A DNA stretch of 64,000 bases from Cetorhinus maximus (taxonomy: Eukaryota). Position 1 is the first letter of the stretch; every line of letters starts with the position of its first letter. The position numbers and the translations under genes were made by a program. The DNA lies in the NCBI RefSeq assembly GCF_964194155.1, contig NC_135896.1:99138001-99202000 (forward strand). Direction: 5' to 3'. Shown piece by piece: positions 1 to 64,000 of the stretch. The notes under the pieces were generated by a model that was not told where the DNA came from, did no database searches, and saw only the letters and a program-made list of their open reading frames with translations.

Positions 1-619
1 ACTTCCCCTTTCTTATGCAATGAGCTGGAGGATTTCAATGAATTTCTTCACAGTGTCTTTTGTGGTGTCACAGCCATCCTGATGTCATTGCAGTGTAAGC
101 AGAGTTTTATTCCAACAGTTGCTTATTCACATTGTTTTTTTTTATATATAATGGGGAAGTTATTGAGGCACAGCACAGGACTCCACTGAACCTTTTGTGT
201 CTGTCCTAACTGCAGGAGAAATCCAAAACAAGTCACTGCACCCTTCTTTCTCCACAGAGCCTTGTATCTTCCTTTACTTCCCCGGCAGGAAATAGAAAAA
301 ACATGAAACCTCATCCACCGGCATAAAATGGCGACGGGGCCCACTTCTCCGGTGGGGATTGGCTCCCCGCCCGCCGGAGATTGGGTCGGGCCCGCCCACC
401 CAGAAGGCAGAAAATTCTGCCCCCAATTTTTTTCCTCCTTGAATAGAGGGACTGCATTGACTTCCATCTGGTCCCATGACCTTCTTTGCATTATGTAAGG
501 AGGATTGAAAAGTTGTGGCCAGCATCTCTGCTGACTCCCCTCTGCTTCCGACAGCCTCAGATACATCAACTCCACTAATGTTTCAGAATGAACATTGTTT
601 CTACAGTTACTCCTAACAA

Positions 620-1200
620 TTGCTCTGTACCTTTCTCTATTAGATCTTATATTCTCATCCCGCCTTCATTTGTAAAAGCTGTTATAAAATGTTTACTTGG
701 TGTCACTTCCATATCTTCATTCAGCACAACTGAATTCCTTGCTCACCCCTGAGTGATCCAACATGCTAACAAAAAAAAACCCCTTACTGTTTCTTTTTAA
801 ATGATCTGCTGGCATCTTTGTAAAGTTCCCTTTGGCCTTTCTAACCACCCTTTTCACCTCACACTACAGTTTCAACAGTTGTGATTAGTACTGATGAACC
901 TCGCTCAAGTCTCTCCTTAGTTTTCATCTCTATTTATACCTGGAAATTTATCCTCTTGCCTCTTAGGAACATATCTTTTCACAACTCACATTTGAAGATT
1001 TCTCCACTGCTGATCTGTCATTTCTATTTGTTGATTTGGGCCAGATCTTTCGTTATTGCAATGAAACTTGGCCCTTTTCCAGTCTCACACCCTCCGGTTT
1101 TATATTTTATTGTCTTGTCCAATTTTCACATTGAACTGAACTGTCTTGTGAGCTTTATTCCCAATTGTTCTCCCGCTCTCTAATCAGTCCTTTGTCCTAC
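620..1200 (-). mobile_element. Degenerate CR1-type LINE fragment
   Basis: Minus strand is purine-rich and resembles CR1 ORF2; no intact ORF; boundaries approximate. Confidence 0.35.
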
Positions 1201-1224
1201 TTCATTTCCCAACATTAAAGTAAG

Positions 1225-1848
1225 CAACAAAAACAAAAATACCTGGAAAAACTCAGCAGGTCTGACAGCATCTGCGGAGAGGGATACAGTTGATGTTTCG
1301 AGTCCGTATGACCCTTCATCAGAACTAAGACATGTAGAAATGAGATGAAATATAAGCTGGTAGAAGGGGGTGGGACAGGAGAGCTCGATAGGGGGCCAGT
1401 GATAGGTGGATGCCAAGAAGAGACTGTCAAAGATGTCATAGACGAAAGGACAAACGTGTGTTGACGGTGGTGATATTATCTAAAGGATGTGCTAATGGGG
1501 ACATTAAGGGAAGTAAGCTAGTGGCAGATGGCCCTAGTGAGGGTGGGGTGGGGGGAAGGAATCGAAAAGGGCTAAAAGGTGGAGATGAAACAATAGATTG
1601 AAATAAATTTAAAAATAGGAGGGAAAAGAAAAAAATATAGTTGTAAAAAAAAGTTATAAATTATTGGAAAAAGGGGGATCAGAAAGGGGGTGGGGATGGA
1701 GGAGAGAGTTCATGATCTGAAATTGTTGAACTCAATATTCAGTCCGGAAGGCTGTAAAGTGCCTAGTCGGAAGATGAGGTGCTGCTCCTCCAGTTTGCGT
1801 TGAGCTTCACTGGAACAATGCAGCAGGCCAAGGACGGACATGTGGGCA
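1225..1848 (-). mobile_element. Penelope-like element 3' end (GIY-YIG C-terminus plus pseudo-LTR tail)
   Basis: AHMSVLGLLHCSSEAQRKLEEQHLIFRLGTLQPSGLNIEFNNFRS is nearly identical to the end of the 37483-37983 ORF, and the 3' tail is shared. Confidence 0.88.
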
Positions 1849-2014
1849 TTTTTAAAAATTAAAATAAGCAATGTCATGTGACATATTAAGTCATCCACCT
1901 GACTGTTCTAGCACTGATTCTCGTGGCAGTCTGCACATCACACATTGGACTTATCAGCCATTTCAGAACCCATTGAACTGGAGTGGAAGCATGCCCTCCT
2001 CGATCCTGAGGGAT

Positions 2015-2950
2015 TGCAACTAAATATTGGGAAGACCAAAGTCACTGGGCAGGATTCTCCGGCCCTTCCCACTGGTGGCATCTTCCGGTCCTGCCGAAGT
2101 CAACAGACATTTGACTAGCTCGCCATACCTGCCATTGCAGAGACCAGCTGCAGCGGGGCCGAAAATCCAAGCCATTGTCTTTGGTCCCAGCCACAAATTT
2201 CACTCCCCAGACCCCAGACACTGACTCCATCCTTCCCTGGCAATTAACCTGAGGCTGAACCAGGCTTTTCACAACTTTGGTTTCACATTTGACCCTGGGA
2301 TGAGCTTCTGACCGCACATCCGTGCCGTCATAAAGTCTGCCTAATTCCATCTCTGTGACACCGCCCAACTCCGCCCTGCCTCAGCTCTTCTGCTGCTGAA
2401 ACCCTCATCCGTGTCTTTTGCGACCTCAGGATGTGACTGTTCCATCACACTCCTGATCAGTCTCCCACACTCCACTCTTGAGGTCACCGAAAACTCTGTT
2501 GCCTTTATCTTAACTTCCACCAAGTTCTGTTCACCTATCAGCCCTGAGTTCAAAGACCTCCACTGGCCTGCATGACTTGATTTTAAAATTCTCATCCTTG
2601 CTTTCAACGCCCTCCCCCACTTTGCAATCTCTGTAAGCCCCTCCAGTCCTACAACCCTACGACATATCTGTGATAATCTAATTCTGGCCTCCTGGGAATT
2701 CGCGATTTTAATTGCAGTATCATTGGCAACTGTGCCTTCAGCTCTCTAGGCCCTAAGCTCTGGAATTCTCTCCCCACAGCTCTCTGCCTCACTCCCTCTC
2801 TTTCTTAAGGTGATCCTTAAAACCTACCTTTTGGTCATCTGTCCTAATATCTCCTTTTAGGGCTTGGGCTTGGTGTCAAATATGGTTTGATAATGCTCCT
2901 GGGATGTTTTTGCTGCATTAAGATGCTATAGAAATACAAGTAGTCATTAT
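2015..2950 (+). mobile_element. L2-type LINE 3' fragment interrupted by a MITE
   Basis: caactaaatattgggaagacc (QLNIGKT) ... ctccactgg (LHW) ... ctctggaattctctccc. Homologous to 50210-50960 on the other strand. Confidence 0.7.
2047..2173. mobile_element. Palindromic MITE (Harbinger-type ends) inside the L2 fragment
   Basis: Ends gggcaggattctccggccc ... ggggccgaaaatccaagcc are flanked by act/att; removing it rejoins the L2 sequence. Confidence 0.6.
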
Positions 2951-3456
2951 TATTGTAGTCAAGCACCCTGGGACATCTCTTTGATGGTCGAGCCACTTTA
3001 GAAATGAAGTTATAGTTGTTGATTATGAAGTATTTAAAAATATTTTTCATCACTCAACCCACTTCTAGAGGATAAACTACATGGCTTAGATATTTTGAAA
3101 GGAGATCCTCTGCTGAGACCTTTTGTTGAGAGCAATTGCTGTTTGGTCACCAGGCATTTTAAAAGCTGTCAAAAGATGCATTGTTTAAAATGCAAATTGC
3201 ACTCTGTTAATAACATGTGTTCATATGTCAGCTAAAAAAGTGTTGGTGAGGGTGTTTGTAGTTGAAAAAGTCGCTTTGTGATGTCACTTTGTCATGTCAC
3301 TTTGTCACTGTGACATCCTTACCTGTGGAAAAATTATTTCTTGTGCCATTTGTAAATTGTCACATGAGGGTTAGCAGTAAATTCGCCTGCTCTTTCAGTG
3401 AATTTTTTTTAAAAATTGACGTTTCTGAACTTTTAATTACTCACTTTTCCAAACAG

Positions 3457-3581
3457 TGTCCAGCTTTGCGTGCTGCTAAATTACCGGAAAGGAAGTGACC
3501 CCAAAGTTTCAACAAAGGAACACTGCAGGCATCGCGGCCTTTGATACTTATTACTTAAACACGTTATTTAGTCCGTCAAAG
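3457..3581 (+). other. Candidate non-coding 5' exon / promoter of microprotein gene A
   Basis: Donor AAG|GTAACG at 3582. ETS-like ccggaa/ggaagt motifs at about 3484-3497 and some local CpGs. No ATG in the frame that would join the coding exon. Confidence 0.3.
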
Positions 3582-4984
3582 GTAACGTTATATTTTTTTT
3601 ATTAAATTGGAAACCTTACCGTAAGACGTATCAATGTTGGTGGATGTTTCATTGTCAATAATGTAGGGTTTTTAAAAAGCTAGTTTACACAGTTTAGTTG
3701 AGTCGTGTGTTAAAGCTTATAGCTTCTTGCTTGAGAAGTTTTAGGTGGCAATGGAGGTTCAAATTTACAACAACGTGTGGGTGGGGGCAGATTTAATCAT
3801 GGCTTTTAATAGGGAGCTGGATAAGCCTCTTAAGAGAGAGGAAATCTGCAGGGCCACAAGGGGAAAGGGGAAAGGGCAGCAGAGTGGAACTGGCTGATTT
3901 GTTCTTGCAGGGAGCTGATACAAGCCTGATGGGCTGAATGGCTTCCTTCTGTGCTGTAACCATTCTATGATTCTAGAATGTGCTCAGTGGATTCTACGCC
4001 AGTCAGTGAAGTAACACAGGTTGGTCAAATATTGCTGACCTGACAATAGGGCAGCAAAATAATTGAACAAAAATTAGAGGAGGGGAGAGTGATGCAGCAA
4101 GAGTTTATTTAAAAATTCTAAACCTTTCCTATTAATTAATAAGCATTCTCTCCTTTGATCGTTTAACTACAGGGCCTCAGCAGGAAAAAACAGAGGAGTG
4201 AAGGCTTTGGTAGAAAACATTTTTAAAATAAGCACTGGTTGGAAGAACCTTTTCCCAGTGTTTTTAACATTCAAAAAACTGTTCTTAGTTGCAGTCCCAT
4301 TTAAATAGAGTAATGCACAGCTATGAATGACGCAGCATTAATTACTAGAAATGTGCACAGGACCAGCAACAAAATATTTTAGCTTCCATTTTTAAAATTG
4401 CAATTTTAAATAATGTTTTGAAAATAAACACAGGATTTATGTGAGGAGTGACTTCATTACCTTGCATTATGATGTCACATGGCACCATTGAACTTGAATT
4501 TTGCCTTGAAAACTTGTAAAAAGACATTTTTATTTGCTTTAACACAAAAATGCATACTAAGTAGCTGATGGTGAATGGAAAATATATCAATAATAATACA
4601 AAATGATTTCCCCAAATACCTTTCCTAATTAGTCATAAGGACTATATATAAACATTGTATCACCACTGAATTATCACTTCAAATATTACTTTTTTGATGT
4701 TCTGCAATGTGCTGGCATAATGCTGAATAGTGAAATCACTGGAATTGATGGCAGTGAGTGTTTATGGGATATTGAGTCACTCGCATCTATGTTGTCCATC
4801 CACCATAATTATTTAGTATGTACCATAAATTATAGAGTATTTGTATAAGGAACAATGTTTGTGTAATTGTTTAATGCATCATGCATTGCATGGTAACTGT
4901 AGTGTACTCTTTAAACAATTTCTGTTTTCCTCACTCCAGTATTTGGAATTCACCCAGATCCAGTCTATCAATCTTCAGAGCAAC

Positions 4985-5203
4985 ATGGCTAGCTGTGCGG
5001 AACTTATGTGGTCCCTTTTCTGGCTTATTGTGCTGTTCTTTATAGGCTGGCCACTCAGTATATTCTTTGGGGGAATCTACGGGTTTTTATCACCTCTGAC
5101 TACCTGTGTTGGACTGGATCAGGTCACCGATGTCCTTCTACAAGGTGCAAATCTGGGCCGAACCTGTGCTGAGAATATGAGATCAAGCAAAGCTCTCTGC
5201 TAA
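4985..5203 (+). CDS. Uncharacterised 72-aa hydrophobic membrane microprotein, paralog A (MASCAELMWSLFWLIVLFFIGWPLSIFFGGIYGFLSPL...KALC)
   Basis: ATG in strong Kozak context (aacATGg). Splice acceptor ttttcctcactccag ends at 4939; AATAAA at 5480. Ungapped 44/72 identity to the ORF at 15440, with the same length and an intact frame. Confidence 0.82.
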   Translation: MASCAELMWSLFWLIVLFFIGWPLSIFFGGIYGFLSPLTTCVGLDQVTDVLLQGANLGRTCAENMRSSKALC

Positions 5204-6804
5204 AAATCAAATGGATGGCTGCTACCCTTTCAGCAACAAAGAAACATTACCACAACTGTGAGCTTTCCACTTCACCACAACTGTGAGCTTTCCACTTCAC
5301 CACTTAGATTCCTGCCGATCACTCCATTTAAAACAAATAGTCACAGAACTTTTCATTTCCTTTCTAACCTTAACCAGTGGCTACAGATTTGTTTTAGCCC
5401 TTTTACAGCAGCTCTAGTGGAATTATACCTTTAGAATGAAAACAAATATATTTTAAATGACTTGCAATTAAAATGCTGCAATAAATGACCATCCTCTCAC
5501 ATTTTTCAAAACATAGTTTCAATATTTATTTAAAATTCTAATTTATAGAAATACCCCAACTTACTGTTTACAAGAATCTATGGTCAGAATCTGCAGAAAG
5601 AAAATCTCATGTGCCCTAGATTCACACAACGCTGAAGGTACACAGGGACTATGTACTGTGGTGGTGAATTATCAGAAAATAAATGTCTAGTAATATCAGC
5701 AAGGAGAGCATGAAATAAACCATATGAGGAGTGCTTCACTTACTGTAATGCAACACTTCTTGATGTATTCTGCTTATTGTACATGTTATGTTTTTCTAAG
5801 TGGGCATTTGTTAAATGTAAAATCAAGTTATCAGCATTTCTTTCCTTTAGACAGAGATTGTGGCTTAATATATTTACTATAAGTGACAATGCAACGTCAT
5901 AGGTGCTCACACTGTCCTTTTACCCTGGGGATGAGTTTTCAGGCCAGGCCTACCCGGATGGATGGAATGAGACATTTCCTTGTGTTTTTTAGTTGTATGG
6001 TCCTACAGGAAGTGAGATTAGACAGTCTATGCAGCTCCTGGTGCTTTTCAATCCTCATTGTAAAACTATACACAGATGTCCACCTAATCGGCACTTTCTC
6101 TTAGAGAGGTCATAACATTTGCTAGTTTTGATAAGAGTAAAATTTACACTGGTGTAGAAAGGAGAGCCAGGAAACAGTTGTGTGGAGTTTACTCTGTACT
6201 ACAAATGTTCAAAGTTTTCAAATGGGTTGCATGGGTACAAATCGCAAGGGTTGCATAGTGGGCAGGAAATTGGGCTCGTTAGTGCAAGTTTATAGAGCTT
6301 CAAATGGCAAGCACTGTGCGTGTGCACACTTGTGGGATGAATTGCACTGGATACCATATTGATGAGGTGCACACAGTGAATGTCCACCACAAGTACGCAG
6401 AGCAGGCAGACCGTGACATCCATCAGTGTGCCATTTTGGAGCTCGACACTCTAACTAATGCCCTCACTTAATCTTGCAAAGCTGAACATGTGATCAGCAT
6501 CAGGAAGGATCATATCAATGCTGGTTAACAACTTCATCAACTAGTTGCTGGGTGATTTCTTCTGGCTGTTGCTATGGTTCTACAGGTGCCTGTTACTTGT
6601 TACTGTTTAAAGGTGCAAAAGCTTACAAGGGGTGGTGTGTGAGTTGCTGAAGGACTTTTTGTTGACTTCAAGGCTTCTGCACAAACTAGCTGCTCTGAGA
6701 CATGGGAGCAGTAGTCTAAATCCTCCTTGGACTACAGCATGATGGGCAGAATAAGCAGAGGTGACACAGAGCAGGACAAACTGCTGGAAGAGGGAGGAGG
6801 AGGA

Positions 6805-7140
6805 GCCATATCCACCCAGCCTCACTAGGAGGCCATATCCACCCAGCCTCACTAGGAGGCCATATCCACCCAGCCTCACTAGGAGGCCATATCCACCCAG
6901 CCTCACTAGGAGGCCATATCCACCCAGCCTCACTAGGAGGCCATATCCACCCAGCCTCACTAGGAGGCCATATCCACCCAGCCTCACTAGGAGGCCATAT
7001 CCACCCAGCCTCACTAGGAGGCCATATCCACCCAGCCTCACTAGGAGGCCATATCCACCCAGCCTCACTAGGAGGCCATATCCACCCAGCCTCACTAGGA
7101 GGCCATATCCACCCAGCCTCACTAGGAGGCCATATCCACC
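6805..7140 (+). repeat. 27-bp minisatellite (gccatatccacccagcctcactaggag), about 12.4 copies
   Basis: Perfect tandem units with starts every 27 nt from 6805 to 7129. Confidence 0.97.
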
Positions 7141-7867
7141 TAGAGTATTCGGCGAGCTGTTCCTCTACCTGAACCTCAGTGCGAAACAAGGTGTGAGACA
7201 CCTAATCTTCAGTAAGGATATCCTCATTGACATTACCATCTCCTCCAATCACAACTGCGACCTCAGAGCAGGGCAAAGACTGTATTACCAGTGGTTGTGA
7301 AAGGTGATTGTGGTGATGAACTTTCATGCACCTGATTCCTTCCAGGTTGGAGCTGGAGATATTAGCAACATCTCGCAGTTTACATTATTGCAAAGGGAGG
7401 TCACTGAGACTCTCTATTCAAAGTGAGCTAATTACATTCCATTCTTTCTTACCAGAGTGAAGCAAGGGAATCGAGCACATGGCTTCACTAATATTACTGG
7501 CTTCTCCACAGTGCCGGGTGCCATTGACTGCACTCACATCACTTTAGCAGGCACTGCATGCCAATGCTGCCCTGTACCAGAAGAAAGGGATTCCACTCCC
7601 TCAGTATCCAGCTGGTGTTTAACTATGGACAGAGAATCATGCAGGTCAGTGTCCGATATCCTGGCAGCAGCCATGACGTCTTCGTTCTGTGGCAGTCCGC
7701 TGTGCCAGATGCAAATGAGCCACCATGGCAAACCAAAGGGTAGCAACTGGACAACAAGGGCTATCCACTGGCAATCTGGCTCATGACTCTGCTTTGCAAC
7801 CCACACACACACGTGGGCGCAATATGGAAACAATGAAAGCCATGCTGCCATATGAAATGTGATAAAG

Positions 7868-9973
7868 CAGTGGTTGTCAGCTGAGGATCCACTGACCCCT
7901 AGGGGTCTGCAAGAAGATTTCAAGGGGTCAGTCATAAATAAACCCTGGAATGAAAAAAAAATCAGATTTTAACCAAGGGGAAAAAACACCATCGTTGGAA
8001 GGTGGGATCGCGCTGAGCAGACAGGTGGCTCTGATCCTGACTCAGACCTTTCCTGTTTCCTGAACATTTGTGAAGTGACATTGACAACAGCTGCTGAGCT
8101 GCAGGCTTCCCGCTCACTGAGAAGGGAGAGAATTGGTGCTCACTGGTCACCAGGTGCAGACCCCTGGCTCAAACCTCTTGTCCGCTGGTTTCACTGTATA
8201 TTTTGTCGCCCCGCCCCCCCCCACGACATTCACTCCCACCCCAGGCTTAACTGGAACAATTGCTCTTCTACCTTTACTCCCCTGAATCCTCTCACTGCCA
8301 TTCGTCACCAACAGGGACTGTAGCCCATTCAGCTCATGTATTCTGTCACGTTTGAAATCAGCCAATGGTGGCTCTGGGCACCCTGTGTACGTTGGTTCTA
8401 TTTCAGGTTTGAATTTACCTTGTCCTGTTTTTGTTAATCTCAGTCTCAACTGTCAACCAAATAGAGCAGGGCCAAAGAGGCGTGGTGACCACTGCAAGTA
8501 GGAAAAGAGCTGCTGAGGTCAACAGTGAGTTGATGTATTTGTGGAGGAAGTACATTGAAATATGTTAACATCAGGAAACTATTAGGATAGGTATGACCAG
8601 CAAAACTGACCGATTGTAAACTTACTTAAATATTCTAAATATTTACATTTTTCCTGCCATGTTCTCTTCTGTTGCTGTCAGTGTTGAGGCAGGCGGCAGT
8701 ATAGCTACAGGGCCAGGAAGTTTTGGCAGTAGCAGGAATCCTGCCACAGGGGCCAAAAGCAGGAGGTGGGGTAACACTGCTTCGGAGGGCAATGATACCT
8801 AGGCAAGAACAAACTAAGGGGCAGCCACCAGACCTGCCATCCAATTCATCCAACTGAGGACAGTGCCTCCCCCACCCCACCACGGCACCCCACCTCTGCA
8901 CCCCACCCCCATACCCCACCACCGCACACCACCACCGCACCCCACCACCGCATCCCACCTCCGCACCCCACCTCCGCACCCCACCCCCATACCCCACCAC
9001 CGCACCCCACCACCGTACCCCACCTCCGCACCCCACCTCCGCACCCCACCCCCATACCCCACCACCGCACCCCACCACTGCACCCCACCACCGTACCCCA
9101 CCTCCGCACCCCACCTCCGCACCCCACCCCCATACCCCACCACCGCACCCCACCACCGCACCCCACCACCGCACCCCACCTCCGCACCCCACCTCCGCAC
9201 CCCACCCCCATACCCCACCTCCGCACCCCACCCCCATACCCCACACCGCACCCCACACCGCACCCCACCACCGTACCCCACCACCGCACCCCACCTCCGC
9301 ACCCCACCACCGCACCCCACCACCGCACCCCACCTCCCTCGGAGCTGCAGACCTAATGAGAGGCCCAGCAGCGCCACTGGTGCCAGTGGCCATTACAGGA
9401 GCTGCACCCACAGGATGAGTGTGCATTAACGAATGTGTGCAGTCACAGTCAGGTCTGGGGGCCCCCAGGGATGATCAGGCAGCCTCAAGCAAGGTGGGGG
9501 TTTGGGTTGCTGAGGGAAGACAGCTCTGATGCTGTAGAAGCAGCCATTGCCACCAGGGGTCAATGTGGGTCCAAGAGTGCCCAAAAAAGGTGGGCTCCCC
9601 CTCCCACCTCACCGCCAACCCTGGGAATCTGCTGGGAGGCAGCCAGCATTTACTTGTCCCAAATGGCGGAAGAACTTCTACTGATGGTAAAATATCAGCA
9701 GAACAGAGATGGGGAGAGACCCTTAATTGGCCACTTGAGGGTAAAGAGGGAGACTGGGAGTCAGGTCTTCTGTGGTAGGAAACAGGGAGCAGGGTGGATG
9801 TGAGGATCAGGATTTACTGCGGTGCTGGGACAGCAGCAGCAGCGACAGTAACTATGGTGACCGGGAGAAACTCTGACAGAATTCTATGCAGAAAGTACAC
9901 TTGTTACAGAGGGCCTGAGGGATTTGTATAACATGCAAGGGAACCTCAGAAGCAAAAATGTTGAGAACCCCTG
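7868..9973. mobile_element. Non-autonomous hAT-type DNA transposon nested in the Harbinger transposase
   Basis: Termini CAGTGGTTGTCAGC ... GTTGAGAACCCCTG; degenerate 8-bp TSD tgataaag/tgacggag. Confidence 0.75.
8870..9335. repeat. C-rich degenerate minisatellite, about 13-bp unit (ccccacc[t/a]ccgca and variants)
   Basis: Direct inspection; it generates several spurious Pro/His- and Gly/Trp-rich ORFs. Confidence 0.93.
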
Positions 9974-10439
9974 TGACGGAGCAGACCATTGGTGTAATTA
10001 AACAACATTACCCCTGTCCCACTGATCTGGCAGAGCCCTGTGGTATTTGGCAGGATAGGTGTCAATATCGTGGTGGTCTGCTACATACCCACAACCACAT
10101 CCTCCTGAGGGGACAGCACTTGCCACCAGCTGTACAGTGAGTAGCCAAGGAGAGGAGCGTGAGGTAGGAGAGGAGGAGGAGAAGGTAGGGAGGAGGCAAC
10201 CCAGGCAGTTCCTTTCTGCCCTGGCTGTCTGTGAAGAGCACATTAGACCAGGATGCCCATAACCGCATTCACAACTCCTCAATCACCAAACCTTACTGTC
10301 CCTCTGTCACTGACCATCACAGGCTCCACAATGTAAAATACAAGCTGGAAGAAAATAAAAATTCCAAACCAAATTTACAAATGTGACCTTTCCATATTGC
10401 ATACAAAAGTCAAACGTTTACCCGTGTGCACTCCCTTAG

Positions 10440-12193
10440 TGCCTGTCTCCCCTGTGCCTTTGCCTGTCCCAGTGCTTCTACACTGTGCTATCCCAGTGAC
10501 TGCAGCATAGCCGATGGAAGGCTGCTGACCTTCACTGGGGAGACTGCCCTAGAAGGCAAAGATCTGCAACATCTCCGCATGGGCAGCTGTCTGGGATTGT
10601 TAGGTGACACACAAGGACACTGGCAATAGTGGGAGAATGAACACTGTGTCCAAACTGGAGAGCAGGACCCTGCTCCACAGAGCCAGTGATGCTCCCCTGG
10701 AGCTGAGCCTGCCCTCCTGCTGGAGCACAGATTGTTGGCACAGCTGTGACACATTCAAAGGCCTTTTGCACACTGTAATCCACAGCCATGATAGTAGTAA
10801 GCTGACCTTGCATGAGAGCCCTCAGAGTTGGTACTTACAGCACTCAGATGCTGGGTGGCTGTTGCTAATGTGCAATGGAATTTGCAACATTGGCCATCAG
10901 ACACTGTATCATGGTTGGATTCACAAGTGTTCGAAGAGTTGGCTGCCACAACACTGGAAAGGATGGGCTCCATGTTCTGCGCAAAGCCAGTGCCAACTTG
11001 GTGTTGGACTCCTCCAAGCTCCTTGGCAATGACCGCAGGCTCTCTGACAGGTTTCCCAACGCACCAAGAGTTTTGTCCTGCATAACCATTAGCGTTCTTC
11101 TGTAGGTTTCCCCATTGAAGTGCTCATCTGAGTCCACTGTAACACAACCCGTGTACAGCCTCACCCTCTGGCGAGCTGGCACCTTAGCTATCCTTGTCCC
11201 CTGCCTTCAGCCCACTTGTGCCCGGTATCTTAACACGTGTTGGTTCCACCTCTACCCTCCAAGGTAGATGTGGATCAATCAGTGTCAGTGCTTGAGCTGG
11301 TGGCTGTGGGTGTGATATCAAGTAACAGCACTGTGTCTTCATCATCTGTCTTCTTGCTGTTCCTCCACTTCCTGGTTAGGCTACACCTCTTGGTTTTCTG
11401 AAAGGTAAAAGGCAGTACAGGTTGTACTGAGGGGAAGGAAGGAAGTAAAAGGTGTATGCTTACACCATCTACAGCTTATAAATCAGGAGAGGGTGCAGGA
11501 TGAAGGAGAGGTGGGTGTGAGAAGGAGGATTAGGTATGAGGATAGCATTATCTTCAAGGCAGTATGGCCACATCCTCAGCAATGGGTCTCCCAATAATGG
11601 CCAGTACATCTCCCCCATGGAGGTTAGGACATGCAGGTGCACCTGTCCTCCTCCGGTTAGCTCCTCTTGGCTCTGGCTGTGTGACACCTTGTCCGGCAAG
11701 AGACAGGGAAGCGAGTCAGTGAGTAATCTGTTTGACTGATGTGGCTATCATGGTTGAATAGTTGGCAAAGTGTGCAAGCTGGGAGATATGGGTGTGAGGC
11801 TTGCATTGGTGCTAACTATGAGGGTGAAGTGAAGAAAATGGATGTTAGATATGAGTCCTGATTGATGGAGATTGTTGGTAGTTGAGTGATGGGGGATATG
11901 GTGAATTGGGCAGTTTCTGAGGCTGGTAGTGTAGTTGTTAGGATATGGCATTTGAAGATGCATCCACTGACCTTGACCACTCATGTGAGGTCACTGAACT
12001 CTTTGTGACACTATATCCAGGTCCTCAGGGCTTATCCCCGAGCATTGACCCCACCGCTATCTGCCCCCGCTGCTTTTTTTACTGTGTGTCCGGAGGACCT
12101 CTTGACCCTCTGGAGATACAGAACATCTCTCCTTCCTCCCACCGTGGCAACATCTGCAGACCTTGGAACCTGCTCTTTCCCATGTTGTACCAT
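10440..12193 (-). pseudogene. Harbinger Myb/SANT-like DNA-binding gene remnant
   Basis: Minus-strand exon 12193-11972 reads MVQHGKEQVPRSAD...RRDVLY...RTWI*CHKEFSDLT*VVK and ends at donor AAG|GTCAGT. Coiled-coil-like ORF at 10865-11182. Confidence 0.7.
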
Positions 12194-12434
12194 TCGTCAC
12201 TGTTACCTAGATCAGAGTCACTTCCTGTATGACTGCCAGCACCTGCTCCAGCCGCAATGCACCTCCCCTTTAAGAGATGCCGGCTAACTTTAAATAGTGT
12301 AGGCTAGCTTTAAGTGGTGCTAGTGAGTCATGATTTTGCAGCCCTGCTGATGTGTGCAGCCAATGAACAGTGTGGTTAGCACCCACCTACACCCAGCAAC
12401 CATTCAAATGAGCAGGCAGATCTTGTTACGTACG

Positions 12435-12760
12435 AACATATAAACGTACGAATTAGGAGCAGGAGTAGGCCACTCGGCCCCTCGAGCCTGCTCTACCATT
12501 CAATAAGATCGTGGCTGATCTGAATGTAACCTCAACCCCACATTCCTGCCTGCCCCCAATAACCTTTCACCCCCTTGTCTATCAAGAATCTATCTAGCTC
12601 CGCCTTAAAAATATTCAAAGACTCTGCTTCCACCGCCTTTTGAGGAAGAGAGTTCCAAAGACTCAACCCTCTGAGAGAAAAAATTTCTCCTCATCTCTGT
12701 CTTCAATGAGCGACCCCTTATTTTTAAACAGTGACCCCCCTAGTTCTAGATTCTCCCACA
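12435..12760 (-). mobile_element. CR1 LINE 3' end
   Basis: Reverse complement of the CR1 tail at 24200-24420. Confidence 0.8.
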
Positions 12761-15439
12761 GGTACTTGGTGAAGTATTCTCATAGTGGTACCATTGGGAC
12801 TTCTTTTCCAATCTCCTTTCAGAATAGGGACCTCTCATCAGTTAAATGCAGGTACTGGTGGCTTGCCAGAGGCTTCTTGCTCCAGACATATCAGATGGAG
12901 GATTCTCATTGGTGGAGGAAAATGGCCCTGAGGCCAAAAAAAATGAAGAGAAATGAAGAGGATTGCCACAGGGCCTCATGAAAATCTAAGCACCATCAGA
13001 AAATAATGAAGAAAAGTAATCAAGATGTGGCTTTAAAACTGCCCAATCCTATTGTGCCCTTTGGGCTAACCGTTCATAACTCTTCCTCAGCAATCCAATG
13101 TGCCAATTTCATGTGGGCATCACTTGACCCCCATGTCCTACATGCCAGAAGGTCAGGAAATTACATGCCGGATCCCCTTGCCAGAAATTAATTCTTAATG
13201 AATGCTTAATTAACGAATGCTTAATTAATTAATGCTCAATTAAGCTCCTGCATGCTTGAGGTTGAAAGTTCCAAAGAAGAGTCATTTGACCTGAAATATT
13301 AACTCTGTTTCTCTCTCCACAGACCCTGCCAGACCTGCTGAATTTTTCTAGCACTTCCTGTTTTTATCCTGGGATTTCCACTCCTGATATCCCCTGTATT
13401 GGGAGGTTATGTGTGCCCCAGTGAGTGTGAACCAGTGGGATGAAATTTGCCCAATTTTACAGTCAGGTCCGCCCAATCTATGCTTACCCAAAGGGCAAAA
13501 TTATTTGAAAAATCTAAGTACCTAAAGTTGCTATCTTATTATATTATATATTATATATTATTGCAAAGAAAGTCACTGATAGTTTATCGTCACAGGTTGT
13601 CACCATTTCTAGTGAACCAAAAGAGAATGAATAGTGGTATCCACATAAATAAAACATCTGTACCTGACCAGCTCATGTTTAGCCATGGTTGAAAGCTGGG
13701 ATTTGTTGCTTATCCATCCTTCAAATATATCAACATCTGCAGGATTGGAACTGATGGATAATTTATCAGTTCTCATCTCAAATAATGTGACCAACTGGGG
13801 CAAAGAAAAGAATCCATACACATCTTTCAAAGCTACTGTACAACTTTGTCATCAGGTTCTTATAGGAGAAAGCTGTGATCAGTACCATTGTGCACATTGC
13901 AGAGTCATAATGTAAACTGTGCTAACCAGGCAGGCACAGCATAAAGAACAACTGCTTTACAACTGCCTCCTAGACAGCACACTAGCCTAAGTCAAGATAT
14001 GAAGATGCTCTATGTCTGACTCTATAAAAGAAAGCAAATAGTACTAGACAAGTCCAAAATTACATTCAAAGGTGCCATTACAAAATGGTAGTGGATGGAG
14101 CTGTCTTTACAGAGGGCAGCCTGTTACTTTGAATCAAGTTGTGGTGCCCAGAGATATACAAGGAAAAAGCTCTGATCAACTCACAATCTTTTGATGTACA
14201 GATGAATTTGAAGAGTAGCTCCAAAGTCTTGGTGCTAATAGGGAGCAGATCCCACAGGAGCACCTGGATCAGTCAAACTTTGTGGACTATTGAATTGACC
14301 CATTAACATCATTCTGCCACCCAGGTGTGTCTGCATTGGTTGATTTTTGTCATGCTTTTCCAGTCCACTTGTGTAGTCTAACAGCTGAATGTTTTGTGAA
14401 ATATATATAACTTTAAATAATTTAACATTTTTATTAATTTGTCTTGTGTGAGAAGAAACATTCATTGATGATCAAACATTTTAGCTTCTTTTGAAGATGA
14501 TATAAGTCGTGCGGAATAGTGAGATCACTGCATATGGTAATCACTAGACTGAGTGTGTCTCTGAGGCACAAGGCCACTCAGTCCTACATTTTCTAATGTA
14601 CCTTTCCACTATATTTTTAATCCTAACATAAGGGCATCGACCTGAAACATTAATTCTATTTCTTTCTTTGCAGATGCTGCCTGACCTGCTGAGTGTTTCT
14701 AACAATTTCTGTTTTAATTTCAAGTTTCCAACATCCACAATATATTGTTGCTGTATTTCCATCTACTGGTTAATTATTATGTATTCACAACATCAATGTA
14801 AATTCAGGAGCATAATCACATCGCTACACCTCCGGGTGTAAGGTTATGACGTTGTCCTTCATTCTCTACCTCAAGTCTGGGAATCGGATCAGATCTGCGC
14901 TGCCAGTGTTAGCCTTGACTCTGAGAATCCCATTTTCAACAGCCTCAACTCCAGCTCAGATCTGGCTATGCTGCTGCTCGATCCCCAGCCATGGATTCCA
15001 TGATTTTTCCATAGAAGCAGTGATAGCCACGCTGCTACCCATCCACAAGCCATGGATCCTACACCATCCTGTTCTGAGAACCTGCCCCTGGATCTGCACG
15101 GAGATTTGCCCCATCCCGTGTGCAACACAATGGCAGCTGCGCGTGAACGTGGAGAAGAAGAATCTCCTCCCGAAGCTCTACCTGAAGACAATGTGAACTG
15201 AAGCAAGCCCCAAGGCAAAATACATTGTGGACTGGCAAATATGCAAGCCTGCTTTCTAAAATACTGGCTATGTTGTACTCCTGGGTAATTGTTTTGTGTG
15301 AAAATTACATTCATACTGTATCTGCACACGATTCTCATGATGACTGTAGAGTTCTTTTTAATTTGATTCATTTTTTTCATTCCAGCATTTGGGATTGACT
15401 CAGACCCGGTTCGTCAACTTTTCCAGGCTACAGAACAAC

Positions 15440-15658
15440 ATGGCTAAAGACAAAAATCGTCTCTGGTCCCTTTTCTGGTTAATTGTGTTTGTTTTCTTTG
15501 GTTGGCCGCTTGGTATTTTTCTAGGTGGATTGTATGGCTTTCTCTCTCCTCTGGATGATTTCCTTGGACTCAATGAAATAACTGATGCCCTTCTGAAAGG
15601 TGCAAACCTGGGCAGACTCTGTGCTAAAAACATGATAAAAGGTAAACCTGCCTGTTGA
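15440..15658 (+). CDS. Uncharacterised 72-aa hydrophobic membrane microprotein, paralog B (MAKDKNRLWSLFWLIVFVFFGWPLGIFLGGLYGFLSPL...KPAC)
   Basis: aacATGg Kozak context. Acceptor tttttttcattccag ends at 15385; AATAAA at 15849. Paralogous to 4985-5203. Confidence 0.82.
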   Translation: MAKDKNRLWSLFWLIVFVFFGWPLGIFLGGLYGFLSPLDDFLGLNEITDALLKGANLGRLCAKNMIKGKPAC

Positions 15659-16594
15659 AAAGCACCATCGCTACCATTTCAACTACTTCACTACAACCGG
15701 CACAAAGTTTTACTTTACCACAAAAATGACGGCGGATTTAATGTATTTTAAAATCTACTGAGGGGCATCACCTTGCTGAACTCTGTGGGTGGCTGTTGAT
15801 AATTTAATTTTTATTAATACCGTTGTACGCCCTTTTCAAACAAAGACAAATAAACTCACTTTGCATCATTCGCTGTCGTCACCTTCATAAATTTCTTACT
15901 TTATTTAGAAGCTCTCAGTTTATATAAATAGCACAATTTTCTACCCTGTGCACAAGTAGGTGAACGGATTCTGTGAAATGTTCTAGTCCCCCACATAAGG
16001 CTTTGCTTGTGTGGCAGAGAGATCCCCTCCCAGGCTCTTGGAATACAATTCCATCTCTTGCTATATTTGTACTTTGTTCAGTAATGTATGCAATCCATTT
16101 TTAAAATTTAAGTTTAATTAGTTTTACATTTGTAAGCAGCTAAGATTTCTCTTACCTCCAGTCGGTCAGCCCTCATATCCTGCTCCAGCCAAGATGTCGA
16201 TAGGTCTAAGTTTATATTTACTTCATTTATTCCTCCACTTTATTTAAGTTCCTGCAGCAGGTGAGAGTTCTGGAGGTAGAACACGAGCAGATCCAGTTGA
16301 AGTGTTTTCACCCATCGATTCTGGCCTCTGATCCCCAAACATTCTGCCACTTCCAGCCCCAGGAGGTCTTATCTGGCCCAACTTTGGCCCCCAAATCTAG
16401 AAACATCCTTGAGCCTCCAATCCCGCGACTGTGAAAAATCTTCTCTGTACAAAAACCATAGGTTATTTAATTCTACTCCTGACTCTGGCCTCCAGACATT
16501 AGATGTCATGAGCCAAGCTGTTTTCTATATCCCCAGATGTGGCTGACAATCTACCTGAAAGTGGTTATTCACCTCATCAATAAAATCGATAAAA

Positions 16595-16720
16595 AACAGG
16601 AGCAGGAATAGGCCATTTGGCCCATCAAACCTGCTCCATTATTCAATAAGATCATGTCTAATCTGATGAACTCCACTTTCCTTCCTGTCCCTCATAACCC
16701 TTGACTCTCTTGAGATCAAA
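16595..16720 (-). mobile_element. CR1 3' tail fragment
   Basis: aggagcaggaataggccatt... matches the reverse complement of the CR1 tail. Confidence 0.6.
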
Positions 16721-16739
16721 AATGTCAAAGATCAACTGT

Positions 16740-17790
16740 CCTCTGGTGTCAGTATTAAGTACTGCCCAGATGAAAAGCTCTTTAATCTCAGTCGTCTCCA
16801 TGCCAAAACTAAACTGATCACCATAGACATTCATGATCTACACTTTGCAGATGACGGCAGTGTCATTGCCCACTCTGCACCAGACTTGTAAGCCACTCAC
16901 GATCTCTTCAATTCTGCAAACATCTATCACCCACACTTGGTCAGCTAAGTATTCCACCTCCTACGTATGTTGAAGGAGAGACTCTGGAATATGTTGAGCA
17001 CTTCCCATACCTTGGCTGCCACCTCTCTCAAAAGACCACAATTGACGGGGAGATCCAACACTGAATCAGCTGTTCAAATTGAGCCTTCTACAAACTACAG
17101 CAGTGAGTGTTTGACAACAAAGACCTCCATAAGTCAACCAAAGTCCTCGTGTACAGAGCAGTTGCTGTCACCACACTCCTGTATTGCAGTGAGACCAGGA
17201 CTGTGTATCAGTGACACGGAAGAGCACTAGAGAAATTGCCTCCATCACATCCTCTAGATTCAATGAGGAAGTCCGTTGAGTGAATGTTAGTGTTCTTCTT
17301 GAAGCCAGCTCTATGAGCATTCAAACAAAGCTCCTGCAAAATCAGCTTTGATGGACTGGACACCGTGTCCGGAAGCATCTCCCCTGCCAGGTCCTGTTTT
17401 CTCAGCTCTCAAATGGCCAACATTCCAGGGGAGAGCAAAGAAAGCACTTCAAAGACACTCTGAAGCTCTCCTTGAAGCACGACCACATTGACGTTAATGA
17501 CTGGGAGGCACTTGCTAACAATCATTGAGAATGGTGACAATTTGTCCATCAAGCTGCATCACATTTTGAGTCCCAGCGGTTTAATGATGAGGCAGAGTGT
17601 CAACAGAGGAGGAAAGAAAAGGAAGCAAATCCCGCACTCCAGATCCCACTACTCCCTGGGATGTCTTTTCCCACGTGCCCAAAGATCTGTGTGTCGAGTC
17701 CCAGCCTCTTCAGTCACATGCAAATCCATGGCAGGAACTCAAGACCCTGACTAGATGTCATCCTGGAGTTGAGGGACAGCCGACGGTGAC
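16740..17790 (+). mobile_element. RTE-clade LINE 3' fragment (degenerate RT)
   Basis: DLHFADD, LEYVEHFPYLG, EIQH*I and LYCSET motifs in shifting frames. Confidence 0.72.
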
Positions 17791-19239
17791 TCCCAACCTG
17801 GGAATAACCTGAGGGTATAAGGTTCATATTCATGGCACTGCTAGGGGGGCCTGCCTGGCTTTCCCAGGGGCAGACTGTGCCACTGGCTGCTACCTGCACA
17901 GCCTTGGTGGCGTCCTTCAAGGGAATGATCGCACAAAGGTGCGTCCCCTGGGTGCAGCTGAATATGTTGAATTTGTGCTATCCTCACATCACAGCGCCCA
18001 ACTGATATGCCACCAGGATTCCAAATTTCGACAGTTCAGGTCCTAGCAATGCCTCCATTGTCCACTCCAGAAAAAGGGAGAGTGAAGCAGCAAGGTGGAC
18101 CCTGCAGTCACGTTTCCTCTAAGCTGCATGGGTACATAGCCAGACAGTTTTTGGAAGTGTACTGAACAGGAAACAAGCAGGCCATGCACACGCAACGCTC
18201 CCTGTAAGATGCGCATGTACATGACTGTGCCTCAACCTTAAATGGCCGGCACTGTGCAACAAGAGGGAACATTACCCTGCAGCAATATTTTTAAGGGGCC
18301 AGGCACAGGTAACTTACATTTTCAGAATGTTTTCTGATGCAGTGTCTGGAAGTATTCTGGAGTGATTTTGGAAGTGCTTTGGTGAGTTCCTGTATTTGCC
18401 AAAGAGTGTTGCCACATTCTCGCAGGGAGGGCAGGGCAGTGGGCGACCTGTGTACACAAAGGCAGCAACAGGTTTGGGGGCAGTAGTGGCAGTGTCTCTG
18501 AGCCTGCAGCACGATAGGGAGATGGAGCAGAGAGGGATCGCTCAAGAAGATACCCTCCACCAACTTAGTGCTGGGCTTCTCCATGCTCCTTGACAGTGAC
18601 AGGAGGCTGTCTGGCAGACCAGGGATGGCGCTTTATGAGTTGCTCTTGCAGAGACTGGCATGGATGCAATGGGCTGAATGGCCTCCCTCTGCACTGTAAC
18701 CATTCTATGGTTCTATTCAATGAAAACCACCAATTTAATTCGATTACCCAGAGTGTACACGTCATGGTTAGATGACAGGCTAATTCCAGGGTTAGAAATT
18801 TAACAGTGGTATGTTACAAGTAATTCCGTGAAATGTAGGTCAGAACTCCTGCGTTAAAATAGTTTTGAATTTCCAAGCATGATCACCAGTATAAGAGCTT
18901 TCCTACTTCTGTAGGAGGTTGAAGCTTTTTCTTCAGCTGTGACTTGCAAGACGTTTTGGATTAACTGTTCAACAACTGCACCAAATGCTTTCCTGACTGA
19001 ATTGCCTGTTTTCACTGGCTACTGTGTTGGGCAATGACAGGTGGTCAGGACAGCTGGTGTGCATCAGAGACTATGTCTGGTAAGAGGCTTGGGTCTCACA
19101 TGAAGACGCTACTGCTCAAAGGCTGAAATTGCACCACAATTGTTTGTACGGTTAGCTGGAAAGTGGTTTGTAACATGGCGAGCTAAACTAGAATAACATC
19201 ATTTCAATGACAAAACCAAGAAGTTGATCACTTTTAATA

Positions 19240-20000
19240 TTCATTCTCGGGATGTGGTCATTCCTGGCAAGGCTGGCATTAATTGCCCTTGAGAAAGTGG
19301 CAGTGGATCTCTTTCTTGTGTGGCTGCAGGGCCACATGGTGAACACACTCCCACAATATTGTTAGGTAGAGAATTCTGGGATTTTGACCCAATGCCCAAT
19401 ATATGCCCATGTCAGGAGGAATCTTCCTTGCAGCAGAGCTCAGAGGTGGTGGTGTTCCCATGAACCTGCTGCCCTTGTTCATTCTAGATGGTGGAGGAAA
19501 TGGATTCAGGAAACGCTACTGAAGAAACCTTGGCAAGTTGCTGCTGTGCATCCTGTAGATACTACACTGCAGGCATGGTACGCTGGTGGAGGAGGGAAAG
19601 AATATTTAAACCACTGGATGAGATGCCAATCAAGCAGACTGATTTGTCCTGTGTTGAACTTTTTGAACATTGATGGAGCTGCACCCATCTAGGCAAGTGG
19701 AGAGTATCCCTTCACATTGCTAACTTATATCTGGTAGTAAAGAGGCTCTGGAGGGTCAAGAGGTGAGCCACTCAGCTCAGAATACCCAACCTCTGACGTG
19801 GTTATAAGCCACAGTATTTATGCCACTGGTCCAGTTCAGTTTATGGATAATGGTCATCTCCAGGATGTTGATGGTCAGGAATGAGGGTGATGATATCTTT
19901 AACATACATTAAAGGAAGATGGGCATTGACTGACACTTGAGTGGCACTAAAGCTACTTCCATTTACCAGCCTAAGCCTGGATGATGTCCAGGTTTGCTGC
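19240..20000 (-). mobile_element. CR1/L2-superfamily LINE 3' fragment (same family as 52160-52810)
   Basis: Colinear nucleotide similarity to 52160-52810. Confidence 0.7.
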
Positions 20001-20439
20001 GCGATTGGCAAGGATTGGAGCTTTCTCTCAAAATTAACAATCTTTGCACCTACAATACATTGAAGATCCTTTACTATAAACTGAGAATCAATATTTTTAG
20101 TGTGAAAAGATCATGGCTGGATAAAACCGAGCTCCGTTGTTAAAACCACAAAAATCCGAGATTGGATCAGGCCCCAAGTGGCTTTACCAAGTGTACACTT
20201 TGGAAACTGCCACTTAATGTTCATTTCTGAAAAAAATATGCAAACATTTTGAAGTGTAGGTCTAAAGGCATTCTTCTGAATATGAGTGAATTCAATGAAA
20301 TCCTGAATAACGAGATGAAACAGGACCACATTTATAACGACCCTTTCAAACAGTTGACTCTTCTGCTGTGCAGAAGTCTGATAACATAGCGAATGTCACA
20401 ATCCTTGCAGGTTGCAAAGGCTGCAAATAACATTTTTAA

Positions 20440-20932
20440 AATTTATTCTGGGGATAAGGGTGTCATGAGCAAGACTAGCAGTTATTACTCACCCCCTGGT
20501 AGTTCTTGAAAAGGTGGTGGTGAGCTGTTTTCTTGAACCATTGAAGATAATGTTAGGTAGCGAGTTCCAGGATTTTAAAACAGCAACTTTGAAGGAAGCA
20601 CAATATATGTCCAAGTTAGGCCGGTGTTTGACTTGAAGGGGAACTTGCCGATGATACCTCTCCCATGCCCCTGATACCTTCATCCTTATCATCAGAGGTC
20701 ACAAGTTTGCCATGTGGGTGTGGAAGAAGCCTTGTGAATTGGCAGTACTACACACTGCAGCTACGGTACACTGATAATGGAGAGAGTGAACGTTTGATGG
20801 ACTAACAATGAAGCAGATTGCTTTGTCATGGATAGTGTTGAGCTTCTGGTGTGTTGTTGGAGCTGCAGTCAGCCAGGCACGTGGAGATTATTCCATCACA
20901 CTCCTGATTTATGCCTTGGAGGTGGTAAAAAG
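20440..20932 (-). mobile_element. LINE 3' fragment, interrupted by the solo LTR and resuming at 21859-21885
   Basis: Similar to 52160-52700; the sequence continues aggctttggggagtcagg after the LTR. Confidence 0.65.
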
Positions 20933-21858
20933 TGTCAGGAAGATATAATAATTTCCATAATGTTATTGGAATTTATTGTAAAACAGAGTAATAGTGGGAT
21001 GTGTTTATGTGTCTGCGTGTGTATGTTTAAGACTTAATTGAATTAGAGGCAGCTAGTCTGGGTGCTTTGATGTAAGAAGAGAAGTTAGGTTGAAATGTTA
21101 ATTAGGTAAACATGGGGAAATTTAGAAACATTGGTGTCAAGGGAACATTTGCATTTTTAAATAAACCAGACTAAATTGTTTTCAAAAGAGGGAGTGAAAG
21201 GGGTCTCCTAGCCAGGCGAAGTTTAGAAAGAGTGTGTTTATTTTTCCTAAAGATTACTGGTAAAACTTAGTGCTAGGCGAGGTTTTTATTATCAGGAAGA
21301 TAAAGTCCAAAGACATAGTGCATTCAAAGGGAAAATATGTATAAAGGAGTGAAAGCTGTGTGTAAGGGAAGGTATTTTAAGATCTTACAAGTGTGAAAAG
21401 TCTTCAGCATCTATGCCTCAAGCTGCTGTCTTCAAAGGACTGAAGTTAAGAAAACTCACTTTATATTTGACTTGTTCAGGGTATTGTGTTTCTTTGCCCG
21501 GGTCTTTTAAAATTTGTGTCTTACTGTTGCCTTAACGAAGGTGTAACTGGGAGTTAGATTGATTAGGGGAATTAGAAGTTATCATAGTAGTAATTTGTAG
21601 ATTTATGTATGTATTTAAAATCATTTCTCATATTAATAAATGTTTAAATTAGTTTTATAAAAACCTATAAGACTTGGTGGTCTTATCGATGGGCTGAAGG
21701 GCCTCTTCTGCACTGTGATTCTGTGATTCTTATTATTACTGAATTCAAGGCACACCTTTCAAAATTTATAAAAACTGCAAAACAAGTTGTGTCACTTGTT
21801 TCAAGTTTTCCTTTGGGATTTGAACAGCTCAGCATTTACTATTGGCTGTGCCATAACA
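20933..21858 (+). mobile_element. Solo LTR (Gypsy/ERV-like), 926 bp
   Basis: TGT...ACA termini, 4-bp TSD AAAG on both sides, internal TATAAA (about 21340) and AATAAA (21635). Confidence 0.75.
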
Positions 21859-22429
21859 AAAGGCTTTGGGGAGTCAGGAGGCATTGCAGGAATGGGTATC
21901 TAAGCCAGCGAATGGCCAATGAATGTTACACTAAAATCTATTCTCAAGGCAGTGCTAGTTATTGCTAGGTTCAGAGGTGATAAATCATGTTGTTTCGTTT
22001 TCTCTGAGGTAAGTATTTTAGTACTTGGCACAGCTAGTTTACACTTCCAGTTCAGATCATTTGAGCTGGAATTTGCTGTGGAAATAATGATAAGACGAAC
22101 AATGTTTGCCATTTTTGATGTGGACATCAGGCAGCAATTTTTGGCAGCCACACTTGTGCAGTTCAACACAGAAATCCAGAAGTTGTTGTGGAAGTGTGAT
22201 GCTCCTCCAAAAGCTCCCTGAAAACAGCATCTTGCCATCTGGCTCCCATTTCAAATACATTCCATGACATGGAGTTGTTGTACTTAGCTCATAGATATGA
22301 ACTAAATATGAGGGTTTGTCCATTCCAGTCTTGACAGGGTAACTAACTCTTAATTACTGCCAAGCAACCCCTCTGGCACTGAAAATTAACTTTTATAAAT
22401 GTGGAGTCTTCTTTTAGGTTTTAATTACA

Positions 22430-22650
22430 TAGGGAATAAGAGTAGGAGTAGGCCATTCACCCCATTGAGCCTGTTCCACCATTTAAAAAGATTATGGCTG
22501 ATCTACCTCTTATGCCATTTTCCCCCACAATCCCCAAATTCCTTGATGTCATTACTATTCAAAAATCTATCAACTTCTGTCTTGGGCTTGCTCAATGATT
22601 GACCTTACACAATCATCTGGGTTAAAGAATTCCAAAGATTCTCCATCAAG
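22430..22650 (-). mobile_element. CR1 3' tail fragment
   Basis: Similar to 12435-12760. Confidence 0.65.
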
Positions 22651-22779
22651 TTAGTTTAGAAAAATAATCATTTTTTTTTTTGTTTTCCTTTTAGTCTCCT
22701 TTTTGTCTCTCTCTTAATCCAGTCTTTCTTTCCATTACTATAGAGGATACAAAAACATTCCAGTAATAGCTGCAAATCA

Positions 22780-24420
22780 GGAGGTGAACAGGGGAAAGGA
22801 ACTTGGCGAAACTGAAATCACTAGGGAAATGGTACTGAGCAAACTGACGGAGATGCGGGCTGGCAAGTCTCCGGGTCCTGATGGACTATATCCTAGGGTC
22901 TTAAAAGAGGTGGCGAATGAGGTAGTTGATGTGCTGGTGTTCATTTTCCAAAATTCACTAGGTTCTGGAAAGGTTCCACTAGATTGGAAAGTAGCAAATA
23001 CAACCCCTGTATTCAAGAAGGGAGGGAGGAAGGAAACTACCGGCCAATTAGCTTGATGTCTGTCGTGGGGAAGTTATTAGAATCGGTCATTAAGGAGGTT
23101 ATAGCTGGGGATTTAGGAGAGCTCAAGACAATAGAGAAGAGTCAGCATGGTTTTGTGAAAGGAAAATCATGTTTAATCAATTTATTGGAGTTTTTTGAAA
23201 GAGTAACATGCACTGTGGATAAAGGGGAGCCAGTAGACGTACTGTGCTTGGATTTCCAGAAGGCATTTGATAAGTTGCCCCATCAAAGATTATTATGGAT
23301 AATAAAAGCGCATGGTGTAGTGGGTAATGTATTAGCATGGATAGAAGATTGGCTGTCTGGCAGAAAGCAGAGAGTATGCATAAATGGGTTTTTTTCAGAT
23401 TGGCAGGATTAGACGAGTGGAGTCCCACAGGGCCTCAACTTTTTACAATTCACATCAATGACTTAGATGAGGGGAGTGAAGACATGGTATTTAAATTTGC
23501 AGATGACACAAAGATAGGTAGGAAAGTATGTTGTGAAGAGGATATGAAGAGGTTGCAGATGGATATAGATAGGTTGAGTGAGTGGGCAAAGATCTGACAA
23601 ATGGAGTTTGATATGGGAAAATGTGAAGTTGGCAGGAAGAACAAAAACGCAGAGTATTACTTAAATGGAGAAAGGCTGCACAATTCTGAGGTGCAGAGGG
23701 ATCTAGGTGTTCTAGTACATGAATCACAAAAAATTAGTATGCAGGTACAGCAAGTAATTAAGAAGGCAAATTGAATGCTTCCTTTATTATGAGAGGAATT
23801 GAACATAACAATATGGATGTTATGTTTCAGTTATACAGGGCATTGGTGAAACTGCACCTTGAATACTGTGTGCAGTTTTGGTCTCCTTATTTAAGGAAGG
23901 ATGTAAATACATTGGAGGCAATTCAAAGCAGGTTTGTTAGATTGATACCTGGAATGAGTGGGTTGTCTTCTGAGGAAAGGTTAGACAGACTGGGCTTGTT
24001 TCCACTGGAGTTTAGAAGGGTGAGGGGTGATTTGATTGAAGTATACAAGATCCTGAATGGCCTTGACAAGGTGGATGTGGAAAGAATATTTCCTCTTATG
24101 GGTGAGTCCAGAGCTAGGGGGCAGTGTTTTAAAATTAGGGATCGCCTTTTTAGGACAGAGATGAGGAGAATTTTTTTTCTCTCAGAGGGTTGTGCGACTT
24201 TGGAATTCTCTGCCTCAGAAGGTGGTGGAGGTGGGGTCATAGAATATTTTTAAGGCAGAGGTAGATAGATTCTTGTTAGGCAAGGGAATCAAAGGTTATC
24301 AGGGTTAGACAGGAATGTGGAAATCGACACACAAGAAGATCGGCTATGATCTAATTGAATGGTGGAGCAGGCTCGAGGGGCCAAATGGTCTACTCCTGTT
24401 CCTATTTCTTATGTTCTTAT
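22780..24420 (+). mobile_element. CR1 LINE, 5'-truncated, degenerate ORF2 RT domain plus 3' UTR
   Basis: KSPGPDG, NYRPISL, SQHGF, LDFQKAFD, FADDT and LEYCVQFWSP motifs with frameshifts and stops. Confidence 0.93.
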
Positions 24421-24760
24421 AAAATAAAAACAAAATACTGCAGATGCAGGAAATCTGAAACAAAAAAACCATAAAAATGCTGGCAGCTTCTGTGGAGAGA
24501 GAAACAGAGTTAACATTTCATGTCTGTGTGACTCTTCTCCAGAGTTAAAGAGAAGTAGAAATGTGAAGGAATTTACACTGTTTAAGAGGGGGCGGAACAG
24601 GTGCAGCAACATAGGTCAGGGATAGATGGGAGTTAGGGGGAAATTTGACAAAGATTAAGACAAAGGGAGTTTTAATGGTAGTGTTAAAGACTAAAGGAGG
24701 TGCTGATAGTGACATAAAGGTAAGATAGCAGGATGTGTTTATAGCAGAACAAGGGTGAGC
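24421..24760 (-). mobile_element. Penelope-like pseudo-LTR/tail fragment
   Basis: aaatactgcagatgc...ctgtggagagagaaacagagttaac family motif. Confidence 0.6.
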
Positions 24761-26279
24761 GCTCTTCTACCTGAAGATAGAAACAAATGGGCCGTCTTTC
24801 TTTCCCTCACTTTATTTTGCTCTTTGTAAGTGAATTGTGAATTCAATATTGAATTAAATATTCTAATTGACACTCCCTGGTTCAAACGATTACACTGCTT
24901 CAGTCTGATCGGTTAAGGAGAAAGATACAGCTGCTCCCCGGATGCCGCTGCTCTTTTTGCCTCTCTAATTACAGTTAGCTCCAGAGCCAAACTCTACTCA
25001 AAGTCTTTGGACAAGTGGCTCCCAGAGCAAATAACTGCACCGATTTCCCTGCTCTTGTGGTAACTGTTTTCAGCGATCTGCAGAGGCGGGGCCCAAGTTA
25101 TTAGTTGCATTCCATCGAGACTTTATCACACAAATAGCAACTTTGCTGTACAGGCGGTCTGGGCAACAGCTGAAACAACACATTAGATCGAATTCAGCGC
25201 TTCAGCTGAACTGTTCCAAATATCCAAATATCTGGCGTCCGCAGCATCTCGCTTTACAGTCTGACTGTTAAAACCTCTTGCTTTCGGTGATCTCTGACGT
25301 TCTTAAATTAGTTTTGAACAGGAAACTTAAAATTTATTTTTTTAGGCAACCTTGAGATGCTGAAATGTTCTGAGGGACCCCTATGTCTCCTGCCCTTTAA
25401 CTGTGTCACCCTGCACTTGGGATTTAGTCTTTTTTTTGACTGGAGAATTCCGCGTCTTTGGAACTCAGAGAACACGTTTTTATCTGCCAATGAACAGAAT
25501 ATGGTCGGTGCCACTTTATGTACCATTGGTCCTCCCACAGTTCCAGGCTCAGGACATTCCTATCAATTGCTCATCCACCTTCATGTTTTAAAAGACAAGG
25601 GAAAAATCCAGGAAGGAATCTGTCCATTTTTGTTCGGTCCAGAAGCAAAATAGGCCCTGGAGCGATACGACTGTTACAGCACATAGCTTGATATTTCTCA
25701 ATCTATAATAGTGATAGAAATGGAAATATAATTACTTAAATTGCTCCCACTTAATGTCATTTGTTAGAGGCAAACTCGGAATCAGTTGATATCAATAATT
25801 CCATGGATCACTCTAGTCATTCCTTCAAGAAAATTCAAGATTGCCTCGGTGAAACCATCTGGGATCCCCAATCCTCTCGGAGCCTTTCCTCGGTGTGTCG
25901 GGAATCGCGTAACCTAGGAAATTCCTCTTATACTTTTCTATTTTTAGTTACTGAACAGTTCAGTCAACACGTCTGTAGCTTTGAGGCGTTTCAGAACAGA
26001 CCACCCCACACACACACACACACAATCTCCCACTAAGAACCGAAGGCACTTACAGTGCATTGCCATGCAGATGCCTATAGACCAGTTTATTAAAGCAGTG
26101 ATATGACTATTATTTGCCATTATGTCTGTTACAAACTCCTACATTGTCTCAGAGGTGGGGCTGTTCATAGTTTCTTTCTGGTGTTCCCGATAGTTTCATC
26201 TTCCTGAGCTAATATGTTGTTAACATCACGTGGCAATCAATGCAGCATAGTTTAAATGGAGATTACTACTACATAAGTG

Positions 26280-26690
26280 ATGTATTGTATGTGTGTGTGT
26301 GCACATACATGTATTATATATGTACACGCGTAATACGTGTATGTATGTGCACACAGATGTGTACATACATAATACATGTATGTACATATAATACATGTAT
26401 GTACGTACATAATACGTGCATGTACACATATTATTTGTACATACATGTATAATGTATGTACACATATTATATATGTCCACATGTATTATTTGTACATACA
26501 TGTATAATGTATGTACACATATTATATATGTCCACACATGTATCATTTGTACATACATGTATAATGTATGTACACATATATTATATATATGTCCATGCAT
26601 GTATTATATATGTCCATACATGTATTATATGTACATACATAAACTTACACAATGTAATACATCAAATATACACTTGTACAATGTACATGG
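26280..26690. repeat. AT-rich low-complexity (tacata/tgta)n repeat
   Basis: Direct inspection. Confidence 0.9.
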
Positions 26691-27006
26691 CATTTTTATA
26701 TGTTGCTACAGTGGCTGGTACAATAAACGCGCCAAATCAGAATTTGAAAAGTGTTAGAATCAGAGTCACCCCAAGGTCCTGAGCTGAACACTGTCTAGGG
26801 AAATGTTGTATTTGTGCCATTCACATGAACATCCGATTGTAAAATGTAATGTAAATCGCGGGGAACATGCGGTAACACCCGCTGTGGCGCTATTCCTAGC
26901 CCACGAGTAATTGACTTTACGGCGCTGGCTTTTTGGGGGCGAGACTCCGGTCTGGCCCTCGCATTCCCACCTTTCGGCATTTACGGATGTTTTTTTCGTT
27001 GCAATT

Positions 27007-27266
27007 CCCTATTTGGCCACCCCTTTGATGTTTCTGTGCGGGCCGCTGCAGATTTGCAGGCTGCGGAAGACGCTGTCCTTACATGGGCTCGGTTTGGAGC
27101 TGCCGGGTCTGTGCACACACTGTGTGGTCTGTCTTCCTCTCCGCAGCCGCTCTCTCCATTAATGGTTTCACCGAGACTCAGTGGCGTGAAGGCGACCAAA
27201 TAAGGACAAGGTCTCGGGCTGTACCTGGGCGGGGTCTATGTTTCAGCAACACATCAGGGAATATAA
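27007..27266 (+). promoter_or_regulatory. ACTC1: ACTC1 proximal promoter: four CArG boxes, GC box, TATA
   Basis: CCCTATTTGG 27007, CCTTACATGG 27077, CCATTAATGG 27156, CCAAATAAGG 27196, GGGCGGGG 27227, TATAA 27262. Same order as the known vertebrate cardiac actin promoter. Confidence 0.88.
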
Positions 27267-27289
27267 GTTCTTGTCTCCCTCTCAATGAA

Positions 27290-27338
27290 TCTCCGACCCA
27301 GCATCGCAGAGGAACGGGTGACTGAAGGTGCTGCTCTG
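27290..27338 (+). other. ACTC1: ACTC1 non-coding exon 1 (start approximate)
   Basis: Begins about 28 nt after the TATA box and ends at the consensus donor CTG|GTAAGT (27339). Confidence 0.75.
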
Positions 27339-27748
27339 GTAAGTCCCCTAAAGCCTTTCTAAATCAGGGAGGTGAGGCAAGAGAGTAGAGCGGTCTGCTA
27401 TTGAAACGCTTCAAACTTGTACAGCCGCATTAGTTTTAAACCGAACTGGTTTAAGTGGAATTTCAGAGTAAAAAACGAATAACTTAAACTGATGAAGCGG
27501 GTGAACGGTTCTTGGACATACCGCAGCTATTCTGCAAAATTTACCCCATTAAAAAAAAGGAAAATTACAGTTCTCAATGTATTTTCACCAAATATAATTG
27601 AAGTGTTTTAGAAATATTCTCTATGAATCTCGGCATTGCTTGTTTTTTTCCCCCCAAGCCTTGCTATTATTTCATCAGGTGTCACAAGTGGACCATTCCA
27701 ACTAAGATTTTAATATTTTTGATAAAGAAACTAAGAGCTTAGTTGTAG

Positions 27749-27896
27749 CTGTATCCCAGTGTTATAGTGACAGACCTGTCCCCACCAGTACTGTACCCCA
27801 GTGTTATACAGTGACAGACCTGTCCCCACCAGTACTGCACCCCAGTGTTATACAGTGACAGACCTGTCCCCACCAGTACTGCACCCCAGTGTTATA
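27749..27896 (+). repeat. 44-bp tandem repeat, about 3.3 copies, in ACTC1 intron 1
   Basis: gtgacagacctgtccccaccagtactg[t/c]accccagtgttataca starts at 27767, 27811 and 27855. Confidence 0.93.
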
Positions 27897-28314
27897 ACAG
27901 AGTAACAGGGGAAAGGTTATTGGTTGTACCAGCACGCCGGAGCAATGTGAATCTAAGTCGAGTTGAACCTGGGATCACTATTTTCTGAGTGTAATTTGTG
28001 AAGAAGTGAATCCAACGGGAAGTATTGAAGCACAACTTAGCCCGAACTTCATACTTTGTTTGCTCTGCAGTCAGAGATATCTGACACCTGGTGTTATCGA
28101 CAAATAAATGCAACCCAAACTGGCCTTTATGGAAACAACTCAAAAGATAATTACAAACCAAGTGTCAATATAGCTTTAGAACTTACAGCTTTATTTATTT
28201 TTAACTACAGTTTAACGGCACCTAGTGCTAGGAAAATGACTTTGCAGTTAAACCATTCGAATAGCTAAATGTCAGGAAAATAGGAATTATTCATTTAGAG
28301 ATTATCGGTGGTAG

Positions 28315-28608
<294 letters not shown>

Positions 28609-28908
28609 TAGCCTCATCTTTAGTGAAATGTAAAACTCGCCAGGATTTTGTACAGTTGTTTGCTCAACTTTAGAAGCTTTCCCAACTTGAGACACTCAAA
28701 CTTTACCATTTCTAGGGTCTCCGACGTTGTACTCTTAAACTTTTTAATCAAGTAGTAAAATTTGCTCTTTAAGTTATTGACTAAATGCTTATGCGTTTGG
28801 TCTGTGCCAAAAATTTATTCATTATCACCTTATAGTACAGACTGAACAATATGAAGGTAGAAGCTGGTTAATGTTCAAACAGTTAATGTATCTTTTTATA
28901 CATCATAG

Positions 28909-29256
<348 letters not shown>

Positions 29257-29554
29257 TGATGCTTACTGACATGACAGATACTTCAGACAGTCCCCTGAAA
29301 TTACAGGACTTACTTTCAAATGTAAAATCCCAGGAACCAGTAGAATTTAAAGAATATTGATTTCACATTTTTTAAAATTATCATCCAAAATATTACTGCA
29401 TATTAATTTTATTTAACAAACATTGATAAGCCTTATCAGTAATTCATCCATAATGAATATAATGCTTCTGAATTTTGTATTACATTGATGGAGATACTGA
29501 AATGTAAAATTGACCTATAATCATTACCTGAGAAATGCTGAATCTGTGATGTGA

Positions 29555-30126
<572 letters not shown>

Positions 30127-30480
30127 TGACTTTGATAGGCACTCTGAAATATAAATATTACTGTCCAGAAAGTCTGGTTGTGAAGGATAAAACAGGAGTC
30201 GATCTTTACATACTTTTATAAACATTTATTCACAGAGATGTACATTATAAACATATACTTCCTAAGCTCAGGCTCCAATTCTCATCTGTTCCTATTTATA
30301 GGAGACTAAGCGAATCCCTAGTGAATACCCACCACCTGTAACCAGTTCAGTGCAATTAATATACAACTAACAACCTATACCCAATACCTAAAAATGTTCA
30401 ATCATTCCAGTCAAACTTCTCTAATGAATTAAAACCTGCAGGTAATACATGTAAATCTATGATAAGAACCTACTGATGGA

Positions 30481-30619
30481 AACTCTTTCGAGTTATCAAC
30501 AGTCACAGATTGCAACTCTTTTGAGTACAATCACAGTTCTTGGTTTCCGGGAGTGGGACATGAACCCACAACCCTCTGATTCAAAGGTGAGGGTGCTATG
30601 AACTGAGCCACAGCTGACA
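30481..30619 (-). repeat. 139-bp element with a tRNA-SINE-like head, copy 1 (ACTC1 intron 5)
   Basis: 130/139 identical to the reverse complement of 47087-47225. Confidence 0.85.
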
Positions 30620-30622
30620 TGA

Positions 30623-31015
<393 letters not shown>

Positions 31016-31300
31016 TAATAAAAGAAGTGGAATTAAATTTTAGCGCAATTCCAGAAATGTTATAGGCAAAACTATTGTGCATTCTGCTAGTACTATATAT
31101 AATTGTAAAAGATACTCTGTTCTTACAACAGATGCTAATTTAAGCAAATTTATTCCTTAATCATCTAATTTTGATAATTCTCTGTTATTTTATAACATAC
31201 TATTACCGTACAATTTTAAGATTTCTAAAATATTCCTGTGCTGCAATGTGTGAAGATAGATTTCAGGTAGAATTGCTTCAGTGCATACCAGTGCTAATGA

Positions 31301-31462
<162 letters not shown>

Positions 31463-31631
31463 ACATCATGATTTTAACTTACTTGGAACTCAGGTTGATA
31501 AGATTGTGCCTCTGGTTACTTTGAATCAACAGGCCACTGGGAAATACAAAATAGTTTCAAAACTATTTTCATTGTACAGTTTGTTTACACATGTGCAATT
31601 TATTTGTGACAATAATATTTATTGATCTATG

Positions 31632-31637
31632 AATAAA
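31632..31637 (+). terminator. ACTC1: ACTC1 polyadenylation signal
   Basis: AATAAA about 170 nt after the stop codon. Confidence 0.75.
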
Positions 31638-32389
31638 ACAAGACTGCAAATTATGAATAGCGTCTAAATTGGGGTGGTGCGGAGGGGGAGGAATTGGCAG
31701 TACATGGAGGTGACAACATGAGAGATATTTGATGGGGTCTATTTACACCTCAACTTTGGTGTCACCACCCAACTGTTGAATTTACAGGTAGCCTATAAAC
31801 AGGGGGGGAGATCTCTAATTGACTGCAGCGATCCTATTCCAACTGGCTTCAGGGAGAGATTTGAATCTGGTTTCAGGCTGCATTCACTCTATAGCTGTAA
31901 CATCTGTGTGAAGGAAACAACTTGAATCATAACTATATAATTCCACCCTTGCACTTCAGGTTTAATCCACATAAGCAATTTTAACTCAGCACCAACACTA
32001 ATCTAGCTCTGTAAATCTAGAGTAAGGGCCTGTGCTGACTCCACAAACAAGTGTAGTGGGATGCCCAGGAGATGGTAGACTCACACCAACTACTTTGACA
32101 GGAGGCAGAGATGAACTCCAGTGATTTTATATTTGGGTTACAAAGGGTTCAAGGGGTCGGTTTGAATATGTACAGTGCAGGAATTCTTCACCCCGTTAAT
32201 TCCCTACACACACACTTCTAAAACATTTGAATGTTTAACTGTTGGGGTAGGGAGTCCTGCTCACCCACATATCCAGCCACACACAAAACAATTCCAGTTC
32301 CAAGCAGGCAATGGAAACCCCAATCTCTGATATTGTTGAACACCACTAAATGAGCAATTTGACCAACAATGTTGATGTGAATCAAACAC

Positions 32390-32720
32390 TGAAAAATATG
32401 AAATAAAAACAAAAATGCTGGAAAATCTCAGCAGGTCTGGCAGCAGTCTGTGGAAGGAGAAACAGAGTTAATGTTTCGAGACTAATATGACTCTTCTTCG
32501 GAACTGGAGAGAGGTAAAAATGTGATGGGTTTTTATGCTGTTGTAAAATGGTGGAGCAAAATGGAAGGCAGGGATAGGTTAGAGGCAGGAGAGATTAAAT
32601 AACAAAGATGTCATGGAACACAAGACAGAGGGAGTGATAATGGTAGCATTAAAGTCTAAAGCTTTGGTCCAGAGTATGTGTTAACAGCAGAATAAAGGTC
32701 AGCACTATCTGAAAGCAACA
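32390..32720 (-). mobile_element. Penelope-like tail fragment
   Basis: Same family as 24421-24760. Confidence 0.6.
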
Positions 32721-34520
32721 TGAAAGCAGTGAAATATGGATGTACTCCTGTTAACTCTTTACAAATGGACATTGACATACTGTGGGTAGAGCTTCGATAT
32801 ATATTGTGATCATTTTTAATACTTCAGATTTGAAGCCATTGAGCAGAAGCAAAAACGACGCACTAAAGAAATACCATATATGAATAAGGAATGTGAAATG
32901 GCGCTCCTCCTGAAGGTTAATATCGAGACCAATATTGACTAAAAGAGAAAATCAAGTGCTAGGGGCAAATTAAATTGAACAAGAAGACATCCATCGAATA
33001 CTCTGAGTCTGTCTGTTCAAAGTAAATATGGGATCACCAAACAAATGACAAGGAAGGCAAATATTAAAGTTGCCATTGTCTTTTGGGGGATTCAACTTTG
33101 ACCTTAGATAAGTTTCACACTGATTCATTTGTAAAATGGATAACTTTAGTCATGGTGAAACTTGTAATGAGGTTACCAACTTCCCCAATAATTTCAATCC
33201 TTCTTTATGCCTGTTAGACAAAATATATTTTAGATCCATGAAGCTATTCCTAAAATTTATAACAGCCTTAGATAAAAGAATTGTTGGTTAGCTCAGTTGG
33301 CTAGATGGCTAGAGTATGGTGTTGAATGACGTCAACGGTTTGGGTTTGATTCCCTTACTGGCTGTGGTAGTTCATGGAGGTCTGCCTCCTTGCCTATGCT
33401 TGAAATGGAGTGATGCCTCTCAAGCTATATAACCACATTGCTGTCTAACAGAGAGAGATGCCTTTGGTCCCTTGTGGACTATGGTTCATTACAAATAAAA
33501 CAGTATGAGTACCATTCATATTGCATCAGTTCAACGAGATGAGCAGAAATAGAAGCTGACGTTTCATCATGTAATACATGCTAATCCTGGGCTTTTCATT
33601 TCCATTGATAAAACATGGCTTCTCACAGGAATAATCTCAAGTATACACTGTGATCCCTAATAACTTTCTAATCCCTGGAAAATGTGTGATAAGTCACGCC
33701 TGTCTTTTCAGAAAGGTCCATTTGGCAGTGTTACAATAAATACCAGCTGCACCAGGATCTAGAGTGGTGCGGGCATGTTCCAGCAACAACAAAAAGAGTG
33801 CCCTGAAAATCAACTGGTGCCTTTTAAGCCATATCAATTGAGCATTGCACTTCTCTTTTTCAAATAATTTAGGATGAACTTTTCTCATCATTGTATTTCC
33901 TCTTTAGTTTTAATATTCCAGTTATGTTAGAGTGAAGTTTACATGTAAAAGCATTCAAACCAGATGCAATGTCAGGTTGTATAGATTGGAGGAAATGCAG
34001 ACAGCAGTGAGGGATTATAAAGCAGGAACTGATGGAAATTACAGTGTAAAAGTAAATTCAAGCTTAATGTTGAGGACTGGAATTATATCCAAAGTAAAGG
34101 CATTTGTTTAATATAAATAGTTATTAACCTATATAGTCTGTTAGAATTGAGGACAAATCATACAATAATCTGTTGTGTTTTAGATCATTCTTTTCTTCAT
34201 GGAGAGGGTTTTGGGTTTGAGTTATCTGTAAGGATTCTGTTTTAAAACAAAACAGGTTCAAAAAGAAAGTCCACAGGCTACAAGAATTCAGTATGTGAAC
34301 TGAAGGCAAATGGGTCAGGTTTGTAGAAATCACAATTGATAATATGGAAATTAATTATCACATTTCAGGCCTATTAGCTATTCATCTTGAGAATAGCCCC
34401 CATATCTGAATCAAATAGCGGAGGTTGTTTTATTGATTAACCTCGATGGGGAGGAAATCACCATCTTAACCCTTTCACCTGGCTGGGGGCATGGAGGGAC
34501 TAAAAGGAACAGCTAGGTAA

Positions 34521-34902
34521 TAGGGTTGCCAACCCTCTGGTATTGTCCTTCAGTCTCCATAAATTAAAGATTAATCTCCAGTCTCCTGCGCCAAACAACC
34601 CAGGAGAAAATTCATAAGGCATTAAAAATGATGAGTTTTAAAAGAAATTCTTTTGAACAGTTTTTTGTTTACCAGCTATATAACTAAATATAAGATTGAT
34701 AAAAGGCTTAACTGACAGTGAAAAATCATTCAATCAAGCAAGAAAGAACCTTTTCACTTTCCAGTTGATGTGGGAAGAAGATGCCCCACGTTCTGGACAT
34801 GTCAAGGCACGCAATGGTGGGAGTGTAGGGTGGGATGTTTGAAGGAAGGAGGTCATGTGATTAAATCTCTCAGAATATGTCCAGCCAAAGTTGGCAACCT
34901 TA
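34521..34902. mobile_element. hAT-type MITE
   Basis: TIRs TAGGGTTGCCAAC / GTTGGCAACCTTA; 8-bp TSD ctaggtaa/ctaggcag. Confidence 0.75.
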
Positions 34903-35284
34903 CTAGGCAGTGAGCTTTGAATCTATGGAACAAGATGTTGGTTGTGTGATGAGTGCAGGTTCATTGGGCAAGATTCTATCTCAGTCATAACCAACCCACT
35001 TGCAGAGAATTAAAATCAGGCCCATATCATCAAGAAAGAACTGGCTGGGGAGGAGATTGCGTCAACAAGATGTAGGTACCGAATAACATGTCACACTCAG
35101 TGCAGCCACCTGGATTAGTTTGAATAACCTAAAAGAATCGGAACAGTGTTTTCCAAATTTTTTTCCTTGAATTGGCCTTATGTTTTTCACCTCACTCAGG
35201 AGAGTAAAAAGAAATCTCTTGACTTGATCTCTTGTTGGCATCACAACAGTATGGAAAAATGGACTGGCTGATCCTTATCTGAAG

Positions 35285-35695
35285 CTAAAACAGAAAATGC
35301 TGGAAAAACTCAGCAGGTCTGACAGCGTCTGTGGAGATGGAAACAGAGTTAACGTTTTGAATCTGTATGACCCTTCTTCAGAGCTAAAGAGAAGTAGAAA
35401 TGTGATCAAATTTACATTGCCATTAACACTCCCTTTGTCCTTTTGTTCATGACATCTTTGTCAATCTTTCCTTTGCCCCCACCTATCGCTGGCCTTCTAT
35501 CCAGCTTCACCTACTCCACCCCCTCTTAAACAGTATAAATTTCATCACATTTTTACTTCTCTTTGGCTCTGAAGAAGTCATACAGAATCAAAATGTCAAC
35601 CCTGTTTATCTCTCCACAGATGCTATTAAACCTGCTGAGTTTTTGCAGCATTTTCTGTTTTTGTGTCAGATTTCCAGAATCTGCAGTATTTTGCT
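35285..35695. mobile_element. Palindromic element made of two inverted Penelope tails
   Basis: The left arm (35285-35415) is the reverse complement of the right arm (about 35535-35665). Confidence 0.7.
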
Positions 35696-36180
35696 TTGAT
35701 GTTTATCTGGTTTCAAATGTTTATATATGCCCGTGAGCTCTGGAGGATGACACTCTGGAGGGGCATTAGAAGAGATGAGTTGAAGTAGGAAGTTCACCTG
35801 GCCAAGAAGAGGGCTCAGAGAAAACAGAGGCCAGCACATTTTGCACCTTCTTAGCTCACTGTCATGTTGCCAAGCCAGAGTGGGGCTCCTGAGCTGCACA
35901 GACGATGTTTAATACAGGATTGGCAACCAGGGTGCAAACCATTGTCTCCCAAGATGGAAGGCTGCCAAAGAATGTTTCAAAGAAATAAGATCCTTCAAGG
36001 TATAGGCCTGAGGCCCATAACTGGAAGCAAAAATACAGGATGGCAATGCTGCTTGCAGCTAGATTTTGCCAAAAAGAAAGCAAGCTATCCAACAAAAGGG
36101 ATAAGCTGCAGTTTATTTGAATCAATCAGCACATACAGTATAAATTGTTGTATTCCCCTAATATTGGTCTGCTTGCGAGT

Positions 36181-36212
36181 GTCCTGATGAGTGCAAGATG
36201 AAAAGCTTAGAC
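36181..36212 (+). ncRNA. Minimal hammerhead-ribozyme motif (Penelope-associated)
   Basis: gtc-CTGATGA-gtgcaagat-GAAA-agct-TA-gac: conserved core boxes, palindromic stem III, stem I gtc/gac. Confidence 0.55.
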
Positions 36213-36322
36213 GTGTCTCTTTTTTCAGCAAACTCAAGCAGTTTGCTTTTTCTGTTAATCTATATTTCGCTTACCTATGAAATAAAGTAGCTAATTTTTC
36301 ATATCTGGCCTCATTTCATGTC

Positions 36323-38413
36323 TCCAGGACTGTTTGTTTCCAGGACTGTCACTGACCTCATCTCCTCTGGAGATCTTCCTCCCACAGCTTCCAACCTGAT
36401 AGTCGCCCAACCTCGGACGGCCCGCTCTATCTCCTACCCAAAATCCACAAACAGAACTGTCCCGGCAGACCGATCGTGTCAGCCTGTTCCTGCCCCACGG
36501 AACTCATTTCTCGTTATCTTGACTCCCTTCTCTCTCCCCTTGTCCAGTCCCTTCCCACCTACATCCATGATTCCTCTGACACCTTACGTCACATCAACAA
36601 TTTCCAGTTCCCTGGCCCCAACCGCTTCCTCTTCACCATGGACGTCCAATCCCTCTACACCTCCATCCCCCACCAGGATGGTCTTAGCTTCTTCCTTGAA
36701 CAGAGGCCCGAACAATCCCCATCCACCACTACTCTCCTCCGTCTGGCTGAACTTGTTCTTACACTGAACAATTTCTCCTTTAACTCCCCTCACTTCCTCC
36801 AAATAAAAGGTGTGGCTATGGGTACCCGCATGGGCCCCAGCTATGCCTGTCTCTTTATGGGGTATGTGGAACATTCCTTGTTCCAGTCCTACTCCGGCCC
36901 CCTCCCACAACTCTTTCTCCGGTACATCGATGATTACTTCGGTGCTGCTTCATGCTCTCGTCGGGACCTGGAAAAATTTATTAATTTTGCTTTCAATCTC
37001 CACCCCTCCATCATTTTCACATGGTCCATCTCTGACACTTCCCTTCCCTTCCTTGACCGCTCTGTCTCAATTTCTGGTGATAGACTGTCCACCAATATCC
37101 ATTACAAGCCTACCGGCTCCCACAGCTACCTCGACTACAGCTCCTCACACCCCGCTTCCTGTAAGGACTCCATCCCATTCTTTCAGTTCATTCGCCTCCG
37201 TCGCATCTGTTCTGATGATGCTACCTTCAAAAACAGTTCCTCTGACATGTCCTCCTTCTTCCTTAACCGAAGTTTTCCACCCACGGTCGTTGACAGGGCC
37301 CTCAACCGTGTCCGGCCCATCTCCCGCGCATCCGCCCTCACGCCTTCTCCTCCCTCCCAGAAACATGATAGGGTCCCCCTTATCACCCCACCAGCCTCTG
37401 CATTCGAAGGATCATCCTCCGCCATTTCCGCCAACTCCAGCATGATGCCACCACCAAACACATCTTCCCTTCACCCCACCTGGTGGCATTCCGTAGGGAT
37501 CGTTCCCTCCGGGACACCCTGGTCCACTCCTCCATCACCCCCTACTCCTCAACCCCCACCTATGGCACCTCCCCATGCCCACGCAGAAGATGCAACACCT
37601 GCCCCTTCACTTCCTCTCTCCTCACCGTCCAAGGGCCCAAACACTCCTTTCAAGTGAAGCAGCATTTCACTTGCATTTCCCCTAACTTAGTCTACTGCAT
37701 TCGTTGCTCCCAATGCGGTCTCCTCTACATTGGAGAGACCAAACGTAAACTGGGCGACCGCTTTGCAGAACACCTGCGGTCTGTCCGCAAGAAAGACCCA
37801 AACCTCCCTGTCGCTTGCCATTTTAACACTCCACCCTGCTCTCTTGCCCACATGTCTGTCCTTGGCTTACTGCATTGTTCCAGTGAAGCCCAACGCAAAC
37901 TGGAGGAACAGCACCTCATCTTCCAACTAAGCACTTTACAGCCTTCTGGACTGAATATTGAATTCAACAACTTTAGATCTTGAACTCCCTCCTCCATCCC
38001 CACCCCCTTTCTGTTTCTTCCCCCTCCCTTTTGTTTTTTCCAATAATTTATACAGATTTTTCTTTTCCCACCTATTTCCATTATTTCCAAATCTACCTTG
38101 AGTGTCCTGCCATCCATTCTTAATTAGCACATTCGTTTAGATAATATCACCACCTTCAACACCTCTTTGTTCCTTTGTCTGTGACATCTTTTGATTAACT
38201 GCTCCTATCACTGCTTGCTTGTCCCTACAACCACCTCCCCCCCAACTTCTCTCCCCCCACCCCCCCCACCTTAAATCACCTTATATTTCACCCCTCTCCT
38301 AATATTACTCAGTTCTGTTGAAGGGTCATGAAGACTCGAAACGTCAACTCTTTTCTTCTCCGCCGATGCTGCCAGACCTGCTGAGTTTTTCCAGGTAATT
38401 CTGTTTTTGTTTT
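36323..38413 (+). mobile_element. Penelope-like retroelement, 5'-truncated (RT plus GIY-YIG endonuclease, frameshifted)
   Basis: MDVQSLYT, GVAMGTRMGPSYA, RYIDD and VYCIRC..YIGET motifs. 13-bp direct repeat ctcatttcatgtc at 36310-36322 and 38414-38426. Confidence 0.93.
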
Positions 38414-40339
38414 CTCATTTCATGTCCTGTTTTACCCACTTACCTTTGGAGAAGCACCTAAGGACACATGTCAAAGACAAGAATATCCAGTTCTGATCAC
38501 AAGGCGGGTGAGGGGTGTGGGTGGGTGTCTTATTGTTACTCTCCTGTTCCAAAGTTAGATATTGGACAATGTGGTCACATCATTAAAATGTAAGATGCTC
38601 AAAACATTATTGGAATGACCAGCAACACTGCATTTGAGAGAATATCTAAGGCAGATCCAAAAGTTGTAAGAATCACCAAATGCACGTCTACGTGTAATAC
38701 ACTCAGAACTTTGTATCATCATACATTGTTATTGTTAAAATACTCCTGCTGACACAGCAGTGAAATGTTATATGGTACAGATACAGGACCATATGGAAAG
38801 GAGATGAAGCACAGTATAATACCCCCGGGAAAGGGTTGGGTTTTGACAAACTCTTAAAGCTGCTATCTAAACTGATGGATGAGACAATTTATTTATATTC
38901 TTATGTTTGATATAATCCAGTTACACAGGAGGCTCAGTCACTATTTTAATGCAATCAGAGATTTCTGTAGTGTAACACTACTGATGGGGGAATTGGCCCA
39001 TTTTTCAGCCCTATAATCATTTCTAATCAATCATGAGGCAATAAAAAGATTTTTATTTCTTGTTGTACAATTGTGATTGAACCAATTTTTTTGCAAGAGC
39101 ATCACTCAAGAATATCAGTTGTCAGGCAATATAACAACCAGTTAGAATCTAACTGATACTGGGATTATTTTTGGTTTCAGTGCAGAGAGATCAAAACAAT
39201 TGATTGATTTAAATGGTAAAAGTGACAGTGTTTTAAAAGTGAAACAATGTTTTAAAGATGATCCCATAAGAAGAAAGAAAGAACTTGCATTAATTTAACA
39301 TCTTTCATAATCTCAGCACATCCCAAAATGCTTCATACAAACATAAACATATGAAATAGGAGCAGAAGAAGGCTACTCAGCCCATCGAGCTTGCTCTGCC
39401 ATTCAATAAGATAATGGCTGATCTGTTTGTGTTTCGAGATCCACTTTCCCATCTACCCTTGATGACCTTCGATTCCCTTACCTAACAAGCATTACTGATT
39501 TTTGACATGCATGCTAAAGGCATTAGTGTCTGATAAAAAGGTCCAGTGCTGTAATTGTCTCCAAAATCTGGAAAACACTTAGAAACTGACCTGACATGAA
39601 AAGCAAAATTATAACAATTTAATTTGTGTATTTTAGGAATTCTTCAGCATTAAAGAAATTAACAAACACCAGTTTCATTTTTTTTATGGGGGTATAATGG
39701 TAATCAGATTTTATTAGTTTAAAGCCTGTGACAGATACTAATCTCAAACCTGTATGTTTTACTCAATTTATTCTGCAGAGCTCAGTTTCAGGAGGTCGTA
39801 TCCCTTTTAAACTGGTTGCAGTTGCAAATCTGCTGCACAGAAGAAAGCTCTGGCTCTGTGTGATTGCACAAGTACAGGGTTCCTATCCTGCTTAAATCTA
39901 AATACTTTGGTGGGTGGAGGGTGGGGGTGGGGCGGGGGCCAGTAGGAGGTGATACAGAGGCTGGGTCATCTCATTCTAAACATTTAACTCAGCTCTAGGT
40001 ATATTTATCAGGTATAGCGGATGCACTTTTCAAATCTAGTTTGACACAGTATTGCAATAAAATACCATGTGGCATCAAATCCTAATGTCCTGAGGATACC
40101 TGACCCAGAGGATGTCTCATAGTTCCCTCTGTGTAATTAGATTCAGGTTAATTCCGGATTTATAAAGCAACATTCCCATTGCAGCCTAAGTCGCATCAGA
40201 AATGTTCAATAACATTTAAAACATTGCTTAGTAAACTGAAAAAGTTTTCACAAGGTCTATTGGACATTCTGGGCACTTTGACATTGTCACCTTGTATCAG
40301 ACTGTAATAATACCATGTTTAATACACAGCCTGGCCAGT

Positions 40340-40610
40340 GTGAGACTGCCTGTTAGAGGTGGTCTTGTATCTTGAAAAGAGATTTTTATGCAGTGAGTTG
40401 TTATAATGTAGGATGTACTACCACCTGAAAGGATGGTGGGAGCAGATTCAATCACTTTGAAAAGGGAATTAAATTTACACTTGAAAAGAAAATATTTGTA
40501 GGGTTGTGGGGCAAGAGGAGGGGAGTGGGACCAATCGGATAGCTCTTTCAAGGAGTTGGCATAGCAATGATGGGCCAAATGGCCTTGTTCTGTACTGCGT
40601 GATTTGATGT
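40340..40610 (+). mobile_element. CR1 3' end fragment
   Basis: ggtgggagcagattcaatc...gatgggccaaatggcct tail. Confidence 0.6.
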
Positions 40611-42049
40611 ACACTATCTTCAGAAAATGAATGTATACACCTAACAGCTTCAGAAAATGTGCTTTCATACATACCCAGTAAAAACAAATTGCAAATAGAC
40701 AAGGCAGTTAAGTACTATCAAAGGACATATAACATCACACCACTGTATGTTAATAAACACATGGGTGTTTTTGTTGATACTGTACCAGTTGTACTATGTA
40801 AAAGCAATCAAAATTTGGAAGAGCCAAAAGAGAAATACAAATAATTAAAACACATGACACATCATCCCCCAATAATCAGAAATGGGGTTTGAAATGCCAA
40901 CATTTATTTAGTTCTCTATCAGATTGTCTTCACACATGAATCTTTTCAGATTATTGTTGACAAGACATGTTTTATTTAATTGCATTAAATTAGATTATTT
41001 GCTTAATATGTTCCTTGCTTTACAAGCATGGTCCATTGAGAATGTTTAGCCAATAATTTGGAATTAATTTTGTTTGGGGATTTCTAATACTGTCTGATTG
41101 TTCCTGAGGAAGATGCTTTATAACTTTATGTAATTTTCACATTTGTGCCGACCTGTTTCAATCTTTCCCCCAAACTTGGTGGAGATGGAAAGTGCACAGT
41201 AAAGTTTCTTTTAGTGTTTCTGTATCTTGGACTGAGTGAAATTCAGCTTAATGTTTTTGAAGCAATGGGATGTTAAATTTTACTCCGTTCAGCATTTTAA
41301 AACTAAAATCAATAGGCAGTAACACCAACATTGGATGAAATGTCTTACATGGTTTATAAAGATGGAATTGCCTTCGTTTCTCTATTCGGATACCCATGCC
41401 ATTGCTTCATAAGGTAACAGATGCCCATGGACACCTGTGGGCATGCAGAAACTTCCAGTGGGAGAGTCTTGATCAGGAATCAAATAGCACTAAATAGACC
41501 AAGAAGAAAATCAGTTTCGATAGATTGTCAAGCTTATTTTGCCACTTGTTCTGGAAATTTAACCAATATAAATGGAACCAAGTAAATAAAAACTGCAGGT
41601 GCTGAATATCTGAAATAAAAACATGTTGGAAACACTCAGCATGTTGGGCAGCATCTGTGAAAAGAATTGACAGATGTAATCCTTCATCCAGGAAGAAGTA
41701 ACACCGAAAAGGTTAACTTGTTTGCTCTCTCCATTGACGCTGGCTTGAAAAGAAATCACTCCTGGTATGTGGACTTCACTGACAAGGTGTAATATTTATT
41801 ACCCATCTCTAATAGCCCTTGAAAAGGTGGTGAGCCTTCATCTTGAACCATTGCCATCCGTATGGTGAAGGTGCTCCCCATAACACTGTTAAGCAGGGAG
41901 TTACTGACCCAGGGGTGGTGAGGGAGCGCACTATCTATCCAAATCTGCATAGTGGGCTATTTGGATGGGAACTTGGAGAGGAACCGAACTGCTAAGCATT
42001 TGCAGCATTTTCTATAAGTGAAACCAATCCGTAAAAATCTTATAGTTAA

Positions 42050-42335
42050 ATAAAAGTGTGGTTGCTGGAAATCTGAAACAAACACAGGAAATGCTGGAAA
42101 TACTCTGGCAGTATCTGTGGAGAGAAAGACGGAGGGTAACGTTTCGAGTCCGTATGACTCTTCTTCAGAGTTAACTTCCCCCCCACCTCTCCCATAAACC
42201 AGCTTATATTTCACCCCTTTCCTATTTCTGCTTAGTTCTGTTGAAGGGTCATGAGGACTCGAAACGTCAACTTTGTTCTTCTCCGCCGATGCTGCCAGAC
42301 TTGCTGAGTTTTTCCAGGTATTTCTGTTTTTGTTA
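42050..42335. mobile_element. Inverted pair of Penelope tails upstream of GJD2
   Basis: Minus-strand tail at 42050-42175 followed by a plus-strand tail at 42180-42335 that is nearly identical to 38250-38413. Confidence 0.72.
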
Positions 42336-43315
42336 GCAAGAAACTTTGTCTCTTCCGTAAGGATCTTAGCCTGATGTATATTTGATAGCAGGAGGATGTT
42401 AAATAGCCCACTGTCTTTAAGGGTTGTGGTCGTGTTCTGGTAGAATCCAGAAAAATGGCAATATTCGATCAAAGTTCATGTGGTGGCGATTGGTGGTTAA
42501 CTGCTGTGTAGAGTGGTATCCAACATAACCACTCGCCCACTGCCCCGCTAAACTGTCAGGTCCGCGGGTTACGCTGTTTATTTTACAGTTTTACCTGGCC
42601 TCCCCTGTTTAACTTAGGGCAACAAACCGCCGGAGCTGAAAACCTGCGACCAAATTTAGAAAACAGTGGGCAGATGGAGCAGAGAAATGTGTGGAGAACA
42701 CAAGTGATAGCTCCTCCAAACAGACCCTTCATTCCTCAGAACCGAAACTGGGAGAACGCTGACTTTTTCTTTAAAGAACAGCAGCTCCTTAAGGTTTTAA
42801 TATCGATTAAAAAAAAAACAAAAATCAAATTCCAACCACTGTTGCTGAAGGAATCGCTGGTTCCACGGACAGATGCTGTCTGATCCGCAGAGTTGTCTCC
42901 AAGGTTTTACTGTGTTGGATTTGGCTTTGACGATTTATATTTCTAACCTCCCACAGTTGCACGGCAGATATTTCAACGCTCTGAGATTACGATGGAAATT
43001 TTGCTGCGAATTAATCCTCCCTGGGATATTTCAAAATAATGAAAACGAGAAAATCCTTCTTCATTTAGCTGATGTCTATATATATATATAAAAAACCTGC
43101 CTGTGCGTGACGCAGGAGGTAAGTATTTAAAGGAAGATTAGAGCCCTCATGACTCTAAGTACCATCTTCTCCCATTCGGACCACTGCAGTCTCCCTGTCA
43201 AAAGCGAGCGAGGATTATGTTAATCGGCAGGGCTGGAGGAGAGGGAGAGAGGCGCTGTGTGGAGGTACCGTTGCGTATTGGCGTTTCTCCCGGGCCGTGT
43301 CGAGTTCAGAGCTAA

Positions 43316-43525
<210 letters not shown>

Positions 43526-44210
43526 TAAGAGGATTGCCAAGATCTGCAAAATCAGCAAAACGAACCCTTAACGCGGCCAAGTCAGTTCGGGCGTAGCATT
43601 CATCCCGAAGAGTTTAATCCATTATTATGTATCCATAATGACTGTTAGCTTTGCTAGCATTTCAATCCAGGTCGCGGAGCATCTCAGATCCAGGAAATTT
43701 CAAAGGTACCTTGGAAACAGGGAGGGTAAAAGTAAATGTGCGTTTGGAAGCGGATGGTTGGTTCGCCTGTGGGCGAATGGCCTTCCCCGAGTCTCTGCTA
43801 GCAATGTGAACGTGTACAGAGTTGCATAAAAATGAGCCTCTCCTCGGAGTTGTGTGGGTGGATGGTTTGCAACTTGGGAGGGACCCGGGGTAGAGAATGT
43901 GTTTGGGGGGGTGGGGGGGTGGGGGGTAAAAAGCAGGCGGCCCCTTTAGGGGCAGGAACCTTGATCCATGTTCTCCCCCAAGTTGTCACTACGAAGTGAC
44001 AGTGAGTCCACATGCAATGATCCTATCACTGGTCTGGTGGAGATCAGTTTGCACAACCTGGATCATATCTTTTATTTTTAATGGTTCATTAAAGAATGCA
44101 CTTTGTCTACTTTAAAAAAAACAAACAGGCGGGTCTCCCAGAAGGACCTTTACAGTTACCAAACGGGCTGAAGCACTTCCACCTTCTATTTATTCTATCT
44201 CCTCTCTTAG

Positions 44211-45048
44211 GATTTTGCTGACGGTGGTGGTTATCTTCCGTATCCTGGTCGTGGCTATTGTCGGGGAGACGGTGTATGATGACGAGCAGACTATGTTTGT
44301 CTGCAACACTCTTCAGCCCGGCTGTAACCAAGCCTGTTACGACAAAGCTTTCCCAATCTCCCACATACGTTACTGGGTGTTCCAGATCATCATGGTGTGC
44401 ACCCCCAGCCTCTGCTTCATAACCTACTCGGTCCACCAGTCCTCCAAGCAGAGGGAGAGGCAGTATGCCAGCGTCTTCATCACAATGGACAAAGACAAGA
44501 AGAGGGAAGACAACAAGATTAAAAATACAATTGTGAACGGCATTCTCCAGAACTCGGAAAATCCGATGAAGGGGACCCAGGCAGACTTTCTGGAAGTCAA
44601 AGAAATGCAAAACTCGGCTGCCAGGAACAGCAAAATGTCGAAAATACGGCGGCAAGAAGGGATTTCCCGTTTCTACATCATCCAGGTGGTTTTCAGAAAT
44701 GCCCTGGAGATCGGGTTCCTGATGGGACAGTATTTCCTGTACGGATTCAATGTCCCGTCCATGTATGTGTGTGACCGCTACCCCTGCATTAAAGAGGTCG
44801 AGTGCTATGTGTCCAGACCCACCGAGAAGACGGTGTTCCTGGTCTTCATGTTCGCGGTGAGTGGACTCTGTGTCGTCCTGAACTTGGCGGAACTGAATCA
44901 CCTGGGCTGGAGGAAGATCAAAACGGCGGTGAGAGGGGCGCAGGAACGGCGGAAATCCATCTATGAGATCAGAAACAAGGATTCGCCGCACAGAATGGGG
45001 GTGCCCAACTTCGGCCGGACTCAATCCAGTGACTCGGCTTATGTGTGA
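44211..45048 (+). CDS. GJD2: Gap junction delta-2 (connexin 35/36), coding exon 2
   Basis: [12 protein letters not shown]...[14 protein letters not shown]...[12 protein letters not shown]...[10 protein letters not shown]. Spliced CDS is 909 nt = 302 aa and ends in the PDZ-binding SAYV. Confidence 0.97.
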
Positions 45049-46384
45049 GGTTAACCCTTACCATTCCCTTCGCCATGGTCACATTCTATGGACAGAGTTT
45101 ACCAGGGGTGACCCTTTTGGCTCCAGTCTTATTATCTCGTCCCGGCTGCCAAATGGAATCGATTCACTTCGTCCGGAATATCAAGTTGAACACGGTACTT
45201 TTCCGCCTTGTCAAGAGATAGCAACAAGTAACTGCGATTGCTCGCTCTCACTTATGTTGTTGTGCATTTTAAAACGTGTAAATAACTCTTTCCAAAGTGC
45301 AGGTTTTAATTAACACAGGTTAAAAAACAAACAAACCTGCGCAATATCGATGATGGAGGATTCGGATGAAATGAGTTATTATTAAATGACTTGCAGGCAT
45401 CGCACTCTCTCGTTATTTGCACCATCGCTATTACTCTCAGCAACACAATTGATACTCTATAGAACTGGCATCGCATTAATGACAAAACTGGCCGACTGCT
45501 GTCTCAGAGCACAGCGGACCCTCCCTGGCTGTTACTCAGTGGTTGCCTTTGGTAAATGGTGTGTAATGTACATGTGCGATCTTATTTCAAGATAGCGGGC
45601 AACTTCTGCTTGGAGGTGTGCGTTTTAGCACTGGTTACTTCACCCTGGGCATTGATGCTGGTACAGAGAGCTGGAGTGGACGACAATTGTATATTTTCTT
45701 TTAAACCATGGTCACTGTATACATTTCGTTCCTTTAAATGTAGTTGCATACGGTTGAAATGAAGTCCCTTTGACAATCCATTTTGTACTAACAGTCTTTG
45801 CCGTGACTAGGGATTGTTGGCCCGAACTCGCCTGCCTGTCCCCACCGTCAACCTTAACTTATGTCATTCTGTGTATCCGAGTTTATTTTAAATACCGTTT
45901 GCGACATGTTTGTATTTTCAACGGCTATAAGACAATGCACCGGTCAGAGCTGTGTGTGTATATATATATTATATATATATGTCGATATTTATTTCCTATG
46001 TTCTGATTAGTACGAGATGTACATAGCTGGTAGGACCAAGGCACCTGTCGATCAGTCCATAAATTATTTTCCTATTATAGACTGTTTCGGAGAGAAGACG
46101 GGGTCTCTCTCCCAGGTCCCCCGGCGAATATTTATCCCTCAGCCAATATCTCTAAGATAGATCGGGAGTGAAATTGGATGGACGCAGGATCGGGAAAAAA
46201 AAGGCTAAATTGTGCTTTTCCACCATTCCTGGATACACGACATATTCGGTTATATTCCATTATATGGAAAGTCAATTGAACTGAATATCGGGCCCCTGAT
46301 AACAATGATATAATAATGATATAATAGGCCACTGATGCAGTAAAGTCAGTTTTATGTCTGCCACCAAAGCCCAATTTTGCCATC

Positions 46385-46560
46385 ATTAACTGGTCGTTAT
46401 TTCATTGCTATTTGCGATTTTGCTGTGGGCAAATTGGCTGCTATGATTGCCACATTATAACAGTAACTATACTTTCAAAGTGTGCTTAATTGGATGTAAA
46501 GCGCTTTGGAATACGCTGAGGTCATGAAAGGTTCTATCTAAACGCAAATCTTTTATTCTT
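46385..46560 (+). mobile_element. SINE 3' half (DeuSINE/SacSINE1-like); related copies at about 57830-58170 and 61030-61180
   Basis: Shared cattgctgt...aaattggctg...ctttggga...gaaagg.gctat..aaa.gcaa pattern across the three sites. Family name is from recall. Confidence 0.55.
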
Positions 46561-47086
46561 TTAACTTCAGCAATGTCATCTTATTAGTGTTGTTTCTTGA
46601 GTGCCATACCTTAAATGAAAACAAACTTCAAGTTAACATAAAACTAAGATGAACAAGACTGAGTACTTTCTCTCATGTCACCTTGCTATCGTTTATTTCC
46701 AACCTCTTGTTAGTTCACCTGTACCAATTGTTATACAAAAATAAAGTTTTGTTAGTGAACTGTTTGGTCTGCTTATTCAGGTCCACTTACTCAGTAAGAA
46801 AAAAAAAATACTTGGACCCATCAGCTGTCATTGAACTAATTTTAATATTCAGTGTTTTGGAAAAAAAAATTGCATTGAGAACTAAAATCAAAAATATTTT
46901 GAACATTCATAGATAGGAAAGTACAATCTGCAGAAAGGTCGATTATAATACCTTAAACCATCATAATGATAAAAAACACTGATGTTCAGTGTTAAAGCAA
47001 CCATTGTGTGAGATGGGAAAATGCAGAGGGAAACAAAGTAATTCCTAGTGTGGGCTAAACACTTCAGCTACAAACATACAAAGCGG

Positions 47087-47225
47087 TGTCAGCTGTGGCT
47101 CAGTCCATAGCACCCTCACCTTTGAATCAGAAGGTTGTGGGTTCATGTCCCACTCCTGGAAACCAAGAACTGTGAATATACTTGAAAGAGTTACAATCTG
47201 TGACTGTTGATAACTTGAAAGAGTT
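47087..47225 (+). repeat. 139-bp element with a tRNA-SINE-like head, copy 2
   Basis: A-box-like tggctcagt and B-box-like ggttcatgtcc; inverted near-copy of 30481-30619. Confidence 0.85.
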
Positions 47226-50209
47226 ACAAATATACAAACCAGCTGGTGAGGTTTGTTAAATTTATAATGCAAATTTTACTACAGTGAATAACATGAGGCT
47301 GTATATATTATTTTAGAAATTATTGTTTGCATACAAATGTTGTTACCTGTTTTTGTTAAATATACCAAAATCAATATAACAATATTTATAGGAGAAAAGT
47401 AAGTGTAAATCCTGTTGAAATAAACATACTATAACAAAAACAAATTTCAGCCTTGGGCTGCATGTGACTTTTAAGTTAATGTCTTGCTGTAGGAGTGTAT
47501 AGCTGTAGGTCCTGTACCTGCATTTCAACTGCTTTGTGTGAAAGCAGATTTCAGTCACCGTCCAATTGAGAAATTCTTTACATTTTGATATCTATTTATA
47601 GGAAAATGTCAGTCACATTAAATGCTGTTTACTATAAACCCATGGTTAAATTGGGAGTAATGTTAGATTTCCTTCATGTGTGATTACAAATTGATATCAG
47701 GAGTTCAGACAGTTTGGTGGAATTAAAGTGTCTTTAATAAGTTAATGCAGTTTTGCAGTGAAGACATTTTGGTTGATAAGAACTTATCAGTAAATTAAAC
47801 CAAAAACAGAAAACTGCAGAACAGTTTGATGAAAGATCACCGACCTGAAACATTAACTTTGTTGTACTCTCCACAGACTTGCTGAATGTATTCATTATTT
47901 TCTGTTTCTTTTTCCTATTAATTAATTGTTCACTTTGCTTACTAGGTGACCAATTAAGTTGAACAGACCTTTGAAACTAATTGGCAAATGGATTTGTATG
48001 AAACACCTATGAGCAGGATTCCCCTGACATACCAGGAGAGACACTGGGTCTGCAGGAATTCATTTTTGTCTTGAATTATATTTATAACTGTCAACTTCAC
48101 TTGATTTTTTGAAAAACACATTTTATTGTCTTTGTTTCTTAAGTTCAAAAAGTACCAGGGGTAAATCTCAGGGAGGGTGCTCCAAGTCCTTCTGAAGCCA
48201 TTAAGAAGAAGATGGTAGACTCTGTAGGGAATAATCAAACAGCACCATGTAGGAGCAATGTTAATGTGTGGAGGATGAGATTTTGAGAGCTTCTTTCTGG
48301 GTAGAAAAGGAACAGAGGTGGCCTCAAAAATGCTGGGTAATAATTTACCACTCCATTCCCACTGTCATGGTAGCTGTTGCAATCTTCCTCTGGATCTATT
48401 GCTGAACAGCTGGACTGTTTGCCTGATCAGAGAGTGAGCCTTTTTAAAATGCAGATCGAGGTCCAACAATGTACCTAGGAGCCCACTTGCCAGTTTTGGA
48501 CTGCACTGGGTAGATTATGTGTTGCATGTGCTATGCACAGCATCAGTGCAGCTGGAGACGAGTCCAAAGGTCAGGCTTTGATGAAAATTTGTGGGGCTGA
48601 GAGGTGGAGAGTGCTCCTCCAGGCTCCACAATATCAGCCTGGGCCACTGACAGACACATCTCACTCTCCACCAAGATTGACCCCCACATCGGCAACCCTC
48701 TGTCCCCACCCCCCACCACAGTCTTCCTTCTTCCACCCTTAAGGCTGGCTGGACCACCTGATATTACTCTGGTCCAGAGCCAGCGGGCTGACCCACTCAG
48801 TTGCTACAGTTCAGTTTACTTCAAATTGAAATAAATATATTTCAGTTGACAGTGACAAAGGATTCTACTTGACCCCAGGCTCACTACAATACCAGTTATT
48901 GGCGTATAATGGTTTGGTCCACTTTATAGAATGAGGTTTTGGCATGTAACATGAGTGAAATATCTGAGCATAAAGCTGAAAAAAGTAACAATGGTGATAA
49001 CAAGTTGTTATCAATTATAGACCAAAAAACAGGCTATTGAAAACTTTTATGTTTGAAGTAAACTGAGCTTTAGCAAAGAGCAGTGTAAAGAATGAATACA
49101 AGAGGTGCTGATCAAGAGTTGGCATGGGCGCAAGGGATTGAAGAGGAAAAAGACAATGAGCATGCATGCCAGTTGGAAGAGCTTAAACTCAGGGTTGAAG
49201 AAAGGAAATGTTTACATAGTCTTGATGTTGAAAGTGAAGGAAATTCAGAGTGAATTTCAGGCTAAGGAGAAAAATAGATCAGTGAAGTATAAGGAAAATG
49301 AGGGAAGCGACCTGATGAGAAGAAGCTGCACACAAATTCAAAACATGGGAACAGGAGAAACAGTGACAACACAGAGGCTTTCTACAAATAAAAGCAGAGG
49401 AAAAGTATTGATGTGCTCTTGAACTGGACAAGTGAGGCATATTGATGACAATCAAATCGATAATATGATATAGAATAACTTCACTAAATCCAGATTATAC
49501 CAGATTTCAAAGACTGGGACAATATGTGTGGATTCTTAAAGGTTTTTAAATTGTTGGCAAACTACCATATGCAAATCAAAGGAATTTGAAAAGTGTGCTG
49601 TCATTCTGTATTACAGTTCATGTGCGAATCCAATAAGAAATATAGATTTATGAAATTGTAAAACATACTATTCTTATTTGTATTGAGAACAAAGATCAAA
49701 AATAGAAAGCAGATTCAGTGGTAATTTTCAAAAGGGAATTAGATATATATTTGCAAAAGAAAATGTTGCAGGGCTATGGGGAATGAGCAGGGAATTGGGA
49801 CTTATTGGATAGGTCTTTCAAGGAGCTACATAGACACAATGGCTGAATGCTTGAATCAGCTGAGCAAATGCTTTAAATGTTACAGGAAGTTTTGTCTATA
49901 TTTATAGAGAGTTGGTCATAAAGTTGAAGAACATTTGGAAATTGTGGCTAGAGGTCAAGAATGTAAGTGATTATAAGTTAATTGATGTTAAATGGTCTAA
50001 AAAAATTCTGGAAGTGGGTCCAGATGATTTAAGCATGGCTCATCCAGTTGTATGACCGGCAGTGCAAGGGCCTGAAGCAATTGGGTGACTTAGCTGATCA
50101 TTTTGCGCCTCATGAGAATCAAGAGAGTGTCATGTGGTGGGAAATCATGAGCTTCATGTGGAATCTCCAGTAAGCAGCTTACTGACCCAGCTGAAGAACA
50201 ACAGCAGAA

Positions 50210-50960
50210 CAACTTATATTTATATACTACCTTAAAAATAGTAAAACGTCCCAAAGCAGATCAAAGGAGCATTATCAAACTAAGTTTGACACTGAGCCAC
50301 ATAAGGAGACATTAGAACAAAGGAGCAAAAGCTTGGTCAAAGGGGGGAGGTTTTAAGGAGAATTTTAAAGCAGGAAAGAAAGGTAGTGAGCCTTGGCAGC
50401 TGATAGCTGGAGTGATTAAAATCGGTGATTCTCGAGAGGAACAAGAAAAAGCCATTTAGCCTCTCGAGCCTGTTCCAATGACCACAGGAGCATAGATATC
50501 TTGGAGGGCGGGGGGACATTACAGAGATAGGGGCGAGGCCACAGAAGGATTTGAAAACAAATCTGAGAATTTTAAAATCAAAGCATTGCTTAGGCGGAAG
50601 CCAGTGCAGGTCAGCGAGCAACTGGGGTGATAGGTGCATGGGAATTAGTATGAGCTAGGATAAGGGCAGCAGAGCTTTGGATGACTTCAACTTTATCGAG
50701 GTGGGAGGTCAACCAAGAGAGCATTGGAATAGTCAAGTCAAAATGTAACAAAGGGATGAATGAGGGTTTCAGCAATAGGGCTGGAAAAGGTGATGTTACA
50801 GAGATGAAAATCAATGGTCATTGTGAAGATGCAGATATGGTGGTCAGAAGATCATCCTGGGGTCAAGTATGACATCAAGATTGCAGAAGTTCTGGTTCAA
50901 CCTCAGGCAGGTTCCTGGGAGAGGGGTGGTGTCAGTAGGTAAGGACCAGAATTTGAAGAC
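50210..50960 (-). mobile_element. L2-type LINE 3' fragment (small CR1 tail insert at about 50440-50480)
   Basis: LADLHWLP..DFKIL..VFKS and IQSSAALIL motifs. Confidence 0.75.
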
Positions 50961-51221
50961 AACGATCGAATGACAATGCCTATGTACTGTGAGCTTCTGT
51001 CAGTGGATCCCAGCAGATCACAGAAGGATGGCAGGAGTGCGAAACACAAAACAATCAATTGCTGGTCTATAAGTGAGTATTTGACAATTGTGAGCCTGAA
51101 TGCGACTATAAAATATATGATCTGCTGTGACCGTGAATATTGAACAGATATCATAATTCTTAAACCCAGTCATGCTAAAGATGAGTTGTACTAACATGAC
51201 ATCTGGTACAGTGGGATGATT

Positions 51222-51583
51222 CATTCATGAGGATGTGGGCATCATTGGCTAGGTCAGCATTTATTGGCCATCCCCAATTGCCCTTGTTTAGAGGGCATTT
51301 TAAAGAGTCAACCACTTTTGGGTCTGGAATCACATAGGCCAGACCAGGTGAGAACAGCAGATTCCTTCCCCAAAGGGCATTGGTGAACCAGATGGGTTTT
51401 TAAAAAAAAAAATGACAATCAACAATGGTTTCACAGGCACCAATAGACTTCTATTCCTGATCTCTGTTGAATTCAAATTGCACCATCTACCATGGTGGGA
51501 TTTGAACCTAGGTCCCTAGAGTATTATCCTGGGTCTCTGGATTACTAGTCCAACAACAATACCACTACACCATCACCTCCCCC
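51222..51583 (-). mobile_element. tRNA-derived SINE; second copy at about 57550-57812
   Basis: Minus-strand head ggggaggtgatggtgtagtgg ... ggttcaaatccc; tail shared with the LINE at 52160. Confidence 0.72.
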
Positions 51584-52159
51584 AATCTGAGCATAGATTG
51601 GGCCAGATTCATCAAGGAACATTAAGTAAAATACTGCAGATGCTGAAAATATGAAATAAAAACAGGAAATGCTGGAAAAATCATCAGGTCGGAAGCATCT
51701 GTGGAGGATACAAAACCTTTCAGATTTTATGAGTCCCTGAAAAATAGGAAAATATTATGGATGCACTGCTTAGGAGGATGAACAGAGCCAGGGAAGACAG
51801 GGAAAGTGAGAAAGTGACCACAGCACAGGAAAAGGAAAAGAATGAGCTGTAGAGTGATTACGTGAAAAAGAGAAACTAGCTGGGAGCCATGTTGCCTTGC
51901 ATAGTGGTACGTTTTATCAGAAAGAAGTGAGTGGACTTAGAGGAAATGTTCAATGTGCTACAAGTTTACAGGAAGATGGATTAGAGTGAGTAAGGGGGTA
52001 GAGAAGCTGACAGAGCTGGTGTCTTATCACCAGCTTTAAGTTTAAAAATCTGTAGAGAGTAAGGAAACCAGTGGGAGGATCCTGGGTGGAATGCAAATTC
52101 TGAAAAATAAAGTCTGCTTTGTAGGGGGAGCCTTATGACCAAAAAGGTTTTTTTTAAAT

Positions 52160-52810
52160 TAATTTATGAGATGTGGGCATCACTGCCTAGGCCAGCATTT
52201 ATTGCCCATCCCTAATTGCCCTTGAGAAGGTGGTGGGGAGCTGCCTTCTTCAGCCACTGCAGTCCCTGTGGTGTAGGTACACCCACAGTGCTGTTAGGGA
52301 GGGCGTTCCAGGATTTTGACCCAGTGACTGTGAAGGAATGGCGATATATTTCCAAGTCAGGATGGTGAGTGACTTGGAGGGGAACTTCCAGGTGGTGGTG
52401 TTCCCATGTGTCTGCTGCCCTTCTAGATGGTAGAGATCACGAGTTTGGAAGGTGCTGTCTAAGAAGCCTTGGTGAATTCCTGCAGTGCATCTTGTAGATG
52501 GTGCACACTGCTGCTACTGTGCGTCGGTGGTGGGGGGAGTGAATGTTTGTGGATGGGGTACCGATCAAGCGGGCTGCATTGTCCTGGACGGTGTCAAGCT
52601 TCCTGAGTGTTGTGGGAGCTGCACTCATCCAGGCAAGTGGGGAGTATTCCATCACACTCCTGACTTGTGCCTTGTAGATACCTTGGGGCGTCAGGAAGTG
52701 AGTTACTCGCCGCAGGATTCCCAGCCTCTGACCTGCTCTTTTAGCCACAGTATTTATATGGTTGGTCCAGTTCAGTTTCTGGTCAATAGTAACCCCAGGA
52801 TGTTGATAAA
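52160..52810 (-). mobile_element. CR1/L2-superfamily LINE 3' end
   Basis: AGQRLGILRRV...YKAQVRSVMEYSPLAW...LDTVQ..AARLIG, followed by the 3' UTR. Confidence 0.85.
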
Positions 52811-54739
52811 GGTGGCAGGAGATAAGTTGAGCACCATGTTTATTTTGAAATCTGTAAAGTGGGGGTAAGGATTAAGCTGAAAGTCTTTGCTCAGGACAGA
52901 TCTCTGAAAGGTGAAAGTACCTGAGCCATCCCTTCCAGTGGGGAAATGCTTTTTAAACTATATTCTGCTGTGTATATCCAGAATGTTGTCTTTCCGTTTT
53001 ACATTTCCAGCACTTTAACCTGTTTTTGGGCTGTGTTGAGCCTCTTGCAGAGGGTTTTTGCCATTTCAAAGTGATCCAGGTTTTGCAATTAAAATCTGCG
53101 CTGGTCACCTAATTGCATTGGTGATGAAGGAATTCAGTTGATATGCATTAACCGAACGGAAAGTGAACTCAGGCATGACCAAGCGGGACCGATTTTGGAT
53201 TATCTGGGGAGGTGGGGGGGGAGTCAGAGGGGAATTTTGCAGGTGTTTCCCGCTTTTTAGTGGCTCTGAGTGTTTCTGTCCTTTTTATGCCTCTCTGCGG
53301 GAGTGTGGGGTAAGGCTAGATGCTCTGTCCCTGCCTGTCATTCTCCAATGAACCTATCTCGGGGACACTAATTTACCCGGATTGCATCCTCCCCAGCCCC
53401 CCTGGTACCAAGAGCTTCATCCACCCCGGCTGCAAAGAGGGATTTCCTGTTACTGGACTGACGAGCAGGCGCCTGGAGCGTCCTCGGTCTCCTGGTTACA
53501 GAGTGAAACTCCCATTCTGTGTGTGTCCCATTGTCAGGAGGTGGAACCGCCCGGAGTTTGGCCCCGGGGGGTGGGGAGGCTTTGCTCTGAGCCGGTAACA
53601 GGCGACCCACGGGTGTCCAGCTCTCCGCCCCCCGACTCCTCTTGGATCTGTAACTCCTGCCCGTGCGGCTACAGCAGGTTAGACTCGCCTTTAACCCTAA
53701 TCGTCTCACTCCCGCTGCATTACAAACTCCTGTCGCTCGCAGCTCTGCTCTGTTGCAAAATATCCCTCGAAAGTTGCGCCCGATTTGCGGGAAATGGTAC
53801 TGTTTCCTACACCTGTGAATTTAAACCTGGTTTTGTTGTCAGATTATGATCCTAAGGGAGAATTGAATGGATGTTTGGGGGAGTGGGTGATTGTCAGGCT
53901 GAGTAGATGCTTCCTGTTCTGCCGTGTTTCTATCCACCTCCCATCAATGTTTCACTTGTTCTATTGCATTCTCATTGCTGATGTTGGGTATAAACCTTGA
54001 GTCACCATCAATGTGTGTGTTTAGGGGAGCTGTACCAGTTGTAGTCTCAGACTGCTGATTTAAAACCAAAACTATGTTCGCCCTGGTAAATTGAAGAATA
54101 TAACTTTTAAAAAAATACAGAAAACTCTGGAAACCCGATTGCTGCCAGACTTGCTGAGTTTTTCCAGGTATTTCTGTTTCTGTTTTTGTACTGGAAACTC
54201 CCAGCCGGTCAGGCAGCATCTGTGGAGAGAGAAAAACCGAGCAAAGTTTCAGGCTGATCACCTTTCATCAGGACAGTCTGTATTTAAAAAACAAAAAAAA
54301 AATGTAATGCAAAGTGTGACCAAAATGTGTGACATTGGGGAGGGACTGAGATTTATAGACAGGACGTGTGTGCCCAATGCAAGATTTTTCTTACTGCACT
54401 GATGTATAGAAATTGTTAACTTAAATGAATATATATTTAACCATTGTAAGGAGTTCGGGTCTTGGTGTTCCACTCAACACTTCACATGGTTTCCTTACAT
54501 CAAGGATAACTAGCCCACCCCAATTCCAATGAAAGTTCATAGTACCTGAAGGAGGAGGAACTAGCCCACCAAGAAATAGGCAGTGATCAGAAAGAAATGG
54601 ATCTTTCAATTTTGAAATGATGCTCCATAGTAAGTTTTGGTAATGATAAGACCCTCATGTGTTTACCTCCTCCTGTAGCAGCACTGGTACTGTTTATGTG
54701 TGACTTTGATTTTCATGATTGTCATTTTCTTTAGATATA

Positions 54740-55510
54740 TTAATGATCAGGACTTGGGAATACATAATTTCAAAGTTTGTGGATGGCATGAAACTTAAAC
54801 AATGAGGAAGATAATAACAGGAGGACATCAAACAACTAGAAAATGGGCTGGCGTGACAGGTGGAATTTAATGCAGAGACGTGTGAAGTGATACATTTTAG
54901 TAGAAAGAATGGTGAGAGGTAATATGAACTAAATGATATAATTTTAAAGGGGGTGCAGAGTCAGACCTGGGGATTATATGCACATAAATCTTTGAAATTA
55001 GCAGGACATGTTGAGAAGGCTGTTAAAAAGACATGGGATACTTGGCTTTATTAACAGAGATATAGGATGGAACTTAATGCCCTCTGCGCCCCCACCCTGT
55101 GGTGAGTTTGGCAGGGGGAATTCATCAGATGGCAGGGTGGCAAGTGAGTACACGCTTCCTTCCCACCTTTGTTTAAGTCCGTGACAGGAAAGCTCATGGA
55201 CAGCCTTCCCACTCCCATGCCAATTCACCCAGCAATGGGCTGGGGTGGACTCACCATATGGGAAGTCTGAAAAGCAAACTTTGTTGGGGTTGCTTGTGGA
55301 CTCCCGGGGGATCTCTTGTTCAAAGACGCTGGGGCATTCGGGGCATTCAAGAGGGCATTAGATGATTGTTTCTATTCAAATAATGTGCAGGGGCATGGAG
55401 AAAAGACATGGCAATGACACTAAGTCATAATGCTCATTTGGAGAGCCAGTGCAGACACGATGGGCCAAATGGTCTCTTTCTGTGCCATTAAAATTCTGTG
55501 ATTCTGTGAT
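54740..55510 (+). mobile_element. CR1 fragments with an internal MITE-like insert (about 55065-55330)
   Basis: aagtttgtggatggc (KFADD-like), FNAE.CEVIHF and the CR1 tail. Confidence 0.55.
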
Positions 55511-58500
55511 CATAATGTTTATCTGGGCATCCTAATCATTCTAAATGGCTTGTGTAGCTCTCGGAGATAACTCTTTCTTTATAAGCCAAATCAAACTTCA
55601 CACTAATATTATAATAGTGTTACTGAACATAAAAGTAAAAGCCGGAAGATTTGACAGTATCCTTTTTTTTTGGATAATCCCCAGTTGCCTGGTATCCATT
55701 TTACTATATTTAGCATTTATAGCTGTTTAGTTTTCCCTGCTGTTTAGCAGTCAGCCACATCTACCACACGTACCTCTATTGTTACACTTCTTTTTGTGCT
55801 GGAAATCTGATCGTCTACACCACTACTGTCTCTAATGTCAGATTTGTATCTAATTACTGGAATACACTCAAACCTTCATCTAGTGTTTCCATTAAAGTTT
55901 GTCCCTAATTCTTTGGATACAACTCACATCATTATAGTGAAGCTTACTTATTAATAATTCTACTTTTTTTCTTCTATGGAAATTTAGTTCTTCATTAGTC
56001 ATGCTTTTCATGATTGTGAAAAGCTACTGTAATTTCCCATCATTGTATACAGTTTTTTATTTTTGTCATCTGTAAAATTGAACGATTGACAAAAATTGTC
56101 TGCTTTATTATGCATGCAATAAATTAATGTCCCAAGTGTTGTGGTCAGTGGTGAGGGAACATCATTGTCATTCATTAAGCTGAAAGTTGCCCACAAAGTT
56201 TTTGCAGACTTTTCAGTGGTGACATGCAATACTGATGTCCGATCCAGCACTGTGCTCACTACAGGGCATCTGTCGGATGTGCGAACAGGGTGAGGAAAGA
56301 TGAGGCTCTTCAATGCAAAGGATTGAAGAACCTTCACTGAAGTCCGCAAAGTCTAAACCAGGAAGTGTATATGACACCTAAATCATGCAGAGAAGTGTAA
56401 AGAAAGTTGGATTAAGAGAGGAGATAAAGGAGACACACACAAAAAATAAAATGGGAAAAACATTCTCCAACACTGATTAACATCTGAAGGAAGGGACCCC
56501 ACACTTGTAAAATTAAATTTTCATGACCAGAAACATTGTTTGGCAGTTTCTGCCAATTATCACAGTGTTAAAAAATTCACTTACCCCTGAATGCATTTTG
56601 TCCTGGATATCTTGTTTGTGATTACTGCAACTTTATGCATGTATTTCAGTGCTGAGTCTATGGTGAGGTTCTGTTACAGGGCAGTCTGTGAAGGAGCAGG
56701 ATAACTCAGACTGTATCTTCTCGATTTCTGTGTTAAACTGTGCAACTACGTACTCCAGAAGTTACTGTCCAATTGAGGCTTGATAACTTCACCATAATTA
56801 TTAATGCAGAATGTGGACCATTCTGTTTACTATTTTTTCTCTTCAGCTTCCGGTTTTAACAGGTTTAGTGATTCTACAAACCTGGAAAAATGACATTTAA
56901 TCTGTGGGGCTTTTGAGCTCTCAGCTTCTGTCATAGATTTGTTTGAGTGTTACATTTTTACTATTTTCTCACTCTTGGGGTACATGGTTTTGACTTTCCT
57001 GTTTGATGTTGAGTGGTCTTCTCCATTTCTTGATTATTGAGAATGGTTCAGCAACTTTGGTTACTTGTTTACTTTTGTGTTCAGTGAATACGATCCAGTC
57101 TCTGATGTAACGTATTCAAGTTTCAGTAATCCCGGCCCAGCTCATGGCAGCTCTGGGGATTCCATGTGAAATTGTTTGCTTTTTAATTCTGGCCTCCATT
57201 TGTGCTACATGTATGGTGCTCCAAATGCTTTTAAAGTTGTCCCATTGTGTACAATCCCATGTATAAATGGGTGTCTATGTAGATGATTGTCAGTAATTGC
57301 TGAGAACGCTTCTGTATCTCACAGCTGCAATTCACATATAGCTTGAGCCTGTGGGTTAATGATGCTACAATGCATTTTGATTTATTCCCTTTAGATAGGA
57401 TTTTCTCTAGTTGTAAGACCACTTATGCAGCATATGTAGATAAATGCCATCATAGGCCAGCCTTGGCTTAGTGGGAACACTATAGCTTCTGGTTCAGAAA
57501 GTCATCTGCTGAAGTCCCATTCAGGTACTGGAGCATATATATTGTTTATTATTCATTCATTGGATGTGGGCCAGCCCATCCCTAATTATCCTTGTTCAGA
57601 GGGCATTTAAGAGTCAACCACATTGGTTGGAGGATGACAGCTTTCCTTCCCTAAAGGGACATTAGTGAACTAGATGGATTTTTAACAACAACGGTTTCAT
57701 GATTCCAGAGTTTTATTAAGTTCAAATTCCACATCTGCCATGGTAGGGTTCAAACCCAGGTCCCCAGAGGATTACTAGTCCAGTGATAATACCACTATGC
57801 CATCACCTCCCCTGATTATAATCTAGGTTAACACTTTAGTGCAGTGCTGAGGAGTGCTGAAATGTCAGAGGTATCTGTCAGATACCATCATGGCTTGCTA
57901 AATTGTACACAAAAGGTCCCATGGCACTATTTGGAGAGGATCAAAGGATGTGCAGTATCCTGACAATCATTGTATTGATTATAATCATTTTCAATATTTC
58001 TTTTAAAAGAAAATGATCCGGGCATTATCTCATTGCTGTTTATGAGATTTTGCAGTGTTAACCTGCCACATTTCCTACATCGCAATATTGAACACAGTTC
58101 AGAAGTACCTCATTGGCTGTGAAACATCTGAGATCTGAAAGGTTCCAAACAAATGCAGATCTTCCTTCCCTGTTCTTTTCAACGAAAATGTCCTTGGTTA
58201 GTTTTCCCGACCCTGTTCTGTTAGCAAACAGCCTGTGATGTGGCAAATAATTCATGTATTTTTTTTTTAGTTTATTTCTGGGATAATGCTGGCAAAGTAC
58301 TATTCATAGCTTATCTCTAATTGCCCTGAAGAGGTGGTGATGGCCCTTTTCCTCCAGCCAGCCCTGGTACTGATGTTGCTCCCAGAGTGGTGGTTGGTAG
58401 AAATTTCCCAAAAATTGGGCGGTGATGATGAAGAAACAACAAATAGATGTCTAAGTCAGCATACCCTGTGACTTGGGGAACTTGGATATGGTGATGTTCC

Positions 58501-61269
58501 TACAATATTGCTGCTGTTGTCCAGCTAAGGAAAACCTTAGGAAAAATTCTGAAATATAAGGATATTTTTCTCCTGTCCTCTCGAGCATGAATATAGTCTA
58601 GTGAGCGGATGGTCCCTCTGGGATCAGGAGCAGGAAGACTCAGCCAATTTTACCAGCTTGCTGTTTTTTTCCCCCAACCAAAATGTGGGGCAATAAAAAT
58701 AAGTTAACTTACTTAGTTGCCTTAAAGTAGTGATCTTTGTCATAGGCCTTTATTCTGGGCTTGTTTTCCGATGTATAAATTATTTTTGAACTCAACTTTT
58801 TTGGGGCTTTGTCATGTTTTCTGGGTTTTGTAGGTTGGCAATTGGAGATACCAAGCTTTATTTGTGTAACTAATTTCTTAACCGAATGGCGAATTTAATC
58901 AATCACAGACACGGGATTCATATCGATAGATCAAATGCACTTTGTTTGATCTTTTGAAAAATTGTTTATTTCTGAAGTAACAATATAAGCAGAAATTCTA
59001 CTTACAATCTGAAAAGCCATGTGGGCTTCAGCAATTTCAAGAAGATGGTCCACCAATTAGGGATGGGCAATAAATGCTGACCTTGCCACATCCCATGAAT
59101 GATTAAAAAACACCTTCATTTACAAAGAATTAGAGCTGCTGAAATATGTATTCATTGGAAATGACCGATCAAAGTACTATTTAAAAAAAAAACCCTAACG
59201 AAGTCTTTTAGCCATTTCTCCTCTTTCTCCATTGCAGGTGCTTCTCTTCTACTCTCCTCCCTTCAACCTACAGCTTGTGAATAGCATTTTCTGATTGACG
59301 TTCCTATAGATATAATTTAAATAAGGCCAAGGAGAACTCCACAAATCCAAGTTTGGCAAATTTGATTGGTTAACCCTCAAAGATCAGTTCTTTAAGTCCC
59401 GTAGCTTTCAAGTCAATCAGCCGCCTGAACTTCTTACTCCATTGTGCATTTGAGAATTGTATGTGTTGAAAAGCTTAATGTTATGCTTGGTAAGTTTAAA
59501 AAAAATAGATTAGAACACACCTAATCTGTTAATTGGTTTTACATGAACTTAACTGAAACTTGGGAATAACATGTCACTTTCCAATATGAGGTAAAATTTA
59601 AAAATCAATACTTCTATACTTAAAGCTCAATTTTTTCTCTCTCTCTGTTTGTGACTGAGTTATTGTAAACGTGGAATGCAAAATGGTGTTAGGTTGACTG
59701 GATTAGAATGAAGGTGTCAATACTAAATGTATTACAAATTATTTGCATGCTTTCAAGTAATCATTATGTTGTAATATGATGCTTTGGGTTTTCCTCATCC
59801 CAGGCAAAGCAAGTATTTTTTTAAAGTTTGTGTATTATGTATTATTGACAATTAATAACGCCATCCACTGGAGCTGCCCAGAAAATACTACATTATTAAA
59901 CTTAAATGTCTTCAAGAAATGGATAAAGTGATGGTAGATGGAATACCAATATTTCATTGGACCTCTGTAGTAAGTCCCTTAACTTGCAATATTACAGCTC
60001 ATGTTTGTGTTTCACACATCGCTACCACTGTTTCTTATCTTCTTCAGTGCTAACTGACATGACTGCCCGTTACGAATATAAGATTCTTCGTGCAGTCAAA
60101 TTATCTCAAAAAATACTTTATGTTTTAGAATATTTAGATTAGTTACAAGGCTCATGAAGTACAGTTTATTGAATATTCGATAATCATGTTTCTTCACGAG
60201 GTGATTTAATCTGTTCCCCTCTAACGCACACTGTTGTCACATTTCAAATGGGGTAACTATTTTAACATAAAAGTGAAGCCTTCCTATACATTATTGGTTA
60301 CATAGTAACTTCAGTTTAAAGTATATCTGTCTTTAATGCAATCTCTTGGTTGCACGTCAATGCAGGGACAATATCATGAGATATTAACTAATTAATTTTA
60401 ATAATTACTATGTTGAGATGGCATTTCCATAAAAGTACTCTTAAAATAAATGATTTTAGTTAGCAGAGAATGCAATCTATTTCTTCTGTATGTTTCATAG
60501 CTGATGGAATTAGAAGTGCATTAGAATATGATTTCATTGCTGTTTAGTTTTTTTTATTACATTGCCTTATTTTTCAAGAATGACATTATACACAAGAGGT
60601 GGTCATTGAATGATACCAAACAATCACTACTACAGCGTGAATGGAAGACCTCAAATCGATCACAACATTTGGAAGAAATAAAATCAGGTACACTCTAAAT
60701 CTTACTTTTAAAGGATAGGTTACACAGAAGGACGAATCATTATCCTTTGTGTTATGATACACCTCATAAACTTACAATCATTGATTAAGATGACATTAAA
60801 CACATGTTGTAATAAATATTTGGACTTTTAGCGCATCATCTCAATTTCAATCATTTTCTAAAAACTGCATTTCAGTCAATGAGTGGGACCTAAGGTGATG
60901 ATCTTCCTTTTCTGCTAGCTGTTAGGATTGCTGAATAAAACAAGTTGGACATTTTCAGTTTAATTCTTCTGAATGTGGCAAAGTGAAGAGGTGAATGGGT
61001 TAGTGAAGGATTGCATGAGGCCTGGGCACAGCCACCTGGCTATTGCTGTGTATGAGATCTTGTTGTGCACAAATTGGCTGCCATGTTTTCCTACACTTCG
61101 AAAGTTCTTAATTAGCAGTGAAGTACTTTGGGATGTCCTGAGGCCAGGAAAGGTGCTATATAAAGCAAGTTATTTATTGCCTTTTCTTTTTCTCTCCCTT
61201 TTGTGATTTTCAAATTATACACCTGTGGTTTGTTGGATACTTAAAAAAAAAGTTGTTTGGTAGTACGGA

Positions 61270-61675
61270 ATTTGAGTATTGCTGAAAAAAAGACATTTTG
61301 TCAAAGCTTTTCATCTTGCACTCATCAGGACAATTGCAAGAATACCAATGTCAAGGGAAGCAACAACTTTATACTGTATGAGAAGAGGGTGCTGATTGGT
61401 TGGCAAGTTTTCTCTGATTGATAGAGGCGTTGCCGTGGAGAATGCACCAGTTAATGGCGACTGACAGTTAACTGCCAAGCATTATTTGAAATTTAAACCA
61501 GGCAGCTTGACTCTGATTGATCAAGGCATTGCCCTGAGGAATGAACCAGCGAATGGCTATCACTTATTTTGTTTAACTGAAACAAGCACAATGTGTGTAC
61601 ACGTTCCTCTGCCTGCAAAAAACAGGGCCCTGTATATTAATATATGTAGCTTCCAGTACACACAAATGCACCACA
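61270..61675 (-). mobile_element. 3' end of a second Penelope-like family (GIY-YIG C-terminus plus hammerhead-bearing tail)
   Basis: VLEATYINIQGPVFCRQ resembles PLE endonuclease C-termini; tail homologous to 36120-36240. Confidence 0.65.
61298..61333 (-). ncRNA. Minimal hammerhead-ribozyme motif
   Basis: Minus strand reads ttgtc-CTGATGA-gtgcaagat-GAAA-agct-TT-gacaa. Confidence 0.55.
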
Positions 61676-62384
61676 CTGCGAGCCCAAATGACAATGGCCG
61701 GAATTGTCCGCTCCCATTGGTGGCAGGCATCATGGTGGATGGGAGGGGGGCATAGAATTTGACGGGAGGGGCAGCAATTGGTTTCACACTGGCGTGAAAT
61801 CACAGTAGGATCATCGATGGTGTCTGCCCACGCCTGACTTACTGTTACACCAGCAGGAAACCACACGGGCTCAGAACACGTCTAGACAAGTGTGACGTGC
61901 AGAAGCCGGGACTTACCTTTAGGGCCTTGCTCAGATTGCGGACACCTGAGGGGAAGAAGATGCTGGAGCCCTTTGGCTATTGGAGCCTGGAGGAACACCT
62001 GCATTGCATGCTGGGTGGATCCTCATGGACATGGCTGTACTGCAAAGCAGTTCACGGAAGGTGGGAGGTCTCCACGCTGCAGCTTCACCTCCACTGAAGC
62101 TTTGGAACTTCTCGGACTTCATGGGCTGGCATGGATGATCGGAGTGGGGGGGGCGGGGGACGGGACGGAGGGGAAGGTGTAGGTGTGAGTGGGGGGTGGT
62201 GGGGGAAAATGAAGGGGTCGGGGAGTTGAGGCTGGGGGTTGGGGGGGACAAAGGTATCAGGGACATGACATTGGGAGGGGGTTGAGGGGATCCAGGGAAG
62301 GAGGCAGTATGAGGGGGTGGAAGTTGTAGCAGGGAAGAATGCTACAAGTGGGGAGGTGGGTTTAAGGGGGAGTTAGACCTCAGC

Positions 62385-62900
62385 GGGAGTATTGTGTACA
62401 GTTCTGGGTGCCACACTATAGGAAGGATGTGAACACATTGGAGAGAGTGCAGGAGAGGTTTACGAGAATGGTTCCAGGGATGAGAAACTTCAGTTACGGA
62501 GGTAGACTGGAGAGGTTGGGACTGTTCTCCTTGGAGAGGAGAAGGCTGAGAGGAGATTTGATAGAGATGTTCAAAATCATGAGGGGGCTGGATAGAGTTG
62601 ATAGGAAAAAACTGTTCCTGCTCGTAAAAGAATCGAGAAGGCACAGATTTAAAGTGATTTGCAAAAGAAACAAATGCGATGTGAAAAAAAACTTTCAATC
62701 TGGAATGTGCGGCCTGGAATTGCAGTGGCCGTAGGTTCAATCGAGGCCTATCAAGAAGGAGGGCATTAGATAATTGTTTCCATTTAAATAATGTGCAAGG
62801 GTACGGGGAAAAGGCGGGAGAATAGCACTAACTCATAATTCTCATTTGGAGAGCTGGTGCAGACACAATGGGCTGAATGGCCTCCTTCTGCACCATAACA
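62385..62900 (+). mobile_element. CR1 LINE 3' fragment
   Basis: EYCVQFW.PHYRKDV..LERVQ.RFTRMVPG...RRLRGDLIE plus tail. Confidence 0.88.
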
Positions 62901-63676
62901 ACCCTGTGTCTGGGGGTGGGAGGGGGTCTGGGGGTGGGAGGAGGGAGTTTGGGGTTGGAGGGAGGTGTGCAGGGGGAGGAGTGAGTTCAGAGGAGGGAAA
63001 GGGTCAGGGGGAGGAGGGAGTCATGGTGGAGGAAGGAGTAAGGAAGGGTTGGAATGTCCAGGTAAACGTGCGAGGGAGGGGTCTCTGGAGTTAGTGACTG
63101 CCTCCTGGAAAGCGAACTCCGGGTCGGCATGGTAAGAGGGAATGGTGAGTGTGAGAGGGGCTAGAGGGAGCTGAGAGGCTGAGCGTGTGTCGGTACCAGT
63201 AGAACGGGTGGCGAGGGTGGTTGGTGGGGACACTGAAGCGACACGGACCCTCGGGGGGTGGGAAGTAGGAGACCAGGGAGGTCAATGTGGACAGGGGGTG
63301 GGATTTTCAGGAGGGTGGGGTATGTGAGCCGTCACCTGGGCATCCTGGAAAGAAAAGGATTCTGGCTGTAGGGTAACGGTGGGGAGGTGGAAGGTGACGC
63401 TGGGGAGTGGAATGTGATTGGGGAAAGGACATGGATGACTGAGGGAGGGGAAAGGACAGGGGAGCTAATCAAAAACTTGACAACGACCATGTTTTTCAAA
63501 TTGAAAATGAGTGGATCCTCGTGTTGGACGGGCACAGGTGCTGCCTGGGAGTGAGATCAGTGGGTGGACGGAGAAGCGGATAGGCTCAGACAGACAACTG
63601 AAAGGGAACCCCAGCAGGCAGCATTGAAAATGCTCAGGACACTGAGATGAACATAGTGGATGAAGGCTCCGCATGG

Positions 63677-63868
63677 GTGGGAGAGTGTGCGTGCGTGGGA
63701 GAGTGCGCGTGCGTGGGGGAGTGCGCGTGCGTGGGAGAGTGAGCGTGCGTGGGAGAGTGCGCGTGCGTGGGAGAGTGCGTGTGCGTGGGAGAGTGAGCGT
63801 GCGTGGGAGAGTGCGCGTGCGTGGGAGAGTGCGCGTGCGTGGGAGAGTGCGCGTGCGTGGGAGAGTGC
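63677..63868 (+). repeat. 18-bp minisatellite (gtgggagagtgcgcgtgc), about 10.7 copies
   Basis: Direct inspection. Confidence 0.93.
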
Positions 63869-64000
63869 TTGCATGAGGCTCCGATAGGCCCTGCCACACG
63901 TCCATTTCTCCCTCCAGAATCACCCGTGGGCTGGCTGTGTGCAGCTGAACTGCTAGTGGGGAGCTGGATGCAGGGGGAGGACTCGCGAAGCCTGTAAATG

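What the first reader, a model, noticed from the sequence alone, without database searches (positions are those of the whole stretch)
4985..15658. Tandem pair of uncharacterised 72-aa membrane microprotein genes upstream of ACTC1
Seen: two ORFs 10.5 kb apart (4985-5203 and 15440-15658), both exactly 72 aa and 44/72 identical with no gaps. Conserved blocks are WSLFWLIV, GWPL, GG.YGFLSPL, TD.LL.GANLGR.CA.NM and a terminal Cys. Each has a homologous splice acceptor, an aacATGg Kozak context and a downstream AATAAA. Keeping frame and length at this divergence is hard to explain without selection. I do not recognise a named vertebrate gene with this sequence. From memory (unverified), similar ~70-aa hydrophobic uncharacterised proteins occur in invertebrates. 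Inference: an old microprotein family retained and duplicated in this lineage, small enough to be missed by annotation.
Basis: partly seen in the sequence, partly recalled or inferred. Interest (0 to 1): 0.88.

Follow-up and report, generated by a model that had tools for sequence, protein, structure and literature searches.

The report
Unnamed ancient membrane microprotein gene pair
Two neighbouring shark genes between AQR and a muscle actin gene encode 72-residue proteins of an unnamed family also found in insects, worms, fish, frogs and reptiles; they are predicted to fold into small membrane-embedded hairpins, and their job is untested.

Summary
Observation confirmed. Both 72-codon ORFs exist (44/72 identical) and are under purifying selection (dN/dS about 0.25). 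Copy A is spliced at the predicted acceptor (GT-AG intron 3582-4939) in contigs of two probable RNA runs from related species. Copy B's transcription was not tested. A third, decayed copy lies 13 kb upstream of the window. The gene is not lineage-specific: orthologues occur in sharks (97%), teleosts, amphibians, a turtle and a cobra. Mis-fused fish gene models place it between AQR and actin, as here. A profile search finds 209 clusters, reaching insects, a snail, a tubeworm, amphioxus and an amoebozoan. No Pfam or NCBIfam family fits; every named record is 'hypothetical' or 'uncharacterized'; none is a mammal or bird. AlphaFold and covariation predict an antiparallel hairpin of a charge-free helix and an amphipathic helix. 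It is likely a monotopic, cysteine-acylated membrane organiser (inferred). Plant TAXIMIN is the top named look-alike in two ESM Atlas queries, a lead only. A caveolin resemblance did not survive controls. Verdict: a real, ancient, undescribed microprotein family, often mis-annotated, with an old tandem duplicate in this shark.

The parts
3458..3581 (+). Non-coding upstream exon of copy A (no ATG). Its 5' boundary is inferred from an acceptor-like AG at 3456-3457, so it may be an internal exon.
   Evidence: Contigs of runs X2 and X3 cover 3455/3457-3579 and join to 4938; sequence
3582..4939 (+). GT-AG intron of copy A
   Evidence: Joint 3579 to 4938, GT..AG read with the cut +2, in 2 of 4 runs laid; donor and acceptor printed
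4940..5749 (+). Coding exon of copy A with its UTRs; 3' end approximate (contigs stop at 5604, 5749 and 5827)
   Evidence: table 8
4985..5203 (+). CDS of copy A, 72 aa, the conserved orthologue-type copy
   Evidence: 97% to two shark proteins; 55-74% to most bony-vertebrate proteins
5480..5485 (+). First AATAAA downstream of A; further ones at 5678 and 5714
15361..15385 (+). Splice acceptor of copy B, homologous to that of A (use not tested)
15440..15658 (+). CDS of copy B, 72 aa, a diverged tandem paralogue: basic N-terminus in place of the Cys-bearing one, T39D, C41F
15849..15854 (+). AATAAA downstream of B
28435..31018 (+). Neighbour: muscle actin coding exons (range approximate; later exons follow). 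Named ACTC1 from its N-terminus and gene order (name recalled).
   Evidence: Pfam Actin E 2e-39; start codon; frames
44116..45048 (+). Neighbour: connexin exon, GJD2-like (name recalled)
   Evidence: Pfam Connexin E 1e-82

Best explanation
Two tandem genes between AQR and actin each carry a single coding exon for a 72-residue protein under purifying selection; the protein is predicted to fold into an antiparallel two-helix hairpin that likely lies in one leaflet of a membrane, likely held there by fatty-acylated cysteines, where it would act as a small wedge or organiser for partner membrane proteins. Shown: the ORFs, selection, splicing of copy A in related species, orthology, gene order and family range. 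Predicted: helix 1 (4-42, no charged residue from 7 to 44) packs through a stripe of small residues (10, 21, 25, 29, 36) against helix 2 (45-67), whose outer face carries all the polar residues (45, 46, 49, 53, 56, 59, 63, 64, 67). Inferred and untested: in-plane topology, acylation, oligomers and role. Copy A is the conserved orthologue; copy B is an older duplicate that kept the fold but changed its N-terminus and turn; copy C has decayed. My odds by step: A is a real gene 0.97; B is functional 0.85; hairpin 0.75; monotopic and acylated 0.45; organiser role 0.3.
For: Selection: dN/dS 0.25, p 6e-6. B keeps 25 of 30 columns conserved in 32 other vertebrate rows; A equals B at 24/30 conserved against 20/42 variable columns, p 0.007. 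Splicing: GT-AG joint in contigs of X2 and X3 (two species, two studies); a 294-base contig of the window's own organism matches 5135-5428 with no difference. The first ATG after the two known exons is the ORF's. Of the 4 CDS differences listed in a truncated table, 3 are synonymous and 1 is V42I. Gene order: Aquarius N-domain exons 57-73 kb upstream of the window, last AQR exon about 22 kb upstream; fish models fused to AQR (P0022, P0024, P0027, P0065) or actin (P0044). Fold: AlphaFold pLDDT 81, helices 4-42, 45-55, 57-67, the same pattern in a distant member; both models align along nearly the whole unit to generic helical hairpins. Covariation: L14-M65 z 7.6 against a shuffled maximum of 3.9-5.0; 9 of the top 20 pairs lie on the antiparallel band i+j 73-83 that holds 19% of pairs, 11 of 20 in non-vertebrates. 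Topology: the charge-free stretch is 38 residues in A and 31 in B, long for one bilayer crossing; hydrophobic moment peaks at 1.65-1.68 over 43-56. Cysteines come and go singly (non-vertebrates, of 147: both C41 and C61 70, C41 only 61, C61 only 13, neither 3), which fits acylation better than a fixed disulphide.
Against: No experiment on location, acylation or partners. The runs are only guessed to be RNA and no DNA run was laid beside them. Only one covarying pair beats the shuffled maximum; the band was chosen after seeing the list; AlphaFold used overlapping sequences, so the two are not independent. pTM is only 0.54. W13 to Y32 spans 19 residues, the spacing of an ordinary transmembrane helix, which fits the rival topologies. 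B has only 2 cysteines.
Confidence: 0.45

Rival explanations
1. Single-pass membrane regulator: residues about 10-32 cross the bilayer and the amphipathic helix lies on the surface, tuning a pump, channel or enzyme as phospholamban, sarcolipin or FXYD proteins do (families recalled).
For: W9/W13 and Y32 bracket a 19-23 residue apolar stretch; W13 is 97-99% and Y32 84-96% conserved. The size fits known regulators. The locus sits beside a muscle actin gene.
Against: Covarying pairs 14-65, 16-61, 25-58 and 28-50 need helix 2 to run back along helix 1. The apolar stretch continues to residue 44 in A. No Pfam family of such regulators among 124 members scanned. Proximity to actin shows no co-expression.
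Confidence: 0.22
2. Oligomeric pore: both helices cross the membrane and the polar stripe of helix 2 lines a central channel.
For: Helix 2 (45-67) is about bilayer length and antiparallel to helix 1. Some database proteins carry two units in one chain (P0087, P0102, P0111), though these may be fused gene models.
Against: Charges on the polar stripe vary in sign (net -1.9 in vertebrates, +0.1 in others over 45-56), unlike a conserved pore. No channel stands out in fold searches, where the best Z of 6.8-7.0 is within background.
Confidence: 0.1
3. Secreted or surface-tethered cysteine-rich signal, as proposed for plant TAXIMIN: the N-terminal apolar stretch is a signal peptide and the remainder is the ligand.
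For: TAXIMIN is the best named ESM Atlas family for copy A (0.80, 170 of 256 features) and for the amoebozoan member (0.86, 184). TAXIMINs are 73-75 aa, very hydrophobic, Cys- and Pro-rich and membrane-localised (PMC4526920, passages).
Against: The N-terminal apolar residues (W9, W13, L17, W22, P23) are among the most conserved and covary with the C-terminus, unlike disposable signal peptides. Cysteines are not conserved in pairs. Atlas scores under 0.9 are leads only.
Confidence: 0.12
4. Only copy A is a working gene; copy B is a silenced duplicate that has not yet decayed.
For: No expression data for B; no exon-1 homologue found; five conserved columns changed; no B-type protein among the hits.
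Against: dS is 1.2 between A and B, yet frame, length, start, stop, acceptor and poly(A) signal are intact. Copy C shows what decay looks like at this locus.
Confidence: 0.12
5. Minimal caveolin relative: the Gly-x-Pro helix is homologous to the caveolin spoke region and the protein forms amphipathic discs.
For: 1 of 124 members hits Pfam Caveolin at E 0.0024. hhalign puts the GWP motif in register with caveolin's GxP over 24-25 columns, probability 7% and 34%.
Against: On trimmed alignments the probability is about 4%; 0-2 of 60 block shuffles reach the score, and the reversed non-vertebrate profile scores as high (17.6 against 17.1). The lead was picked after scanning 24,736 families. There is no room for the hook and signature motif. 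The caveolin profile had only 5 rows.
Confidence: 0.05

Closest known systems
Database 'hypothetical proteins' of the same family (e.g. KAE8587505.1 Xenopus tropicalis, OCT68710.1 and OCT64775.1 X. laevis, scyTo_0004675, chiPu_0006564, LOC128720706 Anopheles nili)
   Same: Same family: 55-97% identity to copy A for most vertebrate members; same gene neighbours in fused teleost models.
   Different: No name, family model or function on record; many models are wrongly extended or fused; the B-type paralogue was not found among them.
Plant TAXIMIN (PF28483; Arabidopsis TAX1 At2g31090 and TAX2 At2g20562; PMC4526920)
   Same: Length 72 against 73-75 aa, strong hydrophobicity, several Cys, three conserved Pro in non-vertebrate members; TAXIMIN fusions localise to the cell membrane; top named ESM Atlas family in 2 of 2 queries.
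   Different: No alignment could be made. Six conserved Cys in TAXIMIN against 4 in A and 2 in B. TAXIMIN is described as a secreted peptide with a predicted signal peptide. I recognised no TAXIMIN-like row among the 150 of 209 profile hits listed (judged by eye).
Caveolins (PF01146; PMC12330381)
   Same: Small apolar helical protein with a Gly-x-Pro in a long charge-free stretch followed by amphipathic helices; the in-plane mode I infer is caveolin's.
   Different: Lacks the hook and signature motif and a predicted C-terminal strand; about half the length; similarity no better than a reversed control.
Reticulon/REEP-type hairpins and CYSTM proteins (recalled, not tested by alignment)
   Same: Over-long hydrophobic segment plus an adjacent amphipathic helix; Cys-rich small membrane anchor.
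   Different: Neither family appears among the Pfam hits shown for 124 members; here the unit is the whole protein.

Membership tests
Functional protein-coding gene (copy A) | Spliced transcript that holds the ORF | tested here: met
   GT-AG joint into 4940 in contigs of 2 of 4 runs (related species; RNA is a guess); own-organism contig over 5135-5428
Functional protein-coding gene (copies A and B) | Purifying selection on the ORF | tested here: met
   dN/dS 0.25, p 6e-6; 29/30 and 25/30 conserved columns kept
Functional protein-coding gene (copy B) | Transcription and splicing into 15386 | not tested
   The single read-laying run covered 1-6700 only
Transposable-element ORF | Many dispersed copies | tested here: not met
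   3 matches of 4 candidates, all at this locus; 2 of 2 by DNA; an invertebrate query adds only 3 stop-containing hits at E 0.35-0.76
TAXIMIN (PF28483) | Match to the family HMM or alignment to members | not testable with these tools
   PF28483 is not in the Pfam copy held and no member sequence was available; only Atlas feature scores 0.80 and 0.86
TAXIMIN (PF28483) | 73-75 aa, very hydrophobic | tested here: met
   72 aa; median 72 among the 79 members of at most 80 aa; charge-free 7-44
TAXIMIN (PF28483) | Six conserved cysteines | tested here: not met
   4 in A, 2 in B; mean 4.8 in short members, not fixed in pairs
TAXIMIN (PF28483) | Three conserved prolines | tested here: inconclusive
   Non-vertebrates: P23 64%, P37 81%, P58 86%; vertebrates have Gly at 58. 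Positional equivalence to TAXIMIN is unknown.
TAXIMIN (PF28483) | N-terminal signal peptide giving a 46-aa mature peptide | not testable with these tools
   No signal-peptide predictor; conservation and covariation of the N-terminal helix argue against cleavage
Caveolin (PF01146) | Hook with signature motif and scaffolding helix before the spoke region | tested here: not met
   Only 21-25 columns align, at the Gly-x-Pro; 14-17 residues precede them, against 36-39 in the caveolin exon; elements from PMC12330381 section 10
Caveolin (PF01146) | Pfam score over the cut-off, or significant profile match | tested here: not met
   1 of 124 members at E 0.0024; hhalign probability 4-34%, equalled by a reversed control
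Caveolin (PF01146) | Protomer fold and disc-shaped oligomer | tested here: inconclusive
   Fold searches gave only generic hairpins; an 11-mer could not be modelled

The most novel reading that the evidence does not exclude
These genes are the vertebrate branch of an unrecognised pan-eukaryotic superfamily of about 72-residue acylated membrane hairpins that also includes plant TAXIMIN. It was kept between AQR and ACTC1 from sharks to reptiles, repeatedly duplicated in tandem, and lost in mammals. TAXIMIN would then be a membrane-resident hairpin rather than a secreted hormone, and fish, frog and insect genetics could be used to study it.
Probability: 0.3. Interest if true: 0.78.

Novelty: new variant of a known kind. 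Interest (0 to 1): 0.58.

Why it matters
It defines an ancient protein family (209 clusters at 50% identity; animals and at least one amoebozoan record) with no name or family model in the libraries searched. It sits in a much-studied vertebrate locus and is present in Xenopus and teleost fishes, so knock-out and tagging are immediately possible. Gene predictors often fuse it to AQR or actin, so it also corrupts those models. If mammalian loss and the TAXIMIN link hold, it would join a plant developmental regulator to an animal gene that human-centred microprotein surveys cannot see. The tandem pair itself is an ordinary duplication; the family is the finding.

Tried and rejected
Pfam: no family for A, one chance-level hit for B; 124 members gave only scattered weak hits, the most frequent DUF7248 in 6 of 124. 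NCBIfam: none for 6 proteins. PDB sequences: 2 hits at E 0.62 and 4.5. Foldseek PDB and viral: none at E 0.001 or better. VIA-align: best Z 6.8 and 7.0, generic hairpins, no caveolin in the 50 rows shown. Four-copy complex prediction: no answer, score 0.01, alignment not used; no evidence either way. Run search: no holder on record as RNA; 4 of the 22 listed runs were laid, none of them a DNA run, and only on 1-6700. The caveolin lead was followed with 5 caveolin exons from the same genome and dropped. The TAXIMIN HMM is not held. The genome could not be searched with a profile, so remote paralogues rest on single-protein searches. A metagenome locus search with the broad alignment did not run. 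No homologue of A's upstream exon was found near B or C (best local score 51 against a mean of 27, at distant places that I did not examine). A tree of 43 rows and 72 columns leaves B unplaced at the vertebrate base on a long branch, with bootstrap not settled; a guess that B is the orthologue of the reptile proteins is not supported. A two-unit model (P0102) gave nothing beyond unit 1. Literature: searches returned no paper; some searches listed only unrelated titles; the 19 TAXIMIN listings are all plant papers by title. Supplements and subscription journals were not searched, so a name in an expression table may exist. Earlier scan notes: nothing on this family.
Full report
OBSERVATION. Both follow a pyrimidine-tract AG acceptor (exons start at 4940 and 15386), share caacATGg, and have AATAAA downstream. 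Identity by codon position is 46, 60 and 38 of 72. NG86 gives dN 0.30, dS 1.22 and a ratio of 0.25 (bootstrap median 0.23, upper bound 0.49; Fisher p 6e-6). The flanks align with many indels and the coding part with none; a substitution-only neutral simulation kept the frame in 0.3-4% of runs. The genome holds three matches, all at this locus, so this is not a transposon ORF.

TRANSCRIPTION. The run search listed 22 runs; I laid four of those guessed to be RNA on 1-6700. Contigs from X2 and X3 (two other species, two studies) join 3579 to 4938 with GT..AG ends at the +2 cut, which gives an intron at 3582-4939 and a coding exon from 4940. They extend to 5749 and 5604. A 294-base contig from the window's own organism (X1) matches 5135-5428 with no difference, and X15 covers 5195-5827. 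X1 and X15 do not show the joint. The 169 bases before the start codon contain no ATG. Four coding differences appear in the truncated table: three synonymous and V42I. Limits: RNA status is a guess, no DNA run was laid as control, tissues are unknown and copy B was not covered. The X2 contig has 785 further bases before 3455 that lie nowhere in 1-6700, and the sequence before 3458 looks like an acceptor, so more exons probably lie upstream.

LOCUS. Aquarius N-domain exons lie 57-73 kb upstream of the window on the same strand, and the last AQR exon ends about 22 kb upstream with its own AATAAA. Actin starts at 28435 and a connexin exon at 44116; the names ACTC1 and GJD2 are recalled from the N-terminus and gene order. 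Salmonid and piranha gene models (P0022, P0024, P0027) and an unnamed one (P0065) are this ORF fused behind the AQR C-terminus, and an electric-eel model (P0044) fuses it to actin. The order AQR, microprotein, actin is therefore shared by this shark and teleosts. A third copy lies at L003 about 1479-1660. Its ATG is one base out of frame with the conserved block, the homologous acceptor AG is gone, and it carries deletions. It is a pseudogene and shows what decay looks like here.

FAMILY. A single-sequence search found 10 proteins; profiles found 39 and 45 and 209 clusters at 50% identity, of which 150 were listed. Named members are sharks (97% to A), many teleosts, six frog species, two salamanders, a sea turtle, a cobra, amphioxus, a mosquito, a ladybird, a cockroach, a snail, a tubeworm and the amoebozoan Pelomyxa (E 4.5e-17; one record, contamination not excluded). 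All are 'hypothetical', 'unnamed' or 'uncharacterized'. Frame-shifted or degraded relatives (the P0071 cluster of 7 members, and P0070) are sister to an intact unnamed protein inside the reptile-containing clade (99/95), which points to decay in one amniote lineage. The cobra model P0059 holds two different copies in tandem, so local duplication has recurred. In the tree A groups with the two shark proteins (100/98) and B falls outside on a long branch with no supported place; together with dS 1.2 this makes B older than the split of those sharks (inference). No Pfam, NCBIfam or PDB sequence family fits.

ANATOMY. Over 226 aligned units, residues 7-44 are almost free of charge, with W13, L17, W22, P23, Y32, P37 and C41 conserved. 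Residues 45-67 are amphipathic, with polar residues on one face and L51, G54 and A62 on the other; 39 of 79 short members end in Cys. AlphaFold gives helices 4-42, 45-55 and 57-67 (pLDDT 81, pTM 0.54), and a distant member gives the same pattern. I could not view coordinates, but both models align along almost the whole unit to antiparallel hairpins such as the CHMP4B or Snf7 hairpin, at background Z of 7 or less. Mean-field covariation (effective depth 141) gives L14-M65 at z 7.6, the only pair above the shuffled maximum of 3.9-5.0, and 9 of the top 20 pairs lie on an antiparallel band holding 19% of pairs; the band was chosen afterwards. Small residues at 10, 21, 25, 29 and 36 form one stripe that would pack against helix 2.

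MECHANISM. A hairpin with one wholly apolar helix of about 35 residues and one half-polar helix cannot cross a bilayer as a monomer without burying the polar stripe. The simplest placement is flat in one leaflet, polar stripe to the cytosol. Cysteines at the N-terminus, turn, helix 2 and C-terminus are gained and lost singly, which suits acylation better than disulphides. I therefore commit to a monotopic, acylated wedge that organises membrane domains or partner proteins (0.45 overall). Rivals are a single-pass regulator (0.22), a secreted or tethered signal (0.12), an oligomeric pore (0.10) and a minimal caveolin (0.05); separately, B may be silent (0.12). None of this was tested by experiment. 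B keeps 25 of 30 conserved columns but swaps the Cys-bearing N-terminus for a basic one and puts two aspartates before the turn, which suggests a changed location or partner.

COMPARISON WITH KNOWN FAMILIES. ESM Atlas places A with unnamed, mostly arthropod clusters (0.94-0.95). Among named families TAXIMIN is first for A (0.80, 170 features) and for the Pelomyxa member (0.86, 184 features, then 0.86 and 0.76 for two more TAXIMIN clusters). The tool calls scores under 0.9 leads, the second query's recognition value was below the tool's mark, and both queries are one family in one tool. PMC4526920 (I saw 12 passages) describes TAXIMINs as 73-75 aa, strikingly hydrophobic, with six conserved Cys and three Pro, and targeted to the cell membrane. 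The parallel is close in size and make-up, but the six-Cys feature is not met and no alignment could be run, so I do not file the family under TAXIMIN. The caveolin lead aligns at the Gly-x-Pro but fails controls and lacks the hook and signature elements listed in PMC12330381 (outline, section 6 and part 1 of section 10 read).

NOVELTY AND VERDICT. Searches by locus, by record identifier and by description found no paper on the gene (listings only; supplements and most subscription journals not covered). The sequences are already in databases, so this is an undescribed family and not an unseen one. Small conserved membrane proteins are a known kind, so I rate it a new variant of a known kind, interest 0.58. 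The boldest reading not excluded, a plant-animal TAXIMIN superfamily lost in mammals, I put at 0.3, with interest 0.78 if true.

Noticed in passing
L003:1479-1660 (G000:C19 about 99124883, 13 kb upstream of the window): Third, decayed copy of the gene: start codon out of frame with the conserved block, homologous acceptor lost, several deletions.
   Followed up: yes
window 3420-3460: Acceptor-like sequence before the upstream exon. The X2 contig carries 785 more bases that map nowhere in 1-6700: further 5' exons or read-through from AQR. Several fish gene models fuse AQR to this ORF, which could be error or real read-through.
   Followed up: partly
proteins P0071 cluster, P0054, P0070, P0132, P0147 (unnamed records): Frame-shifted or degraded relatives close to intact P0048 in the reptile-containing clade; the gene appears to be dying in one amniote lineage.
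   Followed up: partly
proteins P0059 (cobra), P0068, P0069, P0074, P0072 and P0143 (salamanders): Independent paralogues, several with long acidic N-terminal extensions; the cobra model holds two copies in tandem.
   Followed up: partly
proteins P0087, P0102, P0111, P0184 (unnamed or not looked up): Two family units in one predicted chain; real internal repeats or fused tandem genes.
   Followed up: partly
window 5249-5303: Perfect 25-base tandem duplication in the 3' UTR of copy A.
   Followed up: no
window 6801-7140 and 8873-9334: Minisatellites (27 bases x 12.6 and 13 bases x 35.7) inside a GC-rich insertion between A and B; frames near 7427-7786 carry a motif I recall from Harbinger-type transposases, with no Pfam hit at E 0.001.
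   Followed up: no
window 36356-37983: Broken retroelement: reverse-transcriptase match (RVT_1, E 3e-6, under the cut-off) followed by a frame that looks like a GIY-YIG nuclease, Penelope-like (recalled).
   Followed up: no
L004 (about 10 to 4 kb upstream of the window): Long GC-rich and other minisatellite arrays between copy C and copy A.
   Followed up: no
L010-L018: Caveolin exons in pairs on contigs C23, C6 and C820, with a near-duplicate on C2468; used only as a comparison set.
   Followed up: no
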